DNA of 64,000 nt from an uncultured delta proteobacterium. Lineage in GTDB: Bacteria; Desulfobacterota; Binatia; Binatales; Binataceae. Made by a program: the position numbers and the translations under genes. How positions within the stretch are numbered: position 1 is the stretch's first letter; every line of letters starts with the position of its first letter. This document shows positions 1-64,000 of this stretch, one piece after another. The notes beneath the pieces are model-generated. The model was given only the letters and a program-made list of their open reading frames with translations. It had not been told where the DNA came from and ran no database searches. Where the stretch lies: positions 72,443 to 136,442 of the forward strand of contig CAVRJV010000014.1 of NCBI GenBank assembly GCA_963721485.1. The letters are read 5' to 3'.

Positions 1-103
1 GAATTCCGGTGGCGATACTGTGGCACAGACTTTAGCCTGTGATTTTCTGGTCCATGCAGGTTGGGGAGCACAGGCTGAAGCCTGTGCCACTGGAGGACGT
101 ATC

Positions 104-1031
104 ATGATGCCCGCCGCCGATCAGCTCGTTCACACTTACTCGATCGTTGCGCGCGATCCCGACACCGGGCAACTCGGTGTCGCCGTGCAGTCGCACTATT
201 TTTCCGTCGGATCGGTCGTCACATGGGCCGAGGCAGGCGTGGGCGCCGTCGCGACGCAATCGCTCTCCGATCCCGCGTACGGGAAGCTCGGACTCGACCT
301 GATGCGCGCGGGCAAGAGCGCGCCCGACACGCTCGCGGGACTGGTCGCCAGCGATTCGATGCAAGCAGTGCGGCAGGTCGCGATGGTCGATGCGCTGGGA
401 CGAGTTGCGGCTCACACCGGCTCGACGGCGATTCCGGAAGCGGGCCATATCGTCGGTGACGGATTTTCGGTTCAGGCCAACATGATGCTCAAGAACTCGG
501 TGTGGCCCGCGATGGCGGAGGCGTACCGAACTGCCAAGGGTGCGCTGGTCGATCGACTTCTCGCGGCGCTGGACGCGGCGGAGGCTGAAGGCGGTGACAT
601 TCGCGGGCGCCAATCGGCGGCGATATTGATCGTGGAGGTGAAGAGCACGGGACGTCCGTGGGTCGACACCACCTTCGATCTGCGCGTCGATGACGCGCCC
701 GAGCCGCTCGTCGAGATTCGCCGCCTCGTCGGAGTCCGGCGCGCGTACATTCATATGCGGCTTGGCAAACGAAGCGGCGCAGCGCCGCGATCTGGAAGCC
801 ACCGAACGCGAGTTCACGGCGGCTGAGCGGCTGATCGGCGACAATCCGGAAATGCGCTACTGGCACGCGATTGCGCTGCTCGGCCTCGGCAAGATCGACG
901 ACGGCCTCGCGATACTGCGCGAAGTCGGTAGTCTCGATCGCAACTGGATCGAGCTGACGTTGCGCCTGCCCAGCTTGTTGTTCAGCGGCGATGCCTCATT
1001 GAAGGAACGCGTCGCGAAACTGCTCGAATGA
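104..1031 (+). CDS. DUF1028 family (Ntn-hydrolase-like) protein with C-terminal TPR-like helices; one frameshift near 760
   Basis: HTYSIVARDPDTGQLGVAVQSH and GGDIRGRQSAA motifs in ORF 20..826; helical tail continues in ORF 690..1031. Confidence 0.85.
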
Positions 1032-1118
1032 CTGTCGCATTGGAGACAAAAGCGTTTTGCCCCGCCTATCCGTAGGGATTAGTCTGAACGGCATAGGCGA
1101 AACCGGAGTACACCCAAG

Positions 1119-2173
1119 ATGCCCGAAACCAATGTTGCGCGCGGCACTGTCGAGCCCGCTCCGCGCGTCGAATATGAACTGCAACTCTACTACTGGATGA
1201 AGTTGATTCGCGCGTTCGAGGAGCGCGTCTCGCGCCTGCATCGGCAGAACAAAATCCTCGGCGGCGTTTACTCCGGCGCCGGCCAGGAAGCGATCGTCAC
1301 CGGCATCTGCGCGCCGCTTGCACGACGGCGACTTCGTCGCGCCGCTGCATCGCGACATGGGCGTGTTCATCATGCGCGGCGTCGACCCGGGCCGCCTGAT
1401 GGCGCAGTTGATGGGCAAGGAGACCGGGCTGTCGCGCGGCAAGGATTCGTTTCTTCACGGCGGCGATCTGGAGCACGGTGTTTTCGGATCGACCTCGATG
1501 CTTGGGTCGTCGCTGCCGGTCGCGGTCGGCGCGGCGCTCAAATTCAAAATGAAAAAGAATCCCAACGTCGCGGTCGCCTTCTTCGGTGAAGGCGCGTCGT
1601 CGCGCGGCGACGTGCATGAAGCGATGAACTTTGCCGGCGTGCACAAGCTGCCGGTGGTCTTCGTGTGCGAGAACAACCGCTACGCGTATTCGACCCCGCT
1701 GGAAAAGCAGATGGCGATCGAGGACGTCGCGGACCGCGCGACGGCCTACGGTTTCAAGGGTCACGTGTGCTCGGGCAACGATTTGCTCGCGGTGCTCGAG
1801 CTGAGCGAGCGCCTGATCGCAAAGACGCGCGCCGGCGAGGGGCCGGTGCTGATCGAATGCAAGACCTATCGCTACCGCGGGCATAGCGAGCACGACGCGG
1901 CGCTCTACCGCGACCAGGAAGAGCTGATCGAATGGCAGAGCCGCGATCCGATTCCGCGCTTCGAGTTCTATCTGGAGAAGAAGGGCCACGACATCAAGCG
2001 CATCCGCGAGCAGATCGACGAGCGCGTCGAACAAGACGGTCCAGGCGGCGGTCGATTTCGCCGAGAGCAGCCCGCTGCCGGAACCTCAAGAAGCACTTGA
2101 AGATATTTACGCGCCGTCCGGTGCGACGGTTCGCCGATCACGCCGAACTCTTCGTCGAACGGCAGCTCGCTAG
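1119..2173 (+). CDS. TPP-dependent 2-oxoacid dehydrogenase E1 alpha subunit (frameshifts ~1318, ~2040)
   Basis: GQEA, FFGEGASSRGDVHEAMNFA...CENNRYAYS TPP motif, TYRYRGHSEHD. Confidence 0.92.
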
Positions 2174-2176
2174 ACC

Positions 2177-3160
2177 ATGGAAGTCACTTACATCAAGGCG
2201 ATCAACCGGCGCTGCACGAGGAGATGCGCCGCGACGAGAACGTCTTCGTCATGGGCGAGGACGTCGGCGACCTGGGCGGCGCGTTCAAAGCGACCGAAGG
2301 GTCTGCTCGACGCGTTCGGCGAGGATCGCGTGATCGACACTCCGATTTCGGAGGCGCTGATCGTCGGCGCCGGGATCGGCGCGGCGGTGCTCGGGATGCG
2401 TCCGGTGGTCGAGATGCAGTTCGCGGATTTCATTTCGTGCGCCTTCGATCAGATCGTCAACACTGCGGCGACGCTGCGCTACCGGCACGGCGGCAAGGCC
2501 GTCGTGTCCGCTGGTGATTCGCGCGCCGTCGGGCGCGGGCGTTCATGGCGCGCTGTTCCATTCGCAGAATCCCGAGGCGTGGTTCACGCGCGTGCCGGGA
2601 CTCAAGGTGGTCGCGCCGGCGACGCCGTACGACGCGAAGGGGTTGTTGAAGAGCGCGATTCGCGACGGCAATCCGGTCGTGTACTTCGAGCACAAGCGGC
2701 TCTATCGCAGTATCAAGGAGGACCTGCCCGAGGGCGATTTCACCGTGCCGATCGGCGTCGCGGAGATTCGCAAGGAAGGGCGGCGACCTTTCGATAATCA
2801 CCTACGGCGGCACGCTCGGGCAGTCGCTCGACGCGGCGCGAATCGTCGAGAAGGAAGACGGGCTTGCGGTCGAGGTGCTCGACTTGCGCACGCTGCTGCC
2901 GCTCGATCGCGAGGCGATTCTCGCGACCGCCCGCAAGACCGGCAAGGTGCTGGTCGTGCACGAGGATCGGCTGACGGGCGGAATCGGCGGCGAGGTCGTC
3001 GGCGATCATCGTGGAGAACGCGTTCGAGTATCTCGACGGTCCCGTGCGGCGCGTCGCGGCTGCCGACTCGCACGTCGCGTTCAGTCCGCCGCTCGAGGAC
3101 TTCATCCTGCCGAGCACCAACAAGATCGTCGACGCGATCCGCAACCTGGCGGCGTACTGA
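2177..3160 (+). CDS. 2-oxoacid dehydrogenase E1 beta subunit (several frameshifts)
   Basis: [43 protein letters not shown] spread over ORFs 2177, 2224, 2514 and 2875. Confidence 0.92.
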
Positions 3161-3161
3161 A

Positions 3162-4551
3162 ATGGCGATCGACGTAACGATGCCGCAGATGGGCGAGAGT
3201 GTGGTCGAAGGCACGATCGCGAAGTGGCTGGTCAAGGAAGGCGACGTCGTCATCGAGGATCAGCCGCTGTGTCGAAATCTCGACCGACAAGGTGGACACG
3301 GAAATTCCGTCGCCGGGCGCGGGACGGATCGCGAAGATCGTCGCGGCCGAAGGGCAGACGCTGCCGGTCGGCGCGACGCTCGCCGTGATCGAGCCGGCCG
3401 GCGCCGAGGCCCCGGCGAAACTGAAGGTCGTTGCGCCGAAGGCCGCGCCGAAGCCGGAACCACCGCCGGCACAGGTGAGAGCTGTGCCGCCGCCGCAGCC
3501 GGCGCCGTCGCTGCAGCCGATACAAGTGACGGGAGCCGGCCTTCGTGAAGCCGAGCCCGACGAGGACGGTCCGCGCCGCTTTTCGCCGGTCGTGCTGAAG
3601 ATCGCGGCGGAGGAGGGTATCGACCTCAGTCACGTGCCGGGAACGGGAATCGGCGGACGCGTCAGCAAGCGCGACCTGCAGCGCTACCTCGATGCGCTAC
3701 GCAAAGGCGGAACGCCGAGCGCCGGCGCGCAGCCGCAGACCAACGGCAGCGCGCAGGGCAGTCCGCGTCCACAGACAACTACGGCCGCGACCGACGCAGG
3801 CGCCGGCGCTATCCGGTCCGGGGTTCAGGCCCCCGGTCTATCAACCGATCGAGGGCGATATCGTCGAGCCGTTCACGCGTCGGCGCAAGCTTATCGCCGA
3901 GCACATGGTGTTCTCGAAGACGCATTCGCCGCATGTCGGCACCGTCGCGGAAGTGGACGTCACCAATGCGATGCGCCTGCGCGAGAAGCACAAGACCGAG
4001 TTCGCGCGCCGCGAAGGATTCAATCTCACGTTCCTGCCGCTGGCGGCGGCGGCGACCGTTCGAGCGCTCAAGGAATTTCCGCGGATGAACGCGTCGGTCG
4101 TCGGTGACTCGGTGGTGACGCGCCGCGAGATAAATCTCGGCATCGCGATGGATACCGACGAAGGCCTGCTGGTCCCGGTGATCAAGGCGGCCGAAGGGAT
4201 GTCGGTGGTCGGGATCGCGCGCGCGATCGAGAGTCTGCGCCGCAAAGTCGCCGAGAAGAAAATCACCGCCGACGATCTTGCGGGCGGCAGCTTTACCCTC
4301 TCCAACCCGGGCGCGAGGGGAATCTCTATGGGTTTGCGATCATCAATCAGCCGCAGGTCGGAATCATGCGGATGGGCGAGGTGAAGAAGCGGCCGGTGGT
4401 CGTCGAGGTTGACGGCGCCGACGCGATCGCGATCCGCACCATGATGTACCTGGCGCTGTCGTACGACCATCGCGTAGTCGACGGCGTGCTGGGCAACAGC
4501 TTCCTGTACCGCGCCGCGCGTATTCTTGAGGAGGCCGACTTCGAATTGTAG
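3162..4551 (+). CDS. Dihydrolipoamide acyltransferase E2 with a single lipoyl domain (frameshifted)
   Basis: [25 protein letters not shown] lipoyl-Lys motif, [12 protein letters not shown] binding domain, SYDHRVVDG catalytic motif. Confidence 0.92.
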
Positions 4552-4554
4552 TTT

Positions 4555-5217
4555 CAGGTCGTGATGCGCACCTTGATGCGTGCGCAACTGTTGCACCATG
4601 TTCGCGATCTGGCCGCTCAAGTCCCCGATCGTTTTGCTCAGCGCCGCGGCCGCGTCCGTCATGTCGCCGGGCTTCGACGGTTGCGTCAGGTGGGACTCGA
4701 CCGTGTACAAAATATTTTTGCCGGTTGAGTCGAGGATCGTCCATTTCGCAGACAGAGTCGCCGTGCCGCTGCCGTCGGTCTCGAAACGGTAGACGTCGAT
4801 CTGCACCTGCATGTCGATGTGCACCGTGTTGTACCATGGGAACAGGATCACCTGCGCGCCGCTGGTTTGCGCGGCGAGGTCACGGTTCATCGCGCTCGTG
4901 AAACCGTTCTGCAGCGACTCACCCCATCGATCTTCCTTCGATAGTTCGAGGCGATTGGGCGCCATCCGCGTCACTATCTCCGGGCGATCGAGGTACGGCG
5001 GCAGTTTGATCGGCCCGAGTCCGATCACGAAATCGCCGCTGGTGCTCGGTGCGGACGCTGGCGCTTGCGCCGCCGTGTCCGCAGTTGGCGTCAGCAGATA
5101 GAACTTCGAGATATCTTTCTGCGGCGCGAGAATCGCTTTCGCCAGGTAGGAACATCCCGACATCGAGGCCGCAATTACGCCGGCAAGAGCAATTCTGAAA
5201 AATCTGGTCAAGGTCAT
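4555..5217 (-). CDS. pqiC: PqiC-like ABC-transport auxiliary lipoprotein (3' end approximate)
   Basis: Lipobox MSGC; FYLL, IGLGPIKLPPYLDRPEIV, RWGESL; lies downstream of the MCE gene. Confidence 0.8.
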
Positions 5218-5220
5218 CGG

Positions 5221-6195
5221 TTAGTCCTGGCTGAAGTCGCGGCCGCGGACGATCGCGCTCGGGTTACGTTGCAGGTAGTCGGCGAGTTCCTTGACCGAGT
5301 GCGCGGCGGCTGAGACGTCCTGCAACGTCTGCAGCGCCTGGTAGTTGATCGGCGAGTTCGGCTCGATCGTGGTCTGCACGGTGCCAAGCGTTATCCGCGC
5401 CTGCTGCGCAGCGGCGTCGGCCGAGCTCGAAGTCTTCTGAATCGACAGTGACAGAGGCGGCACCTGGCCGTTCACCGTGTTGAGCGTCTGCTGCGCGCCG
5501 GCGAGAGTATGGTCGAGTTGCTCGCGCGTCTTCTCGGAATTGTTCACCACCTGCTTGAGCGCGGGCGAGTTAGTGATCTCCCTGATCGATTCCAGCATCC
5601 CGGTCATCTGCGTGACGACGGCGTTGAAGTCCACCTTGTCGAGCCGCTCGAAGATCCGGATTGCAACCGCCTGCGCCTGCTCGAGCGTGTTAGGCACCGC
5701 CGGAATTTCCTGGAGCGGCGCACCGGGCGGCGCGACCATCTGAATCGGTGTGTTGGGCTCGATGTCCAGGGCCACGTAGAGCAGGCCGGTGACGAAGCTG
5801 TCGGAGCCCAGCTGCGCGCGCAATCCCTCGCGAATCAGGTTGGGAATCGTGTGCGGGTCGCTCAAATCAAGACTGCTGCCGTGCGAGACGATTTTTTCCT
5901 CGTCGAGCTCGATGACCACCGGGATGCGTACGTCGGCGCGCAACTGGCCGCTCTGCTGATTGACCTCCTGCTCGAGGCGCAGGCGAATTTTGCTGACCTG
6001 GCCTATTTCGACGCCCTTGAACTTGACCGGCGCGCCGACCCGCAGGCCGTTGATGTCGCCGGCGAAGTAGATGACGAAATCGTGGGTCTTGCGGAACAGG
6101 TTGCCGGATCCGAAGACCACTACTGCCGCTAATATCAGCCCGATCGCGCCCAAAACGAACGCACCCACCGTAGCCGGATTGACTCGCTTACCCAT
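5221..6195 (-). CDS. mlaD: MlaD/PqiB-family MCE protein
   Basis: N-terminal TM, GLRVGAPVKFKGVEIGQV MCE motif, coiled coil, YLQRNPSAIVRG tail. Confidence 0.9.
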   Translation of the reverse strand: MGKRVNPATVGAFVLGAIGLILAAVVVFGSGNLFRKTHDFVIYFAGDINGLRVGAPVKFKGVEIGQVSKIRLRLEQEVNQQSGQLRADVRIPVVIELDEEKIVSHGSSLDLSDPHTIPNLIREGLRAQLGSDSFVTGLLYVALDIEPNTPIQMVAPPGAPLQEIPAVPNTLEQAQAVAIRIFERLDKVDFNAVVTQMTGMLESIREITNSPALKQVVNNSEKTREQLDHTLAGAQQTLNTVNGQVPPLSLSIQKTSSSADAAAQQARITLGTVQTTIEPNSPINYQALQTLQDVSAAAHSVKELADYLQRNPSAIVRGRDFSQD

Positions 6196-7043
6196 GGTCC
6201 CTCGCTGATTTTTCCGATTTGTTATCTTCTCCGCCGCGAGTCAGGAAAGTCCGCACGCGATTATCGGTGCTATGCGCAAGCAGGTCCTTCGGGTCGCCGT
6301 GCGCGATCATCGGTCTTGCTTTCCGCATCGAGAAAAATGCTGTTGTTGCCGATAGCGAAAATACTGGCCAGCTCGTGAGTGACGACGACCACCGTCGCGC
6401 CGAGGTTGTCGCGCAGCTCGAGGATCAAGTCGTCGAGCAGGCGCGAGCTAATCGGATCGAGGCCGGCCGACGGCTCGTCGAAGAAAAGTATTTCCGGGTC
6501 CAGCGCGATTGCGCGCGCGAGTCCCGCCCGCTTCTGCATCCCGCCGCTGATCTGGCTCGGGTAGTAGCCCTCGAAGCCCTTGAGCCCGACCAGCGCCAGC
6601 TTGAGCGAGGCCACCTCGCGAATCTCGGCCTGCGACAGGTCGGTGAATTCGCCGAGCGGCAGGCCGACGTTCTCCGCCAGCGTCATCGAGCTCCACAGCG
6701 CGCCGCCCTGGTACAGCACGCCGAAATGCCGCAGCATCTCTTCGCGCTGCTCGGGCTCGCCCTTGGTGAAATTGAAGTCGCCGTACCAGACTTCGCCCTT
6801 GGCCGGCTCGATCAGCCCGAGCATGTGGCGCAGCAGCGTGCTTTTGCCGCTGCCGCTGCCGCCCATGATGATGAAAATGTCGCCATGATTGACGGTGAAG
6901 TTGATGTCCTTCATCAGCACGAAGGTTCCGTACGCCATCGTGAGATTCTTGACGGTGATCGGCGGCGGGCCGCCCTTGGGGAATTTCGCCGCGGAGACCG
7001 GTTTCCCGTCCGAAGCATTGATGGATGGATGCGTGATGGCCAT
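6188..7043 (-). CDS. mlaF: MlaF-like ABC ATPase (frameshift ~6315)
   Basis: GGSGSGKS Walker A, ISGGMQKRAGLARA, FFDEPSAGLDP, VTHE. Confidence 0.9.
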
Positions 7044-8196
7044 CTAGATTCCGATCATGTTGAAGATGAACGCGAAAATCCCGCACGCGACGATTACGTA
7101 AACGATTCCGGTGACCACCGCCGCGGTCGCCGCGTCGCCCACCGCCGACGAACTGTTGCCGCATTGAAATCCGCGCAGGCATCCGGCGACCGCGATGATG
7201 ATGCCGTAGACCGCGGCCTTGAAGACGCCGCCGAAGATATCGGTAAGCGTGACGGCGGCCTGAGTTTCGCGAAGGTAAGTGCCGAGCGGGATATGCAGCA
7301 TCGTCGCGCTGACGAAAGCGCCGCCGGCCACTCCCAGGCAATCGGAGTAGATGCACAGCAGCGGCATCATCAGGACCAGCGCCAGCACGCGCGGCAGCAC
7401 CAGGAACTCGAGCGGCGAGATTCCCATCGTGGTCAGCGCGTCGATTTCCTGCGTCACCTTCATCGAGCCAAGCTGCGCGGCAAATGCGGCGCCGGTGCGG
7501 CCCGCCATGATAATCGCCGCCATCATCGCGCCCATGTCGCGGCTCATCGCGATTCCAACCAGGTCGGCGACGTAGATCGCCGCGCCGAACTGCTGCAGCT
7601 GCACGGCGCCTATCGAACGCGAGAATCACGCCGACCAGGAACGTGACCAGCGTGACGATGCCGAATGCGCTCGCGCCGCAATCCTGGATCACGATCATCA
7701 GATCGACGCGTCGAAAACGCGCCTTGCCGAAGGGCAGCCTGGCGAACGCGATCGCCACTTCGCCGAGGAAGCGCAGGAAGTCGTCCAGCGCTTGCGCATA
7801 CGAAATCGCCTCGTGGCCAAGCTCTTCGATGAACGAGCTGTGCGACGCCTCGTGCCGCGCACCGGTTTTTTCCGGCACCGCTTCGGCGAGCTGGATCAGG
7901 CTGCGCACGCCCTCGGGCAGCTGGCTCCAGTCAGCAGGCAGCTTGCGCTTATGGCAGAGATCGCTGACGCCAATCAGAAACGTGAGCAGGCCGCTGTCCC
8001 AGTCGCGCAGATCAGCGGCGTCGAAGGTCAGCCGAGTTGGCTTCGGTGGAGTATCGAGTTGCTTCGCGACGAGGTCCGGCGACGGCAGGCCGTGACGAAG
8101 ATGCCAATCGCCGGCGAGGCGGACGACGAGCGTGGAGTTATCGGCGCGCGCGAACGTGAGTTCGTTGTTGGGTTGGGTTTGCTTCTGCGCCTGCAT
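7044..8196 (-). CDS. mlaE: MlaE-family permease with N-terminal STAS domain (frameshift ~7610)
   Basis: WDSGLLTFL STAS-like segment; AGRTGAAFAAQLGSMKVTQEIDAL...PRVLAL. Confidence 0.9.
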
Positions 8197-8307
8197 TCGT
8201 GCGGCTCAATGGAGCACGGCGATAAGGTAGCACAATTCCTTGCTTTTCGATGGCATACGCGGTGTTTTCGCAAGCCAACAGCGTGGTCATCTAATATGAT
8301 ATTTCGC

Positions 8308-9309
8308 ATGAAAGCGATGGCCGTCGAGAAGCCTGCTCCAATCGAATCGGATCCGATCCGCGCGATCGACGTACCGATACCTGAGCCGGGGCCCGGCGAG
8401 ATTCGGGTGCGCGTGAGCACGTGTGGCGTATGCCGCACGGATCTTCACGTCGCGGAAGGCGACCTGCCACCGCGCCATCCGCGAATTATCCCGGGGCACG
8501 AAGTGGTGGGCGTCGTGGACAAGCGCGGCGTCGGCGCGGCCCGGTTCAAGCAGGGCGATCGCGTCGGAATCGCGTGGCTGCGCGAGACCTGCGGCGTATG
8601 CGTCTATTGCCGCCGGGGCAGCGAAAATCTCTGCCCCAACGCGCGCTTCACCGGCTACGATCACGACGGCGGCTACTGCGAATATGCCGTCGTGCGCGAG
8701 GACTTCGCTTACGCGCTCCCCGATTCGCTCGGCGATGAAGAAGCGGCGCCACTGTTGTGCGCCGGAATAATCGGATATCGCGCAATTAAGCGCGCCGATA
8801 TCAAGCCGGGCGCCACCGTCGGGCTCTACGGCTTCGGCGGCTCGGCGCATCTCGCGATCCAGGTGCTGCGACATTGGGAATGCCGCGTGTTCGTCATGAG
8901 CCGCGGCGGACCGCATCGCGATTTGGCAAAAGATCTCGGCGCCGAATGGATCGGCAATGCCGAAGACGCGCCACCCGCGCCGCTCGACGCGGCGATTCTG
9001 TTCGCGCCCGCGGGAAACCTCGTGCTGCCGGCGATGCAAGCGCTCGACCGCGGCGGGATTCTCGCAGTCGCGGGAATCTATCTAAGTCCGATTCCGCCGT
9101 TGGATTACGAGAAACATCTCTTCTACGAAAAAGAACTTCGCAGCGTGACCGCCAACACGCGCGCCGACGGCGAAGAATTCCTGAAGCTCGCCGCCGAGAT
9201 CCCAATTCACATCAGCACGATTGCCTTCGGCCTCGCCGAGGCAAACGTCGCGCTGAAGATGCTGAAGCACGACGAAATCAAAGGCGCCGGCGTCCTCAGG
9301 ATTTCGTGA
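8308..9309 (+). CDS. Zinc-binding alcohol dehydrogenase family protein
   Basis: CGVCRTDLH, GHEVVG, CGVCVYCRRGSENLC structural Zn site, GFGGSAH. Confidence 0.93.
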   Translation: MKAMAVEKPAPIESDPIRAIDVPIPEPGPGEIRVRVSTCGVCRTDLHVAEGDLPPRHPRIIPGHEVVGVVDKRGVGAARFKQGDRVGIAWLRETCGVCVYCRRGSENLCPNARFTGYDHDGGYCEYAVVREDFAYALPDSLGDEEAAPLLCAGIIGYRAIKRADIKPGATVGLYGFGGSAHLAIQVLRHWECRVFVMSRGGPHRDLAKDLGAEWIGNAEDAPPAPLDAAILFAPAGNLVLPAMQALDRGGILAVAGIYLSPIPPLDYEKHLFYEKELRSVTANTRADGEEFLKLAAEIPIHISTIAFGLAEANVALKMLKHDEIKGAGVLRIS

Positions 9310-9320
9310 GGAACTGATCC

Positions 9321-9418
9321 AATGTGAAACCCGCCGTGGGTTTCGCGCTTCCTTGGGCAGGGGTAACCCCTGCACCTCAGTATAAATAAAGATGCGGGAC
9401 TTCGTCCCTGTTGGAAGT
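9321..9418. repeat. Dispersed ~100-bp multi-hairpin intergenic element, copy 1
   Basis: Near-identical to 48267-48368; hairpins GAAACCC/GGGTTTC, GCAGGGG/CCCCTGC and GGGAC/GTCCC. Confidence 0.9.
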
Positions 9419-9468
9419 CTACCCTGCAAGTTTTGCTTCACTCGGAGCCCCCGCTTCATTAGACTTCG

Positions 9469-9498
9469 TTGACGTGCTCGCGCGATGCTTGCTAGCCT
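9469..9498 (+). promoter_or_regulatory. Putative sigma70-type promoter for nuoB
   Basis: TTGACG-N18-TAGCCT, ~45 bp upstream of ATG 9544. Confidence 0.35.
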
Positions 9499-9543
9499 TC
9501 AACTGGAACGAAGTAACGTATATATCAAGCGCCAGAGGCATCA

Positions 9544-10077
9544 ATGGCATTAGTTAAAAGCGGGCTCGAGTCGGCCAAGGGCGACGAGATTCTGCTCGGC
9601 GATACCGCGGTCCTGACCCGGCTCGACAAGGCGCTCGGGTGGGCGCGCAAGTTTTCGATCTTTCCGTATCCCTTCGCGACTGCGTGCTGCGCGATGGAAT
9701 ATATGTCGCTCTCAATGACGCCCTACGACATCGATCGCTTCGGCGCGCTGCTGCCGCGCTTCACCCCGCGCCAGGCCGATCTGCTAATGGTGATCGGCAC
9801 CGTGACGGTTCGCCAGGGACCGATTCTGCGCCGCGTTTACGATCAGATGGCGGAGCCGAAATGGGTAATGGCATTCGGCGCGTGCGCATCGACCGGCGGC
9901 TTTTACGACAACTATGCGACGCTGCCGGGAATCGACAGGATCGTTCCGGTTGATGTGTATGTTCCCGGATGTCCGCCGCGGCCGGAAGGCGTGCTCGATG
10001 CGCTGATGGCGCTGCAGCGCAAAATCCAGGGACAGAAGCAGAAGCTGATGGCGCTCAGCGAAAAGCATCCCGCCTGA
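9544..10077 (+). CDS. nuoB: NADH-quinone oxidoreductase subunit B
   Basis: TACCAME, PRQADL, FGACASTGG, VPGCPPRPE. Confidence 0.96.
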   Translation: MALVKSGLESAKGDEILLGDTAVLTRLDKALGWARKFSIFPYPFATACCAMEYMSLSMTPYDIDRFGALLPRFTPRQADLLMVIGTVTVRQGPILRRVYDQMAEPKWVMAFGACASTGGFYDNYATLPGIDRIVPVDVYVPGCPPRPEGVLDALMALQRKIQGQKQKLMALSEKHPA

Positions 10078-10092
10078 CGGAATCCTGATCAC

Positions 10093-11382
10093 ATGGAACG
10101 GATACTGACTCGCTGGCTGGATATCCCTGACCTTCGGAAGCTCGACGTCTACGTCGGCAACGGCGGATACAAGGCGCTGCGCAAGGCGCTGTTCGAGATG
10201 AAGCCCGAGGAGATTATCAACGAGGTCAAGAACTCGAATCTTCGCGGGCGCGGCGGCGCGGCGTTTCCGACCGGCGTCAAGTGGAGCTTCATCCCCAAGG
10301 ACTCGAAGAAGCCGGTCTACGTGTGCTGCAACGCCGACGAGAGCGAGCCCGGCACCTTCGCCAATCGGTACGAGCTCGAATACGATCCGCACTGCATCAT
10401 CGAGGGTATCGTGATCGCGTGCCGTGCGGTCGGTTCGCATGTCGCATACATCTACATGCGCGGCGAGTTCACCGTGCAGAAGAGAAGCCTCGACGCCGCA
10501 ATCGCCGAGGCTTACGCCAACAACTACGTCGGCAAAAATATTCTTGGCAGCGGCTTCGACCTCGATATCTACACGCATCGCGGCGCCGGTGCGTATATCT
10601 GTGGCGAAGAAACCGGACTGCTCGAATCGCTCGAAGGCAAGCGCGCGTATCCGCGCAACCGCCCGCCGTTTCCGGCAATCCAGGGCGCGTTTGGATGCCC
10701 GACTGTGGTCAACAATATCGAAACGCTGTCGAACGTCCCGCACATCATCAATCGCGGCGCCGACTGGTACAAATCGATCGGCCCCGAGAAAAGTCCCGGC
10801 CCGAAACTTTTCTGCCTCTCCGGCCACATCAACAAGCCAGGCCTGTACGAATTGCCGATGGGCTTCCCGCTGAAGGATCTCATCTACGATGTCGGCGGCG
10901 GAATCCTCGGCGGCAAGGCGCTCAAGGGCGTAATCCCCGGCGGCTCGTCATTCCCGGTCTTCACCGCGGAAGAGGCCGTCAAGGTGAACATGGATTTCGA
11001 CTCGGTGCGCGCGGCGGGCTCGCTGATGGGCACGGCGGGCGTGATGGTGATGAACGAGGACACCTGCATGGTCGACGCGCTAAAAACGATCGCGCACTTC
11101 TACCATCACGAATCATGCGGTCAGTGCACGCCGTGCCGCGAAGGATGCGGCTGGATCGAAAAGTTGCTCATCGAGCTGGAAGCGGGCCGCGGCAAGATGG
11201 AAGATCTGAAGGTCATGTACGACGCCGCCGCCAACATGGAAGGCAACACGATTTGCGTGCTCGCCGACAGCCTCTCGATGCCTGTAAAGAGTTTTCTGCC
11301 GAAGTATCGCGACGAGTTCGAAGCTCACATCAAGCTCGGGCGCTGTCCGTTCAAGACTGCGTCAGCGCAGCAGGCTGCGTGA
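10093..11382 (+). CDS. nuoF: NADH-quinone oxidoreductase subunit F
   Basis: LRGRGGAAFPTGVKW, NADESEPGTF, GAYICGEETGL, ESCGQCTPCREG. Confidence 0.97.
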   Translation: MERILTRWLDIPDLRKLDVYVGNGGYKALRKALFEMKPEEIINEVKNSNLRGRGGAAFPTGVKWSFIPKDSKKPVYVCCNADESEPGTFANRYELEYDPHCIIEGIVIACRAVGSHVAYIYMRGEFTVQKRSLDAAIAEAYANNYVGKNILGSGFDLDIYTHRGAGAYICGEETGLLESLEGKRAYPRNRPPFPAIQGAFGCPTVVNNIETLSNVPHIINRGADWYKSIGPEKSPGPKLFCLSGHINKPGLYELPMGFPLKDLIYDVGGGILGGKALKGVIPGGSSFPVFTAEEAVKVNMDFDSVRAAGSLMGTAGVMVMNEDTCMVDALKTIAHFYHHESCGQCTPCREGCGWIEKLLIELEAGRGKMEDLKVMYDAAANMEGNTICVLADSLSMPVKSFLPKYRDEFEAHIKLGRCPFKTASAQQAA

Positions 11383-11383
11383 T

Positions 11384-12970
11384 ATGCCGAAGCTTACTAT
11401 CGACGGCAAGGAAGTTGAGGCTGGCGCCAACCTGAACGTAATTCAGGCGGCCGAACTCGTCGGCGTCGAGATTCCGCACTACTGCTACCATCCCGGCCTG
11501 ACCATCGTCGGCAACTGCCGGATGTGCCTGGTCGAAATCGAAAAAGCGCCCAAGCTGCAAATCGCCTGCAACACGCGCGTCGCCGAGGGGATGGTCGTCC
11601 ACACCAAGAGCGACAAGGCCAAGGCTGCGCAGAAGGCGGTGCTCGAATTTCTGCTGATCAACCATCCGATCGATTGTCCGGTTTGCGATCAGGCCGGCGA
11701 GTGCAAGCTGCAAGACTACTACATGGATTACGATCAGCAGCCGTCGCGCTTTCCTCTGCCCGAGAAAAACCGCAAGGGCAAGGCGATCGACATCGGCTCG
11801 GGCGTGATGCTCGATCAGGAGCGATGCATCCTGTGCGCGCGATGCACGCGCTTCTTCGACGAAGTGACCAAGACTTCGGAGCTCGCGATTTTCGAGCGCG
11901 GCGATCACAACCGCATCGACATCAATCCCGGCCAGCCGGTCAACAATAAGTATGCGGGCAACGTCGTCGACATCTGTCCGGTCGGCGCGCTCACCGAAAA
12001 AGAATTCCGCTTCCGGATGCGCGTGTGGTACCTGCATCGCACGGCGTCGGTCTGCGGCGGATGCGAGCGCGGATGCGCGATCGACATCCATCACCATCGC
12101 GGACGCATCTACCGCTTCAAGCCGCGCTACAACCCGACCGTCAACAGCTACTGGATGTGCGACGAGGGCCGTCACAGCTTTCCCGCACTGCAGAACGAGA
12201 CGCGGCTCACTTCGCCGCTCGTGCAGGCGAAGGATCAGCTCGTGGTCGAGCCGTGGGGCGAAGGCGTGCGGCGCGCGGCGTCGATAATCGCGGACTACAA
12301 GCGCAGTTACGGCCCCAACTCGATCGCGGCGGTCATCGACGCCACCTCCACTAACGAGGAGGCGTTCGCGCTCAAGCAGTTCATGAAGAGCGCGATCGGA
12401 TCGGACAGAATCGCGACGCTCAGCTGGTCGCCGCCGGGCGTCAGCGGCGATGACGACCTACTGATCCGAGCCAACAAGAATCCCAACACGCGCGGACTCG
12501 CAGCGCTTGGTCTTTCAGCCGACGGACTCGACGGTCTCGCGTCGGCGGTCGCGTCAGGCGAGCTCAAGATGCTCATTTCCTTCCGCGCCGACCTGGTTCG
12601 CGCAATCGGTGAAGAAGAATTCGTCCGGCGCTTCGGCGCGCTCGACTACCTGCTCGTGCTATCGACCGACGCCAACGAGACTTGCCAGATGGCCAACCAG
12701 GTGTGGCCAATCGCAGCGTATCCGGAAATCGACGGCAGCTTCACGAACTTCCAGGGCCGCGTGCAGCTAATCCAGGCCGCGTTCCCGCCGCCGGGAAACG
12801 CAATCGCCGGCATCGAGGCAATCGCGCGGCTAGGCCACGCCCTCGACGGCATCGATCGTCCGCATACAGCGGGCGCCGTCTTCGCCGCGATGTCCATCGC
12901 CGAGCCCGCCTTCAAAAGCCTCAGCCTGGCAACCCTCGGCGAGCACGGCGCCGATCTGGCCGCCAGCTAA
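11384..12970 (+). CDS. nuoG: NADH-quinone oxidoreductase subunit G (short, 528 aa)
   Basis: IPHYCYHPGL, GNCRMCLVE, HPIDCPVCDQAGECKLQD, CILCARCTRF, CGGCERGC. Confidence 0.93.
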   Translation: MPKLTIDGKEVEAGANLNVIQAAELVGVEIPHYCYHPGLTIVGNCRMCLVEIEKAPKLQIACNTRVAEGMVVHTKSDKAKAAQKAVLEFLLINHPIDCPVCDQAGECKLQDYYMDYDQQPSRFPLPEKNRKGKAIDIGSGVMLDQERCILCARCTRFFDEVTKTSELAIFERGDHNRIDINPGQPVNNKYAGNVVDICPVGALTEKEFRFRMRVWYLHRTASVCGGCERGCAIDIHHHRGRIYRFKPRYNPTVNSYWMCDEGRHSFPALQNETRLTSPLVQAKDQLVVEPWGEGVRRAASIIADYKRSYGPNSIAAVIDATSTNEEAFALKQFMKSAIGSDRIATLSWSPPGVSGDDDLLIRANKNPNTRGLAALGLSADGLDGLASAVASGELKMLISFRADLVRAIGEEEFVRRFGALDYLLVLSTDANETCQMANQVWPIAAYPEIDGSFTNFQGRVQLIQAAFPPPGNAIAGIEAIARLGHALDGIDRPHTAGAVFAAMSIAEPAFKSLSLATLGEHGADLAAS

Positions 12971-12997
12971 ACACGCTTTTCTGTCTGCGTCTGGGTT

Positions 12998-13020
12998 GCC
13001 CTCTCTAATCAGGGAGAGGC
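12998..13020. terminator. Imperfect hairpin between convergent genes
   Basis: GCCCTCTCT-aatc-AGGGAGAGGC between the nuoG stop and the convergent stop at 13026. Confidence 0.4.
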
Positions 13021-13025
13021 GAAGA

Positions 13026-13778
13026 TCAGCCAGCGTGGCAGTTGAAGCGGAAGCTCGATTTGCCATTTTTTATTTGCGCGATTCGACCTTTAATCTTTGG
13101 CGCGATCGGGACGGCTGGGAATGCGTCGACGAATGCTTGCAGTCCCGCGGCGGTCTTGTCGGCGTTCTCGCAGGTGCAGATTCCTGACGCCAGTTCCGAT
13201 TCGAGGCTGTCGATCTCGCCCTGCGCCTCGGCTGCGTAGTCGTCGGGATACATCGTGCGGAACGTCAGCCAGCCGCGGTAGAGATCGACCATCAGCTTGC
13301 CGTCGAAGCGCGTGCATCCCGATTCCTCGGTCTGCTGTTTGATGTAGGCCGGGAACGGGCCGTTGCCGTCGGGCTCAGTACGCGAGTAAATCGCGAAGAA
13401 GGCAACGTCCGCCCTGCTGCCCTGCTTGCGCGCGAGACTTTTGAAGTAATCGACACTCGGGCGTACGACGATAGGTTCCTGCCGCACGACCATGAATCCC
13501 TGCATCTCGCGCTGGACCTGCTGATACTGCGATTCGGTGAGTTCCGGAAGCAGCGCTTGCAGTTCGGGACTGGCCTTCATGCCGGCTTCGAAGACCGGCT
13601 CGATAGGACTCTTGCCGCGCGTGCTGCACAAGTCGTCCATCGCCGCCGAATAATCTCTCACCGACACGGGCATTTCAACATCGGCCGCGTTCGCCTGAAT
13701 CGCGAAGCATGCAATCGCAACGGCGATCGCAAATCGCGCGGATAGCAGGGCGGCAAATCGGTTGATCGAGACTTGCAA
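13026..13778 (-). CDS. Hypothetical secreted protein (several Cys)
   Basis: Signal peptide ...IAVAIACFAIQANA-AD followed by ~220 aa of globular sequence; start codon uncertain. Confidence 0.7.
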   Translation of the reverse strand: MQVSINRFAALLSARFAIAVAIACFAIQANAADVEMPVSVRDYSAAMDDLCSTRGKSPIEPVFEAGMKASPELQALLPELTESQYQQVQREMQGFMVVRQEPIVVRPSVDYFKSLARKQGSRADVAFFAIYSRTEPDGNGPFPAYIKQQTEESGCTRFDGKLMVDLYRGWLTFRTMYPDDYAAEAQGEIDSLESELASGICTCENADKTAAGLQAFVDAFPAVPIAPKIKGRIAQIKNGKSSFRFNCHAG

Positions 13779-13837
13779 GCGGCTTCGATCGCTAGCATCG
13801 CGATCGCATCGCGCGCAAGCATGGCCGCGCCAATACG

Positions 13838-14152
13838 CTATTCGGCCGCGGGGTGGAACACTATCTCGAGACGATCCATATAGTTGAGCAGTTGTCGCGC
13901 CAGCGTCGTTACCGCGCCGTCGTCGCGGGTCGCGGCGGCCTGCTCCAGACCGCGCCCCAGCTCGGTCATCAAGTCGAAGCCGTAGCTGCCACCTTCGCCC
14001 TTGATTCGATGCGCGATGTGGCTGATCTCGGCGTAGTCGCGGCGCGTGACGGCCTCGAAAATCGCGGCAACGTCGTCGCGCTTGTGCGCCAGGAATCCCG
14101 GGATCAGATCGCTGAGGTCCGGGTCCACTTCCACAATTACTCGGTCCGGCAT
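13838..14152 (-). CDS. Hpt phosphotransfer domain protein
   Basis: AHRIKGEGGSYGF Hpt His motif; overlaps the kinase stop. Confidence 0.9.
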   Translation of the reverse strand: MPDRVIVEVDPDLSDLIPGFLAHKRDDVAAIFEAVTRRDYAEISHIAHRIKGEGGSYGFDLMTELGRGLEQAAATRDDGAVTTLARQLLNYMDRLEIVFHPAAE

Positions 14153-17100
14153 GTTTCCTCCTTGAGAGTGGCAACGTTTTCCCGACCGTCATCCAGCGTG
14201 ATGTTTTCCACCGCATCGCGAATTGCTTCGAGCAGCGTGGCCTTTCTGACCGGCTTGGTTACGTGCGCGTCGCATCCCGCGACTTTCGTGCGAAGCATAG
14301 CGTCGTCGAGCGCCGACGCAGTTAACGCCAGGATGGGAGTGTGCGGGCGATTGTTCGCGCGCTCCCAGTCGCGAATCGCGGCGGTCGCTTCGTAACCGTC
14401 TATGTTCGGCATCTGGATATCCATCAGGACTACGTCGAATTTCCCGGCGACAAATTTGGCGATCGCCTGCCGGCCGTCTTCCGCTTCGTCGAGACGATAG
14501 GGGGTCTTCTTCAGGTACGCGCGAATCAAAGCGCGGTTGTCGTTGGAATCGTCGGCCAGGAGAATCTGCAGCGGACGATCGAGAACCGCGGATTGCGCCG
14601 ATGACAGTGCGATCGCCGGCCTCACCAACGGGTCGCTGCGCATCGGGACCGGTTCCCCCGCGCGCGCTCGCGCAACCGCCGCGAACAACTCCGCACGCCG
14701 CACCGGCTTGACGATATAGTTGTCGATCCCGATTGCGCGCAGGCGGGCAACTTCCAGCGCGAGGTCCCGGGTGCCAACCATCATCACGATTCGCGCATGC
14801 CCGGGTGCACCGCCCGTCAGGTATTCCGCGACTTCGAAGGATCCCGGCGCCGGCATCGCGCGGTCGAGCAGCACGACCTGGAAGTGCGAATCGCGCGCGC
14901 CGTCGCTGCGGAGTTCCGCGAGCGCACCGGCTGCCGACGAGGCCTGCGTCACATCCGCCCCGCGCGCCGTCAACAGGTCCGAGACAATCGAGCGGGCGTC
15001 GGCGCTGTCATCGATAAGCAGAACCCTCGTTCCGGCGAGTTCCCGGCCCGACGACTCCGATCGCGCCGGCGCGGCCGCAGCTGCGAATTGTGCGGTGAAC
15101 GAAAACGCGCTACCGGTTCCCGGCTCGCTCTCAACGGTAACCCGGCCGTGCATGAGCGCGACCAGCCGCGACACGATCGCCAGGCCAAGGCCGCTGCCGC
15201 CGTACTTGCGCGAGGTCGAAGAGTCGGCCTGGCTGAAAGGCTTGAACAGAAGGTGGCGTTTGTCGGCGGGAATTCCGATACCGGTGTCGGTCACCGTGAA
15301 TTTGAGTCCGACTGCCGACGATGCTGCCCGGGTCGAGTCCGGATCGCCCTCGACCGTCACCAGCACCTGTCCCTGATGCGTAAATTTGATCGCGTTGCCG
15401 ACCAGGTTGATCAGGATCTGGCTGAGCCGCAACGGATCGCCGAGAGCAAGCTCCGGGACTTCAGGCGCGAACCGCACCATCAGATCGAGGCCTTTCTCAT
15501 CCGCGCGGATCGCGAGGGTCTCGAGCACTTTCTCGGCCACGTCCCTGAGATTGAACTCGACCGCTTCGAGGCTGATACGGCCGCTCTCGACCTTGGCGAG
15601 ATCGAGGATGCTGTTGATCAGCGCCAGCAGCGCGTGCCCGTTGCTGATCACGGTGCTCAGGTATCTGCGCTGTTCGTCGCCCAGCTCGGTTTCCATCAAC
15701 AGGTCGGCCATCCCGAGGATCGAGTTCATCGGTGTGCGAATCTCGTGCGACATGCTCGACAGGAACTCCGACTTGGCGCGCGACGCGGCCAGCGCCGCCT
15801 CACGCGCGGCGACCAGCTCGCGCTGGGTCATCTTGATATCGGCGACCCCGCGCGAAATAGTCAGGCAGCAAACCTGCCCGTACAGGTCCAGATTTACCGC
15901 CGACAGCAGGACCGGCTGCTCCGAGCCGTCCTTCATGCGGAACGCCACCTCGAGGTTCCGGACCTCGTTGGTTCTGCCGAGCTGGTCGGCGAAGGCGATC
16001 ATCTCATCCGGATGAATCCACAAATTGAGATCGGCGAAATGGTGGCCGACGGCCTCTTCGCGCGAAAATCCGGTTGCATTAATGAATTGCTGGTTGACGT
16101 CCAGACAGGTTCCGTCGACTCCCGACAGCGTCATGCTGTCGAGGTTCGCGTCGAAAATCTTGCGCAGCGCCGCGAGACTGTCGCGCAGACGAATCTCGAC
16201 GCGCTTTATCTCGGTGATGTCCCGTGTCATCGAGATGACACACGGCTCGCCGTCAACTTCGACCACCGACGCCGAGATCAGGTTGGTCGATTCGGCGCCG
16301 TCCTTGCGCCGCTGCGTAATCTCCATGTTGTTGACGCGGCCGGTATCCCGAATGCAGTCGAGAAAGCGGCGCAACTCCGCGACGTGCGGCCACGTCCCGA
16401 GCGCAATCACGCTGGTCCCGAGCACGTCGTCGCGCGTGTAGCCAGCGACCTGGTACTTGTCGTTCACGGTAATGAAGCGGCCGTCGGCGAGGCAGTTGAT
16501 TGCGATGTTTTCCGGCGACGCGTCGAAGACTTTGCGCAGCATCGATTCGCTGGCCTGCAAGCGGGCATGATCGTGGTCGCGCGCCGCAGCGATTTCGGCG
16601 TGCAGCTTCATCTCGTGCCTGAGCAATCGATCGTTCTCCGCCAGCGCCGCGATCCGATCGGCGAGCCACTGCCGATAGCGCCCAGCGTGAATCGCCGTGG
16701 TTTGCGCCAACGCAAGCGCGCTGATGACGATGGTCCAGGCGACCGGGAGGCTCGTATCCGGCGTCGGCGTGCATAGCGAGTAGGCGGCCAATGCCAGCAT
16801 CCCGCTTGCTTCGAGCGCTGCCTGCCACAGTGGGTTCCAGGGGATCAACGCGCCCGCGCCGAAGAACACCATCAGGATCGACGCCACCAGCACGTCGCTG
16901 TCGCTGCTGAGCACCGCTATCCACGCCGTCATCGCCAGGCTCGACGAGCACAATGCCAGAGCGAACGGCCGCCAATGACGCATCGCGGCCGGCGATACGG
17001 TTGCGACTACCGCGATCAGACCGATCGCAATGCTCGCGATATGGACCGGCAACGCCGCCGCGAAACTGTGCGGATACGCATTGCGATCAAGCACCGTGTA

Positions 17101-17343
17101 AATGATCTGAAAGGCGAAGATCGCAAGGGAGCCTGCGCGCAACATCGGCGCGACCAGTTTGGGATTGTCACTGGCGTCGGCCGCGACTCTCGGGCGATCG
17201 CTCGCAGCGACGGCCGGCTTTACCTCGATGCCGAAGGTTGAGGCGGAGCAAGCTCCTGGGGCCAACGCAGCCGCACCGTTGACTGCGTGAAGCGAATCAC
17301 GTTTGCCAGCGTTCGCGGCGGACGATTCGGTGCGATAGTCCAC
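14137..17343 (-). CDS. Membrane hybrid histidine kinase: TM region, 2 PAS, HisKA, HATPase, 2 REC
   Basis: FLSSMSHEIRTPMN, NLVGNAIKFT, DTGIGI, GSGLGLAI, two receivers (LLDRAMP and LMDIQMP). Confidence 0.95.
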   Translation of the reverse strand: MDYRTESSAANAGKRDSLHAVNGAAALAPGACSASTFGIEVKPAVAASDRPRVAADASDNPKLVAPMLRAGSLAIFAFQIIYTVLDRNAYPHSFAAALPVHIASIAIGLIAVVATVSPAAMRHWRPFALALCSSSLAMTAWIAVLSSDSDVLVASILMVFFGAGALIPWNPLWQAALEASGMLALAAYSLCTPTPDTSLPVAWTIVISALALAQTTAIHAGRYRQWLADRIAALAENDRLLRHEMKLHAEIAAARDHDHARLQASESMLRKVFDASPENIAINCLADGRFITVNDKYQVAGYTRDDVLGTSVIALGTWPHVAELRRFLDCIRDTGRVNNMEITQRRKDGAESTNLISASVVEVDGEPCVISMTRDITEIKRVEIRLRDSLAALRKIFDANLDSMTLSGVDGTCLDVNQQFINATGFSREEAVGHHFADLNLWIHPDEMIAFADQLGRTNEVRNLEVAFRMKDGSEQPVLLSAVNLDLYGQVCCLTISRGVADIKMTQRELVAAREAALAASRAKSEFLSSMSHEIRTPMNSILGMADLLMETELGDEQRRYLSTVISNGHALLALINSILDLAKVESGRISLEAVEFNLRDVAEKVLETLAIRADEKGLDLMVRFAPEVPELALGDPLRLSQILINLVGNAIKFTHQGQVLVTVEGDPDSTRAASSAVGLKFTVTDTGIGIPADKRHLLFKPFSQADSSTSRKYGGSGLGLAIVSRLVALMHGRVTVESEPGTGSAFSFTAQFAAAAAPARSESSGRELAGTRVLLIDDSADARSIVSDLLTARGADVTQASSAAGALAELRSDGARDSHFQVVLLDRAMPAPGSFEVAEYLTGGAPGHARIVMMVGTRDLALEVARLRAIGIDNYIVKPVRRAELFAAVARARAGEPVPMRSDPLVRPAIALSSAQSAVLDRPLQILLADDSNDNRALIRAYLKKTPYRLDEAEDGRQAIAKFVAGKFDVVLMDIQMPNIDGYEATAAIRDWERANNRPHTPILALTASALDDAMLRTKVAGCDAHVTKPVRKATLLEAIRDAVENITLDDGRENVATLKEETCRTE

Positions 17344-17484
17344 GGCTCACAGGAAGCAAATCCAATGCCCTCACCGAGCATTGCAACGACTTGCTATCGC
17401 CGGCTGCCGTTGGCTTCGGTAGCCGAACCTTTACCGTGTCGCGAAGGATGTCCCAAAATGCATCGGGCCAATGCCGAAGTAGTC

Positions 17485-18642
17485 TCAGCCGCGCAGCGCC
17501 GCCTCGAAGTCTTCGATCAAGTCGTCGCTCGATTCGAGACCAACGGACAGACGCACCAGCCCGTCGCCGATTCCTGCCCGCGCGCGCTCAGCCGCCGACA
17601 TTCCTGAGTGCGAAGTCGTCGACGGGCGCGTGATCAGGGTCTCGACGCCGCCGAGGCTCGGCGCGCTGATTGGTATCGTCACGCGATCCATGAAACTCTG
17701 CGCCGCGTCGAGGCCGCCCTCCAACTCGAAACTCAGCACGCCGCCGAAGCCGTCGAACAGCTCGCATGCGCGGAGATGATTCGGGTGGCTTTCGAGTCCG
17801 GGATAGTTCACCCGCGCGACCGCGGCGTGCTGCTCGAGCCATCGCGCGATCTTGAGCGCGCTTTCGTTCTGATGGCGTACGCGCACGCCGAGCGTCTTCA
17901 TCCCGCGATGCAGCAGGAAGCATGCGTGCGGATCGAGCGTGCCGCCGAGATGGTTCAGCGTATGCGTGATGCTTTCGACCAGGTCCGCGCGCCCGATCAC
18001 TGCGCCCGCCACGATGTCGCTGTGGCCGTTGAGGTACTTGGTGCCGCTGTGAAGCGAGAGGTCGAAGCCGATTTCCGCGGGCCGAAAATTAATCGGGCTC
18101 GCGAAAGTATTGTCGATGATCGAGACGAGCCCGTTCTCGGCCGCGAAATCCACGGCCGCTTGCAAGTCGCTCACCTGCAGCAGCGGATTCGACATCGACT
18201 CGACGTAGATGGCCTTGGTGTTGGGACGAATCGCCTCGCGCCACGTGGCGGGCTCGTCGCCGTCGATGAAATCCACCGACAACCCCAGGCGCGGAAACTC
18301 CTCGACGAACAGATCGTGCGTGCCGCCATATACGCAGTCCTGCGCGAGCAGATGCCCACCGCCGGCCAGCACGGTGAGCAGCGCCGCCGATATCGCCGCC
18401 ATCCCGCTGCCCGCGACCAGCGCAGCCTCCGCATTCTCGAGCGCCGCCAGCTTGGCGTGCAGCACCGCGTGATTGGGCGTGTTGTTGAGCCGGATGTAGC
18501 GCAGGTCGTGGTAGTTGGTCTGCCCGGCGTACTCGAAGGTCGAGGATTGGAAGATCGGCATCGAGACCGCGCCGCCGATCAGCGGCTCCGGTTCGCCGGC
18601 ATGAATGAGCTTGGTGTCGAGTCCTTTGATAAGTCGGGCCAT
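17485..18642 (-). CDS. PLP-dependent Cys/Met metabolism enzyme (cystathionine gamma-synthase/lyase family)
   Basis: PIFQSSTF, GSGMAAI, DNTFASP, HSGTKYLNGHSD (PLP Lys), SLGGVETL, RLSVGLE. Confidence 0.93.
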   Translation of the reverse strand: MARLIKGLDTKLIHAGEPEPLIGGAVSMPIFQSSTFEYAGQTNYHDLRYIRLNNTPNHAVLHAKLAALENAEAALVAGSGMAAISAALLTVLAGGGHLLAQDCVYGGTHDLFVEEFPRLGLSVDFIDGDEPATWREAIRPNTKAIYVESMSNPLLQVSDLQAAVDFAAENGLVSIIDNTFASPINFRPAEIGFDLSLHSGTKYLNGHSDIVAGAVIGRADLVESITHTLNHLGGTLDPHACFLLHRGMKTLGVRVRHQNESALKIARWLEQHAAVARVNYPGLESHPNHLRACELFDGFGGVLSFELEGGLDAAQSFMDRVTIPISAPSLGGVETLITRPSTTSHSGMSAAERARAGIGDGLVRLSVGLESSDDLIEDFEAALRG

Positions 18643-18660
18643 GCGACGACATTTATCACT

Positions 18661-18685
18661 CGGCGCGTCAAGGAAAATAGGGCGC
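18661..18685 (-). repeat. Direct repeat A: displaced copy of the membrane-protein gene 3' end (APYFP-stop)
   Basis: cggcgcgtcaaggaaaatagggcgc vs cggtgcgtcagggaaaataggtcgc at 21372-21396, 22/25 identical. Confidence 0.75.
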
Positions 18686-19144
18686 CCGCTCGATTCGCGA
18701 CGGCAAGTCACGCTGTCAAACGTTGTTCTGAATTGAGATTTGGAGTTTGGTTGAGATATTTTCTTTTCTTCCGTTTCCGCAATCAGTTGAGAGCGGTCGA
18801 GTGAAGGAAAGCGGTGCGGGAGAGATCTGATCTGCGATCCGGCGTGTTCACGGGTGGGACGGAACGATGACGGCGAATTGGTGGAGTTCGGCTGCTGGTA
18901 GGGGAGTGGGCTGGTGGGTGTGAGAGGTGAAGTCATTCCGCATATTATGGCATGGCTGGGTGACAACGGTTGTCATGGCCGCTGCCGTACGGCCGAAGTC
19001 GGCTTGATCGCCTTCAGTAGGCGCAGGAGCAATTATTTTCATTTTTTATCTGTTCTTGGATGCGCGATTGCTTTGCCGCCTTCCGAATCGAAACCACTGT
19101 GGCTGCAACTGTCCCGGCGCCAGCGCGCTCGGTGTGCAATGCCG

Positions 19145-20242
19145 TCACGGCAACGGACGCTTCTTCATATCGTTGATCGCTTCCATCAGGTTGACGGTGT
19201 CGTTCACGTCCAGCGTATCGCCGCTGTAGCGAAGCTCAAGAAGCCCTTGCAGATTTGATGGGAGTTTTACTCCTTGCTTCACAATGAGGATAAAGCGACT
19301 CCCATATAGCGCCATGGCCGCACCTATCTCGATAAGAACATCGTCGTTGAGGACGATATGTTCGTTGCCCTCACTATCTACAAGGTGGCGCTCGTCCTCG
19401 ACATGAATGATAGCCGACCCGCACGACCGCATCTCTTCCATAACTTTGGAAGGAACCGGCTGGGAGACAGTCTGTATCTGAACAGATACCACCGCCTCCA
19501 ACTCGCCGAAGGCAAGCAGCTTCTTGACCGGTTCGATAAGCCCTTTGTTTTTGCCGTGGGTTATGAAGACTCTTCTGGCCCGGCCATCTACTACGGGCGC
19601 GGAAGGTAGGGCAGCACCGTTCTTTGTTGATGCGGTCGATTGTTCGTCAGTGTCCTTGTTCGATTCGGGTTCGGCCGGCTCGCTTCCATTCGAGTCGGGA
19701 GTTGTCGTACCGCTGAGGTCTACGTATTTGCGCCCCTTGATTTCTTGTAAGAATCCAACCGCTTCAGCGCCTTCGACTATAAGCTTCAGGACCTCGGCAG
19801 TTCGCTCTCGAGGCACACCGAACTCCATTAGAACATTCTCTCCAATTGAGTCCCTCGGCAGTGAAGCGTTGTCGTATTTCTTGAGAAACTCTCGGATCAC
19901 GCGTGGCCGCAGGAGTGCCTCGCGTTTTGCGGCCTTATCGTCTCCTTCGGTAGTTGGTCTGACTATTCGCATTCCCAGCGAGGAGATTGAGATGGTGTCG
20001 GCATTATAACCTCCTGTTGTTAACCCGTACGCTATCGATGCACCGGTCAACATCCTGAACCCACTGGAGGTCGGTTGTACCTCCAATGCTCTTGCGACTT
20101 GCAACGGCGCAGTCGGCTTGTATCCGTAGTTCTCTCCTATCGATGCGGGCACCCGAATCGCTCTCTTAAGTGAACAGCTCGGAATGTCCACTTGACTGAC
20201 ATACGTTCGCAACTTTTCTACTTTCTTCTTGTCCTTTGGCAT
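19145..20242 (-). CDS. TIR-like nucleotide-binding domain protein (CAP12/Pycsar TIR-like C-terminus) with a helical N-terminal domain
   Basis: RRVFITHGKN...LNDDVLIEIGAAMAL...KLPSNLQG matches the TIR-like family pattern; acidic disordered linker. Confidence 0.82.
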   Translation of the reverse strand: MPKDKKKVEKLRTYVSQVDIPSCSLKRAIRVPASIGENYGYKPTAPLQVARALEVQPTSSGFRMLTGASIAYGLTTGGYNADTISISSLGMRIVRPTTEGDDKAAKREALLRPRVIREFLKKYDNASLPRDSIGENVLMEFGVPRERTAEVLKLIVEGAEAVGFLQEIKGRKYVDLSGTTTPDSNGSEPAEPESNKDTDEQSTASTKNGAALPSAPVVDGRARRVFITHGKNKGLIEPVKKLLAFGELEAVVSVQIQTVSQPVPSKVMEEMRSCGSAIIHVEDERHLVDSEGNEHIVLNDDVLIEIGAAMALYGSRFILIVKQGVKLPSNLQGLLELRYSGDTLDVNDTVNLMEAINDMKKRPLP

Positions 20243-20287
20243 CTGCACTCCGCGGCAGTTTACCCGAATCGACTGCTAGTTCAGTCA

Positions 20288-20316
20288 AATGTAGTCGGAT
20301 TCTGACGCTTGCGCAA
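20288..20316 (-). promoter_or_regulatory. Putative sigma70 promoter of the TIR gene
   Basis: Minus strand TTGCGC-N17-TACATT, ~45 bp upstream of the ATG; TTGCGCAA palindrome overlaps the -35. Confidence 0.55.
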
Positions 20317-20831
20317 TAGGCTCTATTTCCGAGATAAATTAGGTCGCAAGAGCGACAATCCGTATCGCGTGAGGGTAAGTTGTGGCCCACCGTTTCGCAA
20401 TCGCCTACCCGTATCCGGTCGTCGGTGTACGCCGTAGAGATGCGAGCTTGAGCCGAGTCGGCTGGCGCGACTAAGCGCGGGATACACTTCATCAGGCCGA
20501 CCTCGGCGTCGCCCTGAGGACCCGTGTTTGAGACCTTTACGAAGTCCCTCCACTTACGCTTCAAACAGTACAACTCAAACACTAGGGTGAAGTCGCGCTT
20601 TGCTTTCGGTGCAACATTGGGGTATCTGGTGCCGCAACGGTACCTTTGGTTTGTGCTCAGCGTAGTCCAAAAGTCGCAAGAGGTGCTGATCCCGAGCAGA
20701 AGAAATGAGAGTAGTCCGGATTCGTTGTTCCCCTCTTCGACCCCGGTTGAACCGCGATACGGATTTCCATTGTTGAACGCGATCTGATCCTCGCTTTGCT
20801 TCAGTCGCGCAACAAATCGAGGAGCAAGAGT

Positions 20832-20860
20832 TTGCCGGCCGTCAATAAATCTGTTAACTT
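20832..20860 (+). promoter_or_regulatory. Putative sigma70 promoter with extended -10 for the small secreted protein
   Basis: TTGCCG-N17-TAACTT with upstream TG; RBS GGAGGA at 20879. Confidence 0.55.
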
Positions 20861-20889
20861 CCAGTGAAATTCGCATTTGGAGGATATCG

Positions 20890-21159
20890 ATGAAAACGAT
20901 CGTATACGCTCTATTATTGGTGGCGTGGGTCGGAGCTACCAACGCATGGGCTCAACAGCACGATCCGAATCCGAATAAAGACCCAGAAGTGCAGCAGGGT
21001 TACGACGAAAATCAAGAGCAGCATCGCCAGAAAGATACGACCGAGACTTACACGGTTCATAAAACAGGCGAGGGGCACGGCGGCATTCCCGACAGCGGAA
21101 ACTACGATCCTCCGAAGACGAAGGATGATTCCCAAGAGAAGAAAGATAACCCCAATTAA
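20890..21159 (+). CDS. Small secreted, acidic, probably disordered protein (89 aa)
   Basis: Signal peptide MKTIVYALLLVAWVGATNAWA, strong RBS and promoter. Confidence 0.75.
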   Translation: MKTIVYALLLVAWVGATNAWAQQHDPNPNKDPEVQQGYDENQEQHRQKDTTETYTVHKTGEGHGGIPDSGNYDPPKTKDDSQEKKDNPN

Positions 21160-21160
21160 G

Positions 21161-21226
21161 AAACCGTCGGCCGTCGCAATCGACAGTTCGGGCCACGTCT
21201 GGGTGACAAACTTCGGCAACGGTAAG
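21161..21226 (+). pseudogene. NHL/beta-propeller repeat remnant
   Basis: Translates to KPSAVAIDSSGHVWVTNFGNGK, with no start codon. Confidence 0.6.
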
Positions 21227-21338
21227 CGCGCAGGTTTGTGGACGACGTAACGCGTCTGGTCGTCCGGTCTCTGCGAACGTCGTGATCTGATGACCAGCGC
21301 GCGAGCCGCTCTCTACGCCATCACATTCTGGTGACCTA

Positions 21339-21362
21339 GTGGGGCGGGCCGCCGTGCCCGCC
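21339..21362. repeat. REP-like GC hairpin preceded by GTGG at the islet edge
   Basis: GTGG-GGCGGGC-cgccgt-GCCCGCC. Confidence 0.45.
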
Positions 21363-21371
21363 GCCGACATC

Positions 21372-21396
21372 CGGTGCGTCAGGGAAAATAGGTCGC
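21372..21396 (-). repeat. Direct repeat B: current 3' end of the membrane-protein gene (ATYFP-stop)
   Basis: Partner of 18661-18685. Confidence 0.75.
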
Positions 21397-22938
21397 TGCT
21401 GGAGTGCCGTTGGGGGCGGCGACGTTGCCAACTACGGGCGCCACGCCGGGGAGCGCGGCGCGGCCGAAGAGGGCTGCGGTTTGATCGCTGTATAGTAGAT
21501 GCCAGCGCGGGTCTTTTCTGACGAGGTCGGCGCCCTTGGTATCCACGCCCATCAGGATGTAGTCGTGGGGATAGGCGTCGAGGAGTTGTTCCGAGCCGGG
21601 CATGCCGTAGAAGAATTTCGCGTAGTCGCCTTCCTGCTTGTCTGAATAGACCAGTTCGCCGCGCGGATCGATATAAACCTTGAACGCGTCGGATGCGTGC
21701 CAGAGGATGTACGAGCCCCATTCGAATTGCGGCAGGATGTTGCCGTGAAGTTTGCGATCCTGCATGAAGGCGAGCGCGCCCGCCGGCATCGGCTTCCAGG
21801 TTTTCAGGCGATTCGAGAAAGCTCCACCGACGAGTGCGAGAGCGACCGCGCAGATTGCGAGCAGCGCTGCGGGCGGTTCGCGATCGACGACGGGTTCGCG
21901 GGCGGCACGTCGAGCGACCGCGAGGCTCGCATGGCGGGCTAGCGGAATGGCGACGGCGATCACGCCGACCGCGACGTTGCGGGCGGCATAGAAAGCGGCG
22001 GCGATAAAGATTGCGGCGACTGCTGTCATCGGTGCGTCGTCGAGGTCGGGGGCGAGCGCGACCGCCGCGACAAATCCGGCGAACATCAGCATCGGCGCAA
22101 CGTACTGGAGCAACTCCTTCGGGTCGGTGCGCCAATTCGAGAGCATCATTGTAGTTAGCGGCACCCAGTCGGCGATGACCTGCCGGATGAGTGGGTCGCC
22201 GACCGAATGCGCGACGCCGGTCCAGAGGCCGATGCCGAAGGGATTGATGAGAGTAGCGAGCGCGCATCCGAATGTGATCAATGCGAGCTTCCATGCAGAG
22301 GACAGGCGGCCGGCGTCGCCGAACCATCCCAAGGCGAACATGACCGCGGTGGCGATACCCATCGCGCCGAGGCCGACGATGTAGCCGCCGTGAAGGTTTG
22401 CCCACAATGTGAACATCGGGAGCAGCGGCCACAGCGTCGCGTCGCGGCGGTAGACCTCGAGCGCGAGCGCCATCATGATGACGGCGATCATCATGAAGGT
22501 GAAGAGCTGCGGCCGAAATTGCATCTGGGTCGAGATGGCGACGGCGCTGAGAATCAGCGTGAGGCGTTGCACTCGCGGCGTCGCGTCACTGCAGGAAATG
22601 CCGATCGCCAATGCGACTATCAGGATGCTCGAGCAGATCAGCTTCAGCAGCTTGAGACCGAAGACGCCGAGATGCGCGTAGAAGAAGGCGAGCGCCACCT
22701 GCGACAGCCATTCGTGATTGTGCCAGGGCATGTTGGCGGCGGCGTAAGAGTAGGTGTCGAAGCGCGGGATGTGTCCGGTGCGCAGCGTGGTCGCGCCGGT
22801 GAGCATGTGGATCCAGAGATCCGGCTCGGCGAAGTTGTCGGCCGTGGCGAGCGCGATCGACAGGATCACCGTCCATCGCGAGGCCGAGAGCAGCGAATAG
22901 CGTGGCAGCTCAGGCTGCTGCAAGTCGCGCGAGACTCC
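21379..22938 (-). CDS. Polytopic membrane protein, possibly GT-C-like (start approximate)
   Basis: EPDLWIH...G, NHEWLSQV, RPQLFTF, LWANLHGG, many TM segments, C-terminal soluble domain (YIDPR). Confidence 0.75.
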   Translation of the reverse strand, partial: GVSRDLQQPELPRYSLLSASRWTVILSIALATADNFAEPDLWIHMLTGATTLRTGHIPRFDTYSYAAANMPWHNHEWLSQVALAFFYAHLGVFGLKLLKLICSSILIVALAIGISCSDATPRVQRLTLILSAVAISTQMQFRPQLFTFMMIAVIMMALALEVYRRDATLWPLLPMFTLWANLHGGYIVGLGAMGIATAVMFALGWFGDAGRLSSAWKLALITFGCALATLINPFGIGLWTGVAHSVGDPLIRQVIADWVPLTTMMLSNWRTDPKELLQYVAPMLMFAGFVAAVALAPDLDDAPMTAVAAIFIAAAFYAARNVAVGVIAVAIPLARHASLAVARRAAREPVVDREPPAALLAICAVALALVGGAFSNRLKTWKPMPAGALAFMQDRKLHGNILPQFEWGSYILWHASDAFKVYIDPRGELVYSDKQEGDYAKFFYGMPGSEQLLDAYPHDYILMGVDTKGADLVRKDPRWHLLYSDQTAALFGRAALPGVAPVVGNVAAPNGTPAATYFP

Positions 22939-23893
22939 GCGGTCGCATCGCCGCTTGCACGATCGGAATGGAAACAACCAGAATCGAGGCGCCCGCTATC
23001 ACATCGACAAAGTAATGATGCCCCGCGAAGGGAGTAGCTATCAGCATTAGTACATTCACAATCGCAACAGGCAGAAAGGTTCGCAGCGGCGGCCGATGTA
23101 CATACACCAGCAGAATAGCCATTACGGCATGGCACGACGGAAACGCTACGATACCGTTCAGGTCGGCCAGCGTGAATTTCGTCAAAGTGCCGTTGCGGAT
23201 CGATACGAGCACCGCCGACCACGTTGGCATCCCTCCGATTGTGTAAGGCCCAAGAGCCGGAAAAGGACCAGACAGAGTTACTGAAACCAGCATCGCGAAC
23301 ATTCCAATCCACAGCAGTTCGCGGTTTCGGTCGCTGCGCTTGATCAACGCGAAATATCCGATCGACGTGAAAACCTCGATCATCATGCTGTTGTAACAAT
23401 GTTCGAGCGTGTATCGGATCAACCATCTCGAGGTAGTGATCCAGTCGTAGTCCGCGCTCCAGTTGAGTCCGAGCGCCGCATCCATCCGCGCAAACTGGAC
23501 GTCCCGCAGCGGCATCCGAAGCGTCGCCACCACGTAACTGTAGATGACAAGCGCGACCGCGAACGCGATCCACAGCGCACAGTAGTGCGCCGCCTCGGCC
23601 ACCTGCCGCGCGCGTCCCGTGAACTCGACCAGGAAGCCGAACGCCGCGAACACCGCGACTCCCTTTACCGCGGGCATGAGTCCGCCAATGTCGAAGCCCG
23701 CGTGCCTTGCCCAAAGCCAGTCCGTCGCGGCAAGGATCAGGATGACTGCCCATGCTCTCAGTATGTAGTCGCGCTCGTCGAGAAATTTCGACGAGCGCGC
23801 GTTCGTGGTGACAGGATTGCGCGGCGCTTGTGCGAGCGCCTCCGAATGGCCCGCAACGGGCATCGACGAATCGATATCGATACTTTTGTCCAA
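22910..23893 (-). CDS. PAP2-family (PAP2_3/IPC-synthase-like) membrane phosphotransferase/phosphatase
   Basis: FPALGP, AFPSCHA, GHHYFVDVIAG catalytic motifs. Confidence 0.85.
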   Translation of the reverse strand: MDKSIDIDSSMPVAGHSEALAQAPRNPVTTNARSSKFLDERDYILRAWAVILILAATDWLWARHAGFDIGGLMPAVKGVAVFAAFGFLVEFTGRARQVAEAAHYCALWIAFAVALVIYSYVVATLRMPLRDVQFARMDAALGLNWSADYDWITTSRWLIRYTLEHCYNSMMIEVFTSIGYFALIKRSDRNRELLWIGMFAMLVSVTLSGPFPALGPYTIGGMPTWSAVLVSIRNGTLTKFTLADLNGIVAFPSCHAVMAILLVYVHRPPLRTFLPVAIVNVLMLIATPFAGHHYFVDVIAGASILVVSIPIVQAAMRPRSLARLAAA

Positions 23894-24081
23894 ATGAGTC
23901 CCGCCCCGGTGCCTCTGAGAGCACTAACTATGCCAGAATCGCCGCCGCTGAAAAGCCAACCGAACTTTGACCCCGCGCAATTTCAACGCCGGTCGATCTC
24001 ATTACGTGTTGCATCGACGCAACAACTTCGGCTGCGCGGCGCGAGCTTTCACCGCCTCCATCGCGCCGGTAATCTAGTCGG

Positions 24082-25231
24082 GTGAAAGCTCTCGTAATCG
24101 GCGGCGGTATAATCGGCAGCGCAGTCGCATGGCGCCTTGCCTCGGAAGGGGTCCAGGTCACTGTCTTCGAGCGTGGGCGGCTCGGGCAGGAAGCGTCGTG
24201 GGCGGCGGCCGGATTAATCGGGCCGCAAGCCGAGGCGCATGAGCCGGGCGCGTTCTTCGACCTTGCGCTCGCAGGCAAGCGCGTCTTTCGACTGCGATAG
24301 TCGATCGTCTCACATTGGAGAGCGGCGTCGATCCTGAGTACGATCAACACGGCGTACTCTACGTTGCGTTCGACGACGCAGCCCGCGCCGAGTTGCAGTC
24401 GCGTGCGCGATGGCAGCGCGCGGCCGGCGGCGAGGTCGAGGAGTTGTCGCCGCGCGAGGCATTCAAGCTCGGCGCCGGTGCTGTCGGAAAAAATTATTTT
24501 CGCGCTGCATATGCCCAACAACCGGCGCGTCGAAAATCGCAAATTGACACTTGCCTATATCAACGCCGCTACCAACGCCGGCGCCGAGTTCCGCGAAGGG
24601 CGCCCGCATCGAATTCGATCGCAGTCAGCGGCGGGCGCGCGACCGGGCTGCGGATGGCGGATGGCGCGATAGAAACGCGGCGACGTCATCATCAACGCGG
24701 CCGGCGCGTGGGCCGGAGATATTCGCGGGCTCGAAGAGGATCGCATCCATGTCTACCCGGTGCGCGGGCAAATCTTTGCTTCGACGCGCGCCCGGGGCTG
24801 GTCGGCCCGTCGCTGTTTCTCGAATCGCCGGAATATTGGTGCCGCGGCGCGACGGGCGAATCCTGGCCGGCTCGATATTCGAGGAAGCGGGCTTCAACAA
24901 GTCGGTCACAATCGACGGGATGGAACGAATCCTGCGCGCGGTGCGCGCGATGGTGCCGTCGATCGCGTCGATACCATTTCGCGAAGCGTGGGCCGGACTG
25001 CGACCCGCCAGCGACGACCTGCTGCCGGTGCTCGGGCCGTCGCCGACGGTCGCCAACGTGATGTACGCGGCCGGACACTTTCGCAGCGGAATCCTGTTGT
25101 CGGCGTTAACGGGAGAAGTGATCGCCGACCTGGTCAAAGGCCGCACGCCGTCGATCGATCTCGCGCCGTTTTCGCCCGCCCGCTTCCGCAACGGCACGGC
25201 GCACGCGGTCAAACTCGCCGACATGATATGA
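24082..25231 (+). CDS. thiO: Glycine oxidase (frameshifted)
   Basis: IGGGIIG, EASWAAAGLI, YPVRGQI, AWAGLRP, GHFRSGILLS. Confidence 0.88.
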
Positions 25232-25588
25232 GCAACGATCGCGCTCGGGCTGATTCGCGACTTGTTCTTCCGCGCGAAGATCGACGCGGTCGCGGCGGCC
25301 GTCGGCGCCGAGGTCGAGTACGCGTCGTCGATCGAGGCCGCAGCAGCGCGATGCGCCGAATTGAAACCCTCGATCATATTCACCGATCTCTCCGATGCGG
25401 CATTCCCTGCGCTCGAAACGCTGAAAAGATCCGCGCCGCCGCGCCCGAGCGCGCGCGTGATCGGATTCGCCTCGCATATAGATCTGAAACCGTTGAAAGC
25501 TGCCCGCGACGCCGGCTACGAGCTGACGTTGTCGCGCAGCGAATTCACCACGCAGCTTCCGGCGTTACTGAAAGGATCTTCCGCCTGA
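25228..25588 (+). CDS. Small receiver-like (CheY-fold) protein
   Basis: DLFFRAKI...PSIIFTDL...VIGFASHID...ARDAG; 5' frameshift. Confidence 0.6.
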
Positions 25589-25639
25589 TATCATAGTCGA
25601 GCGACAATCGCCCGCGATGGTAAGGTGGTCGGCGAGGTA

Positions 25640-26444
25640 ATGCGGATTGCGCAACGCGGTCGGGCCCGCTGACTACGCTGGAGAAGGTCATTCTCGCGCT
25701 CGTGATGACGTGGGCAGCGGGCTTCGTCGATCTGGTCGGCTTCGTCTCGCTCTACGGGCTGTACACCTCGAACATGACCGGCAACACGGTCGGGATGGCG
25801 CGTCAGATATCGCGAGCTGGACTTGGCCGGCGTCGTGCGGCATGGATGGCCGATTGTGACGTTCGTCTTCGGCCTGATGCTGGGGTCGTTCATCTACGAA
25901 GCGGAGAAGCGGCGCAGAATCCAGGTCCCGTTTCCGCCGGCGATCGGTCTCGAGGCGCTGCTGATCGGCATCTTCATCGCGGCGGCGAATCGGGAGCCAT
26001 TTCAAAGCCGAGATTCCGCCGCAGCCGGCCGGCAAATTTTTCGTGATGGTCGCGTTGCTCGCGGTTGCCATGGGCATCCAGAACGTGGTCATCAGAAAGG
26101 TCGGCGGCATCAACGTGTACACAACGTTCGTGACCGGAACGCTGGTGAAGTTCGCCGAGAGCCTGTCGGAGTATCTGTTCTGGCTGCGCGATCGAACCCG
26201 CGGCCGGTTCCGCTCTCGCATCCTCAAAGTGCTCCGGATTTCGCCGCGCATCGCCGCGCTCCAGCAGGCCTCGCTGACATTCGGGTCTGTGGATGCAATC
26301 TACCTGACAGGCGCGGTAAGCGGCGGATTTTCGATCCAGCGATTCGCCCTGCTTGGGATGCTTGCGCCGTTCGCGCTGCTGGCGGCGATCGCGCTGTACG
26401 GGGCGTTCCGCCCGTTCTTCGCACTGTCGAGCAAAGAGTGGTGA
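25640..26444 (+). CDS. YoaK/DUF1275 membrane protein (frameshifted)
   Basis: AGFVDLVGF, SNMTGNT, AMGIQN, TTFVTGT. Confidence 0.85.
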
Positions 26445-26483
26445 AATTTTTTTCCACCCTCGCGCGCGGGTATATATTTTTCC

Positions 26484-29400
26484 ATGCCCACCGCGCTCGA
26501 CGACTTCCATCCTGCGGTTCGCGCCTGGTTCGAGCGGCGCTTCGAGGCGCCGTCGCGCGCGCAGGAGCTCGGATGGCCTGTTATCGGCGCCGCCAACGCC
26601 GCGGGCTTCGACGTGCTGCTGTGCGCGCCGACCGGCAGCGGCAAGACGCTCGCCGCGTTCATGTGGGCGATCAACGGCCTCGTGCTCGATGCCGCGAGCG
26701 ACCGATCTTCGCGACGAAGTCTCGGTGCTGTATGTTTCGCCGCTGAAGGCGCTGGCCAACGACATCCGCCTCAATCTCGAGGAGCCGCTGCAAGGCGTGC
26801 GCGACGTCGGCGCCGAGACGGGCCTCGATCTTTCGCGCATCCGCGCCGGCCTGCGCACCGGCGACACGTCGGCCAGCGAGCGCACGCGCGATGCTGCGGC
26901 GGCCGCCGCATATTCTGGTCACGACGCCGGAGTCGCTGTTCATCCTGCTGACCTCGCCGAGGTTCCGCGAGAAGCTCGCCGCCGTGCGCCACGTGATCGT
27001 CGATGAGTTCCACGCGCTGGCCGGCAACAAGCGCGGCGCCCATCTGGCGCTGACGCTGGAGCGGCTTGAGCGCATGGTGACGAGCCGCGGGAATGCGCGG
27101 CCGAATCGAATCGGACTGTCGGCGACGCTGAATCCGATCGAAAAGCTGGCGGGGTTTCTGGCCGGCGATGATGTCGCGCGCGACGGCACACGCGATCGCC
27201 GCGGCCGGTGAAAATAGTTCGCGCCGACGATCGTGTGCGCGACGATGGATCTGCAGGTGATCGCGCCCGGGTCCGGAGCTGGGGCCGCTCGCGACCCATC
27301 CGCATTGGGAAGCGATGTACGACGAGGTCGCGCGAGCTGATCGGCGAGCATCGCACGACGCTGGTCTTCACGCTGAGCCGCCGCACGGCCGAGCGGGTCG
27401 CGCTGAATCTGCAGAAGCGGCTCGGCACGGACGCGGTGATGGCGCATCATGGGAGCCTCGCGCGCAGCCGAGCGCTTGCTGGCCGAGCAGCGCCTCAAGC
27501 GCGGCGAGCTGAAGGCGATCGTCGCGACCGCGTCACTCGAACTCGGCATCGACGTTGGCGCGGTCGAGCTCGGTCTGCCAGCTCGATTCGCCGAAATCGA
27601 TCTCGGCCGCGATTCAGCGGATCGGCCGCTCGGGCCACAGCCTCGGCGCGACGCCGAAGGGGCGCTTCTTCGCGCTGACGACCGACGATCTGCTCGAATG
27701 CGGCGCGGCGGTGCGCGCGATTCGCGCCGGGCATCTCGACGAAGTGGAAATTCCGACGGGATGCGTCGACATCGCGGCGCAGCAAATCGTCGCGATCGCC
27801 GCCGAGGAAGACGAAATCTCGGAGGCCGAGCTGCTGCGCTTGCTCCGCAGCGCGTACAACTTCGGCGATCTCGACGCGGCCAAACTGCGGCATCTGCTCG
27901 AACAGATGGCCGCCGAGATACCCCGAACGAATCATGGGTGCGGCGCCGAAAATCTTTTTCGATCGCGTCGACGCGCGCGTCCGCCCGCGCCGGTCCGCGC
28001 GGATCTGTCGGCGATCACCTCGGGCGGAACGATTCCCGAAGCCGGCAACTACGACGTCGTGATCGAGTCGGAGGGCCGCAAGATCGGCGACGTCGAGGAG
28101 GACTTCGCGCAGGAGTCGTCGCGCGGCGACGTGTTCTCGCTCGGCTCGATGCCGTGGCAGATCCAGCGAATCTCGCGCGGGCGCCTGATGGTCGAGCCGG
28201 CGCCCGGGATGGCGCCGACGCTGCCGTTCTGGCAGACCGAGGCGGGCGGCCGATCGCCGGCGCTGTCGGCGGAAATCTGCGAGCTGCGTCACGAGATCTG
28301 GAACCGCCTCGAGCGCAACGAAGCGCCCGAAGAATGGCTGATGACCGAATGCGCGATGAGCGAGCGCGCGGCGACGCAGGCCGCCGACTACGTGCGCCGC
28401 GGGGTCGAGGCGCTCGGCGCGATTCCCGACGAGAAGACGGTGGTCGTCGAGCGCTTCTTCGACGGCCTCGGCGGCACGCAAATCGTCATCCACACGCCGT
28501 TCGGAATTCGGCTCAATCGCGGGCTGGGGCTCGCGATTCGCAAGCGCCTGTGCCAGTCGTTCGATTTCGAAATCCAGGCCTCGGCGATCGACGACGGCGT
28601 GCTGCTCGCGCTGAACTCGCGCCACAGCTTTCCGCTCGAGAGTCTCTTCAGCGTGCTGAGGTCGCGCAATGCGCGCGACGTGCTGATCCAGGCGTTGCTG
28701 GCGGCGCCGATGTTCGAAGTGCGCTTTCGCCATGTCGCGACGCGCGCGCTCGCCGTGATGCGTTCGTCGCGCGGCAAGCAGCGTGCCGGCCTGGATTCAG
28801 CGACTGCGCTCGCAGGAACTGTTGGCGTCGATTTTCCCCGGCCAGCAGGCATGCTTCGAGAACCGGCCGGGCGCAATCGAGCTGCCCGATCATTTTGTCG
28901 TCGACGAGACGATTCGCGAATGCCTCGAGGAGTCGACCGACCTGCCGCGCACGGTACGGCTGCTCGAAGGAATCGAGAGCGGGGCGATTCGTACCGTCGC
29001 CGTCGACGGGATCGCGCCGTCGGTGTTTGCGCATCGCCTGCTGCTCGCGTGGGATTACTCGTTCCTCGACGACGGCGAGCGCGCCAATCGCCGATCGCGC
29101 ACGGTCACGATGAATCGCGGGATGGCCGAGGACGTGTTCCGCAAGGAGGACCTGTCGGATCTGCTCTCGGCGGACGCCGTCGAGAGCGTCGTCGCAGAAG
29201 TGACGGGGCGCGCGGCCGGACGCAAGCCACGATCGCGCGACGAGCTGTACGAACTGATTCGCGCGCATGGATCGATGACGCTGGCCGAGGTCGAAGAGCG
29301 GGCGGGCGACGGCGCGCGCGCGATGATCGCGGAGCTGGATGCCGAGGGCAGAATCGCGCGCGTCGCGCTGAATGGCGAATCAGTTGAGAGAATCATCGCG

Positions 29401-30963
29401 AACGAGGATCAACCGATCTTCGATGCGGCATATACGAAAGTCGGTGACGCCGATGCGGCGCGGGCCGAACTCGTGCGGCGCGCGATGAAGACTTGCGGGC
29501 CGACAACTGCCGTCGAGATTGCGGCGCGATTGCATTTGAAAGAGTCGGATATCGTGCAGAGTCTCGCGGCGTTGGAAGGGCAGGGCGCAATTTTTCAAGG
29601 CCACTTCACGCGCTCGGACACGGTCCAGTGGTGCGACCGCTACAACCTTGAGCGGATACATCGAATGACGCTGGCGCGCGTGCGGGCAGAGATCGAGCCG
29701 TGCGCCGATCACGAGTACGCGGCATTTCGGCTGCGATGGATGCACGTCGGCGGCACCGAGCTTCAGGCCGATCAGACAGGAGTCGCTGCAGTGCTCGAGC
29801 AGCTTTCAGGAATCGCGGCGACGCCCGAGATTTGGGAGCATGCGATTCTGCCGGCGCGAATTGCGGGCTATCGGCCCGAGATGCTCGACCTCGTATGCAT
29901 GAGCGGGCAGATGAAGTGGGTCGCGTTACCCGGTGAGACGGTCGAAAGCGCGCCCGCGGCGAACATTCCGTCGCGCGTAACGTTCGTACCTCGCAAGGCG
30001 CAACCTGTTTGTTCCGCGCAACGATGCCGCCACCGAAACTGCGAAAGAGCAAGCGGTGCGGGAGGCTCTGGGAGCCGCCGGCGCGCAATATCTTGACGAG
30101 CTTGCGGAGCGCGCGAACGTTTCCGAGCGCGACGCGCTGTCGGCGCTGTGGCGGATGGCGGCGGCGGGGCGCGTCAGCAACGACAACTTTGCGCCGCTCA
30201 GGATGTTCGCCGACGACCGCGGCGCAGAGCGCGCGCTCGAATCCGTCGCGCGCCGCCCATCGACTCGCCACACGCCGCGGTCCGCGCGCGCCTGAAGTCG
30301 AGTCTCGCCGGCCGCTGGTCGCTGATCCAGACAAGTGAAGGCGCCGACGACGCGCGGGAACTCGCGCTCAAGTTACTCGAACGGCACGGAATTCTCGCGC
30401 GCGAGATGCTCGGCTTCGAATCGACGCATATCTCGTGGAGCGAAATCTCGTTCGAGCTGCGGCGGCTGGAATACGGCGGGACCATTCGCCGCGGATGGTT
30501 CGTGCGATCGCTGTCGGGCGAGCAATACGCGCTGCCCGAAGCCGTCGAGATGCTGCGCGCCGCGCGGAATCTGATCCCCGCGCGCGAAAAGCCGTTAGCG
30601 CTGAGCGCGGTCGATCCTGCCAATCCGTACGGCGTCGTGATTCCCGGATGCGGTATCGCGCGCGAGGCGGGCAACGTCGTGGTGCTGCGCGCCGGCCGCG
30701 TCGTCGCGGGATTCCAGGGACGCGCGATGATCAGCGGCGGCGATGGCGAGGTGGACGACGAGAGTTTCGGCGCGGCGGTCGCGGCGCTGATGACGCTGAA
30801 GCCACGTATCGCGATCGATTCGATCGACGGCGTGGCTGCGCTCGAATCGCCGCGGGTGGGAATCCTGGCCGCGATGCGGTTCCATTCCGATGGCCGCTCG
30901 CTGATCTTCGACGGCTTGCACGGGCCGGCGCCCTCGCGATCGCGGCAGGCGAACTTAAAGTGA
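26484..30963 (+). CDS. lhr: Large Lhr-family SF2 helicase (multiple frameshifts)
   Basis: [56 protein letters not shown]-terminal RRGWFV...GEQYALP and [10 protein letters not shown]. Confidence 0.92.
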
Positions 30964-31439
30964 TGCATGAAGAAAACGCGGCGAACCTCGCGGGCCTGCA
31001 GGCGATTATCGACCGCAGCACGAGGACTGCAACTCCGGCTGTCGCCGATTCGGTCGCCTATCCTGAGCGCCAGATGACGGCGGCGGAATTCGTCGAGTTC
31101 TGGAGCGGCGTCAGGCTGGTCGCGATGGCGACGGTCGGCGCGCAGGGGCAACCGCATCTTGCGCCGGTGCATGCGCAGATTGCCGGCACGAGTCTCAAGC
31201 TGGTCATCTACGACAACACGATCCGGCGTGCCGATCTCGCGCGTAATCCGCGCGTGGGATTCACCACCTGGAATGACGTGGGCGCAGCGGTGATCGTTTA
31301 TGGACGGGCGCGCGAAGTGACGGGGTCGATTCGCGATGCGCGGGCGGGGCAGAGCGGCAAGCCGCGCCGCGTGATCGAGATCGAAGTTGCGCTTACCAGA
31401 ATCTACGCGATGCGCGCGCCGCAGAGATCATCGAGTTAG
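30963..31439 (+). CDS. Pyridoxamine 5'-phosphate oxidase-like (split barrel) protein
   Basis: MATVGAQGQPHLAPV...LARNPRV...VYGRA; TGATG overlap with the lhr stop. Confidence 0.7.
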   Translation: MHEENAANLAGLQAIIDRSTRTATPAVADSVAYPERQMTAAEFVEFWSGVRLVAMATVGAQGQPHLAPVHAQIAGTSLKLVIYDNTIRRADLARNPRVGFTTWNDVGAAVIVYGRAREVTGSIRDARAGQSGKPRRVIEIEVALTRIYAMRAPQRSSS

Positions 31440-31572
31440 CCAGTTGAATCGGCGCGCTCGCGCGCTATTCTGATCGCATAACAAATTAAATCGGATTGGC
31501 AGGCGCGTCGGGTTTCGGAATCCGCGTCCCCATCCGCCACCGCAATCGCATCTGGAGGCTAGGGCTCTTTCA

Positions 31573-34347
<2,775 letters not shown>

Positions 34348-34357
34348 ACGGGCGCGC

Positions 34358-34666
34358 CTACTGCATGTGACTACCGGCGGCGCCGGACATGGTCGAAGCG
34401 CTGGACGCGGCGCCGGCCGCCGGGGCGGTAGACTTCAGCGCGGGGTCGTCGCTCGCGACGCACTTGTAGAACGGCTGCAGTTTCTTCAGTTGCGCCTTAC
34501 AGCCATTTTCGGTCTTGAGCGTTTTGAATTTGATCCAATCCGACATCGGCGCCGTGGTATTCATCTTGTAATCGCCCGACGCATCCTTCACCGGCGGAAA
34601 AACCGGCGGCGGCAGCATCAGGTACCAGCTCATCAACACCATCGCAGTCGCATAACACTTTCGCAT
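34358..34666 (-). CDS. Small secreted protein with WYLMxPP...W...C...CxxSDDP motif
   Basis: Hydrophobic N-terminus, two mature-region Cys, low-complexity tail. Confidence 0.7.
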   Translation of the reverse strand: MRKCYATAMVLMSWYLMLPPPVFPPVKDASGDYKMNTTAPMSDWIKFKTLKTENGCKAQLKKLQPFYKCVASDDPALKSTAPAAGAASSASTMSGAAGSHMQ

Positions 34667-34718
34667 CCCCGATCAGTTACCGATTTTTTCGGCTGAATGC
34701 GATAGGCGCGAGATCGAT

Positions 34719-34761
34719 CTATGCCGGCTGCGGGGCGGCTGCGTCCAGGCGCACCGACGCG
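34719..34761 (-). repeat. Direct repeat C: displaced original 3' end of the phosphotransferase gene (ASVRLDAAAPQPA-TAG)
   Basis: 33/43 identical to 37992-38034; differences almost all synonymous. Confidence 0.9.
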
Positions 34762-34775
34762 TGAGTTCAGTCGGC

Positions 34776-34794
34776 TAAGCCGCAGTCCGGCTTA
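34776..34794 (-). terminator. Hairpin at the stop of the DHA2 gene
   Basis: TAAGCCG-cagtc-CGGCTTA. Confidence 0.45.
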
Positions 34795-36400
34795 CTCCCC
34801 GCCGATATGGGCGCCCTTCTCCGCTACCGAGCGGCGCATGAGCAGAACGAACAACACCAACATCAAGCCGACCGCAGCCGAAAAGGAGAAGACGTCAAAG
34901 TAGGCCAGTGACGAGGCCTGCTGAGCTCGCGACTGGTCGAGAACGCCCAACGCCATTTGATGTGACAATACAGCATCGCCGTTGTGCTGCAGGAAAAACG
35001 CCTGGCCCCGCGTCAACAGATTGTTGACCGGAGGGTTCAGGGGATCGAGGCTTTCATTCAGCCGCAGGGTATGAAACTGCTCGCGTCGTTCCTGAATAAT
35101 TTGAGCGACCGAAGTTCCCACGCTGCCGCCTTCGTTGCGCAGCAGAGCGAGCAATCCAACGGCGGCGCCGCGGATCTCCTTCGGTAGATAGATAAACGCT
35201 GCCACGTTAAGGGGCGCGAACAGCATCGACAACCCCGCGATGACCACCACCCTCGGCCACACCACCTGCCACGGACTGATATCGAGGTTGAGGAGAGCCA
35301 TCCAGTAGCTTCCCAGCGCCATCGTGAGTAGTCCGCCCGCCATCAGGTATCGGGCATCGACTCCGCGAGATAGCAGGGCGCCGACGACAACGAGCATGAT
35401 GATCGCGAAGATCCCTGATGGCGATAGAACCAAACCCGAAGTGGTGGCGTCGTAGCCAAAAAGTGACTGCAGCAAGGCGGGAAGCGAAATGGTGTTGGCG
35501 TAGAGCACTCCGTAAGCGCAGAAGATAATGACGCAGCAGATGCCAAAGTTTCGGTCGGCCATCGTCCGGAGCGCGACCAGTGGATTGCGCAGGTGCAATT
35601 CGCGATAGATCAAGCCGCCGAGGCCGAGCGAAGAACAGGATCAACAGCCCCTGCACGCGATAGAACGGATCGCCGAGCCAGTCCCACTGCTGCCCCTTGC
35701 TCAGCATGACCTCCCAGCAAACCATCGTCACAGCTAGCAGACAGAGGCCGAGCACATCGAAGGGTTCGCGTCGATTGCGACTCCTGGCCCGTTCAGCTTG
35801 GAGATATTCCGGATCTTCGACCAGCGCGTGGCACATCAAATAGGCCAACAGGCCGACCGGCACGTTCAGATAGAAGATCCAGCGCCAGCCGTAGTTGTCG
35901 GTGATATAGCCGCCGAGCGTTGGCCCGACAACCGGCGCGAGCAGTGCCGCCATCCCAAAGATCGTCATCGCCTGGCCTTGTTTCTCTTGCGGGAACGCAT
36001 CCAGCAGCACGGCCTGGCTGGAGGGTTGGAGACCACCGCCGGCCACACCCTGAAGCGCTCGAGATGCGATTATGAAGCCAAGGCTTCCGGCCATCCCGCA
36101 CAACGCGGACGCCAACGTAAAAATGGCTATCGAGGCCAGGAAATAGTTTCGCCTGCCCAGCCGCAGCGCGAGCCATCCGGAAATCGGCAGGATGATCGCA
36201 TTGGATGCGAGGTAAGTGGTGATGACCCACTCGCTGTCGACATTGGCAGCCGACAAGCCGCCGGCAATGTAACGCAAGGCAACATTCGCGATGGTGGTAT
36301 CCAGAACCTCCATGAAGGTCGGGATTACCACCGCAACCGCTATCAGCCAGGGATTGACCGATCGCCTCGCGAGCGGAACCTGGAGCGCTGCGGCACTCAT
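34792..36400 (-). CDS. emrB: DHA2 family MFS efflux permease, EmrB-like (frameshift ~35630)
   Basis: FMEVLDTTIANVAL, WVITTYL, GPTLGGYITDNYGWRWIFYLNVPVG, RNEGGSVG. Confidence 0.9.
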
Positions 36401-37905
36401 TGAGGGCAGGGGCAGAAACGGGACCAGTCGCGGATACTGAGGCTTGAAGCATCTTGCCGGCGTTCGGACCGGTAGGCGTCTCGTGGATGTACACGTACGG
36501 AGTGACCGATAGCCCGATGAACAGTGGAGCGACGTCAGGATCGTAGTTGGTCAATTCGATTCGCACCGGCAGCCGCTGCACAACCTTGACGAAGTTTCCG
36601 GTCGCATTCTCGGCCGGCAAAAGCGCCAGCGTAGATCCGGTTCCCATCGTGAATCCGGAAACGCGACCCTGAAAGTGCCGGTGACTGCCGTACATGTCGA
36701 CGTCGAGCTCGACCGGTTGTCCGATGCGCAGATTCGCCAGTTGCGTCTCCTTGAAGTTGGCGTCGACCCAAATATCGGTGAGAGATCGCAACGCCATCAG
36801 CCCCTGCCCGGCGATAACCTGATCGCCCGGGTTGACGTTGCGACGCGTCACGACACCGTCGATGTCGGCGACGACATCGCAATAGGAAAGGTTCAGCTTG
36901 GCTTGATCGAGATTGGCTTGGGCCTCATTCAACTTGGCCTCAGCCTGTTTGACGTCGGGTGCATTACTTGGAAATCTCATCGAAGATCGCATCGATATTG
37001 CCGGACGAGTCGCGCTTGTAGAACTCTGCGAGCATCTCGTCGGGAGACTCATTGAATGAATGAAAAGACCCGAGCTCGGCCGCAGTCTGCATGAGTCGCT
37101 CCTGGGCAACCTTGACCGCTGAATAAGTTTGGTCGAGATTCGCGGGGATGCCGCTCAGGTCATCGCCGTTCTTGGGTGTGGGTGGCAGCCCAAGTTCAGC
37201 GCGAACCTGCGCGACATCATGCTGAGCCTTCTGTTGCTGTGCCTGAGCTACCGAAAAGGCTTCCTGGAACGAATCGAACTCCTGTTTTGATATAACCTGC
37301 TGTTGGTATAGCTGCTGCTCCCGCCCGTAGTCGGCCTGGGCCTTGATGAGGGTGGCATTCGCGGCTTGAAGAGCGTCTACTTTGGAGTGCAGGTCGGCGA
37401 CCTGGTTGTTGAGGTTGTGCATCGCATTTGCCAGATCGAACCGTTGGCTGCGCGCCAAACTCTCAAGGCCCCGAACTTTCGCTTGTGCTGTGACAATGCC
37501 GGCCTGCGCGAGCGACAGCGCAGCTTGCGCGATATCGACCTTGACCTGGTACGGCTCCTTGTCAAGCTGCACAAGCAGCGCGCCCTTCCGCACCCGATTG
37601 TTGTCGTCCACCAGCACGCGCACGACTTGACCAGGCACCCGCGGCGCCACAAACGTCACGTGTCCGTTAACGTAGGCGTCGTCTGTTGACTCTGTTCTGA
37701 AGGCAGTGATGGCCCAGGGGATGGCCTCGTATAGCGCCAAAAGGACAAGCACACCGCCGGCGATCCACATCCACAGATGGCCGCCTTTGAGGCTGCTTCC
37801 CGGTTGGGGCTTGCGCGATTGGCGCATCGGCCTCGGCGTCGGTGCAGATGGCGCCGGTTCGTGGAGGGATTTGCCAGCGGACTCAGCTGAGTTTCCATCA
37901 GGCAT
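36397..37905 (-). CDS. emrA: HlyD/EmrA-family membrane fusion protein with long coiled coil (frameshift ~36965)
   Basis: STDDAYVNGH, WVDANFKETQL, PAENATGNFVKVVQRLPVRI. Confidence 0.9.
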
Positions 37906-37991
37906 TGGCTCGATCCTCCGTTAATTCACAACCGCAAGGCAACTGTACGATGTCCACGTTGCCCTGGCCGCAGAGCCGTTAACGTACGACC

Positions 37992-38034
37992 TCAGGCGGG
38001 CTGCGGCGACGCAGCGTCCAGGCGGACTGACGCG
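37992..38034 (-). repeat. Direct repeat D: replacement 3' end now used by the phosphotransferase gene (ASVRLDAASPQPA-TGA)
   Basis: Partner of 34719-34761. Confidence 0.9.
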
Positions 38035-39130
38035 CCGCTTTTGCGCGTCGCGTAGCGGCTGAGCAGCCGCACGACCGCGGGCGTGACTTCGTCGATCGCC
38101 TCGCGGCGGAAGCCGACGACCTCCGGGCCGCGCGCGCGCATCATGCCCATCATCGAGAGCCGCAGCAGCGCCGCGACCGCCTGGCAGTAGCGGAAGCGCT
38201 CGAAGTCCATCGGCGCCATCGCGTGGTAGAGCGGGATGTACAGCGCCGCGAAGCTGCGCGCGCAGCCCGTTGCCGACGAGGTTGTCGCGCATCCATCGCG
38301 GCTTCTCGAGCGCCGAGGACGACAGGATCACCGCCGTCATCGCGGCGTCGAGATGGCGATCGCCGACGTCGGTATTGACCCAATCGATCACGCCGGTCAC
38401 GCGCACTCCATCCACCACCACGTTCTGCGGATGATAGTCCATGTGCACCAGCGAATCCGGGCTGCGGCGGAATTTGGGCGCGCGCTCGGTGACGAGATTA
38501 AGCGCCTCGCGCAGGCCGGGCAGCGGGCCGTGTCTCGACGCGATTGGCGATTATCGCGAGCACGCGATCGAGCAGCGGCGAGCCGGCGCTCGGCGGCACC
38601 GATCGGGCGCATAGGCGCGCGGAATCTCGCGCAGGCCGGCGCTGCGCCGGATCGAATTTGTGGAGCTTCGATTGCGCGCGCACGAAGCGAGAAAAATCCC
38701 AGCGAGAAAGTTTTGAACGCGCTCGGAAAACTGCGCGTCGGCGAACAGCGGCCCGCCTGCGAGGCGCTGCATGATCAGAAACGGCGCGCCGAGGGCGCTG
38801 TGATCGGCCTCGAAGGCGTAGGGTCGCGGGACGCGGATAGCGCGCGGCGAACAGTCGATCGATCGTCAGTGTTCTCGCGCGCGCCCTTGGCGTCGGCGAG
38901 CGGAGCCCTGGTAGAAGCGCAGCACCATCGGCTACGCCGACCGGGATCTGCGGCGAAGCGACTTCGACGGCGCTGCGAGCGTGAATTCGAAGACCGTGGT
39001 CTCCCATCCGCTGGCAAGGACGCTCAAGCGCGCAACGCGGCGCGCCGAGATAAGTCGGCGAGGCGTTGCTCGATATCGGCGGGTCGAGCATCAGAAGGCG
39101 CGGGCAGAGAGTCCGCGCGAATCGCAGCGT
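37992..39130 (-). CDS. APH/choline-kinase-like phosphotransferase (heavily frameshifted; start approximate)
   Basis: SGWETTVF, HMDYHPQNV Brenner motif, GVIDW, GDRHLDAA. Confidence 0.75.
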
Positions 39131-39259
39131 AGTACAGGCTGGCGTCGCGCGCAATTGACCTGACACGCGTGTCAGGTGGGAGTCGCGCAGAACTCGGTTC
39201 TGATCGGATGCAGCGATCAACCGGATCGGCTGCTAGCCGAACTGCTGAGTCCGTCCTTG

Positions 39260-40439
39260 TCAGAACGTCCTGTGATGATGTGCGACGGCTGCGGCTTGCG
39301 ACAGTTGCATCGGGCTCGCGGCGTTCCTGCTCGGAGGTGGCAGCCTCTCGTTGGGCACCGTCTGGCCGTCTTTGTGGTAGTGCTGCTGCACGATCGATGA
39401 GAGCAACGGGCCGCTGCGATCGCTGAGATCGATCGCGACTTCGACCGACAGCCCCAGGCGCAGCGGTTTGTCTTCGGGCGACGTGCCCGTCGATGACAAT
39501 CTTAACCGGCACGCGCTGCACGACCTTGACCCAGTTGCCGGTCGCGTTCTCGGGCGGCAGCAGCGAGAACGCCGCGCCGGTGCCCATGCTGATCGAATCG
39601 ACGTGGCCCTTGTAGGTGTAGCCGGGATAGATGTCGGCGACGATCTCCGCCTTCTGCCCGACGCGCACGTCGGTGAGCTGGGTCTCCTTGAAATTCGCCG
39701 TGACGTAGAGCTTGCCGCAGCGGCACGATCGCCATCAGCGGCTCGCCGACCTGGACGCGATTGCCGACGTGGGCAGTCTTGTGGGTCACGACGCCGGCGA
39801 ACGGCGCCGTCAGCTTGGTGTAGTCGAGATCGAGTTTGGCTGCTTCCAGAGCCGCCTCGGCCTGCTTGACGACCGGACGGTCGTAGCGCGATTGGTCGTC
39901 GTACTGCGTGCCCGAGCGCGGCCTGCGGCCTGGGTCAACTGATGCTCCGCCAGCGCTTCATCGGCCACCGCGATGCGCAGGCCGGTGTCGGCCTGATCGT
40001 ATTGCTCGGCGGAAACGACGCCCTGTTCCTTCAACGACTTGGCGCGGTCGTAATCGATTTGCGCCTGCTTGAGCTGCGACTGCACCAGCGACACGCCCGA
40101 GCTTCGCGGCCTCGCACGCCGGCATAAAGCTCGTCGACCGACTGCTTTGCGCGATCGAGCTTGGCCTGCGCCTGATCGACCTTGACCTCGAAGTCGCGCG
40201 GGTCGAGGGTCAGCAGCAACTGGCCTTCCTTAACTGTCCAGTTGTCCTCGACGTAAACGTTGGTGACGGTGCCGGCCACGCGCGAGAGCAACCAGCGCGA
40301 CTGTGCCGTCAACATAAGCGTCGTCGGTGGTGACGTGGCTTTCGAGATATCCGTAGTAGTGAAAGGCGGGAATCGCGGCGGCGGCGATCGCAATGATCAC
40401 CACTACCAAGAGTACCCGGCGCACTAGCTGCGAGTTCAT
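39260..40439 (-). CDS. Second HlyD/EmrA-family membrane fusion protein (frameshifted)
   Basis: TTDDAYVDG, ANFKETQL, LLPPENATGNWVKVVQRVPVKI. Confidence 0.88.
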
Positions 40440-40604
40440 ACAATGATTTCAGGGGCGGGAAGATCCAGATGCATTTCTCGAATCGACAACTTGCTACAGA
40501 GGCTAAGTATGACGAATGGGCGAGGCTGTCAAACGTAGTGGGACGAACTGAGGCGGCGCGCGAATTATGCCGCTGCCACTGCGCTGACTCAACTCGCGTG
40601 CGGG

Positions 40605-41278
40605 TCAGGGCTCGCGAATCGTCGCGTTGGGACCCTTCATCACGGTGGCTACCACCAGGCCGCCGAGCGTCATGTTGGCGGTGAAGGTGCCGAAATCCTG
40701 AGCTGCCGAAAAACGTCGCATCAACTTTTCCGTCCGGCGTGTCGAACAGGATCAACGTCGGCGCGCGCGGCATTGATAATGAATCCGGTTTGTGATGTCC
40801 TCGACCAGCGCCGTGTAATTCTGCGTTGAGCGGACCGCTGACGAAGATGCGCAGGTCCGGATCGGCCGGCGGCGGGATCGAGGTCAGCGTGCCTCCCGCC
40901 TGCACCGAAACCTGCCGAATGGTGCGCTGGTGGACTGCAGGTCGGCCACGTGGTTGGCGTTGATTATTTCGAGACTCAGCAGGTTGCCGCTGCTGGTGGT
41001 TTTGGTCGCGACCAGCGGGGCCAGCGCGAGGGATTGTTGCATATGAAGACGGCAGAGCGGGACGTTGCCCTGAAACGTCCAGGACGAGTTCGCGTCCGAT
41101 ACGGTTGCGGTGAACGGCGTGCCGACGTCGCCGAGGATCTCGTACGAGGCAGCTTCGGGCCGTTGGGCGTATTGCCGACGCTGCCGGAAAATCCGGACTG
41201 GTTGTTGCACGCCGCGATTGCAATCGCGAGCGCCGCGCCGATTGCGCCCAGCGAAAATGTTCGCACGAGATATCGCAT
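40605..41278 (-). CDS. Hypothetical lipoprotein (frameshifted)
   Basis: MRYLVRTFSLGAIGAALAIAIAAC lipobox; beta-rich mature part across several frames. Confidence 0.65.
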
Positions 41279-41298
41279 CAGTTGGAGTGCCTTCGTGA

Positions 41299-43531
41299 TC
41301 ACAGGGTTGGCGTCGCCGTCGGAGTAGGCGGTACCGGCTGGACTACCGTGTTGCAGATGCCGGGGCATGAGCCGTCGGGATTCGAGCAGGTCGTTGGGCA
41401 CTTGATCGCCGGCGTCGGCGTGGGACTCGGGCCCCCGGCAAGTGGCGGCGGCGGTATCGTCACGTTCGCGGCGGTGTCGGCGACCGGCGAGGGCGACGGG
41501 ATCGCAAGTGGCGCCACGCTCGGCTCGGGAATCGGAAGCTGAAACTTCTGGACCTGGTAAGTGTCGCCGGGAGCGCAGAAACAGTAGTTGTTGGTTGGCA
41601 GGGGAATTGGGCGACTGATTTTGCACGAGACCGCTCGTTATCTGCACGGATTGCGTCGAGGCCGGGTCTACTTTCTCCAAAACTACCGAGGTGCCGAGAT
41701 TGGCGTTGGCGACACGTGCCCTGATAACACTGCCGTGACCGACGCAATCGATCTGTCTGTCGTCGGCAAAGGCCGCGGTCGCGGTACGCGCACGCCCCCG
41801 GGGCATAACTGAGGTGCGGGCCCGACTGACGTCTGATTACACCGCGATGCTGTGGCCTGGATACGGGTCCGGTGAGCCCTGGTAGAGATCGATCGTCGTC
41901 GCGAACAGATCGAATACCCGGGGCAGCGGCGTCATCGATCCGGGAATCGGCAGCGTCGGGACGTTAATCGTAAAGGGAACGCAGTCGGAATGGACCTGAC
42001 GGGCAGTTCGCGGCGTTCGAATGCGTGATGCTGACCGGCATCGGCAGCGCGCTCTCGATATTGTTGGTGCCCGGTGTCTTCGGCGAAAACCTGGACCAGC
42101 GTGGTCTCCCCGGGGAATTGGCGGCATGATCGGAATATTGCCTGTGATGTAGCCGGTGGACAGCGTCAGGTTGCAATTGGAGAAACGGTGCTGCTGCCGA
42201 GCGGTGCGCATGCCGCCGGCGGCCATTCCGAGCCCGTGCTCGGCTGCGCCTGCACCAATAGAGTGATCGTAGCCCGGGCGCCAGTAACCTCCATCACATA
42301 GGCGCCGCTTTTCGGCAGCGCCGGAATGTTGTCGAACTGGGCGGAGTCTAGATCGATCCCGGCAGCGGGAAGTTGCCGGCGTTGTCGGTATTCGCGGTCA
42401 GCAACGGCGACGCATTGTTCGGGATTCGCCAGGCAACAGTCGGCCGTTCGCGATGTTGAATCGGGCGGAAGCAACATTGCGAGCGTCGCACCGACGATGG
42501 GTGACTTTGCCTTGCAGCCGTCGGTGACTGGCCGGATAAATTGCCCAGCGACTGAACGGTGACACTGTCGATACTTGAAGTCGGCCGTGATCGGCTGGTT
42601 GTCAAGGGAAACAGCGGCGCTAACCGCTGTGCGGCGTAGGTCAGTGCCGCCGCCGGTCAACCGCCAGATCATAGAGCGTTCCGAACCCATTGGCGATCCG
42701 ACACCCCGCCCGCCGCAGGAACATTAGCGTATAGCTCCCGTTTTTGACCTTGGCGGTCGCAATCGCAGTATCCGGTTCCGATGCCTCGGCCGTGACCGAC
42801 AACTTGCGGATCTTTCCTACCCTCGATGCTGCCGGCGTGCCCGAAACGGTTGACGGTTACGACCCGTGACCGTGCCCAGCATCGCGTTGTCGGAAGAGTG
42901 TTCAGTGTGACCGTTCACAGTGTAAGCACCGCCCGGCGTCGGCGGAGCCACGAGTTACCACCATCGTCACTTTAAGGATCAATGGCGACAGCTTGCCCTT
43001 CTCGGCGAGACTATCCCGTCCGGATCGTGCTCGTCACTTCGAATATGTTGCTGTTGGTCAACAGTGAGCGGATAATGGATGCATCCGTCGGCGTTGCCGA
43101 AGGTCGGGGCGCGGTCGGACAGGTGGGGACCAAATAGCCGGAAATGTTCGGATCGATCCGGATCTCGGCGACGTTGTAAGTCCCGGCTTTCACGCCGGAG
43201 GTGTTGAAGAGCTGCGGCGTGTCCTGCAGGTTGTTCAGATCGATCTGCAGCTCCGCGCTCGAATTGGAGCCGCCAACGCCCGGCGGCGCCGGAATGGTTT
43301 GCCAGCCGCCGTTGCCCGGGCCGGCGTTGGCTTTGGAATTGACGTCGAACCGAGATGACATTGAGTAGAACATTCTGAAAACCCGGGGGCGGGACGCCCA
43401 CAAATCCGATTTCAAGGGACGAATTTTTGCCGGCCCAGGCGGCGCCGGCGTTTGCCAGCAACCCGCAAAATGACGATGGCGAAAGGAATTATCAGACCGC
43501 GAGCAGTCCGGTGCACAAAAAAATATTTCAC
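41299..43531 (-). CDS. Large secreted DUF4382-like protein with Cys-containing modules and Pro/Thr tail (heavily frameshifted)
   Basis: Signal peptide, FQNVLLNV...WQTI...IDLNNLQD...VKAGTY..AEIRI; CCLANPEQC; CPTTCSNPDGSCPGIC tail. Confidence 0.6.
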
Positions 43532-43681
43532 TCGGAATCCATCAATGAAGAATTCGAGTCAGCGATTGGGATAACCTAACCGGTGTGCGAAGGCAAGAAT
43601 ACAATCGCTCGAATGAACGTCCAATTGATACAGGGAGCTTGACTGATTGCCTTCCCGATCCGGAGAATATGTCTGCCAGCG

Positions 43682-45349
43682 ATGAACTCCTCGAATCGAA
43701 ACCTCCGCCTCGCCGCCAGTGTTTACGTTTTTCCTCGTGATCTGGTTTCGCTTTCGCGGTTCGGGTGACCGCGGCCGAATGCGAGCCTGAAAATCACTAC
43801 CGGAAATCCCGGCCTCGAACATTTCGACACCGATGGCGGCGTGGAGCTCGACTTCGGCCTGACCGATGAAAACGGCAATCCGGTCGGCAATCTTCGTCCC
43901 GACAACGTCAAAGTTTTCGAGGACGGCAAGGAAGCCAAGATCATCGATTTCCGCGGCGTCGGCCAGGGCCGTCCCGGTCGACATCGTCTTCGTGCTCGAC
44001 GTCACCGAATCGATGCAGCCGTATATCGACGCCGTCAAGCAGAACATGATCGCATTCGCCCAGGACCTCGCGTCGAACAACCGCGACTACCGGCTCGGCC
44101 TCGTGACCTTCGAGGACTACGTCGTCTCCCAGTATCCCGACTGCAATTGCGAGTATCGCAATCCGCTCACTTCGAACGTCAAACAAGTTCAGCGATTGGG
44201 TCGGCACGCTGCACGCCGGCGGCGGCGGCGACATCCCCGAGGATCAGCTCGACGCGCTCGCCTATGCGGCGAACTTTCCGTTCCGCCCCGAGGCGAAGGC
44301 ATCATGATCATCGTCACCGACGCGCCGCCGCCATAAAGCGGCGACGGCTCCCGATACCGCAGCACGATCAGGCCTATCGCGACCATCATCCGCGCGACAA
44401 TGACGTTACTGAGATGACCGGCGACAAGGTCGCCGAGCATGCTCAAGAAAAACGGGCTCACTCTCTATGCGGTGGTGCCGCCGCCGTTCATCGCGCCCGA
44501 GTACCAGGAAATCGTCGATGCGACCCACGGCCGCTCGTACAACATCATCACCGAGGAAGGGCGCTTCGCGTCGCTGGTGCGCGAGATCGGTCATTCGATC
44601 GCGACCGAGTATTCGCTGACCTATCGAACGCCGCGGCCGATCGAAGACGGCACCAATCGCAGCGTTCAGCTGAAGGTCGACTACAACAGCGAATCCGGCG
44701 ACGCCGAGACTTCCTACCAGGTGCGCGGCGTCGGCGGCGCCGCGATCAACGTGCCCGGAGGATGTCGGGCGACTCGGCCGACGAGCAACTCGACCGGCAC
44801 CGGCCTCAAGCAATTGTCGTTCAATTGGTGGAACGGCGCGGTGCCGCTGATCGCGATCCTGGGGCTGTTCGGGCTGTCGCGGATGAAGCTTCGGCGTCTC
44901 GGCCGACGAGCTTAAGGCCATCGTCGAGGCGCAGGGCGCACCGTCGATCCGGATGCCGTCAGCGGCGGCGCCGGCGGCGCGCGTCGCGCAGCCGCGCACC
45001 CGCCGCGAGGCCGCCGCAATCGCCGGTCACGGCGCCGCGCGGCGCGGGAGTCACGCAGGGTGCACGGCTGGTCGCCGTCGATCGCATCGACCCGGTGCCA
45101 GCCGAGTACTCGCTGATGAAGGACGAAATCTCGATCGGCCGCGGCGAGGACAACGACGTCGTCATTCCGCATGCGAGCGTGTCGCGACAGCACGCGCGCC
45201 TGATGCGTCGCGACGGTGGCTTCGAGCTGATGGACCTGAATTCGACCAACGGCAGCTACGTCGACGATCGCCAAATCCACGGCTCGGCATTCCTGAGCGC
45301 CGGCAGCCACCTGCGCCTGGGCGACATCCGCTTCGTGCTACAGCTGTAA
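43682..45349 (+). CDS. VWA-domain, TM and C-terminal FHA-domain protein (frameshifted)
   Basis: DIVFVLDVTESM MIDAS, GGGDIPEDQLDAL, IIVTDAPP; TM AVPLIAILGLFGL; FHA IGRGEDND...SVSRQHA...DLNSTNGSYV. Confidence 0.85.
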
Positions 45350-45364
45350 CTGCATTTCCAAAGC

Positions 45365-46264
45365 ATGCCGGAAAGTTGGGAGGATAAATTCGAGTCGCTG
45401 CGCGCGAGCCGGGTTCTCACTCACAACGCAGACTACCTGGAGTTCCTGGTCAACAAGGTGTGGCGAATCGACCGCGCACCGGTGCGAGTCGCGGAGTTCG
45501 GATGCGGCTACGGACGGTTCGCCTCGATGCTGTTGCCGCTTCTCGCGGCCGCGAGCTTCTACACCGGCTTTGATTCCGCCGCGACGCTCGTTGCCAAGGG
45601 CCGTGAGATCTTCGCGGAATCGCCCTACTCGATATCGTTTGTCCGCGGCGAGGTGCACGACGCGCCGCTGCGCGACCGCAATTTCGACGTAACGATCGCT
45701 CATCTTGTGCTGATGCACGTGTCTAATCCCGAGCTGGTGCTGCGCGAGATGCTGCGCGTGACCCGTCCCGGCGGACTGCTGATTGCCTGCGACGCCAACC
45801 GCAACGGCAACAACGCTGTTCTCCATATCGAAGAAACCGACGAGCAGGAGGCGCTTGCCCTCGAAGTTTTCCAGGCCGTCAATCGCAGTATCCGCCGCGA
45901 GAGTGGTGTCGACTACAATATCGGGATGAAGACGCCCTTCATGATGCATCGTCTTGGACTGGAGAACGTGCAGGCGCGCATGAGCGATTCGGTCGCGCTG
46001 CTCATTCCGCCACTGGATACGGCGGAGAAGCAGCAAATCTTCAAAGCGATGTGCAGCGAGGGGCTCGGCTATCAGCCCACCGACCAGGCGGAGATCGATC
46101 GATGGCGCGAGATGCTCGTCAGGCGCGGTGTTTCACGCGAGGCCGCTGACAAGGAAATCAAGCGCGAGCTCGAGCGCGACTTCCTCCACAAGGGAATGAA
46201 CTACCACACCGCCTCGGCCTGCGCGTTCACATTCAGCTTCGGCACGGTGCCCGTGGCCGGATAA
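45365..46264 (+). CDS. Class I SAM-dependent methyltransferase
   Basis: EFGCGYG motif I, TGFDS, FDVTIAHLVLMH, RPGG. Confidence 0.9.
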   Translation: MPESWEDKFESLRASRVLTHNADYLEFLVNKVWRIDRAPVRVAEFGCGYGRFASMLLPLLAAASFYTGFDSAATLVAKGREIFAESPYSISFVRGEVHDAPLRDRNFDVTIAHLVLMHVSNPELVLREMLRVTRPGGLLIACDANRNGNNAVLHIEETDEQEALALEVFQAVNRSIRRESGVDYNIGMKTPFMMHRLGLENVQARMSDSVALLIPPLDTAEKQQIFKAMCSEGLGYQPTDQAEIDRWREMLVRRGVSREAADKEIKRELERDFLHKGMNYHTASACAFTFSFGTVPVAG

Positions 46265-46286
46265 CTCCGGGCTCATCCCGTCCCGA

Positions 46287-47646
46287 TCAGTGACCCTCTC
46301 GTTCGAGCGCCTGCGGCGCCAGCATCGAGGTGTCTACCGTGCCCATATCGATATACCAGCATTCGCGGTCAGGCGCGGTCGCGCCGGGCATATAGACGAC
46401 TGAGCTGGCGCCGGTCTGCAAATCTTCGTCCACCAGGCCCAACTGGAACATCCGCTTGTACGGATAGATTGCGACTCTGGCGTCGGGCACCGGCCGGTCT
46501 CGATAAGTGTTGAAGGTCGCGAGCGTCTTCCACAACTTGCCGTCGCGATCGTACTGGTCTGACGCCGTGATGAACCATCCTTCGGAATCGATGTAGAGGA
46601 TTCGCTTGGGGATCGTGAGATCGCGTCCCGGCTTCGCCACTGCTTCGATCACATACAGATGGCGCATCTCCCAATTTTCCGGGCAAATCGATCTGCCGCC
46701 ATCGTACGGGCATTGCGCCTCCGGCGAATGTTCTGCATTCACCGACGCGAGCATGTCCTTCTCGCCCAGGAACCGGTAGGTGAAATCTTCGATCTTCGCC
46801 GAGAACCCGAAATACGAATCCGGATCGAGTGTGTTGGCGTAGGGGCGGTGCCGCCGCCTCCTCCTGCACCGCCGCCGCCGTAAGCGCCACCTCCGCCGCC
46901 GCCGAATCCCGGCAGCGCCCCGATACTGTCCGCGAGCACGTCCGCCGATTCACGACGCAGCTTGCGCGTCTGCGGATTGTACACCCAGACATTGTCTTCG
47001 ACTTTTGGATCGATATACCGCTGGCGCACCATCCCGTAGCCGCGCAGCGACGATCGGCTCGAGGAACGGAAAGAAGCCGAAGCGGTATCGAATGCCGCTG
47101 GCGACGCCATCGGGATCGGTCGGTATCGGCGGCACTTCGATCCGGCCGATATTGTTGTAGAACGCGAAGTGCCCGACCGTGTAGTAGCTCAGCGGCGATG
47201 CCGGTGGCGTTGCTTGTCGAAGGTGGCAACCTCCGGAAAGCGCATGTCGATATCGTCGCTGTAGAGCGGCCGGTAAGCTGTAATTCCACATCACCTTGGT
47301 CGCCATTTGCGGATCGTTCGGATCGAGCAGCGGAAACGGCTGTCCGGCGACGTAACCCTTGAGCGTCGCCGTCGGGCAGTGAGCTGGACTTGTGGCGAGT
47401 ACTTCTCGGTCGCGGATCTTGAACGGCGGCGGCCAATCGAGCTGGTCGGTCGGCACGATCCGTCAGCTGCATGCCCCCGCTGCACCAAGATGTAGTTGCC
47501 GGGGCTCAGCAGCTCGGCCACTTTGTATGCATTGTCCGTGGTGATCACATCGCCGGGTTTGACTGCGGCTGCGCGGGCGTCAACGCGAACATCATCGTCG
47601 CCAACAAGGTTCCAGCCAACAATTCGAAGCGATAGACGCGTCGCAT
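46287..47646 (-). CDS. DUF1329 family (outer-membrane lipoprotein-sorting-like) protein (frameshifted)
   Basis: KPGDVIT, GQPFP..DPNDPQ.ATKVMWN, WVYNPQTRKLRR, KRILYIDSE, YDRDGKLWK. Confidence 0.8.
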
Positions 47647-47733
47647 GGGCCCTCCTTACGTGCGTGCAGCGCCGGCTCGGCGCGTTGGCGGATCATCTTA
47701 CAGCAGTCAGGCTCGCATCGAAAATGTCCTGAC

Positions 47734-47763
47734 TTGATCGTTCGCAGCCGCGCTCCCTATGAT
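47734..47763 (+). promoter_or_regulatory. Putative sigma70 promoter
   Basis: TTGATC-N18-TATGAT upstream of ATG 47793. Confidence 0.4.
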
Positions 47764-47792
47764 GTCAGCAGACGGCGTCGAGGTCAGTTGCC

Positions 47793-48240
47793 ATGAAAAA
47801 AATTATTTTCACGCTCGCCATGTTCGCGATCGCGCTTTCGGCGGTCGTATTCATCGCCTCCCGGGGAGGCGCGCAGATGCGCGGGATGATGATCCCGCTG
47901 ACCACCACGATGGTCATCACCAAGCCCGCGCCCGGGACAAATTTTCGGCAACCAGCAGGTGGTCACGATGGGCGTGAGCGGCAAGATTTACAAATTCGTG
48001 CTGAACGACGCCTACGTCGACGACCCTCGCGGCATAATCCATTGGCCCGACGTTTGGCAGTTGGTCCGCCAGTACCGGCCCAACTTCAACGTCACCGGCA
48101 TCGACGAAGATACCTTCGCCAAGATGGAGCCCGGGCAGACGCTGACCGTGCGCGGCATGTTCTCGCCCAACAACCAGACCTACGAAGTGATGGGCACGGA
48201 GCCCGGCGGCGGCAACTTCGCCCCCGCCCAGCACTACTAG
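47793..48240 (+). CDS. Hypothetical secreted protein (frameshift ~47945)
   Basis: Signal peptide MKKIIFTLAMF...; continues in ORF 47959..48240. Confidence 0.7.
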
Positions 48241-48266
48241 GGGATGGCCCCGGAAGAACGTAATCG

Positions 48267-48368
48267 AATGTGAAACCCGCCGTGGGTTTCAGGCTTCCCA
48301 GGGCAGGGGTGACCCCTGCACCCGGTATTAGAAAGAAAGGATGCGGGACCTCGTCCCTGTTAGGAAGT
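48267..48368. repeat. Dispersed ~100-bp multi-hairpin intergenic element, copy 2
   Basis: Aligns with 9321-9418; all stems conserved. Confidence 0.9.
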
Positions 48369-48446
48369 TAGTTCGGGGGAGGGATTTCCTACACGTCCGT
48401 TTCGGGAAGGGGTTCGGGGTTAGGTTGCCGGGCATCGCTTCACGAT

Positions 48447-48907
48447 CTAACTCCCCATAATCGCCGCCAGCTTGCTCTCCCGATACGCGAAAATCTGCGC
48501 GAGGCTTCGCGCTGACGAAAAAGTGATACGCGATTTCGCCGAGCGGTCCGAGCGGCATCGCATACTCGACGCGATCCTTCATCTCGGTTGCGCCGCTGCC
48601 GATGTCCTTGAAGCTGTGGCTATGACGCCATAGTGCGTACGGCCCTTTCTCCTGCACGTCGACAAACTTGTTCGGCGCGTCGACCACTTCAATCCGCGTC
48701 CGCCAACGCACCGGCACGCCATACAGCCGAATCTGGTAGTCGATAACCGGTGCCGGGATGAACCGCCTCGGGCGGCGGCGAGAGAAATTTGAAATTGAGA
48801 AACGCCGGCGTGAGCCACTGGAGATTGCGCGGATCGGAGAAAAATCTGAAGGTCTCGCCGAGTGGGCGCGGCACGATCTGAGTACGTTCCAGGACGCGGA
48901 CTTTCAT
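48447..48907 (-). CDS. SRPBCC family protein (frameshifted)
   Basis: FFSDPRNLQWLTP, FVDVQEKGPYALWRHSHSF, MKDRVEY.MPLGPLG. Confidence 0.85.
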
Positions 48908-49045
48908 GCAGTCGAGCGTATGGGATTCGCGATGGCGAGAACGCTTCGGTCATGCGCGAAAGGCGTACAAGTTGTGCGGCTATCCGCCCGTAGTGTAGCT
49001 TTGAAGGCTCGAATCACAGGGAAAAAGCGGCTAAAAATCGGGTAA

Positions 49046-50747
49046 ATGAAAAAACTTACAGGAGCACAAATCGTTATCGAGAGCCTGATCGCCGAAGGCG
49101 TCGATGTAATCTTCGGCTATCCCGGCGGCGCGATCCTGCCCACTTACGACGCGCTGCTCGACTCGAAAATCAAGCACGTTCTCGTCCGCCACGAGCAAGG
49201 CGCGACTCACATGGCTGAGGGCTATGCGCGCGTCAGCGGACGCCCCGGCGTCGTGCTCGTAACCTCGGGCCCCGGCGCGACCAACACCGTCACCGGCATC
49301 GCCGACGCCTACATGGATTCGACTCCGATGGTGGTGCTGTCCGGCCAGGTTCCGACCACGATGATCGGCAACGACGCTTTCCAGGAAGCGGATTTCGTCG
49401 GCATCACGCGTCCATGCACCAAGCACAATTTTCTCGTCAAGAACGTCAAGGATATTTCGCGCATCATCAAGGAAGCGTTTTACATCGCCGGCAGCGGGCG
49501 CCCCGGTCCGGTCGTCGTCGATTTGCCCAAAGACGTGCAGCAGGCCGAGCACGCTTTCCATCCTGTCCGAGAAAGTCGAACTGCGCGGCTACAAGCCGAC
49601 GATTCGCGGTAATCCGCGTCAAATCGAGCGCGCCATCGAGGCGATCGAGAAAAGCTCGACGCCGCTGTTCTACGTCGGCGGCGGCGTGCAATGGTCCGGC
49701 GCGGCGGCGGAGTTGCGCGAGCTGGTCAAAGGACTGGGCATTCCGGTTACCGAAACCCTGATGGGACTCGGATCGTTCCCGGCCTCCGACTCGCTGCGGC
49801 TCGGGATGCTCGGGATGCACGGTTCGTACGGCACCAACACGGCGGTCTGCAACACCGACTGCCTGATCGCAGTCGGCGCGCGCTTCGACGATCGCGTCAC
49901 CGGCAAGATTTCCGAGTTCGCGCCGAAGGCCGAAACGATTATCCACATCGACATCGACCCGTCGTCCATTTCGAAAAACGTCAAGGTCGACATTCCGATC
50001 GTCGGCGACATCAAGTCGGTGCTCACCGACATGCTGACTCAGATCAAGGGCCGCGAGAGTATCGCGCAAGCGCCACGCCGACTGGGCGAAATGGCATCAG
50101 CAGATCCTCCAGTGGCAGAAGGAGAAGCCGCTCTACGAGAACAATCATCGCGGCGAGAGCGTCTCTCCGCTCGACGTGATCTGCCGAGCTGCACAACATC
50201 ACGAAGGGCGACTGCATCATCGCGACAGACGTCGGCCAGCATCAGATGTGGATGGCGCAGATGTTCCCGTTCGAGCATCCGCGCTCGTGGCTGACCTCGG
50301 GCGGACTGGGCACGATGGGCTACGGATTGCCCGCCGGAATCGGCGCGACTTTCGCGGCCCCCGACAAGAAAGTCGTGGTGATTTCGCGGCGACGGCTCGA
50401 TCCAGATGAACATCCAGGAACTCGGCACCGCCGTGCAGTACAACGTCGATATCAAAGTGATCATTCTGAACAACTACTTCCTCGGGATGGTTCGGCAGTG
50501 GCAGGAGAAGTTCTATGCCGAGCGGTATTCGTACTCGGCGATGTCGGTGCCGAACTTCGTCAAGCTCGCTGACGCATACGGCGCGCGCGGCTTCCGAATC
50601 GAGAAAGCGAAAGACATGGTCGCGACGATGAAGGAAGCATTCGCCACGCCCGGCCCGGTGTTGATCGACGTAGTGATCCCGAAGGAAGAAGCCGTGATGC
50701 CGATGATTCCGCCCGGCGGCGCAATGTCCGAAATGCTGTTCGCCTGA
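49046..50747 (+). CDS. ilvB: Acetolactate synthase large subunit (frameshifted)
   Basis: [62 protein letters not shown]. Confidence 0.95.
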
Positions 50748-50810
50748 GAAAAAAATCAGGAGCAGAAGCAGAATCCTGAATCGCGCGCAGGATAGCGCGC
50801 TGTATCAGGA

Positions 50811-50847
50811 CCCTCACCTTAATCCTCTCCCTCACAGGGAGAGGGGA
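50811..50847. repeat. CCCTCACC...CCTCTCCC/GGGAGAGG palindromic intergenic repeat
   Basis: Hairpin CCTCTCCCT-cac-AGGGAGAGG; related motifs at ~13000 and ~48403-48426. Confidence 0.55.
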
Positions 50848-50863
50848 AACGGAGGTGCATCAC

Positions 50864-51407
50864 ATGGCGGCGCGCGTACCCTATCTGAATCGCGAGGACC
50901 TGCCGGAAGCGACCGCGTCATCTTCGACAATCTCGCTGCCGAGCGCGGCGGCACCGTCGGCAACATCTTCAAAGCGCTCGCGCATACTCCAAACTTGCTG
51001 CGCCGCTTCTGCCAGATGGGCAGCGAGCTGCGCAACAAGACCGCGCTCGATCCGAAACTCCGCGAGCTCGCCATCTGCACCGTCGGCCGGCTAACCGATG
51101 CGCAATACGAGTTCGTGCATCACTGGAATATCGCGCGCCGCGTTGGCGTCTCGCGCGAACAACTCGAGGCGCTCGCCGACTGGGAAAATCGCCAGCGTTC
51201 AACGATCACGAGCGCGTCGTGATCCGCTACGCCGTCGAGGCAACCAACAACATCCGCGTGACCGACGCAACCTGGAACGCGCTGAAGGCATTCCTCGACA
51301 CACGCCGCCTGATGGAACTGGTGCAGAACGTCGCGTTCTACAACATGGTCGTCCGCGTGCTGGTGCCGGTCGGCGTGGAGCTGGAACCGGGCACGACGAA
51401 GCAGTAA
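50864..51407 (+). CDS. Carboxymuconolactone decarboxylase/AhpD-like family protein (frameshifted)
   Basis: LDPKLRELAICTVGR...YEFVHH...GVSREQL; VAFYNMVVR. Confidence 0.8.
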
Positions 51408-51416
51408 ATCCTCGAC

Positions 51417-52082
51417 ATGATCAAGGCGTTCAACTTCTTCAAGCGCAAGCCCGGCCTGAGCGTTGCGGACTTTCGCAAGTACTGGCTGAACGAGCACGCC
51501 GAGATAATCCGTGCGATCCCGGAGCTGCGAAAATACATCGCGTCGATCACGCTGCCATCGGCATATAAGAATCGCGAGCCACTGTATGACGGCATCTCCG
51601 AGGCATGGTTCGACGACGAAGCCACGCTTCGTGGCGCCGCAGATTCAGCGCCCCGACGCGCTGCATCTGTCGACGATGCACAGTTTGTCGACATGTCGAC
51701 GACCGGCTCGATTATCGTCGATGAGATCAGACAGAAAGAGGGCGCGCTGCCCGACGGCGCTGTGAAGGTGCTCTCGATGCTGACGCGCAAGCCCGGCAGC
51801 GACGTGGCGACATTCCAGTCATACTGGCGAACGCATCACGGCGCGCTGGCCGCGAAGATCCCGCAGGCGCGGCGCTACATCCAATGCCACGTTCGGCCGT
51901 CCGCGTACGCCGACGGGCGCGCGCCGCGCTACGACGGCGTCGCCGAGATGTGGTTCGACAGCTTCGACGCGGTTCGCGACTCCGGCAGCACCGACGAGTA
52001 TCGCGCAGTGCGCCTCGACGAGCCGAAATTCCTCGCGCTGCCATTCCCGTTCATAATCGCCTCGGAACACCGAATCGTGTGA
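51417..52082 (+). CDS. Tandem EthD-domain protein
   Basis: Two repeats of KRKPG...F..YW...H...YDG(I/V).E.WFD. Confidence 0.88.
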   Translation: MIKAFNFFKRKPGLSVADFRKYWLNEHAEIIRAIPELRKYIASITLPSAYKNREPLYDGISEAWFDDEATLRGAADSAPRRAASVDDAQFVDMSTTGSIIVDEIRQKEGALPDGAVKVLSMLTRKPGSDVATFQSYWRTHHGALAAKIPQARRYIQCHVRPSAYADGRAPRYDGVAEMWFDSFDAVRDSGSTDEYRAVRLDEPKFLALPFPFIIASEHRIV

Positions 52083-52444
52083 CGCATCCGCATCCAGACT
52101 TTTACGAACAGGGCATCGACCTCTTCAACGAGGGACGCTTCTTCGAATGCCACGAGGCGTGGGAAGAAATCTGGAAGCGCTCCGACGGCGAAGTGAAACT
52201 CTTCTACCAGGGATTGATCCAGGCCGCCGTCGCGATCCTGCACGCGCAGCGCGGCAATCTCGAAGGCGCGCGCTCGCTGTACGAGAAGGCGAAGGCCAAA
52301 CTCGATCCGATTCCGCTCGAGCACATGGGCCTCGCAATCGGCGAGCTGCGCATCGAGCTGAGTCGATTTATCGAAGCCGCAATCCGCGCTGATTGCGGCT
52401 TGCTCCCCCGACCTCCTCGCCTGCGACGAGTGCTGAAATCATGA
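52079..52444 (+). CDS. DUF309 domain protein
   Basis: GIDLFNEGRFFECHEAWEEIW...FYQGLIQAAVA..H. Confidence 0.88.
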   Translation: MTHPHPDFYEQGIDLFNEGRFFECHEAWEEIWKRSDGEVKLFYQGLIQAAVAILHAQRGNLEGARSLYEKAKAKLDPIPLEHMGLAIGELRIELSRFIEAAIRADCGLLPRPPRLRRVLKS

Positions 52445-53437
52445 CCAGACGACGATTCCTTGCGATGGTGGCGCGTGCGGGTGCGGTCATCTCGATGACG
52501 GCGGGCAAAGCTTTCGCGTCGATCGCGCGGTCGGGTGGGATGCAGTATCGGACGCTGGGGCGCACGGGTGCGAAGGTCTCGCTCATCGGGATCGGCGGTT
52601 ACCATATCGGGCAGCCGAAGGATCCCGCGCGACGGTATCGCGATTATCCGCAGCGCGATCGACAACGGCGTTACCTTCATGGACAACTCGTGGGACTACC
52701 ATCTCGGCGAGAGCGAAATCCGGATGGGCAATGCGCTGCGCGACGGCTACCGGCAGAAAGTCTTCCTGATGACCAAGGTCGACGGGCGCACGCGCTGGAC
52801 GGTCGATTGGCAGCTCGACGAGTCGTTGAAGCGTTTGCAGACCGATCACGTCGACTTGCTGCAGATTCATGAAGTGATCCGCGACAACGATCCCGATCGG
52901 GTCTTCGGCAAGGACGGTGCAATCGAAGCGCTGATCGCCGCGAAGAAGGCCGGCAAGATTCGCTTTTTCGGATTCACGGGGCATAAGACTCCGGCGATGC
53001 TGCTCAAGATGATCCGGCTCGCCGACCAATACGGCGTCACCTTCGACACGGTGCAGATGCCGCTCAACGTGATGGACGCGCACTACGACAGCTTCCAGCA
53101 TCAGGTGCTGCCGGTCGCGCTCGCGAAGAACATGGGCGTGATCGCGATGAAGTGCTTCGGCGACAATTTCATCATGCAGAGTAAAACCGTCACGCCGATC
53201 GAGGCGCTCCATTACACGATGAACCTGCCGATCAGCACGCTGGTCGTCGGATGCGAATGGATTGGGTACGTTCAGCAGGCGGTAGACGCGGTGCGGACGT
53301 TTCGGCCGCTTACGGAAGCGCAGGTGGCGGCGATCCTCGCGAAGACTGCGGAGGCAGCGAAGGGCGGGCAGTTCGAATATTACAAGACGCGCGACACATT
53401 TGACGGAACCTCGAGAAATCTCAAGTGGCTAGGGTGA
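52441..53437 (+). CDS. Aldo/keto reductase with Tat signal (frameshift ~52625)
   Basis: MTRRRFL Tat motif; YRTLGRTG, DNSWDY, MTK, SLKRLQTDHVDL.QIH. Confidence 0.88.
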
Positions 53438-55263
53438 ATGTCGAATAGTCAATGAGCTATTGGCGCGCGGCGGAAATGATATCGGTATGAGTTTGGGGCG
53501 ACTGACTATTGGCGCGGCCGCGGGAGTCGTACCTTTGAAGGCGGCTTGCAGCGCGTAGTATCCCGCGCGTGGCGTCAGCACGTCGGCGCCGCCATTCAGC
53601 GTTCCCGGTCCGTGATCGGCGGCGAGGAGCACGGGAGAATCCGGACGACGCTGAGCGCTCGTAGCGACTGACATCAGCCCGAACCATTCCTCATCCCAGT
53701 AGGACGCGAAGCCGCGGCCGGGCTCGCCGAACGGAAACTTGCTTCTCTCTATCGTCGTGTCATGCGACGACCAGGTCTCAGGCCGGCGCTGAGCTTCCTT
53801 CCACCATTCGTCCTGGAACTCGAAAATGTATCCGCCCGACAGAATGCCGCCGCGCGCCGTCGAGAGCGTCGATTGAGGTCCGTAGATATCGGATGCGATC
53901 TGTTGAATCAGCCTGGCCGTGCGATATCCCGGCGCGCCATGGAATTCACCTGCGGCAGAAGGGCTCACGCTCACCCAATCCGGATTCGGCGGCGGCGGCG
54001 GCTGTCCGTCGCGAGTGCGGATCGAAGCGGGCGCGCCCCACTCAGTCAGAACGATAGGCTTGGGAACAGGATTGGGCGGCTCGGTGCCCATCGCGCTGCC
54101 GTTGGTGTAGTGGCCGTCAACGATCCAGCGTTTGAAGTTTGCGACGTCTTCGGTTTCGGGCCTGCGATATGCGTTGAAACCCCAGACGTCGAGTGCGTAG
54201 ATATCGGCGGGATACGCTCGTCGCCGATTCGCCGAGTTGCAATCGGGCCCGGGGTTGGCGCCGTTCAGATCGACGCACACCGGAATCGTGCGGCCGCCGG
54301 GATGCGCGTTGGCGGCGTCTTTGAAAGTGACTAGTGACTTCAGCAGCATCGGCGCTTCGGGCGGTGGATAGTCGGCGAACGCCGTCATTGTGAGTTTGTC
54401 CGGTGCGTAATGCTTCGCGATGCCGCCGAGCCGGTTGAGATATTGCCAATAGTCAATGTACCGGTCGGTGCCGCGCGCGAGCGGCAAGTTGGTCTCGTTG
54501 CCAATAGCAAATCCAAGCACCGCGGGATGATAGCCATAGCGCTGCGCGAGCCACTGAGTAGTGCGCTCGATATACATTCGCTCGTCGTGCTCCAACGCGG
54601 AGTCGGGATTAGTGCCCGAAAACGCAAACCACGGATCAACAGAAATTCCGATCACTACGTAAATCGGGTTGACGCCATGGTTCCAGCACAGGTCCAGGAA
54701 TTGATCGCCGCCATCGTGCGCCGGCCATTCGGCGAAGCCCGCGGGCGCCGCAGTCGCGCCGAAGCGAACTCGCGGGCCTACGCTCCAATCGAGCGTCCTC
54801 CATTTCGACATTTCGGCGGGCGTCATCGGAACCCATTTCCACCATGCGTAAGTGCGGATACTGTTGGCGCCGAGTTGACGGACGAGCCCGTCGGGGAAAC
54901 TGACGCCAGTCGCGCGGTCGTTGTAGGTCGCGCCCCACAGATCTCGCATCCAGATTGGCGCGTAGGTCAGATGAGCGGGATCCCCCCAGAAATAATCCGA
55001 ACCGGGAATGGTCGACGCGGCGTCATTGATCGGGCGCGGCGAGTAGTCGACGCCTTTGATGACGAACGGGACGGGCGCGCCACCGTTCAGCGACAGCAGG
55101 ATCGTCTTATGATCGTTCGCGACGGACCATCGGATGGTCGAGGAATCGGGCGGTAATAAGCGTCGTCGAGGACGCGTCGCCGACGTTCAACACGATCGCG
55201 ATCGCAAGAGTGACGGCGAATGCAAGCGCGCGCGCGTACCTGCGGCCGGCCTCGACGGCCCAT
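53429..55263 (-). CDS. Secreted clan GH-A-like TIM-barrel glycoside hydrolase (5' frameshifts)
   Basis: FVIKGVDYSP, GANSIRTY, IGNE (acid/base), LTEWG (nucleophile), FEFQDEWWK, DEEWFGL. Confidence 0.75.
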
Positions 55264-55449
55264 GACTGAATCAACTTGATGCGTTCCCCCGCTCAGGCAA
55301 AGAAGCAAGCGGTATACCCCGATTCGGCGCGCGTTTTCAACGCATCGCTGGAAGGATTCGCGCAATCGCGCCCGGGTGCTGCCATCAGGAGCAGCATCTG
55401 CGGGTTGAATGATCGAGTTTCGGCGCGGATGCAGGCTTTCAGGCGCGGA

Positions 55450-55911
55450 CTAGAACGGGATGTCTTCGTCGTCCATCGGCGCGACGTCGTCGCCACCGCC
55501 ACCGCCTGCGCTTGCCGGGACGCGACCTCTGCCGCCGCCGAAACCTCGGCGTCATCGCCTGCTGGCGCGCCGCCGCGTGAGCTCAGGAACTGCACGCGCA
55601 TCGCGACAATGTCAGTGGCTTTGCGCTTGCCGCTGCCGTCTTTGGCTTCGTATTCCCGGTAAGAAATTCGCCCTTCGATATAGACCGAGCTGCCTTTCTT
55701 CAAGTACTGAGCGCAAGCCTCGCCTTGTTTGCCCCACACAGTGATATTGTGCCACTCGGTGCGTTCCTGCCGCGTGCCGCCCTTGTCGGCGAACTGACTC
55801 CGTGGTCGCAATTGAAAAGCTCGTCACCGACGAGCCCGAATTGGTGAAGCGAGTTTCGGGATCGCGACCGAGATTGCCGATGAGAATTACCTTGTTTACC
55901 GACGCCGCCAT
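55450..55911 (-). CDS. ssb: Single-stranded DNA-binding protein (frameshifted)
   Basis: [25 protein letters not shown], Gly-rich linker, DEDIPF tail. Confidence 0.95.
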
Positions 55912-56064
55912 CTTCTCCACCTCATGTCCGAAAAGTAGCCCCGCCCCGTTCGCAAGGCAAGCCGGCGCGCCAGTCGTTGCATAGCGGCTTTCGCAGCCGA
56001 TCTGTGACCGATATAATTCGCGTCGGTGCGGAGGCAGGATAGGGCGATGGCGGCAGGCACTTCC

Positions 56065-57719
56065 ATGACCGCTCCGGTACGAATCGTGGCCCTTGGCGGG
56101 CTGGGCGAGATCGGCCTCAACTTGATGGCGATCGAATGCGCCGGGCGCGCGATCGTCATCGATTGCGGCGTGATGTTTCCCGACGAGCCCGCGCTCGGAC
56201 TGGGCACGTTCATCCCCGAGATGGCGTGGCTGGAGCGCAGCCACGTCGCGGTCGAGGCGGTAGTACTCACACACGCGCACGAGGATCACATCGGCGCGCT
56301 GCCGCATCTGCTGCGCCGCTTCAACGTTCCCGTCCACGGCACCGACATCACGCTCGCGTTCACGCGGCGGCGCCTCGCCGACGCAGAGTTCGACCTGCCG
56401 GTCGATCTGCGGACGATCAGCCGCGCCACGCTTTCGAGGCCGGGCCTTTCACTGTCGAGCCAATTCGCGTCACGCATTCGACGCCGAACTCGATCGCGCT
56501 CGCGATTCGCACGCCGGCGGGCATCATCGTTCATAGCGGCGATTTCAAGATCGACGACGCTCCGGTGGACGGCGAGCTGTTCGATCGTCAGCGCTTTGCC
56601 GAGCTTGGCGCGGAAGGCGTCGCCGTGCTGCTTTCCGATTCCACCAACGTAGAGCGTCCGGGCCGTTCGGGCTCCGAGAGTTCGCTTAAGCCGGTGCTGC
56701 GCGAACTCACATCGCGGGCGCGCGGCAGGTTTTTTCTGTCGGCGTTTTCATCGCATCTGCATCGCATTCGGCAGGTGGTCGAAGTCTCGCGCGAGTTCGG
56801 CCGCCGCGTCGTTCCGCTCGGACGCGCGATGGCGGAGAGCGTGCGCCTCGGTCTCGAAACCGGGCAGCTTCCGTTTGCGCAAGCGATGTTCGTCGAGCCG
56901 GACGAGGCCGAGTTCATCGACGGTCATCGGCTGAGCTACCTCACCAGCGGCAGCCAGGGCGAGCCGCTCTCGGCGCTGGCGAAACTCGCCAGCGACTCGC
57001 ATCCGCGCGTGCGGATCGAGCATGGCGACGTGGTCGTGCTCTCGTCGCGCTTCATTCCGGGCAACGAGCGCACCATCAACACTCTCGTCAATCGCCTGTA
57101 CCGGCAGGGCGCCGACGTGGTCTACGACGCGGTCGCGCCGGTGCACGTGTCGGGGCACGCGAGCCAGGACGAGCTGGCCGAGCTTGATCGCGCTGACGCG
57201 GCCGCGCCACTTCATTCCGATTCATGGCGAGTATCGTCATCTGAGCCGTCACGTCGCGCTCGCGATCGCCGCCGGAATTCCCGAGCACGACTGCTTCCTG
57301 CTCGAGGACGGCGATTCGCTGGTGCTGAGCGGCGGCGAGGCGCGTCGCGGACCGACGGTCGAGGCGGGCCGCGTGATGCTCGAAGGCGTCGATAGCGGCG
57401 ACCCCGCGGTGGTCGGCGAGCGCCGTGGTGCTCGCGCGCGACGGCACGGTGACAGCGGTGGTCGTGCTCTCGGCGAAAACCGGGCGCATCGTCGCGGGTC
57501 CCGATCTTCTTTCGCGAGGCCTCGTCAGCGGCGATGGAACCTCGGCGCACATGCGCCGCGCGAAGGAGGAAATGACGCGGCGGCTCGGCCGCGCTCGGCG
57601 GCTCGCTGCATGCCAACGATCCTCGCGTCAAGGAAGAAATCGTGCGCGCGATTCGGCGTTACTTCAGCGACGAGCTGGGCAAGCGGCCGCTGGTGATTCC
57701 GTACGTGACGGAGGTGTGA
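56065..57719 (+). CDS. rnj: Ribonuclease J (frameshifted)
   Basis: [51 protein letters not shown]. Confidence 0.93.
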
Positions 57720-57725
57720 ACCGCC

Positions 57726-59974
57726 ATCGCGCGCAAGGAAAAAGAGAAACCGCCGATCGAGCTGACTCCTCCGCCGCCGCCGGTCGAGGAGGTTTCGACC
57801 GCGCCGTCGCCGGGCGGCCGAATCGCGCGCGAGCTTTGCTCACTGGCGCTGCTCGCGTTCGCGGCGTTCGGCGCCGTCAGCCTCGTCAGCGTCGACATCG
57901 GGCGCAGTCCCAATCTCGGCGGTCCGGTCGGGCGCGGCAATCGCGGCAACGCTCGGCGGGCTCGTCGGATACGAGTCGTACACCGCGATGATACTGGTCG
58001 CGTGGCTCGCGCAGCGCGTGTGGACCGGCGCGAGAAATCGTCACGATCGCACGCGAGATCGGCGGCGGCGCGTTGCTGATTCTCGCGCTCGCGACCGCGG
58101 GCGCTTTGTGGAATCTGCCCGACGTGAAAATGGGTGGCGCGCTCGGCGCGCAAGTCGCCACTCAGCTGAGCGATTCGCTCAATGTCGCAGGCGGGCTGAT
58201 TGCGGTCGTGCTCGGATTGATTTGCGGCCTCGCGCTGATGCTGAAGCGCGCGCCGACGGAGTTGCTGGCGGGCGTCGCCAATAAAATTCGACCGCGTTCG
58301 CGGCACGATGACTTCGAACTTGCCGACTGATGCGCGCGTACCGTTCTCGCTGAGTGACAGACGATCAAGTCGAGACCGACGACGACAGCCTCAACGGCAA
58401 GCCGTCGCCGCTCAAGGTCAGGCTGCTCGAAATTCGCGAGAAGCGCGACAAAGTGGCGGCGGCGAAGCCGCGGCAGAAGGGCGCCTTCAAACTTCCGCCG
58501 CATTCGCTGCTCGATTTGCCGCCCGCCGAGCACGCGCAGGTGGACGAGGGCCAGCTCGAGCGCAGCGCGCGCGTGCTCGAGCAGAAGCTCGCGGACTTCG
58601 GCGTCGAGGGCCGCGTGGTCGAGGTGCAGCCGGGCCCGGTCGTCACGATGTACAAATTCGAGCCGGGCTCCGGCATCAAGGTCAGCCAGATCGTCAATCT
58701 CGCCGACGACCTCTCGATGGCTCTGCGGGCGGCCGCGGTGCGAATCCAGGCGCCGGTGCCGGGCGAGGCCGTGGTCGGAATCGAGGTGCCGAATCGCAAG
58801 CGCGAGCGCGTTTTTCTGCGCGAGATTCTCGAGGCCGAGGAATTTTCGGCGGCGCAAAGCCAGCTCACTATCGCGCTCGGCAAGGATATCGCCGGGCGTC
58901 CGGTGGCGGCCGACCTCGCCAAGATGCCGCATCTGCTGATCGCCGGCGCGACCGGCACCGGCAAGTCGGTTTCGCTGCACACGATGATCGCGTCGATTCT
59001 GTTCAACGCGACCGCCGACGACGTGCGCCTGATCCTGGTCGATCCGAAGATGCTCGAGTTGTCGGTCTACGAAAATATTCCGCATCTGCTGGTGCCGGTC
59101 GTCGTCGATCCGCAGAAGGCCGCGTCGGCGTTGCTGTGGGCGACGCAGGAGATGGAGAGCCGGTACCTCAAGATGCGCGAGCTGGGCGTGCGCAATATCG
59201 ACGGCTACAATCATGCGCTCGCGTCGGGCGCGTCGATCGCGCAGCTCAAGATGGCGGGGCAGAGCATCCCGGCGTCGGATGATCCGAATCAGCCGGCAGT
59301 CGGCATGATCGAGCATCGCAAGCTGCCGAAGATCGTCATCATCATCGACGAGCTCGCCGATCTGCTGCTGAGCGAGGGCAAGACCGTCGAGCGCGATATC
59401 ACGCGCCTCGCGCAGAAGGCGCGCGCCGCCGGCATTCATCTGATCCTCGCGACGCAGCGGCCGTCGGTCGACGTGATCACCGGGCTCATCAAGGCGAATC
59501 TGCCCGCGCGCATCTCGCTGCAGGTGACCTCGCGCGTCGACTCGCGCACGATTCTCGATTCGATCGGCGCGGAACGCCTGCTCGGCGCGGGCGATATGCT
59601 CTTCATGCCGCCGGGCAGCGCGAAGCTTGCGCCGCCTGCACGGGCCGTTCGTCGGCGAGCATGAGATTCGCAAGCTCACCGATTTTCTGCGCGAGCAGGG
59701 CGCGCCCGAGTACCGCATGGAAATCCTCGACACCAAGGCGCCGGGCGACGAAGGCGGCGAGGGGCTCGGCGGCGACGTGCAGGACGAGATGTACGATGAG
59801 GCGGTGCGAATCGTGATGGAGACCAACCAGGCGTCGATCTCGATGATCCAGCGGCGGCTGCGAATCGGCTACAATCGCGCGGCGCGGATGGTCGAGCAGA
59901 TGGAGCGCGAGGGAATCGTGATGCCCGCCGACGGCGCCAAGCCGCGCGAAGTCCGGCTGCACAGCGCGCGATGA
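57726..59974 (+). CDS. ftsK: DNA translocase FtsK (frameshifted)
   Basis: N-terminal TMs, GPVVTMY, IAGATGTGKS, DPKMLE, DELADL, ATQRPSVD, gamma domain QRRLRIGYNRAAR. Confidence 0.95.
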
Positions 59975-60015
59975 ACGGTATGTCTTGCCGCTCGATTTCG
60001 TCTAAACAAAGCAGC

Positions 60016-60708
60016 ATGAAACAGAATTTGGAGTGCAACTTTTCCGGCGGTCGTGCTGCTACTGCGTCGCGGCCGCGCCGGCTCGAGCCGAAACGATGCG
60101 CCGCGACGGCCCGCCCGTCAGCAAGGACTTGAGGCAGGTGCTCGATCGCCTGCAGCGGCATTACCACGACACCAATTCGTTCACGGCGAAATTCAAGGAG
60201 GAGATCGCCACCGTCGGCGCGCCCACGCGCAAGCGCAGGGCACGGTTTCATTTCGCAAGCCCGGGCCGCATGCGATGGGAGTTCGACGGCGCCGGAGAAA
60301 CAAACGATCGTCAGCGACGGCGAGACGCTCTACAGCTACGATCCCGACCTCAACCAGGTGGTCGAGACGCCGCTGAAGCAGGCGCTTAAATCGAGCAGCG
60401 CGACGTCGTTCCTGCTCGGCATCGGCAATATCAAGCGCGACTTCAAGGCCGCATTCGCGCACTCCGCCGGCGGCGACCGGCCTCGTCGATTTGATCCTCG
60501 ACGCGAAGACCGGCGGCTACAAAATCGAAATGGGCCTCGATCCGAAGAGCTACAATCTGATGACGTTGACGCTCACCGATCAGCTTGGCGACGTGACCGA
60601 AGATCGACTTTCAGCGACATTCATGACAATGTCGAGCTGCCCGATTCGATCTTCGCCTTCAAGGCGCCGGCCGGCGCGGACATCGTGACGGCACCTGCCT
60701 CGCCGTGA
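60016..60708 (+). CDS. lolA: Outer-membrane lipoprotein carrier LolA (frameshifted)
   Basis: SFTAKF, KPGRMRWE, IVSDGETL..YDPDLNQV, FAFKAPAGADIV; directly follows ftsK. Confidence 0.85.
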
Positions 60709-60816
60709 CGATCTGATACACTAAGAAGTATGTTTGCGCGCTGACAGCTGAGGCGATTGCCTCGCGCGTATGCGACGAGTACTTTTAGAAGCCCCGTAGG
60801 TTTCCCGGTTCTGTAA

Positions 60817-62160
60817 ATGGAAAAAGTTCACCTTCTACGCTTGGATGCCCCAAGAATCTCGCCGACAGCGAGCTGATGCTTGGTGCGCTGACCTCCGCGG
60901 GCTTCGAGATCACGCTCGATCCCGAAGACGCGCAAGTCCTGCTGGTGAACACCTGCGCGTTTATCGAGGCCGCGAAGAAGGAATCGCTCGACGCGATCCT
61001 CGAGGCGGCGGAGGTCAAGAAGCGCGGCTTCGGCAAGCGGCTGGTGGTCGCGGGATGCTTGTCGCAGCGCTACGCCACTGAGCTCGCGGCGACGATGCCC
61101 GAAGTCGACGTGTTCGTCGGCACCGGCAACTTCCTCGATTTGCCCGAACTGCTGCGGCGGACCGAAGCGCCTGAGTCGCGGCCGATTCCCTACGCCGGCG
61201 CGGCGCATCTGCTGCCGACCGCCGCGATCCCGCGCATCAAGACCGGCGATTTCTTCACGTCTTACTTGAAGATTTCCGAAGGCTGCAATCACAAGTGCGC
61301 CTTCTGCATCATCCCGAAGATTCGCGGCCTGCATGAGAGCCGCCCGACTGCCGATCTCGTCGCCGAGGCGCGCAACCTCGCCGCCGGCGGCGTGCGCGAG
61401 CTCAACCTGATCGCGCAGGATTTGACCGCCTACGGCCGCGACCTCGACCAGCCGTCGTCGCTGGCGCGCGCTGCTGCGCGAGCTCTCGACTATCGACGAG
61501 CTCCGCTGGATACGACTGCTCTACTGCTATCCGAATTTCGTGACCGACGAGCTGCTCGACGCGATCGCCGAGTCTGCCGAAGGTCGTCAAGTATATCGAC
61601 ATGCCGCTGCAGCACGCCGACGACGCGATGCTGCGCGCGATGCGCCGCGAGCGCTCGGGCGCGGCGCTGCGTCAAGATGCTCGACCGCGTGCGCGAGCGA
61701 ATCCCCGGCGTCGTGCTGCGCACGTCGTTCATCGTCGGCTTTCCCGGCGAGACCGACGCGGCCTTCGAGCGCCTGGCGGATTTCGTGCGCAAGGAGCAAT
61801 TCGATCGCGTCGGCGTGTTCACCTACTCGCGCGAGGAGAATACCGCCGCGTTCGATTTGCCGGACCAGGTGCCCGAGCGCGTCAAGCGCGCGCGGCGGGC
61901 GCGCCTGATGGCGACGCAGGCGGAGATTTCGCTGGAGAAGAATCGCGGGCTGGTCGGACGCGAAGTTGAAGTGCTGGTCGAAGGTCCGATGCCGGGACGC
62001 TCGACGCGGATGCGCGGCGCGAACCTCGGGCCAGGCGCCGGAAATCGACGGCTCGGTATTTCTTGCGGGCGAGGCGGAGCCGGGCGAGTTCGTCCGCGCG
62101 CGAATCGACAAGGCGCTCAGCTATGATCTGCACGCGACGGTCGCCGGCGCGGCCGCTTAA
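60817..62160 (+). CDS. rimO: Ribosomal protein S12 methylthiotransferase (frameshifted)
   Basis: LGCPKNLADSE, NTCAFI, GCNHKCAFCIIP radical-SAM motif, IVGFPGET, QAPEIDG TRAM domain. Confidence 0.93.
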
Positions 62161-62182
62161 TATAGTGGGAGTCGCAAATTCG

Positions 62183-62635
62183 ATGCCGAAGAAACAGCTG
62201 CCGCGAACCGAAAGAAGTTTCTGGCCAAAGCGCGCGAACAACTGCTCGAAACCAAAGACCAAGCTGCTCGGCGAGATCGATTCCGAGTTGCGCGCCGAAC
62301 GCGAGGGCAACAAGGACGAGGGCATGGACGCCTATGACCTCGCGTCCGAGGAGCGCGATCGCGAAATCAATTTCATCCTGTCGGATCGCGAGCGCGTCAA
62401 GATCAAGCAGATCGACGACGCGCTCGCGCGCCTCGACGACGGCAGCTATGGCGTTTGCGAGTCATGCGGACTGGAGATCGGCGAGGAACGCCTCGAAGCG
62501 ATGCCGTTCTCGCGGCTGTGCCGCGACTGTCAGCAGGACCAGGAGCGCGAAGCGAAATCGCAGCGCCGATTCGACGACGAGCCGCAAACCTATCGCAAGG
62601 TCGGCTCGACCGACGCCGACGACGAGAGCGCCTAA
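62183..62635 (+). CDS. dksA: DksA/TraR C4 zinc-finger protein
   Basis: DAYDLA (DxxDxA) coiled-coil tip; YGVCESCG.EI..ERL.A.P...LCRDCQ. Confidence 0.85.
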   Translation: MPKKQLPRTERSFWPKRANNCSKPKTKLLGEIDSELRAEREGNKDEGMDAYDLASEERDREINFILSDRERVKIKQIDDALARLDDGSYGVCESCGLEIGEERLEAMPFSRLCRDCQQDQEREAKSQRRFDDEPQTYRKVGSTDADDESA

Positions 62636-62765
62636 CGCCCGCGCGCACCATTGTTTACCGCACCACTCAAACCAGTCATCCTAGGCGGAATAACATGCGC
62701 GGAATCCGGCAGTGCTTAACGGTCGCTCAGGATCGCTGACGGTGAGAGATTTCGGCAAGCAGTTA

Positions 62766-63708
62766 ATGAGAATATTTTCCGATATAGGCAACGGCGGATC
62801 CGTCGAGATAGCCGACGTGCGCGAGCGGATTCGCGCCAATCTCTCCGGCGTCGGCGCGACGATCGCACTCGCCAGCGCTCGCGGCGGGGTCGGCAAGAGC
62901 ATGCTCGCGGTGAATATCGCGGCCGCGTTGGCGCTGAAAGGCCGCAAGGTCGCGATCGTCGACGCCGACCTGAACTCGCCCAGTATCGCGGCGATGCTCG
63001 GGATGAAACCGCAGCGGCGCCTCCCGATGATCGAAGGAATCGAGCCGGCTGCGGGACCGCATGGCTTGCGCGTCGTGTCGAGCGATCAGCTTCCCGGCGG
63101 TGAGGCGCCGCCGATGAGTTTCGCGCAGGATTTCGATCAGACTCGACGGCAACAATGGCGGCGAGCCAGTCGCGCCCGCGCCGGCGCGTCCGGCGGAACT
63201 GAGCTATCGCGACGCGCTCAGTCGAATCCTCGCGCAGTCGCAGTTCGGGAGCGTGGACTTGTTGATCATCGATCTCGCGACCGGCCTCGATCGATTGTAC
63301 TCGCTGGCCTCCGATGGTCGCGCTCGACGGTGTCGTGCTGCTGAGTCATCCGTCGTCGCAGGATACCGCGCCGCGCGCGAGGCGATGAAGATTGCGCGCG
63401 AGATCGGCGCGCCAATCGTCGGCATCGTCGAGAACATGGTCGGCTTCAACTGCGACGGATGCCGCTCGGTGCGGCCGCTGTTCCCGAGGGCGACCTCCAC
63501 GGAGTCGCGCGCGAGGCTGCGGTGCCGATACTGGCGCGGCTCGCGTTTGAACCGCGGCTCGCGGACAGCACCGATCGCGGCGTGCTGTTCGTGCGCGAAT
63601 ACGCGTCCACGCCAACCGGCAAAGTGCTCGCCGATATCGCCAATCAGATCGACGCGATGATTGCTCCGCGCACTCGCGCAGTCGAACCGCCCGCTTACGC
63701 GCACTTAG
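62766..63708 (+). CDS. Mrp/NBP35(ApbC)-like P-loop NTPase, divergent (frameshifted; end approximate)
   Basis: ASARGGVGKS, DADLNSPSI, GIVENM..F.CDGC. Confidence 0.8.
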
Positions 63709-63709
63709 T

Positions 63710-64000
63710 CGCTAGTCGGAATCTTCGTTCTCGTCGGCCGCGGTCAGCACCGAGTCGGCCACGCGCGAGTATTCGAACATCCCGGCTCCGCGATGGGCGC
63801 CGGTGCTGAAGCGTCGCGAAGCCGAGCGAGGTGTAGATGCGCGACTGCTCGGGTCCGGGCCGCGACAGCGGAATGAAGCATTCGACGCTGCCCTCGAGCT
63901 CGCATGACGACCCGTCCGCGCGCGTCAGCGATGCGCGAAATGCGATGCGGCGGCTTCTTCGACGGAAGGCGTTTCGATCGTGAGATCGCGCAGCTCGCAC
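63710..64000 (-). CDS. 3' part of a hypothetical protein running off the window
   Basis: Open frame ...ASLTRADGSSCELEGSVECFIPL...; no family recognised. Confidence 0.35.

Follow-up and report, generated by a model that had tools for sequence, protein, structure and literature searches.

Accessory cassettes in the genome of the soil bacterium analyzed here (G000) repeatedly lie directly downstream of unrelated protein-coding genes, with a diverged duplicate of each gene's last codons left as a scar at the far end of the insert. This pattern is general in G000 and suggests that genes can be acquired with no dedicated integrase, although decayed elements that once bore an integrase are a serious alternative. 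We examined a window of 64,000 nt, the whole stretch of DNA under analysis, from a long-read metagenome bin (14 contigs, 63% complete) of an organism known from metagenome bins only; base-level quality is poor, and many window genes are split across frames. The congeners used for comparison were genus genomes with record titles of Candidatus Binatus (n = 47 for site 1). An earlier note on this DNA had described two islets inserted directly downstream of a gene, and the empty sites of congeners show both to be real insertions, one of 2.69 kb with a TIR gene and one of 3.23 kb with an MFS plus HlyD pump. The note was also right that the two repeated target sequences are unrelated to each other, and that the islets contain no integrase, transposase, or tRNA: Pfam scans of 75 stop-to-stop frames of islets 1 and 2, each of at least 45 aa, gave no recombinase or transposase family, a profile search found no PF00589 match in the window, and the window is devoid of tRNA genes. 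Serine recombinases were looked for by Pfam scans of open frames only.

At site 1, the duplicated end belongs to a 532-aa membrane-protein gene (21379..22977, minus strand) that has no Pfam family but is conserved genus-wide. Its downstream neighbor is a Cys/Met-metabolism PLP enzyme gene (17485..18642, minus strand; PF01053, E = 8.5e-125), with an ATG start at 18642 assigned from the sequence and a congener alignment. The direct repeat pairs 18661-18685 with 21372-21396, and has 3 mismatches in 25 nt (88% identity). From sequence reading and repeat comparison, the copy at 21372..21396 (minus strand) is the functional one, encoding YFP and the stop at the genuine end of the 532-aa gene. The copy at 18661..18685 (minus strand) is the scar, composed of the displaced last codons and stop plus the start of the spacer; it sits ~20 nt upstream of the PLP-enzyme gene start and is continuous with the native spacer of congeners with an empty site. 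There are 21 such congeners among the 47 genus genomes, all continuous across the junction, and where the flanking genes are adjacent, the alignments to both sides overlap by 21 to 25 nt.

Islet 1 itself (18686..21371) has a low G+C content (52 to 54%, versus ~63% in the surroundings) and combines several layers. The recognizable cargo is a defense-like TIR-domain protein of 367 aa (19145..20248, minus strand; PF10137 CAP12/PycTIR TIR, E = 3.9e-16; PADLOC PDC-S35, 4e-8, and TIR effector, 1e-7), accompanied by a putative coding frame of 258 aa (20166..20942, minus strand) with no Pfam or PADLOC match, and by an 89-aa open frame (20890..21159, plus strand) with no family match and an N terminus that by eye resembles a signal peptide. 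An NHL-repeat gene fragment (21160..21230, plus strand) is a remnant of earlier cargo, as seen from a weak PF01436 match in frame 20894-21247 and from DNA matches to NHL-repeat genes of contig C11. It is followed by a hairpin-bearing segment (21234..21330) common to the site 1 inserts of G045 and G054 (86 to 89% identity), where it lies beside their gene-end copy, and which also has copies at other congener loci. The REP-type palindrome at 21338..21368 is repeated many times, exactly or nearly so, in G000 and its congeners, and some junctions carry REP hairpins, which are members of dispersed families. We note that the family of this palindrome also flanks the sole Y1 transposase (RAYT-like) locus, at C11:443102-443329.

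Site 1 is an insertion hotspot. Inserts of 0.6 to 5.3 kb lie within a single contig in G000, G003, G007, G016, G051, and G054, and the insert of G045 spans a contig break, such that six genomes besides G000 carry different repeat-flanked cargo at this position. The site 1 cargo comprises TIR; RHS/NHL; PDC-M61A/B; DinB; BNR; and TetR plus methyltransferase plus DinB and a HEAT protein; a Pfam scan of the cargo frames from the six other genomes gave no recombinase families. All of the inserts are bounded by copies of one unit, with repeat lengths of ~25, 61, ~120, 44, and ~26 nt, and three unit copies are present in each of G054 and G045. An ~18-nt core is common to every copy, and in three or four separate alleles the scar starts 5 to 8 codons ahead of the stop. 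Outside site 1, the core has few matches in the 47 genomes, each with 2 mismatches, and no additional copy resembling an attP was found. The duplicate of terminal codons that the earlier note placed at the far end of each islet is present at both sites; the site 1 unit, however, also includes the ~40-nt intergenic spacer, and the G007 unit extends into ~60 nt of the downstream gene's 5′ end, so the duplication is not strictly a 3′-end feature.

At site 2, islet 2 (34762..37991) separates an APH-like phosphotransferase gene (37992..38900, minus strand) from a 102-aa open frame (34358..34666, minus strand) that shows coding-like third-position G+C, lacks a Pfam match, and is conserved beside the empty site in congeners. 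The APH-like gene occupies several frames (PF01636 in frame 37921..38448, with one frame ending at 37992), its upper end is approximate, and its congener orthologs are at 84 to 86%. The islet encodes an MFS transporter (34792..36550, minus strand; PF07690 in frames 34795-35640 and 35210-36550) and an HlyD-type membrane-fusion protein (35796..37920, minus strand; PF16576, PF00529, PF13437, and PF13533), each gene being in two frames in the assembly. The repeat pairs 34723-34761 with 37996-38034 (39 nt, 82%) and reaches the stop codon at 37992-37994 (39 to 43 nt). Repeat and congener comparisons identify 37992..38034 (minus strand) as the functional copy, with the stop and 13 last codons, and 34720..34761 (minus strand) as the scar, with the 13 displaced codons and a mutated stop. 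Four of the five genomes examined (G003, G007, G016, and G021) have an empty site in which the flanks abut with a 43- to 44-nt overlap; one comparator gives a 4-nt CGCG overlap at the joint. The pump module is at a separate locus in each of G003, G007, G016, and G018, with identities of 89 to 93% versus 84 to 91% for the flanks, and in G018 an MFS gene-end scar lies ~480 nt behind the MFS stop.

The earlier note would have been refuted by a lack of further scars genome-wide beyond chance, but further scars exist in excess of the controls. Among 2,503 ORF ends of G000, short repeats touching the stop codon number 18 downstream, compared with 7 upstream and 5 in reverse-complement controls, and for 7 of 11 candidate protein-gene sites, congeners with an empty site validated the insertion. 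Unrelated housekeeping genes provide the anchors with their last 6 to 60 codons; these genes encode a membrane protein, a kinase, MsrA, a hydrolase, a TPR protein, and DnaG. PF00589 has nine matches in G000, all of them outside the window and away from the six validated sites that were checked. Similarly, in 10 further genomes the C1 hotspot holds inserts that encode alpha-amylase, TetR, or membrane proteins, and not recombinases.

The msrA site on contig C11 bears on where the repeat copies come from. Its cargo is a 1.14-kb APH-like cassette that is 91 to 99% identical to copies at other loci and present in 17 of 46 other genomes, and its flanking repeats are 199 nt long and 88% alike. None of 20 congeners has a match to the spacer behind the functional copy, whereas the spacer behind the scar does match them; at this site, therefore, comparison of the sequences indicates that one repeat copy is foreign and arrived with the cargo. 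The joint between cargo and scar falls within GATCGT, a 6-mer common to msrA and to the cassette's continuation in G018 and G007. In a sliding window upstream of the functional repeat, the divergence ratio is 1.0 to 1.17 near the repeat versus 0.8 to 1.0 further right, without a clear step, and a position-wise comparison of the two msrA repeat copies gave no clean switch point.

The explanation that we prefer, although we would put it a little short of an even chance, is that the incoming DNA already carries a foreign gene-end copy and is integrated by homology together with an illegitimate joint. The targets are short gaps between conserved neighboring genes of the same orientation, and each islet would arrive on DNA bearing a homologous but diverged version of the end of the upstream gene. 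This version would pair with the resident gene end, and the other side of the incoming DNA would be joined within the resident gene, a few to ~60 codons ahead of the stop. The gene would thereby acquire the imported terminus, and its former end would persist as a scar beyond the cargo. We infer that recombination could proceed either by a single homologous crossover of a circularized fragment (Campbell-type insertion-duplication) or by one homologous and one microhomology joint on a linear fragment (homology-facilitated illegitimate recombination; HFIR), with no need for an element-encoded recombinase. Survivors would straddle stop codons because of selection for intact flanking genes, and repeated rounds at one slot could build small cassette arrays with scars as separators. 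G000 encodes ComEC and Ku, which speak to capacity only. The donor arrangement, with cargo beside the orthologous gene and no scar, was not found for any site, and HFIR in experiments gives mostly replacements or deletions of recipient DNA, rather than duplications. Of the 3′-end-replacement mechanism suggested in the earlier note, the islets, the scars, and their recurrence hold, whereas the recombination route itself is interpretive.

The main and serious rival derives the islets from site-specific integrative elements, either as remnants or as satellites that lack an integrase; on this reading, the repeats are attL and attR, the tyrosine recombinase has been deleted or acts in trans on an attP with a gene-end copy, and arrays form by CIME-like tandem accretion; we regard this as possible, if somewhat unlikely. 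The architecture is the textbook one, with direct repeats that include the target gene's 3′ end at both window sites, and at tRNA genes it is the textbook product of site-specific integrases. Six tRNA genes of G000 have 3′-end scars like those of the protein-gene islets, and all six repeat pairs consist of an intact tRNA and a 3′-end fragment 1.2 to 5.2 kb away. They count against our preferred explanation, and because the tRNA-Val islet holds a PF00589 integrase remnant (C14:1032641-1032826), decay to small islets does occur in G000, which has ~7 tyrosine-recombinase loci. Random illegitimate joints should scatter more than the 5- to 8-codon clustering of scar starts at site 1, where the shared core is also what an att core would be, and the three unit copies in G054 and G045 suit tandem accretion. 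The cargo is of island type (defense, toxin-antitoxin, pump, and glycosyltransferase). Moreover, one G018 copy of the APH-like cassette adjoins what we take, by eye, to be the C-terminal coding end of a tyrosine recombinase gene, within an island that has a large serine recombinase; this too weighs against our preferred explanation.

Against this rival, neither a recombinase gene nor a remnant of one was found in the six checked protein-gene islets of G000 or in the six other site 1 alleles, and the recombinase-free C1 inserts extend the same observation to 10 further genomes. The earlier note had envisaged that its islets might be decayed remnants of an integrase-bearing element, and no protein-gene site proved to be so. 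Seven or more targets of unrelated sequence would require an equal number of specificities, repeat length at a single site ranges from ~25 to 120 nt, and the site 1 unit has no copy outside its site in 47 genomes. Finally, the pump and the APH cassette are also found elsewhere without such repeats, and the cassette-msrA joint lies in microhomology.

Replication or break repair might instead have duplicated resident sequence, either by a template switch to foreign DNA at microhomologies with a return to a position upstream of where it departed, or by fragment capture at a long staggered break with Ku/LigD end joining, so that both copies are resident. The microhomology at the msrA joint, the variable repeat lengths, and the Ku gene of G000 agree with this, but a recent duplication does not fit the msrA site because the repeats differ by 12%, the cargo is 95 to 99% identical to its copies elsewhere, and the functional copy is followed by a foreign spacer; we consider it improbable. 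More improbable still are chance repeats combined with ordinary hotspot turnover by homologous recombination in flanking core genes. The two window repeats score 16 and 18 and neither is significant by itself, since ungapped matches scoring at least 16 were obtained for 62 of the 2,503 ORF ends downstream and for 42 upstream and 32 reverse-complement controls. Nonetheless, the window repeats are real because they coincide with indel boundaries, to within a few nucleotides at both sites, and the same coincidence recurs at five further loci of G000 and, for site 1, in five genomes besides G000. An assembly artifact (strain mixtures or mis-joins in an incomplete bin with many split genes) is scarcely credible given that the repeats are diverged and not collapsed copies, that independent assemblies (G003, G007, G016, G051, and G054) have equal architecture, and that a 240-nt short-read contig (run X4) covers 21293-21532 with no differences, thereby spanning the right-hand boundary of islet 1, although this run may share the window's source and would then not be independent. 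Transposition was rejected, as duplications of 21 to 199 nt vary between events rather than having a fixed length; the islet frames include no transposase family, and no terminal inverted repeats were listed at the islet ends.

Several known systems share parts of this organization. Genomic islands and CIMEs that occupy the 3′ termini of tRNA or protein genes are formed by site-specific tyrosine recombinases, with direct repeats of the 3′ end, an intact gene, accessory cargo, and tandem accretion. All of these outward features are shared with the islets described here, and G000 itself has tRNA cases, but the protein-gene sites differ in having no recombinase in any genome examined, islets of only 0.6 to 5.3 kb, and repeats of variable length at one site, and no attP-bearing element was found. 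Integron cassettes and Xer/dif modules are likewise small, promoter-poor, and in one orientation, with short recombination sites and a recombinase encoded outside the cassette. The arrays here resemble them in these respects, including the short separators and the lack of a recombinase inside, but each separator duplicates its local target sequence, the separators differ between sites, and no attC- or dif-like sites were seen by eye.

The earlier note knew of no described counterpart for its mechanism, but there are precedents in HFIR, in Rhs C-terminal displacement, and in type VI secretion (T6SS) effector-immunity arrays. HFIR and insertion-duplication share with our proposal a homologous anchor and a microhomology joint (6 nt at msrA), unrelated targets, and no element-encoded recombinase. 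HFIR is known from laboratory transformation or conjugation in a few species (PMC3240628, PMC2884548). It is not known to generate scars of housekeeping-gene ends repeatedly in nature. In Rhs/CDI and T6SS effector-immunity systems, an incoming 3′ module recombines in a conserved upstream stretch, for which HFIR has been proposed, and the old 3′ part is pushed downstream as an orphan, with repeated rounds producing arrays (PMC5361080). The import of a new 3′ end, the downstream displacement of the old one, and the arrays are all similar here, but those systems displace a functional toxin tip or immunity gene and are anchored in the conserved toxin-gene core, whereas here the scar is nonfunctional and the cargo bears no relation to the anchor gene.

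A broader extension, which we think unlikely as a whole, is that in Candidatus Binatus, and perhaps more widely, cassettes including defense genes are routinely gained without a dedicated recombinase, with DNA of a diverged lineage that carries a conserved gene's end replacing the resident end and pushing the old one downstream, and with repetition giving integron-like cassette arrays in which scars of the target gene are the separators. The tRNA islets without an integrase would then be products of the same process, tRNA genes being the best-conserved anchors. If it does operate, accessory cassettes, defense included, would be gained by using conserved gene ends as anchors, with no recombinase of their own.

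The 532-aa membrane-protein gene on the minus strand at 21379..22977 ends in the codons YFP and a stop, and the 25 nt spanning this stop (21372-21396) are repeated with three mismatches at 18661-18685, about 20 nt upstream of the start of the Cys/Met PLP-enzyme gene (PF01053). Between the two copies lies islet 1 (18686-21371), which is 2.69 kb long with a G+C content of 52-54% compared with ~63% in its surroundings. It contains a gene for a TIR-domain protein (PF10137; PADLOC PDC-S35 and TIR effector), two open frames without a family match, an NHL-repeat gene fragment, a hairpin segment shared with inserts in two congeners (G045 and G054; G numbers denote Candidatus Binatus genomes, with G000 the source assembly, C numbers contigs, and L numbers extracted stretches), and a REP palindrome belonging to a dispersed family. 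In relatives with adjoining flanking genes, the stretches that match the two sides of the islet overlap by 21-25 nt, corresponding to one repeat copy, and the junction is uninterrupted in 21 of the 47 genus genomes, including the unpublished G024. At site 2, the repeats (34723-34761 and 37996-38034; 39 nt, 82% identical) reach to a stop codon at 37992 and comprise the stop and last 13 codons of an APH-like kinase gene, with the stop mutated in the far copy; between them (islet 2, 34762-37991) are an MFS transporter gene and an HlyD-type gene. The site 2 flanks abut with a 43-44-nt overlap in G003, G007, G016, and G021, the exception being G018, which has ~3.9 kb of other sequence there. These overlaps place the repeats exactly at the insertion boundaries at both sites, and the repeat-flanked islets described in the earlier note are thus real.

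Site 1 is a hotspot: the 47 genomes include seven alleles that differ from one another. The inserts range from 0.6 to 5.3 kb, are on a single contig in G000, G003, G007, G016, G051, and G054 and span a contig break in G045, and every one is bordered by copies of a unit that takes in the final five to eight codons of the 532-aa gene, its stop, and a ~40-nt spacer; in G007, this unit extends ~60 nt into the 5' end of the downstream gene. The cargos include the TIR-domain protein of G000 (repeat ~25 nt), RHS- and NHL-repeat proteins in G003 (61 nt), a candidate defence pair in G007 (L014:2238-5430; ~120 nt; PDC-M61A/B, E values of 1.6e-66 and 7.5e-143), DinB in G016 (44 nt), a BNR-repeat protein in G051 (~26 nt), and TetR, methyltransferase, and DinB in both G054 and G045, together with a HEAT-repeat protein in G054. 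G054 and G045 each carry three unit copies, showing that small arrays exist. Joints are common to G003 and G007 and to G016 and G054, and we count about three or four independent events. The G000 TIR gene and the G007 PDC-M61A/B pair make the slot a small defence hotspot, and the cargo frames that were scanned at this site contain no recombinase match.

Several other features of this locus are of note. The G051 BNR-repeat gene (L044:1355-2990) lies between copies of a second hairpin repeat in inverted orientation, of which one directly adjoins the scar (the displaced, diverged gene-end copy beyond the cargo) and the other is ~80 nt from the functional repeat copy; it resembles a single gene enclosed by a pair of REP-like hairpins. 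G000 has a single Y1-transposase (RAYT-like) match, at C11:442870-443476, and on either side of it are copies of the REP palindrome that also occurs at the right end of islet 1, in what looks like a REPtron-like arrangement. In G058 (C15:143500-149000; L046), the 3' half of the 532-aa gene is present as two tandem copies, each preceded by the unit and ~100-150 nt of the 5' end of the Cys/Met gene, the remainder of which is absent from the locus.

Gene-end-flanked islets are general in G000 and in the genus. An ungapped downstream match scoring at least 16 was found for 62 of 2503 coding-like ORF ends, compared with 42 in the upstream control and 32 in the reverse-complement control, and the window repeats, with scores of 16 and 18, are therefore not beyond chance on their own. 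When the matches scoring at least 16 were sorted for short repeats touching the stop codon, 18 were downstream, seven upstream, and five reverse-complement, and several of the control matches are dispersed repeats or low-complexity protein repeats. Eleven candidates were compared with relatives (C3-66548 and C3+271352 were left out of the comparison), and seven, including both window sites, are simple insertions with empty sites. The other five are a 1.14-kb APH-like cassette at msrA on C11 (199-nt repeats; empty in 5/5 relatives), a HepT/MNT toxin-antitoxin pair at an alpha/beta hydrolase gene on C1 (32-45-nt repeats; empty in G003, G044, G049, and G021, with the insert also present in G007, G016, and others), a methyltransferase and unknown gene at a TPR gene at C14:281k (56 nt; empty in 5/5 relatives), a glycosyltransferase at dnaG at C14:516k (23 nt, exact; empty in 3/5 relatives with a 21-nt overlap and nearly empty in two), and a 0.63-kb insert at C3:557k (24-27 nt; empty in 4/12 relatives). 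The scars elsewhere in the genome that the earlier note's proposal called for are thus present in excess of chance.

The remaining four candidates were rejected as simple insertions. C14-538538 has a real indel, but its repeat is within conserved flank; C4-79262 is in a region that varies in 5/5 relatives, with no empty site; C6-124264 has an insertion-sequence-like gene and a small dispersed repeat as its context; and C2-146914 belongs to a larger mobile segment. An 85-95-nt element at G000:C6:122926-123021 (L031:2427-2522) is a small dispersed repeat family, with at least 21-48 matches per genome at 80-93% identity in five congeners. An unbiased scan for low-copy repeats with 300-6000 nt between the copies yielded 301 direct and 26 inverted pairs, of which 134 (direct) and 23 (inverted) remained as short singletons after clustering; because most direct pairs are within-protein repeats, dispersed families, or paralogues, this raw excess is not a scar count.

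Assembly quality bears on how these loci are read. G000, in which the window occupies C14:72443-136442, is 4.64 Mb in 14 contigs and 63% complete, and the Lhr helicase, aconitase, MFS, HlyD, and APH-like genes are split over frames. Within 27555-34213 of the window, the coding sequences of the Lhr-type helicase (27.5-31.0 kb) and of aconitase (31.5-34.2 kb) are both broken into two or three frames, and since housekeeping genes are affected too, the splits are probably base-calling errors and not decay; given 63% completeness in 14 contigs, they look like indel errors of a long-read bin and not pseudogenes. Short-read support is thin and comes from short, low-depth contigs of one study, with coverage of the right junction of islet 1 and none of the left, the latter being neutral as evidence; a 240-nt contig (run X4, which may stem from the window's source sample) bridges the right junction with no difference. 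Recurrence of the architecture in other assemblies is a better argument for the assembly than this contig.

The site 2 cargo is mobile within the genus. The pump module, present once in G000, has a different position in each of four congeners (G003, G007, G016, and G018), with 89-93% identity, the site 2 flanks being 84-91% identical. Self-BLAST with strict settings revealed no repeats around these four copies, and a relaxed comparison of their flanks gave chance-level matches only, so the other pump copies lack obvious flanking repeats, except in G018, where the last MFS codons and the native downstream sequence are copied ~480 nt behind the MFS stop; this is the same kind of scar. At site 2 itself there is a 4-nt overlap, CGCG, with one comparator. 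We note that a second HlyD-type gene (39024-39698) lies just upstream of the APH-like gene and has a 71-nt stretch 70% like the islet HlyD (family D1), so that the pump landed next to a resident efflux component. A single G003 contig (G003:C17:1-9860; L023) carries the pump module alongside an APH-like gene related at 75% and stretches with homology to the mobile G000:C2:141-146 kb, indicating that several modules travel together in a larger accessory island.

The joint at msrA is the most informative as to mechanism. The APH-like cassette is 91-99% identical to copies at varied loci in 17 of 46 other genomes, indicating recent arrival at msrA, and the flanking repeats are just 88% alike over 199 nt. 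The spacer behind the functional msrA copy has no match in any of 20 congeners, whereas that behind the scar matches congeners; one gene-end copy and its spacer therefore came in with the cargo. At the opposite end of the cassette, the hexamer GATCGT, within which the joint falls, is common to msrA and to the native continuation of the cassette (known from G018 and G007), and marks an illegitimate, microhomology-mediated event. A position-by-position comparison of the two repeat copies with 20 congeners gave a mixed pattern with no switch point, and a sliding-window divergence test for an imported tract gave no clear step; from neither test is there evidence of hybrid repeats or of a homologous crossover on the upstream side of the repeat. 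There are no direct repeats within 1.5 kb of the cassette in G018 (two copies), G007, or G016. In three further genomes (G006:C1:17285-19270, G059:C4:1563224-1565211, and G051:C27:5572-7560), the cassette carries, close to the 5' end of the gene, an interruption of ~0.92 kb flanked by a 41-nt duplication (query 1380-1420), which is another insertion-duplication, at a 5' end.

The mechanism of islet gain we infer from these patterns, and the reading that we favor, homology-anchored insertion-duplication, falls a little short of an even chance. A route without a dedicated recombinase is suggested by the at least seven unrelated targets, the variation in repeat length at one site, the foreign repeat copy and microhomology joint at msrA, and the lack of any recombinase at the sites; another 10 inserts, all at the C1 hotspot, likewise have none and encode alpha-amylase, TetR, or a membrane protein. 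It is further suggested by the finding that none of the 47 genomes has an attP-like copy of the site 1 unit outside site 1. None of the nine PF00589 matches in G000 is within site 1, site 2, msrA, C1, C14:281k, or C14:516k, and no motif shared by the three best-defined units was seen by eye. The genes for ComEC, Ku, and the one RAYT-like Y1 transposase in G000 speak to capacity only.

A somewhat less probable explanation, although a serious one, is that the islets are decayed or trans-mobilised integrative elements, for which there is a tRNA parallel in the same genome. The low-copy repeat scan of G000 yielded six repeat pairs made of a tRNA 3' end (Pro, C1:292073-293585; Met, C2:57446-58915; Gly, C14:683845-685057; Ser, C14:916735-921944; Ser, C6:84043-86526; Val, C14:1032467-1035818), and in all six exactly one copy is in an intact tRNA gene and the other is a fragment 1.2-5.2 kb downstream; there are no tRNA genes in the window. 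An intact tRNA with a downstream 3'-end fragment is the classical footprint of site-specific integrases. A broken PF00589 frame is present inside the tRNA-Val islet, only one of the six, and the other five have no integrase trace at E 0.001 or better; the tRNA-Val remnant shows that integrase-borne elements do decay to small islets in G000, and the tRNA islets raise the odds that the protein-gene islets share an integrase origin. This explanation is also favored by the 18-nt core that the site 1 units have in common, by scar boundaries that fall within a narrow range there, by the arrays, and by a G018 cassette copy that by eye abuts integrase C-terminal codons, in a larger island with a serine recombinase. 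Break-repair or template-switch duplication is improbable. Chance and artefact together are more improbable still, given the empty sites and the recurrence in other assemblies. The earlier note's proposal, replacement of gene 3' ends without an integrase, is partly supported by the further scars and the recombinase-free sites; its mechanism is inferred, and the classical integrase rival stands beside it.

Much bacterial strain-to-strain variation consists of small islets without mobility genes, the origin of which is, to our knowledge, poorly known. In the genomes described here the joints are intact enough to be read, and at least seven protein-gene sites in one genome, together with the site 1 hotspot, have one architecture and no recombinase. 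Homology-facilitated illegitimate recombination (HFIR) is documented in the laboratory (PMC3240628; PMC2884548), the latter paper also giving short repeats as flanking 10-18% of small variable segments in three species, and PMC5361080 proposes HFIR for 3'-part displacement in Rhs genes and of T6SS effector-immunity modules. This displacement is the closest natural analogue, from which the islets differ in that ordinary housekeeping genes supply the ends that serve as anchors, what is displaced is a dead scar, cargo and anchor have no relation to each other, and the pattern recurs across the genome of an uncultured phylum. Should the islets be decayed integrase elements instead, the result would be an ordinary one, yet integration sites would have been mapped in an uncultured phylum. 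If homology-anchored insertion-duplication is the true route, it would provide a lineage that has few classical mobile elements with a general means of gaining defence, toxin-antitoxin, and efflux genes, and gene-end scars would be a genome-wide record of past acquisitions.

Follow-up and report, generated by a model that had tools for sequence, protein, structure and literature searches.

The islet of additional DNA between a membrane protein gene and a PLP enzyme gene in an uncultured bacterium raises the question of how sequences can enter and leave a single gene junction while both neighbours stay intact. The islet was studied within a stretch of 64,000 nucleotides, referred to here as the window, of the genome designated G000, and its features are collected in Table 1. 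The junction of the membrane protein gene (MEM) with the PLP-enzyme gene has been duplicated directly, giving the two 25-nt segments at the islet edges. They are identical at 22 of 25 positions (88%) and form the top-ranked pair among the direct repeats in 18300-21800, with the sequence and coordinates given in the original prediction. Read on the minus strand, the left copy encodes A-T-Y-F-P-stop of the 532-aa membrane protein and the right copy A-P-Y-F-P-stop; the orphan stop codon (18670-18668) precedes the ATG of the PLP-enzyme gene (18642) by 25 nt, a distance that had been put at about 25 bp. The similarity also exceeds chance: when the 3.5 kb region was shuffled 200 times with dinucleotides preserved, 22/25 was never reached, the best shuffle score being 21, obtained once. 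Two 150-nt boundary windows likewise scored 22, compared with a maximum of 19 over 100 shuffles. The 21-nt repeat core, with at most one mismatch allowed, occurs exactly twice in the 4,636,013-base G000 assembly, both times at the islet edges.

Table 1. Features of the islet and of the genes on either side of it (positions in the window)
Feature	Position	Strand	Evidence or remark
Cys/Met-metabolism PLP enzyme gene, 385 aa, right conserved flank	17485..18642	-	PF01053 E 3.6e-125
Ancestral stop-to-ATG spacer, PLP gene leader	18643..18667	-	matches spacer of unoccupied relatives, CGCGCCGAGTGATAAATGTCGTGGCAT...
Right repeat copy	18661..18685	-	orphan last 5 codons and stop of MEM, plus 7 nt
Featureless islet DNA, 459 nt, GC 55%	18686..19144	.	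no Pfam, Rfam or cargo match
TIR-like gene, intact, 367 aa	19145..20248	-	PF10137 E 3.9e-16, residues 226-341
Segment upstream of TIR gene, 641 nt, GC 53%	20249..20889	.	
Small protein gene, 89 aa, N-terminal signal-like segment (judged by eye)	20890..21159	+	
NHL-repeat-like fragment, 48 nt	21164..21211	+	similar to tandem repeats elsewhere in the genome, C11:119059-119789
TetR-family regulator gene remnant, last 26 codons	21205..21282	+	tblastn E 5.6e-6
REP element (GGCGGGCACGGCGGCCCGCCCCAC)	21339..21362	-	32 genome copies, at most 2 mismatches
Spacer leftover GATGTCGGC	21363..21371	-	ancestral spacer (ATGTCGTGGC) minus 7 nt; includes CGACAT; gapped alignment
Left repeat copy	21372..21396	-	functional last 5 codons and stop of MEM, plus 7 nt
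Multi-pass membrane protein gene (MEM), 532 aa, left conserved flank	21379..22977	-	

The arrangement without the islet is preserved in relatives. An 841-nt empty-site probe gave one contiguous match in 21 of the 47 genus genomes (the unpublished G024 among them), in which MEM is followed by the PLP gene about 40 nt later. G006 and G020 are also unoccupied, with only a slightly longer spacer, and so are 16 of 21 metagenome contigs. The orphan copy, together with the next 18 nt, corresponds to the ancestral stop-to-ATG spacer of the unoccupied relatives, the first 7 nt of which belong to the right repeat copy. The ancestral adjacency of MEM and the PLP gene, proposed from the window, is therefore borne out by the 21 contiguous and two near-contiguous genomes and by the continuation of the orphan copy into the ancestral spacer; the comparison that had been called for yielded both the empty site and differing cargo. 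A 33-nt junction motif was found in 28 of 165 family genomes (G000 included), in none of the 118 from other genera, and only at the MEM/PLP locus. Empty and occupied genomes are interleaved inside one 17-genome clade in flank trees that are built from 400 nt and are weakly resolved. In these alignments the empty sites are precise and scar-free, and the islet is polymorphic for presence and absence. These observations also bear on the simplest objection, namely that the 25-nt match is due to chance or to an independently conserved motif, such as a terminator or an operator, and that the 2.7 kb are ancestral. By a rough estimate, a window-wide search at 22/25 in GC-rich DNA would give about one chance match. 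Against this stand the shuffles, the restriction of the core to two places in the genome, the failure to find the TIR gene in the 46 other genus genomes, and the empty sites of 23 genus genomes, which join both flanks exactly. Because of the empty sites this explanation is already refuted, and its remaining probability is negligible.

The 2.69 kb low-GC islet was thus inserted between genes that were once about 40 nt apart. Its GC content (53.9% for 18686-21371) is below that of the flanking genes (63.5-64.8%) and of the whole window (62.8%), so that the expected AT-richness was observed. The TIR-like gene, the small-protein gene and the gene remnant that had been recognised in the islet were recovered as well. 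The 89-aa protein has 20 homologs at E ≤ 1e-3, of which the best is 86% identical and 86 aa long; homologs with E up to 1e-10 are 86-106 aa long. A 258-aa ORF at 20166-20942, considered as a partner gene of the TIR gene, matched only itself among 5.8 billion clusters, gave no Pfam, PADLOC or NCBIfam match, and is probably non-coding. The islet is composite. Its left 140 nt, with the short junction, the REP element and the TetR 3' remnant, are a relic of a TetR-methyltransferase-DinB cassette, which is still present at the junction in G045, G054 and the metagenome contig L050. The remnant aligns to residues 186-211 of the 211-residue TetR protein of G054 and adjoins the NHL-repeat-like fragment. 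DNA homology to the cassette of the three relatives extends from 21234 towards the REP element, and the left end of the islet matches G045 at 82.7% over 208 nt (blastn). The remaining islet, comprising the TIR-like gene, the small secreted-looking protein and the spacers, is later DNA that was not found in the 46 other genus genomes. Since the left end matches the TetR cassette of relatives, the repeat is older than the TIR gene; the duplication in the window did not come about with the TIR gene but was inherited from that older cassette, whose left end survives at 21234-21371. The TIR segment itself is likely to be of foreign origin, as suggested by its GC content of 53% and the presence of the TIR gene in one of 47 genus genomes.

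The hexamer CGACAT, described earlier as lying just beyond each repeat copy, is indeed present at both; its placement is unequal, 8 nt past the right copy and 1 nt past the left one, and hence out of register. A gapped alignment (7 bases missing, two gaps) connects CGACAT to the repeat. The shared hexamer is probably homologous rather than coincidental, because the same short junction form before the same REP element is also found in G045 and L050. The leftover itself lies outside the REP consensus, since the flanks upstream of REP copies vary. The same genome carries a single Y1-transposase (RAYT-like) gene, the one PF01797 match (C11:443102-443329), with REP copies at 442873, 443403 and 443452. 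Near-identical palindromic copies and one REP-flanked Y1-transposase gene, the two parts of a REP/RAYT system, are therefore both found in G000.

Both flanking genes are undamaged; the left copy retains the last codons and stop of MEM and the right copy the conserved leader of the PLP gene. The PLP enzyme is 86-95% identical in relatives; the NCBIfam cystathionine gamma-synthase and methionine gamma-lyase models match it, all under their cut-offs. MEM gave no Pfam, NCBIfam or PDB sequence match; each genome holds 3-7 matches to paralogs of it, many of them arranged in tandem. Its language-model features are like those of GT-C glycosyltransferases (PMT_2/STT3/GT87), with scores of 0.92-0.93, and this is taken as a lead only. 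A sigma-70 consensus scan of the minus strand revealed no promoter-like site in the spacer, and the idea that the right copy keeps a promoter therefore draws on conservation alone. The Rfam search of 17000-23000 at E ≤ 0.1 gave no match, and the junction folded as single-stranded DNA was no more stable than its shuffles (z-scores +0.73, +0.04 and -1.63).

The TIR-like protein scores 59.6 bits against PF10137 (cut-off 24.7). In the AF2 model (mean pLDDT 72.6) its N-terminal part forms two winged-helix-like domains, which a disordered linker joins to a TIR-like domain of the CAP12/Pycsar type at the C-terminus. PADLOC assigns it to PDC-S35 (4.3e-8) and to TIR effectors (1.3e-7), the profile match to PycTIR (8jsj) has an E value of 1.4e-6, and the top Foldseek matches are TIR-STING structures (7un8 and 9lmq). 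Residue E307, unchanged in 40 of 40 sequences compared, lines up with the glutamate of LEFG in PycTIR and may be the acidic, putatively catalytic residue of the NxxxE-G motif. The likeness to PycTIR and Cap12 (TIR-STING, PF10137) concerns the C-terminal domain. The difference lies in the N-terminal half, which is modelled here as two winged-helix-like domains and contains no STING or cNMP-binding domain, and in the islet ORFs, among which Pfam, PADLOC and NCBIfam detected no cyclase and no cyclic-nucleotide sensor domain. More than 4500 proteins share the combination of winged helices and TIR-like domain and make up a large family of their own, identity being 62-82% among the best 120 homologs. 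Judged from the folds, the protein would most likely act alone in defence, as an effector that degrades nucleotides or NAD under the control of its winged helices.

The window is not the only place where this junction is occupied. Inserts of 0.55-5.4 kb were found in eight genus genomes and four metagenome contigs. The predicted insertion hotspot is supported by the different cargo at the same junction in seven other genomes (G016, G003, G007, G051, G054, G045 and G058) and the four contigs (L043, L048, L050 and L058). The cargoes comprise DinB, the TetR-methyltransferase-DinB trio, a HEAT protein, a BNR protein, RHS fragments (G003), the PDC-M61 defence candidate (G007) and the TIR-like gene of G000. 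Because several occupied sites share ancestry, independent insertions are fewer than occupied genomes. Every insert checked is flanked by a junction duplication of 22-106 nt: 44 nt at 93% identity in G016, 59 nt at 98% in G003, 106 nt at 96% in G007, about 22 nt and exact in G051 and G054, and 43 and 44 nt, both exact, in L043 and L058. A third, internal copy in G054 gives the array TetR-MT-DinB-REP-DR-HEAT-REP-DR, and the two-cassette array of L050 has the reverse order. G058 carries an intact tandem duplication of MEM, spacer and PLP 5' end, and in G045 at least 70 nt of a MEM 3' end remain upstream of an internal copy. No residual similarity to MEM was detected upstream of the orphan copies of G000, G003 and G007 (tblastn, E ≤ 1e-3). 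The length of the left copy goes with the direction of the first cargo gene: it reaches +30 to +37, or into the PLP gene, next to a co-directional gene but only +7 to +11 next to a convergent one, G007 being the sole exception among the sites compared. The TATTTTCC-TGA motif is complete in all 13 right and internal copies, 12 of which begin about 2-24 nt upstream of the motif; behind three different cargoes, the right copy is preceded by a similar short sequence, AAGAGASACC. In L043 and L058 the left copy equals the right copy within each contig, at least four repeat positions differ between the contigs, and their HEAT cassettes are 77% identical, compared with 92% for the PLP flank. The 'second core' at position 387 of contig L055 and the fuzzy core matches in L048, L049 and alternative loci were dismissed as chance matches.

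The machinery that could move such units was searched for in cargo and genomes. No recombinase domain was detected in the cargo ORFs scanned, which comprised 19 ORFs of six genus genomes and the islet ORFs of the window. G000 contains nine PF00589 matches, none of them inside the 64-kb window; the assembly is scored as 63% complete, so the absence of a recombinase or element elsewhere in G000 is weak evidence. No extra copy of the 18-nt core, as a candidate attP, was found in 47 genus genomes, and the 21-nt form had no match in IMG/VR. Elements dependent on Xer and dif (IMEX, pdif modules) were rejected, as the single dif-like site of G000, located on contig C14 with what we take to be the dif pattern, is unlike the junction core. 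A DDE/IS-type transposon was likewise rejected: none of 15 inverted-repeat pairs in 18300-21800 has arms at both islet ends, and the duplications of 22-106 nt are not of fixed length. A Ku homolog is present in G000. In four soil runs the interval 17800-22300 was represented by short low-depth contigs (fragments of 151-259 bases), none of which spans the islet or shows an excision joint; a 240-base contig from an independent run covers 21293-21532, with the left junction, without difference.

Homologous recombination at the repeats combined with illegitimate insertion into a neutral gap is the mechanism that we favour, at about even probability, and the explanation taken as a whole is considered somewhat more probable than that. 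The first duplication would have arisen by an illegitimate event, for example a tandem duplication of MEM, spacer and PLP 5' end of the kind seen in G058. The gap between the copies would be selectively neutral, so that the duplicated MEM copy could decay while foreign DNA enters or is swapped by illegitimate recombination. Homologous recombination at the repeats would delete cassettes and leave a perfect empty site, gene conversion would homogenise both copies, and arrays could be built or reordered through pairing of incoming DNA with a single long flank plus a single short repeat. The copies identical within L043 and L058, the lineage-specific repeats and the diverged HEAT cassettes count in favour. 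The clustered right-copy boundaries count against it, as they would be expected of a defined recombination site; erosion up to a functional boundary would explain them only if that boundary is real. The AAGAGASACC-like motif ahead of right copies counts against it too. Moreover, 22-25 nt is a short repeat length for recombination of the RecA type, and the origin of the first duplication was not observed in the lineage of G000.

The clustering within about 2-24 nt upstream of TATTTTCC leads to the main rival, a recombinase acting in trans. The 18-22 nt core over the MEM stop would then be an att site, at which integrase-less, CIME-like cassettes are inserted, excised and stacked by an enzyme of an autonomous element or of the host. 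A constant minimal core in every copy and two-cassette arrays in either order would fit such integration and accretion, the motif upstream of several right copies has an analogue in the Dehalococcoides ssrA islands (PMC3146451), and integration at a gene 3' end with restoration is the classical pattern (PMC5704250). However, no recombinase domain was seen in the scanned cargo and no PF00589 match in the window, no further core was found in the 47 genus genomes or, as its 21-nt form, in IMG/VR, the core is unlike the dif-like site and has no significant hairpin, repeat lengths range widely, and both copies co-vary with the host lineage though the intervening cassette is old. Site-specific integration is therefore regarded as rather improbable. 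It is less probable still, and distinctly doubtful, that the core is the dedicated site of an undescribed integron-like cassette-capture system with a recombinase encoded elsewhere or a host enzyme; if it were, small cassettes of defence and stress genes (HEAT, DinB, TetR trio, PDC-M61 and TIR-like) would come and go, stack and change order at one chromosomal address, and the leader duplicated from the downstream gene would drive the co-directional ones. The variable repeat lengths, which speak against an att site, would suit a target-site duplication, in which a staggered double-strand break near the MEM stop codon takes up DNA and both overhangs are filled in, for instance by Ku/LigD end joining, with 20-100 nt of host sequence duplicated per event. 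The Ku homolog of G000 would fit this, as would the host lineage's own variants borne by both copies in L043, L058, G003 and G007. On the other hand, the HEAT cassette boundaries are equal in lineages whose cassettes are 77-81% identical, which points to old shared ancestry with gene conversion and not to fresh events. The left junction of the window was inherited from the TetR cassette, and a recurrent break at the MEM stop has no known cause. Repeated capture at breaks is thus considered very unlikely.

Islets of this kind are already known, and the present one is well documented. In integron arrays, copies of a single repeated site divide small pieces of cargo that follow a fixed point of the chromosome. 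The junction resembles them in its repeat-separated small units, of which the co-directional ones keep an upstream leader that could feed them; it differs in having no intI nearby, no attC-like hairpin, mixed gene orientation and up to three genes per cassette. Hotspots of gene flux and defence islands hold varying accessory and defence genes between two syntenic core genes, but here the interval is marked by a precise junction duplication and the empty sites are scar-free. The 3'-end direct repeats typical of an IME/CIME-type islet are present at both edges, whereas no integrase gene was found in the scanned cargo or the window. In streptococcal CIMEs, integration and transfer genes are lost, attL and attR are kept, and tandem accretion occurs at target-gene 3' ends (PMC5704250). 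An autonomous ICE or IME partner is known for those elements; no partner or matching attP was found here. The Dehalococcoides ssrA islands are similarly low in GC, lie downstream of a single-copy gene and are bounded by a direct repeat of its 3' end; the repeat measures 20 bp, several islands stand in tandem, and a short conserved motif is found just upstream of the repeats (PMC3146451). Sixteen of those islands carry a serine-recombinase integration module, and some units without integration genes were proposed by the authors to be cis-mobilizable (PMC3146451). The present system differs in that the scanned cargo ORFs, from six occupied sites of the genus and from the window, showed no such module, in that the target is the end of a protein-coding gene plus its neighbour's leader, and in that repeats of 22-106 nt co-vary with the host and the units measure only 0.55-5.4 kb.

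Summarizing, one gene junction has become a long-lived variable region in uncultured soil bacteria, with neither neighbour harmed. A short duplication saves the end of one gene and the leader of the other, and whatever lies in between can be exchanged, accumulated in arrays or lost, with no scar left behind. Candidate immunity genes are among the cargo, namely PDC-M61 and a TIR-like protein of a very large uncharacterised family; therefore, the junction may be used as a marker for new accessory and defence genes in the genus. Moreover, the repeats evolve in concert while the cassettes diverge, which makes the junction a natural test case for telling homologous and site-specific recombination apart in the turnover of genomic islands.

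Two repeat copies had been noted at the edges of the islet as a duplicated 3' end of the neighbouring membrane-protein gene (MEM), and they were recovered as the top-ranked direct repeat of 18300–21800, with 22/25 identical bases. The stop codon of the orphan copy, on the side of the Cys/Met-metabolism PLP-enzyme gene (PLP), is located 25 nt upstream of the PLP ATG, the spacing originally estimated. The match is not due to chance; in the proposed check against shuffled sequence its score was reached in 0/200 dinucleotide shuffles of the 3.5 kb region, and the two 150-nt boundary windows scored 22 vs. a maximum of 19 in 100 shuffles. With at most one mismatch, the 21-nt core occurs in exactly two places of the 4.64 Mb assembly of this genome (G000; completeness score 63%), both of which are the repeat copies. 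The AT-richness noted was also measured, the GC content being 53.9% in the 2,686-nt interval enclosed by the copies vs. 63.5–64.8% in the flanking genes and 62.8% in the window.

Features of the window at and around the islet
Feature	Position	Strand	Description
PLP	17485-18642	-	PF01053, E 3.6e-125
Right (orphan) repeat copy	18661-18685	-	cggcgcgtcaaggaaaatagggcgc; minus-strand reading APYFP*
641-nt stretch			orphan ORF only
459-nt stretch			no assigned feature
89-aa gene			signal-like N-terminus; 20 homologs
NHL-like fragment	21164-21211		48 nt
TetR gene remnant	21205-21282		last 26 codons, E 5.6e-6
REP element	21339-21362		24-nt palindrome
Left repeat copy	21372-21396	-	cggtgcgtcagggaaaataggtcgc; last five MEM codons and stop, ATYFP*
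MEM	21379-22977	-	532-aa membrane protein; features resembling GT-C glycosyltransferases (a lead only)
PAP2-family gene	22910-23893		precedes MEM, its end overlapping MEM

The surroundings of MEM orthologs were inspected in relatives, and among the 19 loci compared PLP started about 40 nt after the MEM stop in 10, with a longer spacer in two more. The spacer in these relatives reads ...ACCTATTTTCCCTGA CGCGCCGAGTGATAAATGTCGTGGCAT(CGGAGGCNGC)ATG, and the orphan copy together with the following 18 nt equals this spacer; therefore, the PLP-side copy represents the ancestral junction, and the islet lies upstream of it. All 47 genus genomes, including G000 and the unpublished G024 (also included in the module counts below), were probed with an 841-nt empty-site sequence; the relatives, with a single genome for each species, are not independent of one another. 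The predicted ancestral MEM–PLP adjacency was found as one contiguous match in 21 genomes (G024 among them) and as a nearly contiguous match with a longer spacer in two (G006, G020). In six genomes (G000, G003, G007, G016, G051, G054) an insert interrupted the match within a single contig, and in G045 the match was distributed over two contigs, while G058 carried a tandem MEM duplication with truncated PLP, G057 a 42-nt PLP relic and G047 fragments; only the PLP half was matched in three genomes (G015, G017, G043), only the MEM half in eight (G002, G008, G014, G041, G042, G050, G053, G056), and nothing in three (G005, G010, G019). In G057 (locus L038) the relic is all of PLP that is left between MEM and a histidine kinase gene. 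The comparative check extended to 21 metagenome contigs found by an exact-pattern scan, of which 16 were unoccupied and four occupied (L043, L048, L050, L058), with MEM mostly deleted in L054. A 33-nt junction motif was present in 28/165 family genomes, G000 included, was confined to this genus, and was found in 0/118 genomes from 29 other genera.

The junction had also been proposed as an insertion hotspot, and the differing cargo found at the same position in relatives agrees with this. A duplicated junction flanks each insert checked.

Occupied MEM–PLP junctions, their cargo and the flanking repeats (G, genus genomes; L, metagenome contigs)
Site	Insert	Cargo	Repeat	Identity
G000	2.7 kb	TIR-like gene	25 nt (~35 matched bases allowing a 7-nt loss)	88%
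G003	5.4 kb	RHS-repeat C-terminal fragments, small ORFs, NHL-repeat protein	59 nt	98%
G007	4.1 kb	strong matches to PDC-M61A (E 1.6e-66) and PDC-M61B (E 7.5e-143)	106 nt, to PLP codon 15	96%
G016	0.64 kb	DinB-family gene	44 nt	93%
G045	contig break	TetR trio as in G054, further ORFs		
G051	1.66 kb	BNR/sortilin-like protein	~22 nt	exact
G054	3.0 kb	TetR regulator, methyltransferase (MT), DinB, HEAT-repeat protein	~22 nt	exact
L043	0.9 kb	HEAT gene alone	43 nt	exact
L058	0.9 kb	HEAT gene alone	44 nt	exact
L048	0.55 kb	no assignment		

The two-gene candidate defence system of G007 (L031, 11438-14630) includes a PDC-M61B protein with an Hsp70/actin-like ATPase region; for PDC, the wording 'phage defence candidate' is used in bioRxiv 10.1101/2024.01.29.577857. 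At the G003 junction (L030, 9498-14903), which holds no full-length rhs gene, one RHS fragment has a weak glucosaminidase-like region below the Pfam cut-off, and small ORFs without assignment stand between the RHS fragments and the NHL-repeat protein; the PLP gene of this genome shows an apparent frameshift near codon 274. Both ends of the BNR insert (L033) carry inverted copies of a hairpin repeat, GTGGCACAGGCT..AGCCTGTGATT, unlike the REP, and one of them is 13 nt away from the right copy of the junction, where the REP stands in G016 and G054.

The 18-nt core CCTATTTTCCNTGAYGYR is single in unoccupied genomes and occurs in two copies in G000, G003, G007, G016, G051, G054 and G058, with no further occurrence in any of the 47 genomes. 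Some sites form arrays of direct junction repeats (DR): G054 reads MEM-DR-[TetR, MT, DinB, REP]-DR-[HEAT, REP]-DR-PLP, its third, internal copy being degenerate, and L050 has the reverse order, [HEAT]-DR-[REP, TetR, MT, DinB]-DR-PLP. The internal copy of G045 is preceded by a recognisable MEM 3' end of at least 70 nt. A co-directional first cargo gene goes with a long left copy (G016, L043, L058, G003 and the G054 internal copy), a convergent one with a short left copy (G051 and the TetR cassettes), G007 being the exception to this length rule; the pattern suggests that a spacer in use is retained. A consensus scan found no promoter in the spacer, for which a promoter function is suggested by its conservation.

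In the window, the MEM stop is followed by an 8-nt spacer, ATGTCGGC, the REP element and about 100 nt corresponding to the 3' end of a convergent TetR gene, the gene remnant predicted for the islet. G045 shares this stretch (82.7% over 208 nt), as do G054 and L050 in part, and the upstream flanks of REP copies elsewhere are unrelated. Accordingly, the CGACAT noted beyond each copy, which is indeed present, is part of the shortened spacer and not of the REP. From 21233 down to 18686 no match to the other islets compared was found; in this order, the part contains the NHL-like fragment, the 89-aa gene (which corresponds to the secreted peptide gene predicted here), the 641-nt stretch, the TIR-like gene and the 459-nt stretch. 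The repeat is older than the TIR gene and the islet is composite, and we infer that most of an older TetR cassette, lying within a junction that was duplicated before, was replaced by foreign DNA of low GC content. The NHL-like fragment is part of a unit of the tandem NHL-type repeats at C11:119059-119789 of G000. The REP has 32 copies in the genome (at most two mismatches), some as inverted pairs; within C11:442873-443476, copies flank the single Y1-transposase (RAYT-like) gene, and in G016 and G054 the right copy of the junction is preceded by the same REP at a distance of 13 nt.

The predicted TIR-like gene was found in 1/47 genus genomes, and its product matches PF10137 (CAP12/Pycsar effector TIR) at residues 226-341. 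The family has more than 4500 members, the best 120 being 62–82% identical and of similar length, with few named relatives among them (Terriglobales and Candidatus Sulfotelmatobacter records). A 40-sequence profile matches PycTIR (8jsj, E 1.4e-6), and the invariant E307 aligns with the Glu of its LEFG. The AlphaFold2 model (mean pLDDT 72.6, pTM 0.41) comprises helix-helix-helix-hairpin units at 27-96 and 103-176, which from their secondary structure may be winged-helix-like, a disordered linker (183-219) and a TIR-like fold; the best Foldseek matches were TIR-STING (7un8, E 3.8e-5; 9lmq), then MilB CMP N-glycosidase and SARM1 TIR. A CBASS or Pycsar system was ruled out because the islet has no cyclase gene and the protein no STING or cNMP domain. 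PADLOC gave weak matches only, to the single-gene candidate PDC-S35 (4.3e-8).

The site has about an even chance of being explained by homologous together with illegitimate recombination in a neutral gap. In L043 the left copy equals the right copy, and likewise in L058, while the repeats of the two contigs differ at at least four positions and their HEAT cassettes are 77% identical vs. 92% for the PLP flank. The cassette is therefore an old one, and the concerted evolution of the two copies indicates gene conversion. A crossover between the repeats would remove a cassette and restore the empty site perfectly; the flank tree, weakly resolved with 2–5 state changes, fits such scar-free deletion, since 7/7 occupied genomes fall in a single clade of 17, where they are interspersed among 10 unoccupied ones. 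Arrays in either order would form when incoming DNA recombines through one long flank and one short repeat. The TetR–MT–DinB trio (~2 kb) occurs in 16/47 genus genomes, in 12 of these at loci other than MEM–PLP; six such loci (L061-L066: G006, G012, G003, G007, G004, G062) have unrelated flanks, boundaries at gene ends and no repeats seen there. Gene-sized modules thus move by illegitimate events in the genus, and a Ku homolog is present. A tandem duplication is a plausible origin of the repeat, given the MEM-spacer-PLP' still in tandem duplicate in G058 (L037), the tandem MEM paralogs and the longer MEM remnant in G045. In G058 only about 34 codons of PLP remain, with a DUF1329 gene after them; MEM paralogs number three to seven matches per genus genome, and frequently three or four of them stand in tandem.

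A recombinase acting in trans, site-specifically on the junction, appears rather unlikely, even though TATTTTCC-TGA is kept in 13/13 right or internal copies, 12 of which start about 2–24 nt upstream of the motif, similar 10-nt motifs stand in front of the right copy at sites with three different cargoes, and a repeat of 22–25 nt is short for RecA-type recombination. The right-copy pattern is that of ssrA islands in Dehalococcoides (PMC3146451) and of the accretion of CIMEs, elements without integration genes that keep both att sites (PMC5704250). However, 0/19 cargo ORFs scanned from six of the occupied genomes held a recombinase domain, none of the nine PF00589 matches in G000 lies inside the window, no second attP-like site was found in the 47 genus genomes or IMG/VR, and the junction has no hairpin and is unlike the dif-like site of G000. 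Recurrent staggered breaks, each duplicating the target, are more improbable still. The G000 assembly contains one classical dif-like site, GCTTCGCATAAGAAGTATTATGTAAACT, on the minus strand of contig C14.

Summarizing, the repeat noted at first is confirmed, and the original prediction is both supported and sharpened. The duplicated gene junction marks a genuine, well-sampled hotspot of insertion. This feature belongs to an already known kind, with a modest chance that it hides an undescribed cassette-exchange mechanism.

Follow-up and report, generated by a model that had tools for sequence, protein, structure and literature searches.

The window analysed here, a stretch of 64,000 nucleotides, carries a minus-strand gene for a protein with a TIR-like C-terminus and an N-terminal domain of its own. 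The question is whether one such protein could act as a complete anti-phage system. TIR domains of the Cap12/PycTIR class that have been characterised all act downstream, awaiting a nucleotide signal. If true, a protein of this class which stands alone and brings its own sensor would mean that such a TIR can be wired directly to pathogen recognition.

The gene and its islet

The gene forms an uninterrupted open reading frame, mechanically delimited at 19145..20248 on the minus strand with a GTG start at 20248 (367 aa); residue numbers refer to this longer frame throughout. Its true start is most likely the ATG at 20242, since a GGAG at 20251-20248 lies 5 nt upstream of it and the homologues begin with M-[AP]-K. 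The likely product of the CDS (19145..20242, minus strand) therefore has 365 aa, in agreement with the length given in the initial annotation. The best 120 database matches are full length without exception (120/120; 96-100% coverage, 62-82% identity, 363-400 aa). In the databases the protein is labelled only as a ‘predicted nucleotide-binding protein’, and no characterisation of PDC-S35-, PF10137/COG4271- or wHTH-TIR-type proteins of this family was found in the literature.

According to the composition profile, the gene is located in a low-GC islet (19001..21000, unstranded), as had been claimed: the 1-kb windows in this range have GC contents of 0.537 and 0.523, compared to 0.58-0.69 around them, and the gene itself has 0.529 versus 0.631 in the remainder of the window. 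The islet is flanked by genes for a Cys/Met PLP enzyme (17485-18966, minus strand) and a membrane protein (21379-22977, minus strand), and Pfam identifies the immediate neighbours of the TIR-protein gene as housekeeping genes. The absence of a signalling partner from the surroundings was corroborated, as cyclase, STING, cNMP-binding and ThsA-like genes were found neither among 34 window ORFs (3.8-33.8 kb) searched with Pfam nor among 30 scanned with PADLOC. The same two sets contain no CD-NTase, and Pfam and PADLOC detected no SIR2, SLOG or Macro effectors among the scanned window ORFs. PADLOC reported no system within about 6 kb of the gene in the window, the scanned ORFs beside it yielded neither an integrase nor a transposase, and the window holds no tRNA genes as integration sites. 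Several further genes of the window are split across frames.

The promoter must lie in the upstream region (20243..20889, minus strand). A promoter belonging to the gene had been reported before, and by eye a TTGACT (20288-20283) and a TAAACT (20262-20257) can be seen, 20 nt apart and thus outside the 16-18 nt spacing; a consensus scan, however, returned no sigma-70-like site from the start codon to 20316 (20249-20316), and its 3 sites in the whole scanned region compare with 1.5 ± 1.2 in shuffled sequences. What we infer is a separate promoter based on gene layout, because about 640 bp upstream are devoid of any co-directional ORF having relatives. The one co-directional ORF that does lie there (20166-20942, minus strand, 258 aa) has as its sole match among 5.8 billion database proteins an identical copy. 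With no Pfam or PADLOC match and no counterpart in 80 related loci, it was rejected as a second component and is treated as an ORFan or spurious. No convincing intrinsic terminator adjoins the TIR-protein gene, with scan counts not above those of shuffles, and Rfam gave no RNA family at E ≤ 1 between 18800 and 21500.

Domains of the protein

By profile and model, the C-terminal domain (19148..19582, minus strand; residues 223-367) is a TIR domain of the Cap12/PycTIR class which keeps the catalytic Glu, and NAD+ hydrolysis is its predicted activity. PF10137 (CAP12/Pycsar effector TIR) matches residues 226-341 over profile positions 1-117 of 119 with an E-value of 3.9e-16 and 59.6 bits, against a gathering score of 24.7. 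A family profile searched against PDB retrieved Cap12 (7un8, E 1.3e-5) and PycTIR (8jsj, E 3e-4), and the single sequence found PycTIR 8jsj as its sole match (E 1e-3). The AF2 model (pLDDT 89.9) shows a TIR fold whose nearest structures are those of TIR-STING, the top Foldseek matches being 7un8 and 9lmq (E 2e-5). The TIR-like domain of the initial annotation is thus borne out by both profile and fold.

The same holds for its catalytic Glu, found in the motif VLIEIG. Glu307 (codon 19328..19330, minus strand), the presumed catalytic residue, is aligned with E84 of SfSTING, described as catalytic in the excerpted text of PMC9402430. It is conserved in 23/23 sequences of our close alignment (A1) and in 48/54 of the broader one (A2), being absent from the remaining 6. 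Residue 303 (codon 19340..19342, minus strand) is Asn in 22/23 (A1) and 45/54 (A2) sequences, but Asp in the window and in one other A2 sequence. It is aligned with SfSTING N80, part of the NAD+ pocket according to the same excerpt of PMC9402430, and the exchange Asn303Asp may attenuate this copy. Further, F228 is aligned with SfSTING F6 and N332 with SfSTING D110, the roles of these residues being those given in that excerpt (PMC9402430).

Self-association of the protein was predicted with a homodimer score of 0.43 (best control 0.00), a pass which may reflect the likeness of the predicted interface to the solved SfSTING TIR dimer; the mark set for this score was reached by 20/30 proteins solved as one-chain pairs and by 1/23 single-chain proteins. 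At least 61% of the contacts agreed between runs, with a partner pLDDT of at least 74. The predicted interface lies entirely in the TIR domain and comprises residues 263-274, 287-292, 297-316 (including E307) and 330-333.

Upstream of the TIR domain, residues 179-222 (19583..19714, minus strand) form an acidic linker, already recognised as such in the initial annotation, with a net charge of −6 over residues 181-222. It is predicted to be disordered (pLDDT < 50 at residues 193-216), and both its length and its sequence vary among relatives.

The N-terminal domain (19715..20209, minus strand; approximately residues 14-178) has a net charge of +8, and the N-terminal 180 residues are modelled with high confidence: AF2 assigns a pLDDT of 97-98 over the domain, and the isolated domain reaches a pLDDT of 95.1 and a pTM of 0.86. 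In the predicted model, the element order of both its units (H32-41, H48-54, H62-73, strand 86-88 in the first; H133-142, H147-163, strands 167-170 and 173-176 in the second) fits a three-helix bundle followed by a beta-hairpin wing. Foldseek returned no match at E ≤ 1e-3 for this domain in PDB or among the viral structures of BFVD; its best non-significant matches (E 0.029 in PDB, 0.007 in BFVD) are winged-helix proteins, namely SelB WH2-WH4, DtxR/MntR, MarR and the FokI recognition domain. PDB 3bhw was matched with a TM of 0.5. In addition, single proteins with this domain match MCM_WH, HTH_IclR or RQC at E about 0.05. Element order and these matches weakly suggest two winged-helix-like units, and the domain is probably nucleic-acid-binding. 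Of the description ‘helical, possibly wHTH’ given initially, the helices recur in the AF2 models, whereas the winged-helix part stays below significance. The kinship to DUF5343 that had been considered was rejected, as PF17278 matches neither the query nor any of 53 proteins with the N domain at E ≤ 1 (0/53); a single lead to DUF5343 came from a language-model feature match (rank 13, score 0.85).

The N domain belongs to no described family: it matches nothing in Pfam at E ≤ 1 and nothing in PADLOC. Nevertheless, a search with the domain found 1178 cluster representatives at E ≤ 1e-3. Among the best 150 of these, PF10137 follows in 45 and only the initial part of a TIR in 24 more, while a Ser/Thr kinase is attached in 3 and a short beta-alpha tail in 5; given this mix of C-terminal partners, the domain is modular. 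Among 1380 candidates of 644-2000 aa no longer fusion of the N domain was found, which is weak evidence. The sensor domain would be new in the sense that it lacks a Pfam or PADLOC model as well as any close solved structure, yet it has more than 1000 cluster representatives. It is also fused to protein kinases, and its ligand might define a new recognition module.

Spread and neighbourhood of the family

The two-domain family is large, with roughly 4500 hits for the family as a whole, and occurs across many phyla. Two peptide patterns retrieved at least 157 genomic relatives from 185,579 species genomes, and the best 80 of 157 (50-68% identity) were taken as related loci; these were gathered with the closer alignment A1 instead of the broad A2 and are biased to close relatives. 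Their sources include Acidobacteriota, Pseudomonadota, Verrucomicrobiota, Planctomycetota, Chlorobi, Nitrospirota and Chloroflexota. Soil phyla commonly carry the family, above all Acidobacteriota, in which phage defence has hardly been studied. The gene has a lower GC content than its flanks in 65/70 loci (median −7.3 percentage points, Wilcoxon p 2.5e-12). The gene is compositionally foreign and its distribution over many phyla is patchy, supporting horizontal acquisition. On the other hand, a tblastn search of 50,697 phage and 72,556 plasmid records gave no match.

An all-against-all BLAST of the ORFs within 6 kb detected no neighbour shared by the 81 loci. After leaving out the TIR-protein gene and ORFs overlapping it, the best recurrent cluster consisted of generic ABC-F ATPases, present in 11/81 loci at varying positions and distances. 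A conserved partner gene was rejected on this basis. The stand-alone nature of the protein, as first proposed, agrees with this result and, as weak evidence, with the lack of fused forms above 643 aa.

Enrichment in defence islands, which had been suggested as a check, came out differently in two comparisons. Pfam domains of defence, mobile-element or toxin-antitoxin type occur in 45/299 near ORFs (the two nearest per side) versus 4/116 far ones (> 7 kb away), with a Fisher p of 5.7e-4 for classes which were hand-assigned after the names had been seen; 36/80 loci have at least one such near ORF. In contrast, any PADLOC match at E ≤ 1e-8, unfiltered, was found for 17/150 immediate neighbours versus 8/116 distant ORFs (p 0.29), and after generic matches had been removed by hand, the counts were 10 versus 2 (p 0.07). 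Among the genes directly adjacent in these loci are AbiTii, ThsB (two cases), a type IV Mrr nuclease, a PD-T4-6 kinase and NsnA, as well as SoFic, PDC-S31, PDC-S33 and PDC-M41B. Housekeeping contexts had been named as an argument against a defence role. Such a context applies to the window copy, whereas its relatives often adjoin Abi, Thoeris ThsB, type IV restriction, toxin-antitoxin, integrase or transposase genes.

Known systems and competing explanations

The initial annotation linked the TIR domain to CBASS Cap12 and Pycsar. This link stands for the Pfam family, but the sensors and cyclases of those systems are missing. CBASS Cap12 (SfSTING, 7un8) shares the PF10137 subfamily with the window protein, provides the best profile and structure matches and has its catalytic Glu in alphaC as well; the TIR-TIR contact via alphaC and the equivalent of the D110 loop, described for SfSTING in the excerpt of PMC9402430, is also predicted here. 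However, Cap12 has a C-terminal STING domain, whereas the window protein has an N-terminal, winged-helix-like putative sensor; SfSTING D110 is replaced by Asn, and the NCBIfam equivalog of Cap12 gives 11.6 bits, its cut-off being 450. STING or SAVED was not found in the window protein by Pfam, NCBIfam or PADLOC, nor in its N domain by Foldseek. PycTIR of Pycsar (8jsj), which is activated by cCMP or cUMP, likewise shares the Pfam TIR family, but the window protein lacks a cNMP-binding domain, and its gene has no neighbour encoding a pyrimidine cyclase.

The best PADLOC matches are five profiles of PDC-S35 (E 4e-8 to 4e-4), also a single-gene candidate for phage defence, with a C-terminal PF10137-like TIR. 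They cover query residues 185-348 with the C-terminal part of the profile only (e.g., 109-237 of 264), and the N-terminal domain of PDC-S35 differs from the one found here. PDCs are 145 candidates predicted by ‘guilt by embedding’, according to the excerpted text of 10.1101/2024.01.29.577857. Thoeris ThsB is likewise a bacterial TIR of defence islands, and ThsB genes adjoin relatives of our gene in two loci (L017, L053). However, its domain PF08937 has no match in the window protein at E ≤ 1, and ThsB makes a signal for the effector ThsA, of which the window holds no counterpart. Membership in Cap12, PycTIR, ThsB or PDC-S35 is ruled out by architecture and scores. By its description in the excerpt of PMC12847820, SpbK of Bacillus subtilis is a single-protein TIR NADase which acts by abortive infection and has a phage component as direct trigger, similar to the mode of action proposed below. 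Its TIR family and N-terminal part are different, and it senses the phage protein YonE.

With its two-domain architecture, TIR fold, catalytic Glu, stand-alone gene, foreign composition and patchy spread, the protein is plausibly a one-gene anti-phage immune system. We lean, with modest confidence, towards a one-gene, stand-alone and horizontally mobile TIR NADase conflict protein with a new sensor domain. The basic N module of two winged-helix-like units would be a sensor or regulator, joined by the disordered acidic linker to the Cap12/PycTIR-class TIR. It would bind a trigger; as the N domain is so conserved, a feature of nucleic acid or some other conserved molecule is the likeliest candidate. 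Triggered copies would then come together via the alphaC faces of their TIR domains, and assembly would complete the active site in the manner of TIR-STING filaments. Hydrolysis of NAD+ would follow, and the infected cell would stop growing before phage release (abortive infection). A more far-reaching version, which we hold to be rather unlikely, is that the N module is a new and widespread innate-immune sensor reading a conserved feature of invading nucleic acid directly and serving TIR, kinase and short-tail effectors. In the window protein, recognition would then lead to TIR assembly and NAD+ depletion in the absence of a second messenger, a one-protein short-cut of CBASS/Pycsar logic. Several observations speak against the conflict-protein reading. 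For a sensor of phage proteins, the conservation of both domains is unusually high (62-82% identity among the top 120 matches), the neighbours in the window are housekeeping genes, the PADLOC comparison without filtering does not reach significance (p 0.29), the phage and plasmid records searched with tblastn contain no relative, and the window copy has Asp303, while 6/54 broader relatives lack the catalytic Glu.

Strong conservation would also suit an enzyme or regulator of nucleotide metabolism outside any conflict, in which the TIR-like domain acts on a nucleotide other than NAD+, similar to the related MilB/nucleoside deoxyribosyltransferase-like hydrolases, under control of a DNA/RNA-binding domain. 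The housekeeping neighbours in the window and the database name of the protein would fit as well, and Foldseek gives the CMP N-glycosidase MilB as a further match of the TIR model (E 4e-3, TM to target 0.56). However, PF10137 scores far above Nuc_deoxyrib_tr (1/53 members, E 0.21), and only at least 157 relatives were found among the 185,579 species genomes, scattered over phyla. Further, the GC deficit in 65/70 loci speaks for an accessory gene that was acquired by transfer, and we consider this explanation unlikely. Should the family prove non-defensive after all, it would be a useful warning against taking every orphan TIR for immunity.

Foreign composition is expected, too, of an addiction or toxin-like module or of a mobile-DNA regulator, in which the winged-helix part would be a DNA-binding repressor or partition-like factor and the TIR an island-stabilising or competing toxin. 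Beside the relatives, genes of classic defence types are indeed outnumbered by integrases, transposases, resolvases and toxin-antitoxin genes, and the non-enzymatic short tails that follow the N domain in 5/150 representatives resemble a plain DNA-binding protein. Nevertheless, this is quite unlikely: no cognate antitoxin or conserved second gene emerged from the 81 loci, tblastn found no copy in sequenced plasmid or phage records, and the scanned ORFs beside the gene in the window include no integrase or transposase.

An orphan effector, whose N domain binds a small nucleotide signal from a CBASS-, Pycsar- or Thoeris-type cyclase or TIR encoded elsewhere and whose TIR then degrades NAD+, is very unlikely. 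The characterised PF10137 TIRs named by the tools, Cap12 and PycTIR, are all signal-activated, the high conservation of the N domain would be expected of a small-molecule pocket, and besides the two ThsB-type neighbours (L017, L053) a TIR_2 gene lies at most two genes away in another locus (L003). Yet the N domain is unlike STING, SAVED, cNMP-binding domains and SLOG and has only weak winged-helix matches in Foldseek, and no cyclase or other conserved partner was found within 6 kb in the 81 loci. In addition, known orphan effectors do not usually exceed their signal generators in distribution.

Finally, whatever the role of the family, the window copy might be a decaying or inactive relic, as would fit Asp303 in place of a near-invariant Asn aligned with N80 of the NAD+ pocket (excerpt of PMC9402430), the split genes elsewhere in the window and the lack of a promoter recognisable by scan. 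This we regard as very improbable, since Asp for Asn is a conservative exchange also present in one other of 54 A2 members, every other invariant position of the close family is kept, and the frame is intact over 365 codons with 82% identity to the closest relative.

The gene and its surroundings

The TIR gene is real, intact and horizontally acquired, and its product is an uncharacterised two-domain TIR protein. Its unbroken open reading frame on the minus strand (19145..20248) encodes 367 aa from a GTG, and residues are numbered on this basis. Since a GGAG (20251-20248) precedes an ATG at 20242 by 5 nt and the close homologues start with M-[AP]-K, the product likely begins at this ATG and has 365 aa, which agrees with the length of ~365 aa in the initial annotation. 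The islet described there is also apparent: GC is 0.537 and 0.523 in the 1-kb windows of 19001-21000 versus 0.58-0.69 around them, and 0.529 in the gene versus 0.631 in the rest of the window.

A promoter of the gene's own, which had been claimed as well, did not hold up to the same degree. A promoter scan found no sigma-70-like site from the start codon to 20316, and site counts in 18900-21400 did not exceed those of shuffled sequence. By eye, TTGACT and TAAACT are seen upstream, separated by 20 nt and with the last base 14 nt from the ATG, but this distance departs from the canonical one. The next gene upstream, an 89-aa ORF on the plus strand (20890-21159), is divergent. A 258-aa Cys-rich ORF on the minus strand (20166-20942) is co-directional and overlaps the first 83 bases of the TIR gene. 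Neither Pfam nor PADLOC matches this ORF, related loci show no counterpart, and the database contains only one match, a 236-aa protein of another assembly with 100% identity; it is an ORFan or spurious. For these reasons, we infer a promoter from the layout only. Both ORFs lie in the low-GC islet; the 89-aa ORF, which matched no family, begins like a signal peptide and continues as a charged, low-complexity body rich in Pro, Asp and Lys.

Rfam gave no match in 18800-21500 and no tRNA gene was found in the window. The flanks are housekeeping (hybrid histidine kinase, Cys/Met PLP enzyme, membrane protein, PAP2 protein), and the nearest PADLOC match in the window is to pieces of an Lhr-like helicase gene from ~6 kb away, which match the DpdJ/BrxH profiles because these profiles are Lhr relatives. 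This helicase gene (26353-30963) is split into at least four ORF pieces in different frames, a DAO-family oxidoreductase gene (24082-25231) into two and an aconitase gene (31573-33812) into three; all are housekeeping genes, and the splits reflect either assembly indel errors or pseudogenes.

Domains of the TIR protein

The C-terminal domain, initially annotated as TIR-like, belongs to Pfam PF10137 (CAP12/Pycsar effector TIR domain), which covers residues 226-341 (E 3.9e-16, 59.6 bits vs a cut-off of 24.7). In PDB, a single-sequence search returned PycTIR only (8jsj, E 1e-3), and a profile of 54 family members found Cap12/SfSTING (7un8, E 1.3e-5) and PycTIR (E 3e-4). Structure prediction also gave a TIR fold: the AlphaFold2 model from the 54-member alignment (mean pLDDT 89.9) matched TIR-STING best in Foldseek against PDB (7un8 and 9lmq, E 2e-5 to 7e-4), followed by MyD88, SARM1 and the CMP N-glycosidase MilB. 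In the profile alignment, E307 (VLIEIG) pairs with E84 of SfSTING, so that the Glu does occupy the catalytic position assigned to it from the sequence; it is conserved in 23/23 close and 48/54 broader relatives. Further pairs are F228-F6, N301-R78, D303-N80 and N332-D110. According to PMC9402430, E84 is the catalytic residue, the NAD+ pocket of SfSTING includes F6 and N80, and D110 completes the active site of the dimer mate. Six divergent full-length relatives lack the Glu (P0141, P0171, P0172, P0176, P0205, P0223), with M, K, R or Q in its place; for most of them PF10137 is below Pfam detection, and the TIR-like domains of this set may have lost activity or taken on another role.

Prediction of two copies of the protein scored 0.43 (best control 0.00), a mark reached by 20/30 proteins solved as one-chain pairs and 1/23 solved as single chains, with at least 61% contact agreement between runs and a partner pLDDT of at least 74. 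All confident predicted contacts fall in the TIR domain (263-274, 287-292, 297-316 including E307, and 330-333). Since they resemble the alphaC, CC-loop and D110-loop dimer described for SfSTING (PMC9402430), this pass may stem from resemblance to an already solved complex and not be independent evidence.

Residues 1-180 have no Pfam match at E <= 1 and no PADLOC match. The suggested relationship to DUF5343 is not supported, as 0/53 proteins with this N domain match it at E <= 1; its only lead was a language-model feature match (rank 13, score 0.85). Modelled alone (pLDDT 95.1, pTM 0.86), the N domain comprises helices 32-41, 48-54 and 62-73, a strand at 86-88, helices 90-96, 103-112, 116-124, 133-142 and 147-163, and a hairpin at 167-176, which we read as two winged-helix-like units. 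Foldseek with this model found no match at E <= 1e-3 in PDB or the viral BFVD library. The best matches, all weak, were SelB tandem winged helices in complex with SECIS RNA (E 0.029), a phage MarR-type protein (E 0.007), DtxR/IdeR/MntR repressors and the FokI recognition domain. Based on these winged-helix matches and on net charges of +8 for the N domain and -6 for the linker (181-222), which is acidic as annotated, nucleic-acid binding by the N domain would be reasonable to expect. The linker is predicted to be disordered (AlphaFold2 pLDDT < 50 at residues 193-216), and its length and sequence differ between relatives. By TM-score, the structure closest to the N-domain model is an uncharacterised Magnetospirillum magneticum protein (PDB 3bhw chain B; 0.51 and 0.49, 182 columns, 18% identity), which may be the nearest solved relative, albeit with a poor Foldseek E of 0.41.

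The N domain alone matched 1178 of 1.84 billion cluster representatives at E <= 1e-3, 179 of them at E <= 1e-30. Among the best 150, PF10137 was found in 45 and a Ser/Thr kinase domain in three (P0157, P0161, P0202; ~520 aa), where it replaces TIR. Five (P0128, P0165, P0194, P0198, P0218; 249-280 aa) carry, by motif, a short conserved beta-alpha tail behind N domain and linker, without an enzymatic domain; this tail has ~35 residues, an alternating hydrophobic strand followed by a helix. The domain is therefore a module, joined to C-terminal parts of three or more kinds. Another 24 show the TIR start only (by motif) and are truncated or frameshifted predictions, one has a chimera-like MT-A70 piece, and the remaining 73 are fragments, frameshifted tails or divergent forms. 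P0187, P0189 and P0237 form a group with another tail. N-domain forms above 643 aa were not found, which is weak evidence.

Proposed action and alternatives

The best-supported model, which we hold with moderate confidence, is that of a one-gene conflict system. The conserved, basic, winged-helix-like N domain would act as sensor, tethered by the flexible acidic linker to the Cap12-class TIR domain; assembly would activate the latter, which would then deplete NAD+. Seen directly are the domain layout, the fold, the catalytic Glu, the solitary occurrence and the mobility, whereas a trigger, assembly, NADase activity and an anti-phage role are inferred. That the N domain is so strongly conserved speaks for a ligand which is itself conserved (nucleic-acid feature, small molecule or host factor) and against a fast-evolving phage protein. 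Four other readings are each unlikely: an orphan effector responding to a signal made in trans, a module for addiction to, or regulation of, mobile DNA, a nucleotide enzyme without a role in conflict, and an inactive window copy. In its action the protein would be closest to SpbK and other abortive-infection systems made of a single TIR protein. Such systems are already known; new here is the undescribed putative sensor domain. Membership in Cap12, PycTIR or ThsB is rejected, their defining sensor domains or partner genes having been sought and not found, as is PADLOC PDC-S35, whose profile does not match over its full length; the latter is one of 145 untested candidates (10.1101/2024.01.29.577857). 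Within the literature searched, no characterisation of a winged-helix plus TIR architecture was found; in the papers examined, PF10137 occurs as a Pfam label only, and the COG4271 literature match is unrelated.

When 5.8 billion proteins were searched by word seeding, at least 4522 matched at E <= 1e-3 among the 8000 candidates that were scored. The best 120 are all full length (96-100% coverage, 62-82% identity, 363-400 aa), contain PF10137 and are named 'predicted nucleotide-binding protein' or 'TIR domain-containing protein' at source. A scan for two conserved peptides across 185,579 species, each represented by a single genome, revealed at least 157 relatives, of which the best 80 loci (50-68% identical) were retained. 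The closest are from Acidobacteriota; Pseudomonadota, Verrucomicrobiota, Planctomycetota, Chlorobium, Nitrospirota, Chloroflexota, Gemmatimonadota, Bacteroidota and others are also represented. Where the flanks are long enough for comparison (70 loci), the GC of the gene is below theirs in 65 (median -7.3 points, Wilcoxon p 2.5e-12), which, together with the patchy occurrence over phyla, indicates horizontal transfer. Neither the 50,697 phage records nor the 72,556 plasmid records searched by tblastn yielded a relative.

All-against-all BLAST of every ORF of at least 70 aa within 6 kb, in the best 80 of 157 loci and the window, found no common neighbour. Hence, the TIR protein stands alone, as the initial annotation had it when no partner gene was visible. 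The largest neighbour cluster, besides the gene and overlapping ORFs, consists of generic ABC ATPases at varying positions in 11 loci. Position 303 is Asn in 22/23 close and 45/54 broader relatives and Asp in the window copy, a conservative yet unusual change within the predicted substrate pocket.

Neighbourhood of the relatives

On either side of every relative, the two closest ORFs were picked greedily by length (299 ORFs, best 80 of 157 loci) and compared by Pfam with the first ORF more than 7 kb out on each side of the same loci (n=116). Defence, mobile-element or toxin-antitoxin classes, assigned by hand once names had been seen, comprised 45/299 near ORFs (36 loci) and 4/116 distant ones (Fisher odds ratio 5.0, p 5.7e-4). 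Examples are AbiTii, AbiJ, AbiV-HEPN, ThsB/TIR_2, Mrr, GmrSD-HNH, DndB, DruA, Fic, PemK, BrnA and PIN, and, on the mobile side, phage integrases, resolvases, IS110/IS200/rve transposases, TnsA, reverse transcriptase and prophage genes. Unfiltered PADLOC matches (E <= 1e-8) occurred in 17/150 immediate neighbours (150/154 scanned) versus 8/116 distant ORFs (p 0.29), many being generic (ABC-F ATPases, sigma factor, TPR, HTH); hand removal of these left 10 versus 2 (p 0.07), and 10 versus 1 (p 0.03) without an IscS-like DndA/SspA match. On the enrichment in defence islands considered in the initial annotation, the hand-classed Pfam comparison shows an excess of defence, mobile-element and toxin-antitoxin genes taken together, and unfiltered PADLOC shows no significant excess. 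We conclude that the family inhabits variable, mobile regions, often with conflict genes; a specific link to known defence systems is hinted at, and the TIR gene is a plausible candidate defence gene.

The specific PADLOC neighbours, by locus, are AbiTii (L001), ThsB (L017, L053), PDC-S33 (L019), PDC-S31 (L020), an Mrr-type nuclease (L023), PD-T4-6 kinase (L027), NsnA (L036), PDC-M41B (L038) and SoFic (L054). The ThsB-type TIR genes directly adjoin the relatives in two unrelated genomes (L053:215-919, PADLOC E 1e-118; L017:11668-12444), and a TIR_2 gene (L003:12874-13410) lies two genes from the relative in a third. In Gallionella (L074), a PAPS-reductase-domain gene (12882-13787) and an IscS/DndA-like gene (1426-2574) lie less than 9 kb from the relative; as the DndC type carries a PAPS-reductase domain, this pair may represent a DNA phosphorothioation cluster.

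Follow-up and report, generated by a model that had tools for sequence, protein, structure and literature searches.

A 3.23-kb islet carrying emrA and emrB is inserted into the 3' end of a kinase gene in the genome G000, which bears the window of 64,000 nucleotides (relatives' genomes are numbered G001 onwards, and emrAB loci carry the prefix L). Judged by its predicted products, an MFS pump and a periplasmic adaptor, together with a short leader and a tail, the islet is an accessory efflux cassette of the EmrAB type. It is bracketed by two copies of the kinase 3' end that look like natural alleles, it encodes no mobility function, and its counterparts occur in many different contexts in related species. 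With moderate confidence, we consider that the islet was placed by host recombination with DNA from a related lineage, either through homology-facilitated illegitimate recombination (HFIR) or through a single crossover of a circularised fragment.

The interrupted gene encodes an APH-family (phosphotransferase) kinase and lies at positions 37992..39090 (upper end approximate) on the (-) strand, as do all features described below. The kinase measures 361 aa in relatives, and the G001 ortholog matches PF01636 (APH) at 9.7e-29. Its native downstream neighbor in relatives is a small conserved ORF of 102 aa, which is found at 34358..34666 in the window and for whose G001 ortholog a Pfam/NCBIfam search gave no family. 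The native spacer that follows the kinase stop is located at 34667..34718, and matches the kinase-stop spacer in 15 of the 23 relatives' loci at 83-97% identity. The first-pass annotation had predicted empty sites in which the kinase tail of relatives runs directly into the small gene, and such sites were indeed encountered: in 18 of the 23 loci examined the kinase stop is followed immediately by the spacer or the small gene, G001, G007, G004, G011, and G021 show a 43-44 nt overlap of left flank and kinase, and a contig from a public soil run joins position 34713 to position 37990 with 7 letters between them. The opposite arrangement that had been envisaged, with emrAB at this position in all relatives and no duplicate, was not seen, as 42 of the 46 genus relatives searched gave a match to the kinase 3' end and not one of these had the cassette there. 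Moreover, the interval between the aconitase and kinase genes accommodates other cargo, as had also been anticipated, including 3.9 kb with a SBP_bac_3/Lig_chan (ligand-gated channel) gene and a YceI-like gene in G018 and 1.7 kb of DNA in G022, while 0.7 kb of extra DNA was found in G009, G016, and G023. None of the cargoes of this interval in G000, G018, and G022 includes mobility genes.

The last 13 codons of the kinase and its stop codon are present twice in direct orientation. The copy in use, at 37992..38034, reads ASVRLDAASPQPA followed by TGA, and the orphan copy, at 34719..34761, reads ASVRLDAAAPQPA followed by TAG and is contiguous with the native downstream flank. The copies are identical at 33 of 43 nt and at 12 of 13 residues, precisely as the earlier annotation had described them, and a repeat search of the window listed the pair as 39 nt at 82%. 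In a chance control the best in-register 43-mer reached 27-30 of 43 positions, and 33 was reached in none of 20 dinucleotide shuffles of the region 33500-39500. The longest identical run in the shared 43-nt tail (77% identity) is 11 nt. The ten differences are distributed over the three codon positions as 1, 1, and 8 (probability of at least 8 of 10 in the third position, given an expectation of 1/3, 0.0034). This third-position excess had been pointed out before, and it supports the proposal that the kinase end in use has diverged from the displaced one and is a variant 'recoded' by synonymous changes. An origin of the pair by tandem duplication in G000 was rejected, since the orphan tail is contiguous with the native flank of the kinase, as it is at the empty sites.

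Both kinase tails look like natural alleles when compared with those of relatives, in that each tail type is found as the single native tail in different relatives. Among native tails, those of G007 (36 of 39 nt), G011b, and G004 come nearest to the orphan tail, whose TAG stop recurs in G060; the copy in use is of the Ala-Ala-Ser type, which G049, G011a, and G021 likewise have natively. If the tails are natural alleles of different relatives, one of them would have come from another lineage. The first-pass annotation had additionally set host-like codons in the orphan against atypical ones in the copy in use, an argument that did not hold, as G011 and G021 likewise have TCA and GCT in their native tails. 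A stretch of 43 nt is too short to tell the resident tail from the incoming one, and codon choice is no guide either. A sliding-window comparison of the kinase with 20 relatives, in which a mosaic boundary was sought, revealed no switch of the nearest relative at any point.

Only emrB, emrA, and 119 nt of non-coding DNA lie between the two tails; neither the ORF list nor domain searches show another gene, which agrees with the initial description. The GC content is 0.55-0.62 within the islet, versus 0.65-0.71 outside. The emrB gene (34792..36400) is predicted to encode a DHA2-family MFS efflux permease, which measures 535 aa in intact orthologs and is split here by an extra base at 35630; its G018 ortholog (93% DNA identity to G000) scored 388.2 bits on TIGR00711 (cut-off 230.2) and matched MFS_1 at 1.2e-52. 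The emrA gene (about 36397..37905) is predicted to encode an EmrA/HlyD-family periplasmic adaptor of approximately 502 aa in orthologs, and is likewise split by indels; the G018 ortholog matched HlyD_D23, HlyD_3, and CusB_dom_1 above the Pfam cut-offs and reached 255.7 bits on TIGR00998, under its cut-off of 390.8 bits. The order of adaptor followed by pump with a 4-nt overlap is seen in L015.

At the left joint, 34761/34762, the islet ends with a cassette 3' tail of 30 nt that follows the emrB stop (34762..34791) and is common to cassette copies at other loci, and the alignment match reaches 34760-34761 in G006, G002, L051, L054, and L066. The 2-nt microhomology (CG) between the cassette (...CTCACG) and the kinase (...GGCG) at this joint is at chance level. 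On the other side, emrA is preceded by a conserved leader of 48 nt with a ribosome-binding site (37906..37953), in which matches to relatives run out between 37918 and 37953; the seven loci that extend to 37953 go on alike among themselves for at least 35 nt more, a stretch that is absent from G000. Between this leader and the kinase stop, G000 has a joint filler of 38 nt (37954..37991), for which a comparison with the G000 genome and all retrieved loci gave nothing beyond words of 11-16 nt. The filler has an 11-nt word in common with emrA (window positions 37664-37674), and its 9 nt beside the stop codon bear a weak similarity to the sequence that natively follows the stop in G054, G060, and G049. 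The emrAB pair lies 86 nt past the kinase stop on the same strand, and may be read through from the kinase operon.

The emrA, emrB, and kinase genes are all frameshifted in this assembly, which the first-pass annotation had overlooked. Indels were located in emrA at 36406, 36966, 37776, and 37834, the emrB indel at 35630 is specific to G000 and absent from short-read contigs, and the kinase is read in three frames owing to 15 G000-specific indel columns in 1.2 kb, compared with 15 such columns in the 3.3-kb left flank and 5 in the cassette. These frameshifts are caused by genome-wide single-base errors of the assembly and are not signs of gene decay. It is nevertheless very improbable that the islet itself is an artefact, in the form of a contig fused, in an error-prone long-read metagenome assembly, from strains or species that occur together and have the cassette in common. 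Such a chimera would be consistent with the state of G000, which is 63% complete in 14 contigs with many single-base errors, with the abundance of the cassette in soil runs and its occurrence in several species, and with the lack of either junction pattern among JGI metagenome contigs, where two scans for the exact patterns gave 0 matches, a result that an assembly error within the pattern would also give. Against it, the flanks belong together as the left and right parts of a single locus that is uninterrupted in relatives, whereas a mis-join would link different loci; a 43-nt repeat at 77% could not drive a false overlap; and both joints are clean, with an orphan tail that is a plausible native allele. 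Twenty public runs contain about a fifth of the sampled words, and the contigs of four runs gave thin cover over 34441-34722 and 37966-38106 with no listed contig across either junction, which is uninformative.

The same cassette is found at other places in 13 of the 46 relatives, with 89-95% identity, and the 23 species representatives that have it display 21 different neighbor combinations. G000 itself contains a single copy, and has empty sites where G018 and G006 bear the cassette. The cassette is 93-95% identical to that of the best relatives, versus at most 88% for the best housekeeping block in a genome that is without a close relative, and third-position identities amount to 85-90% for emrA, 78-86% for emrB, and 75-82% for aconitase and kinase. 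The cassette circulates among species of one soil genus; the records of these relatives are labelled Candidatus Binataceae or 'uncultured delta proteobacterium'. In relatives it is often part of larger accessory blocks, with NmrA-like, aldo-keto reductase, MAPEG, and FUSC genes, and it is sometimes near IS or integrase genes, as in L057, where a tyrosine integrase gene lies 660 nt upstream of emrA. The alternative that many ancestral copies were differentially lost was dismissed as unparsimonious given 21 contexts among 23 loci, and plasmid carriage was also discarded, as the best plasmid match was 68% identical over 70% of the cassette and no close relative of the cassette is plasmid-borne.

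None of the 23 other high-identity copies of the cassette contains kinase-like sequence, and neither the kinase nor the small gene occurs within 4 kb of emrB in any of 78 loci from species-representative genomes. Moreover, the cassette ends are ragged, falling at 37918-37953 on one side and at 34793 or 34760 on the other. The initial idea of a dedicated element that integrates and supplies the replacement end itself is not supported, in view of these 23 copies without kinase sequence, the 21 contexts, the ragged ends, and the use of the site in 0 of 42 relatives.

The absence of an integrase from the islet, already recorded in the first-pass annotation, was confirmed by ORF inspection and domain search, and all nine PF00589 matches of G000 are outside the window. 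A repeat search detected no terminal inverted repeats and no inverted pair joining the islet ends, and the islet holds no transposase ORF; a transposon or IS unit was rejected on these grounds and because a repeat of 43 nt with 23% divergence is neither short nor identical. An integron cassette with attC was rejected as well, with end-region folds at z = 0.26 and -0.02 relative to shuffles, ragged ends, and no integrase in the window. In addition, no tRNA genes were found beside six cassette loci, no Rfam families in 34000-39500, and promoter and terminator scans gave no more matches than in shuffles.

Direct repeats that bracket emrAB were detected at 5 of 54 further loci (L052, L075, L092, L105, and L118), which represent about 4 independent events, since L092 and L105 are one orthologous locus. 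Three controls with shifted brackets had 0, 2, and 0 positives out of 54, the 2 being due to a paralogous HlyD gene, and randomly placed brackets gave 1 of 447 in G000, a single error-prone genome. The L052 repeat (186 nt, 95%) consists of the last 59 codons and stop of the upstream cupin gene, and the L075 repeat (about 100 nt, 77%) of the end and terminator of the upstream amidohydrolase gene. The differences between the L052 copies are distributed over the codon positions as 5, 0, and 3, without synonymous bias, so that the L052 repeat could be a later duplication. One of the other emrAB loci with this footprint is located in a MAG labelled Acidobacteriaceae.

The insertion that we favor would have started from a donor molecule of another lineage of the genus, in which the kinase 3' end of that lineage was joined to emrAB. 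The donor kinase end would have paired with the resident kinase end, with one joint forming in or near the kinase-end homology and the other, at 34761/34762, arising illegitimately where the 2 nt of microhomology lie, 43 nt upstream of the stop codon of the resident gene. This outcome could be reached equally by HFIR, with a linear fragment, or by a Campbell-type single crossover, with a circularised one. In either case the kinase would retain an end that is complete and allelic, emrB would be followed by the stranded final 13 codons of the other allele, and no neighboring gene would be lost. In favor of this course of events, the allelic copies, each matched in relatives, and the synonymous pattern of their differences point to a donor-type homologous boundary. 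Counting against it, the shared tail, short and diverged as it is, would hardly serve for a RecA crossover within it; further into the kinase, no mosaic boundary appears; the microhomology does not exceed chance; the 38-nt filler is not accounted for; and the enrichment of bracket repeats draws on those few independent events. The donor arrangement, with cargo beside the anchor gene, was absent from the 46 genus genomes and the 78 species-representative emrB loci.

A bolder version, which we regard as possible and put forward tentatively, is that emrAB is a recombinase-free cassette carrying its own homology arm. The fragment or circle would keep the 3' end of the upstream gene of its last host, and this captured end would act as a homing arm that crosses into the ortholog in the next host. 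The gene would thereby be restored with the donor allele while the resident end is stranded behind emrB, and the next circle would be set free when the brackets recombine with each other. Footprints of this cycle would be seen in the bracket repeats of G000, L052, L075, L118, and L092/L105.

The first-pass annotation had offered three origins for the islet, namely mobilization in trans, reduction after integration, and homology-facilitated recombination from a related strain; the third fits best, and the first two fare poorly. A site-specific islet mobilized in trans would carry, beside emrA, an attP-like 43-nt tail, and a tyrosine or serine recombinase encoded elsewhere would integrate the circular cassette into the kinase end, in the manner of e14 at icd. 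The duplicated target 3' end, the restoration of the gene by a synonymously diverged copy, and the orphan end on the far side would all be accounted for, e14, icd, and icdC provide a parallel (described in PMC13626634), and the nine PF00589 matches elsewhere in G000 and the integrase gene of one relative (L057) also speak for it. Mobilization in trans is nonetheless unlikely, considering that the site is occupied in 0 of 42 relatives with a matched kinase end, that kinase-like sequence lies beside the cassette in 0 of 78 loci, that the cassette ends are ragged with no integrase in the window, and that the bracket repeats of other loci derive from different genes (cupin, amidohydrolase) and not from a single att site. 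An islet that is the remnant of a larger integrase-bearing island or prophage in the kinase end, later reduced to emrAB, would share the duplicated and diverged target end that is typical of such elements according to the account in PMC13626634, and would fit the larger accessory blocks and the occasional IS or integrase genes around the cassette in relatives. This origin is decidedly improbable, as the DNA between the repeats is nearly all conserved cassette with 38 nt unaccounted for, and deletions would have needed to stop precisely at the cassette ends, on the left as well as on the right. Least credible is a duplication of the target in situ, by a staggered cut or template switch, as the cassette moved within the G000 lineage, followed by divergence of the copies. 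G000 does have a single cassette copy and insertions commonly bring target duplications, but the copies are 23% diverged with 8 of 10 changes in the third position, whereas decay of an orphan would ignore codon position; furthermore, such divergence would predate the species, yet the insertion is found in no relative.

Homology-facilitated insertion is well documented in the laboratory, and has rarely been pinned down in natural genomes. Recombination with a related lineage would make the islet a natural case of this process, by which an efflux module spreads among uncultured soil bacteria (Binataceae) without integrase, transposase, or plasmid, the homology being limited to a short piece of an adjacent gene. 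As the same footprint is seen at other emrAB loci, this may be a general route for the movement of accessory transporter genes. For genome annotation, the warning is that orphan gene ends beside accessory genes can mark homology-driven insertions.

With respect to its cargo, the islet resembles E. coli EmrAB (with TolC) and the DHA2 MFS tripartite pumps, in which the pump gene likewise follows the adaptor gene and the stop codon of the one overlaps the start codon of the other; emrB scores above the cut-off of the DHA2 family model TIGR00711, and emrA has HlyD/EmrA domains. It differs from E. coli EmrAB in that emrA remains below the curated EmrA/EmrK cut-off (255.7 vs 390.8 bits) and in that a FUSC (AaeB-like) gene lies directly upstream of the cassette in 7 relatives. 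The presence of different cassettes without mobility genes in the same interval, here that between aconitase and kinase, is reminiscent of the minimal mobile elements of Neisseria, as they are defined in PMC3082526, which cites Saunders and Snyder 2002. Those elements involve double crossovers in both flanking genes and no duplicated end, whereas in G000 one joint lies inside a gene and has created an orphan end.

The E. coli icd gene is the insertion site of phage 21 as well as of the e14 prophage. The account of e14 and the icdC pseudogene in PMC13626634, where Hill, Gray and Brody 1989 is cited, describes an insert in the 3' end of a protein gene, in which the copy that was brought in completes the gene, the displaced original end persists as an orphan beyond the insert, and the two differ largely by synonymous changes, all as in G000. 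The e14 prophage has its own integrase and undergoes site-specific excision, whereas the islet is without a recombinase. A further difference from e14 is that emrAB copies elsewhere have no kinase-like arm, and that no other genome uses the site.

The closest counterparts are HFIR and the single crossover of circles, which, as far as they are described in PMC3240628 and PMC5361080, share with the islet a single homologous anchor, the lack of a mobility gene, and the displacement of old 3' parts that are kept as orphans. HFIR with a homologous anchor has been proposed in PMC5361080 for the orphan arrays of V. cholerae T6SS clusters, and the original HFIR work, as cited there, was performed in Acinetobacter, S. 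pneumoniae, and P. stutzeri. Here, in contrast, the event is deduced from natural genomes of an uncultured phylum, the visible anchor is only 43 nt at 77%, and the cargo is an efflux pump and not a toxin-immunity module. Moreover, HFIR usually deletes recipient DNA, whereas in G000 recipient DNA is duplicated. The single crossover of circles in E. coli, for which PMC3240628 gives duplications of 109-950 bp, resembles the islet in this respect, as the homologous segment is duplicated on both sides of the insert.

The 3' end of the gene encoding the APH-family kinase is present twice in the window, in direct orientation, and an emrB-emrA efflux pair (the cassette) lies between the copies. The tail in use, which forms the present end of the kinase gene, is located at 37992-38034 (minus strand) and reads ASVRLDAASPQPA-TGA, and the orphan tail, stranded beyond emrB at 34719-34761 (minus strand), reads ASVRLDAAAPQPA-TAG. 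As the first-pass annotation had described, the copies agree in 33/43 nt and 12/13 residues; a repeat search recovered them as a 39-nt direct pair at 82% identity with a spacing of 3273 nt, and when 33500-39500 was dinucleotide-shuffled 20 times, the top in-register 43-mers scored 27-30/43 and never 33. Of the 10 differences, one each affects the first and second codon positions and 8 affect the third (P = 0.0034 for at least 8 there), indicating that both copies diverged while coding and, thus, originated in two lineages. GC content is 0.55-0.62 between the tails versus 0.65-0.71 outside. The source genome (G000) contains these two copies only, and its genus relatives contain one apiece. Both tail versions are native alleles in relatives: the Ala-Ala-Ser type in G049, G011a, and G021, and the Ala-Ala-Ala type in G007, which matches the orphan tail in 36/39 nt; in G060 a TAG stop is found with similar sequence after it. 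The orphan tail is contiguous with the conserved spacer, beyond which lies the small gene (the native downstream neighbor of the kinase), and the tail in use is contiguous with the kinase body. The earlier codon-usage argument for the host's own copy fails. A length of 43 nt and a genus that is star-like in housekeeping-block comparison are insufficient to assign it. When the kinase was compared with 20 relatives in sliding windows, its nearest relative did not change.

A kinase 3' end was matched in 42 of the 46 other genus genomes (40/44 without the unpublished G019 and G024), and these matches begin at the stop codon or a few bases off (query 335-386 of 701), none of them extending into the cassette. 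For G001, G007, G004, G011, and G021, the left-flank match stops at 34761 and the kinase match starts at 37991-37992, with an overlap of 43-44 nt that is exactly the repeat. The native spacer starts at most 16 nt from the kinase stop in 15 of 23 fetched loci, and the small gene adjoins the stop in 3 more. The empty site that had been predicted, with the kinase tail followed by the small gene, is therefore present in these loci, as well as in a contig of a public soil run (X2) in which 34713 is joined to 37990 with 7 letters between. Other cargo, for which a search had been suggested, was encountered in the aconitase-kinase interval. In G018 (L016:5179-9103) a 3.9-kb block with a SBP_bac_3/Lig_chan channel gene and a YceI-like gene takes the place of most of the small ORF, G022 (L023:574-2252) carries 1.7 kb without family matches, and G009 (L022:586-1291), G016, and G023 each have approximately 0.7 kb extra.

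The emrB, emrA, and kinase genes are each spread over two or three frames in G000, the assembly of which consists of 14 contigs with a marker completeness of 63%; the window corresponds to C14:72443-136442 of this assembly. Alignment with relatives revealed 5 G000-specific single-base indels in the 3.1-kb cassette, and 15 G000-specific indel columns each in 3.3 kb of the left (aconitase) flank and in 1.2 kb of the kinase. Since short-read soil contigs do not have the extra or missing bases at 35630, 36403-36411, 36966, 37776, 37833, and 38256, the frameshifts are assembly errors and not gene decay. Many single-base insertions private to G000 occur throughout the window (e.g., 32329-34184 and 38256-39078), so most genes of this MAG will look frameshifted, and indel errors probably account for its completeness score.

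Protein families were assigned on intact orthologs, those of the cassette genes being taken from G018 and those of the native locus from G001. The emrB ortholog (535 aa) matched MFS_1 at 1.2e-52 and reached 388 bits with the DHA2 model TIGR00711, exceeding the cut-off of 230 bits. The emrA ortholog (459-502 aa) contains HlyD_D23, HlyD_3, and CusB_dom_1 domains and scored 255.7 bits against the curated EmrA/EmrK model, below the cut-off of 390.8 bits. In G001 the native locus comprises aconitase (plus strand), the small gene (a 102-aa ORF on the minus strand, no family match), the kinase (361 aa; PF01636, 9.7e-29), and a second, paralogous EmrA-like adaptor (390 aa; TIGR00998, 289 bits). In G000 this adaptor lies upstream of the kinase at 39180-40370 (minus strand) as part of the native kinase operon, and shows approximately 69% identity to the cassette emrA over some 200 nt; among the genes examined no MFS partner for it was identified.

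The stretch 34793-37953 was detected in 13 of the 46 genus relatives at 89-93% identity, never at the kinase site. The flanks of the G018 cassette map to C14:1055079 and 1055178 of G000, and those of the G006 cassette to C14:589042 and 589105; this adjacent mapping shows that G000 is empty where G018 and G006 are filled. A scan of species-representative genomes yielded 78 emrB loci, 23 of which have the whole cassette at a DNA identity of at least 86%. Their immediate neighbors form 13 upstream and 13 downstream clusters in 21 combinations, including a FUSC/AaeB-like gene immediately upstream in 7 loci (L060 and six others), a NmrA-like gene, MAPEG, and an aldo-keto reductase on either side. 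The latter is located downstream in L047, L053, and L088 and upstream in L106 and L066, and the FUSC/AaeB-like gene is downstream of emrAB in L088, unlike the seven upstream cases; such side-switching resembles what circular permutation or local module hopping would produce. Near the cassette, an IS3-type (rve) transposase was found in L066 (6420-7229) and an IS1595-type transposase in L051 (682-1608), and a tyrosine integrase is encoded 660 nt upstream of it in L057 (524-1804).

Identity of the cassette to its best relatives is 93-95%, and housekeeping blocks of G000 are at most 88% identical to those of other genus genomes. At third codon positions G000 is 85-90% (emrA), 78-86% (emrB), and 75-82% (aconitase and kinase) identical to G018, G004, and G007, which modestly supports exchange of the cassette after speciation. 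Over 34793-37931 the G000 copy is 89-93% identical to each of eight relatives, the copies of which are 85-92% identical among themselves; this near-consensus character could reflect a short branch or a mixed-strain consensus in the assembly. G043 (L144, G043:C402, 807-1328) contains only the last 522 nt of emrB (91%), beside a NmrA-like and cupin pair, and this piece appears to be what a deletion has left of the cassette. Close relatives of emrB also occur in MAGs labelled as other phyla (L051, L073, L083, L086, and L096), with amino acid identities of 96% for Terriglobales, 83% for Acidobacteriaceae, and 72-76% for Tepidisphaeraceae, Chthoniobacteraceae, and Phycisphaerales labels, as a result of either cross-phylum transfer or binning error.

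The cassette ends are ragged, varying over 37918-37953 on the emrA side and falling, on the emrB side, either at the stop codon or some 33 nt past it. Around the left joint, the sequence is ...CTGAACTCACG|TGAT in other cassettes, ...GGCG|CGTC in the kinase, and ...CTCACG|CGTCGG in G000, so that only CG is common to both sources. At the right joint the cassette leader ends at 37953, and seven relatives share at least 35 nt further. The 38-nt filler that follows has no match anywhere searched, and its 9 nt beside the kinase stop bear a weak resemblance to what comes after the stop in relatives. One 11-nt word of it, CCGTTAACGTA (37976-37986), is repeated on the same strand within emrA (37664-37674), at a distance of some 300 nt, where it is conserved in most cassette copies; it may be templated filler or chance. 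Between the tails no integrase was found, as had been claimed before, nor a transposase, inverted terminal repeat, tRNA, Rfam family, or unusually stable fold.

Bracketing repeats were sought at 54 emrB loci, each spanning 9 kb or more, by comparing 1 kb before emrA with 1 kb after emrB (E ≤ 1e-10, for which the 43-nt repeat of G000 itself is too short). Direct repeats bracket emrAB in 5/54 loci (L052, L075, L092, L105, and L118), representing only about 4 independent events; same-spacing controls gave 0/54, 2/54 (a paralogous HlyD gene in L092/L105), and 0/54, and random brackets in the G000 genome 1/447. The L052 repeat (2224-2409 and 5611-5795; 186 nt, 95%) comprises the final 59 codons and stop of an upstream same-strand cupin gene plus 7 nt; its orphan copy, with 1 nt deleted, begins 3 nt past the emrB stop, and the differences by codon position (5, 0, 3) display no third-position bias. 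In L075 (2254-2350 and 5615-5714; approximately 100 nt, 77%) it is the 3' part of an upstream amidohydrolase gene (the last 11 or so codons, stop, and terminator hairpin) that is repeated; the orphan copy begins 7 nt past the emrB stop. L092 and L105 represent one orthologous locus with a non-coding repeat of 80-90 nt (82-86%), and in L118, from a MAG labelled Acidobacteriaceae, repeats of about 470 nt at about 90% (1481-1947 and 6460-6925) enclose a 5-kb unit with a distant emrAB pair (58% aa).

Judged from sequence comparison, the insertion and the allelic replacement end proposed by the first-pass annotation are real, and the best-supported explanation is insertion driven by homology, with no recombinase dedicated to it. 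DNA in which the kinase end of another lineage was joined to emrAB would have recombined with the resident counterpart of that end, through one homologous joint and one illegitimate one. The incoming molecule could have been a linear fragment, through homology-facilitated illegitimate recombination (HFIR), or a circle entering by single crossover. Both routes have precedents: anchored HFIR has been put forward for orphan immunity-gene arrays and is also said to account for orphaned 3' regions of rhs loci (PMC5361080), and in E. coli single crossovers of circles resulted in duplications of 109-950 bp (PMC3240628). However, the donor arrangement, with the kinase or small gene next to emrAB, was absent at the 78 emrB loci and the 42 kinase ends of relatives, the visible homology is short and diverged, and the 38-nt filler is unexplained. 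The recurrent bracket repeats leave room for a further reading, in which the cassette would bring along a homology arm of its own as it passes between hosts. Following homology-driven insertion the kinase would retain a full-length end. The emrAB pair lies 86 nt behind the kinase on the same strand with part of its usual leader missing, so that co-transcription with the kinase operon, in which an EmrA-like adaptor is already encoded, is possible.

The self-contained integrating element that had also been proposed is not supported. The e14/icd/icdC system has the same architecture as the G000 insert but depends on its own integrase (PMC13626634), which the insert does not have; repeated use of one site, expected of this type, was not seen at the kinase ends matched in the 42 relatives. 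The aconitase-kinase interval also behaves as the site of a minimal mobile element as defined in PMC3082526, but such elements leave no duplicated gene end, whereas the G000 insert does.
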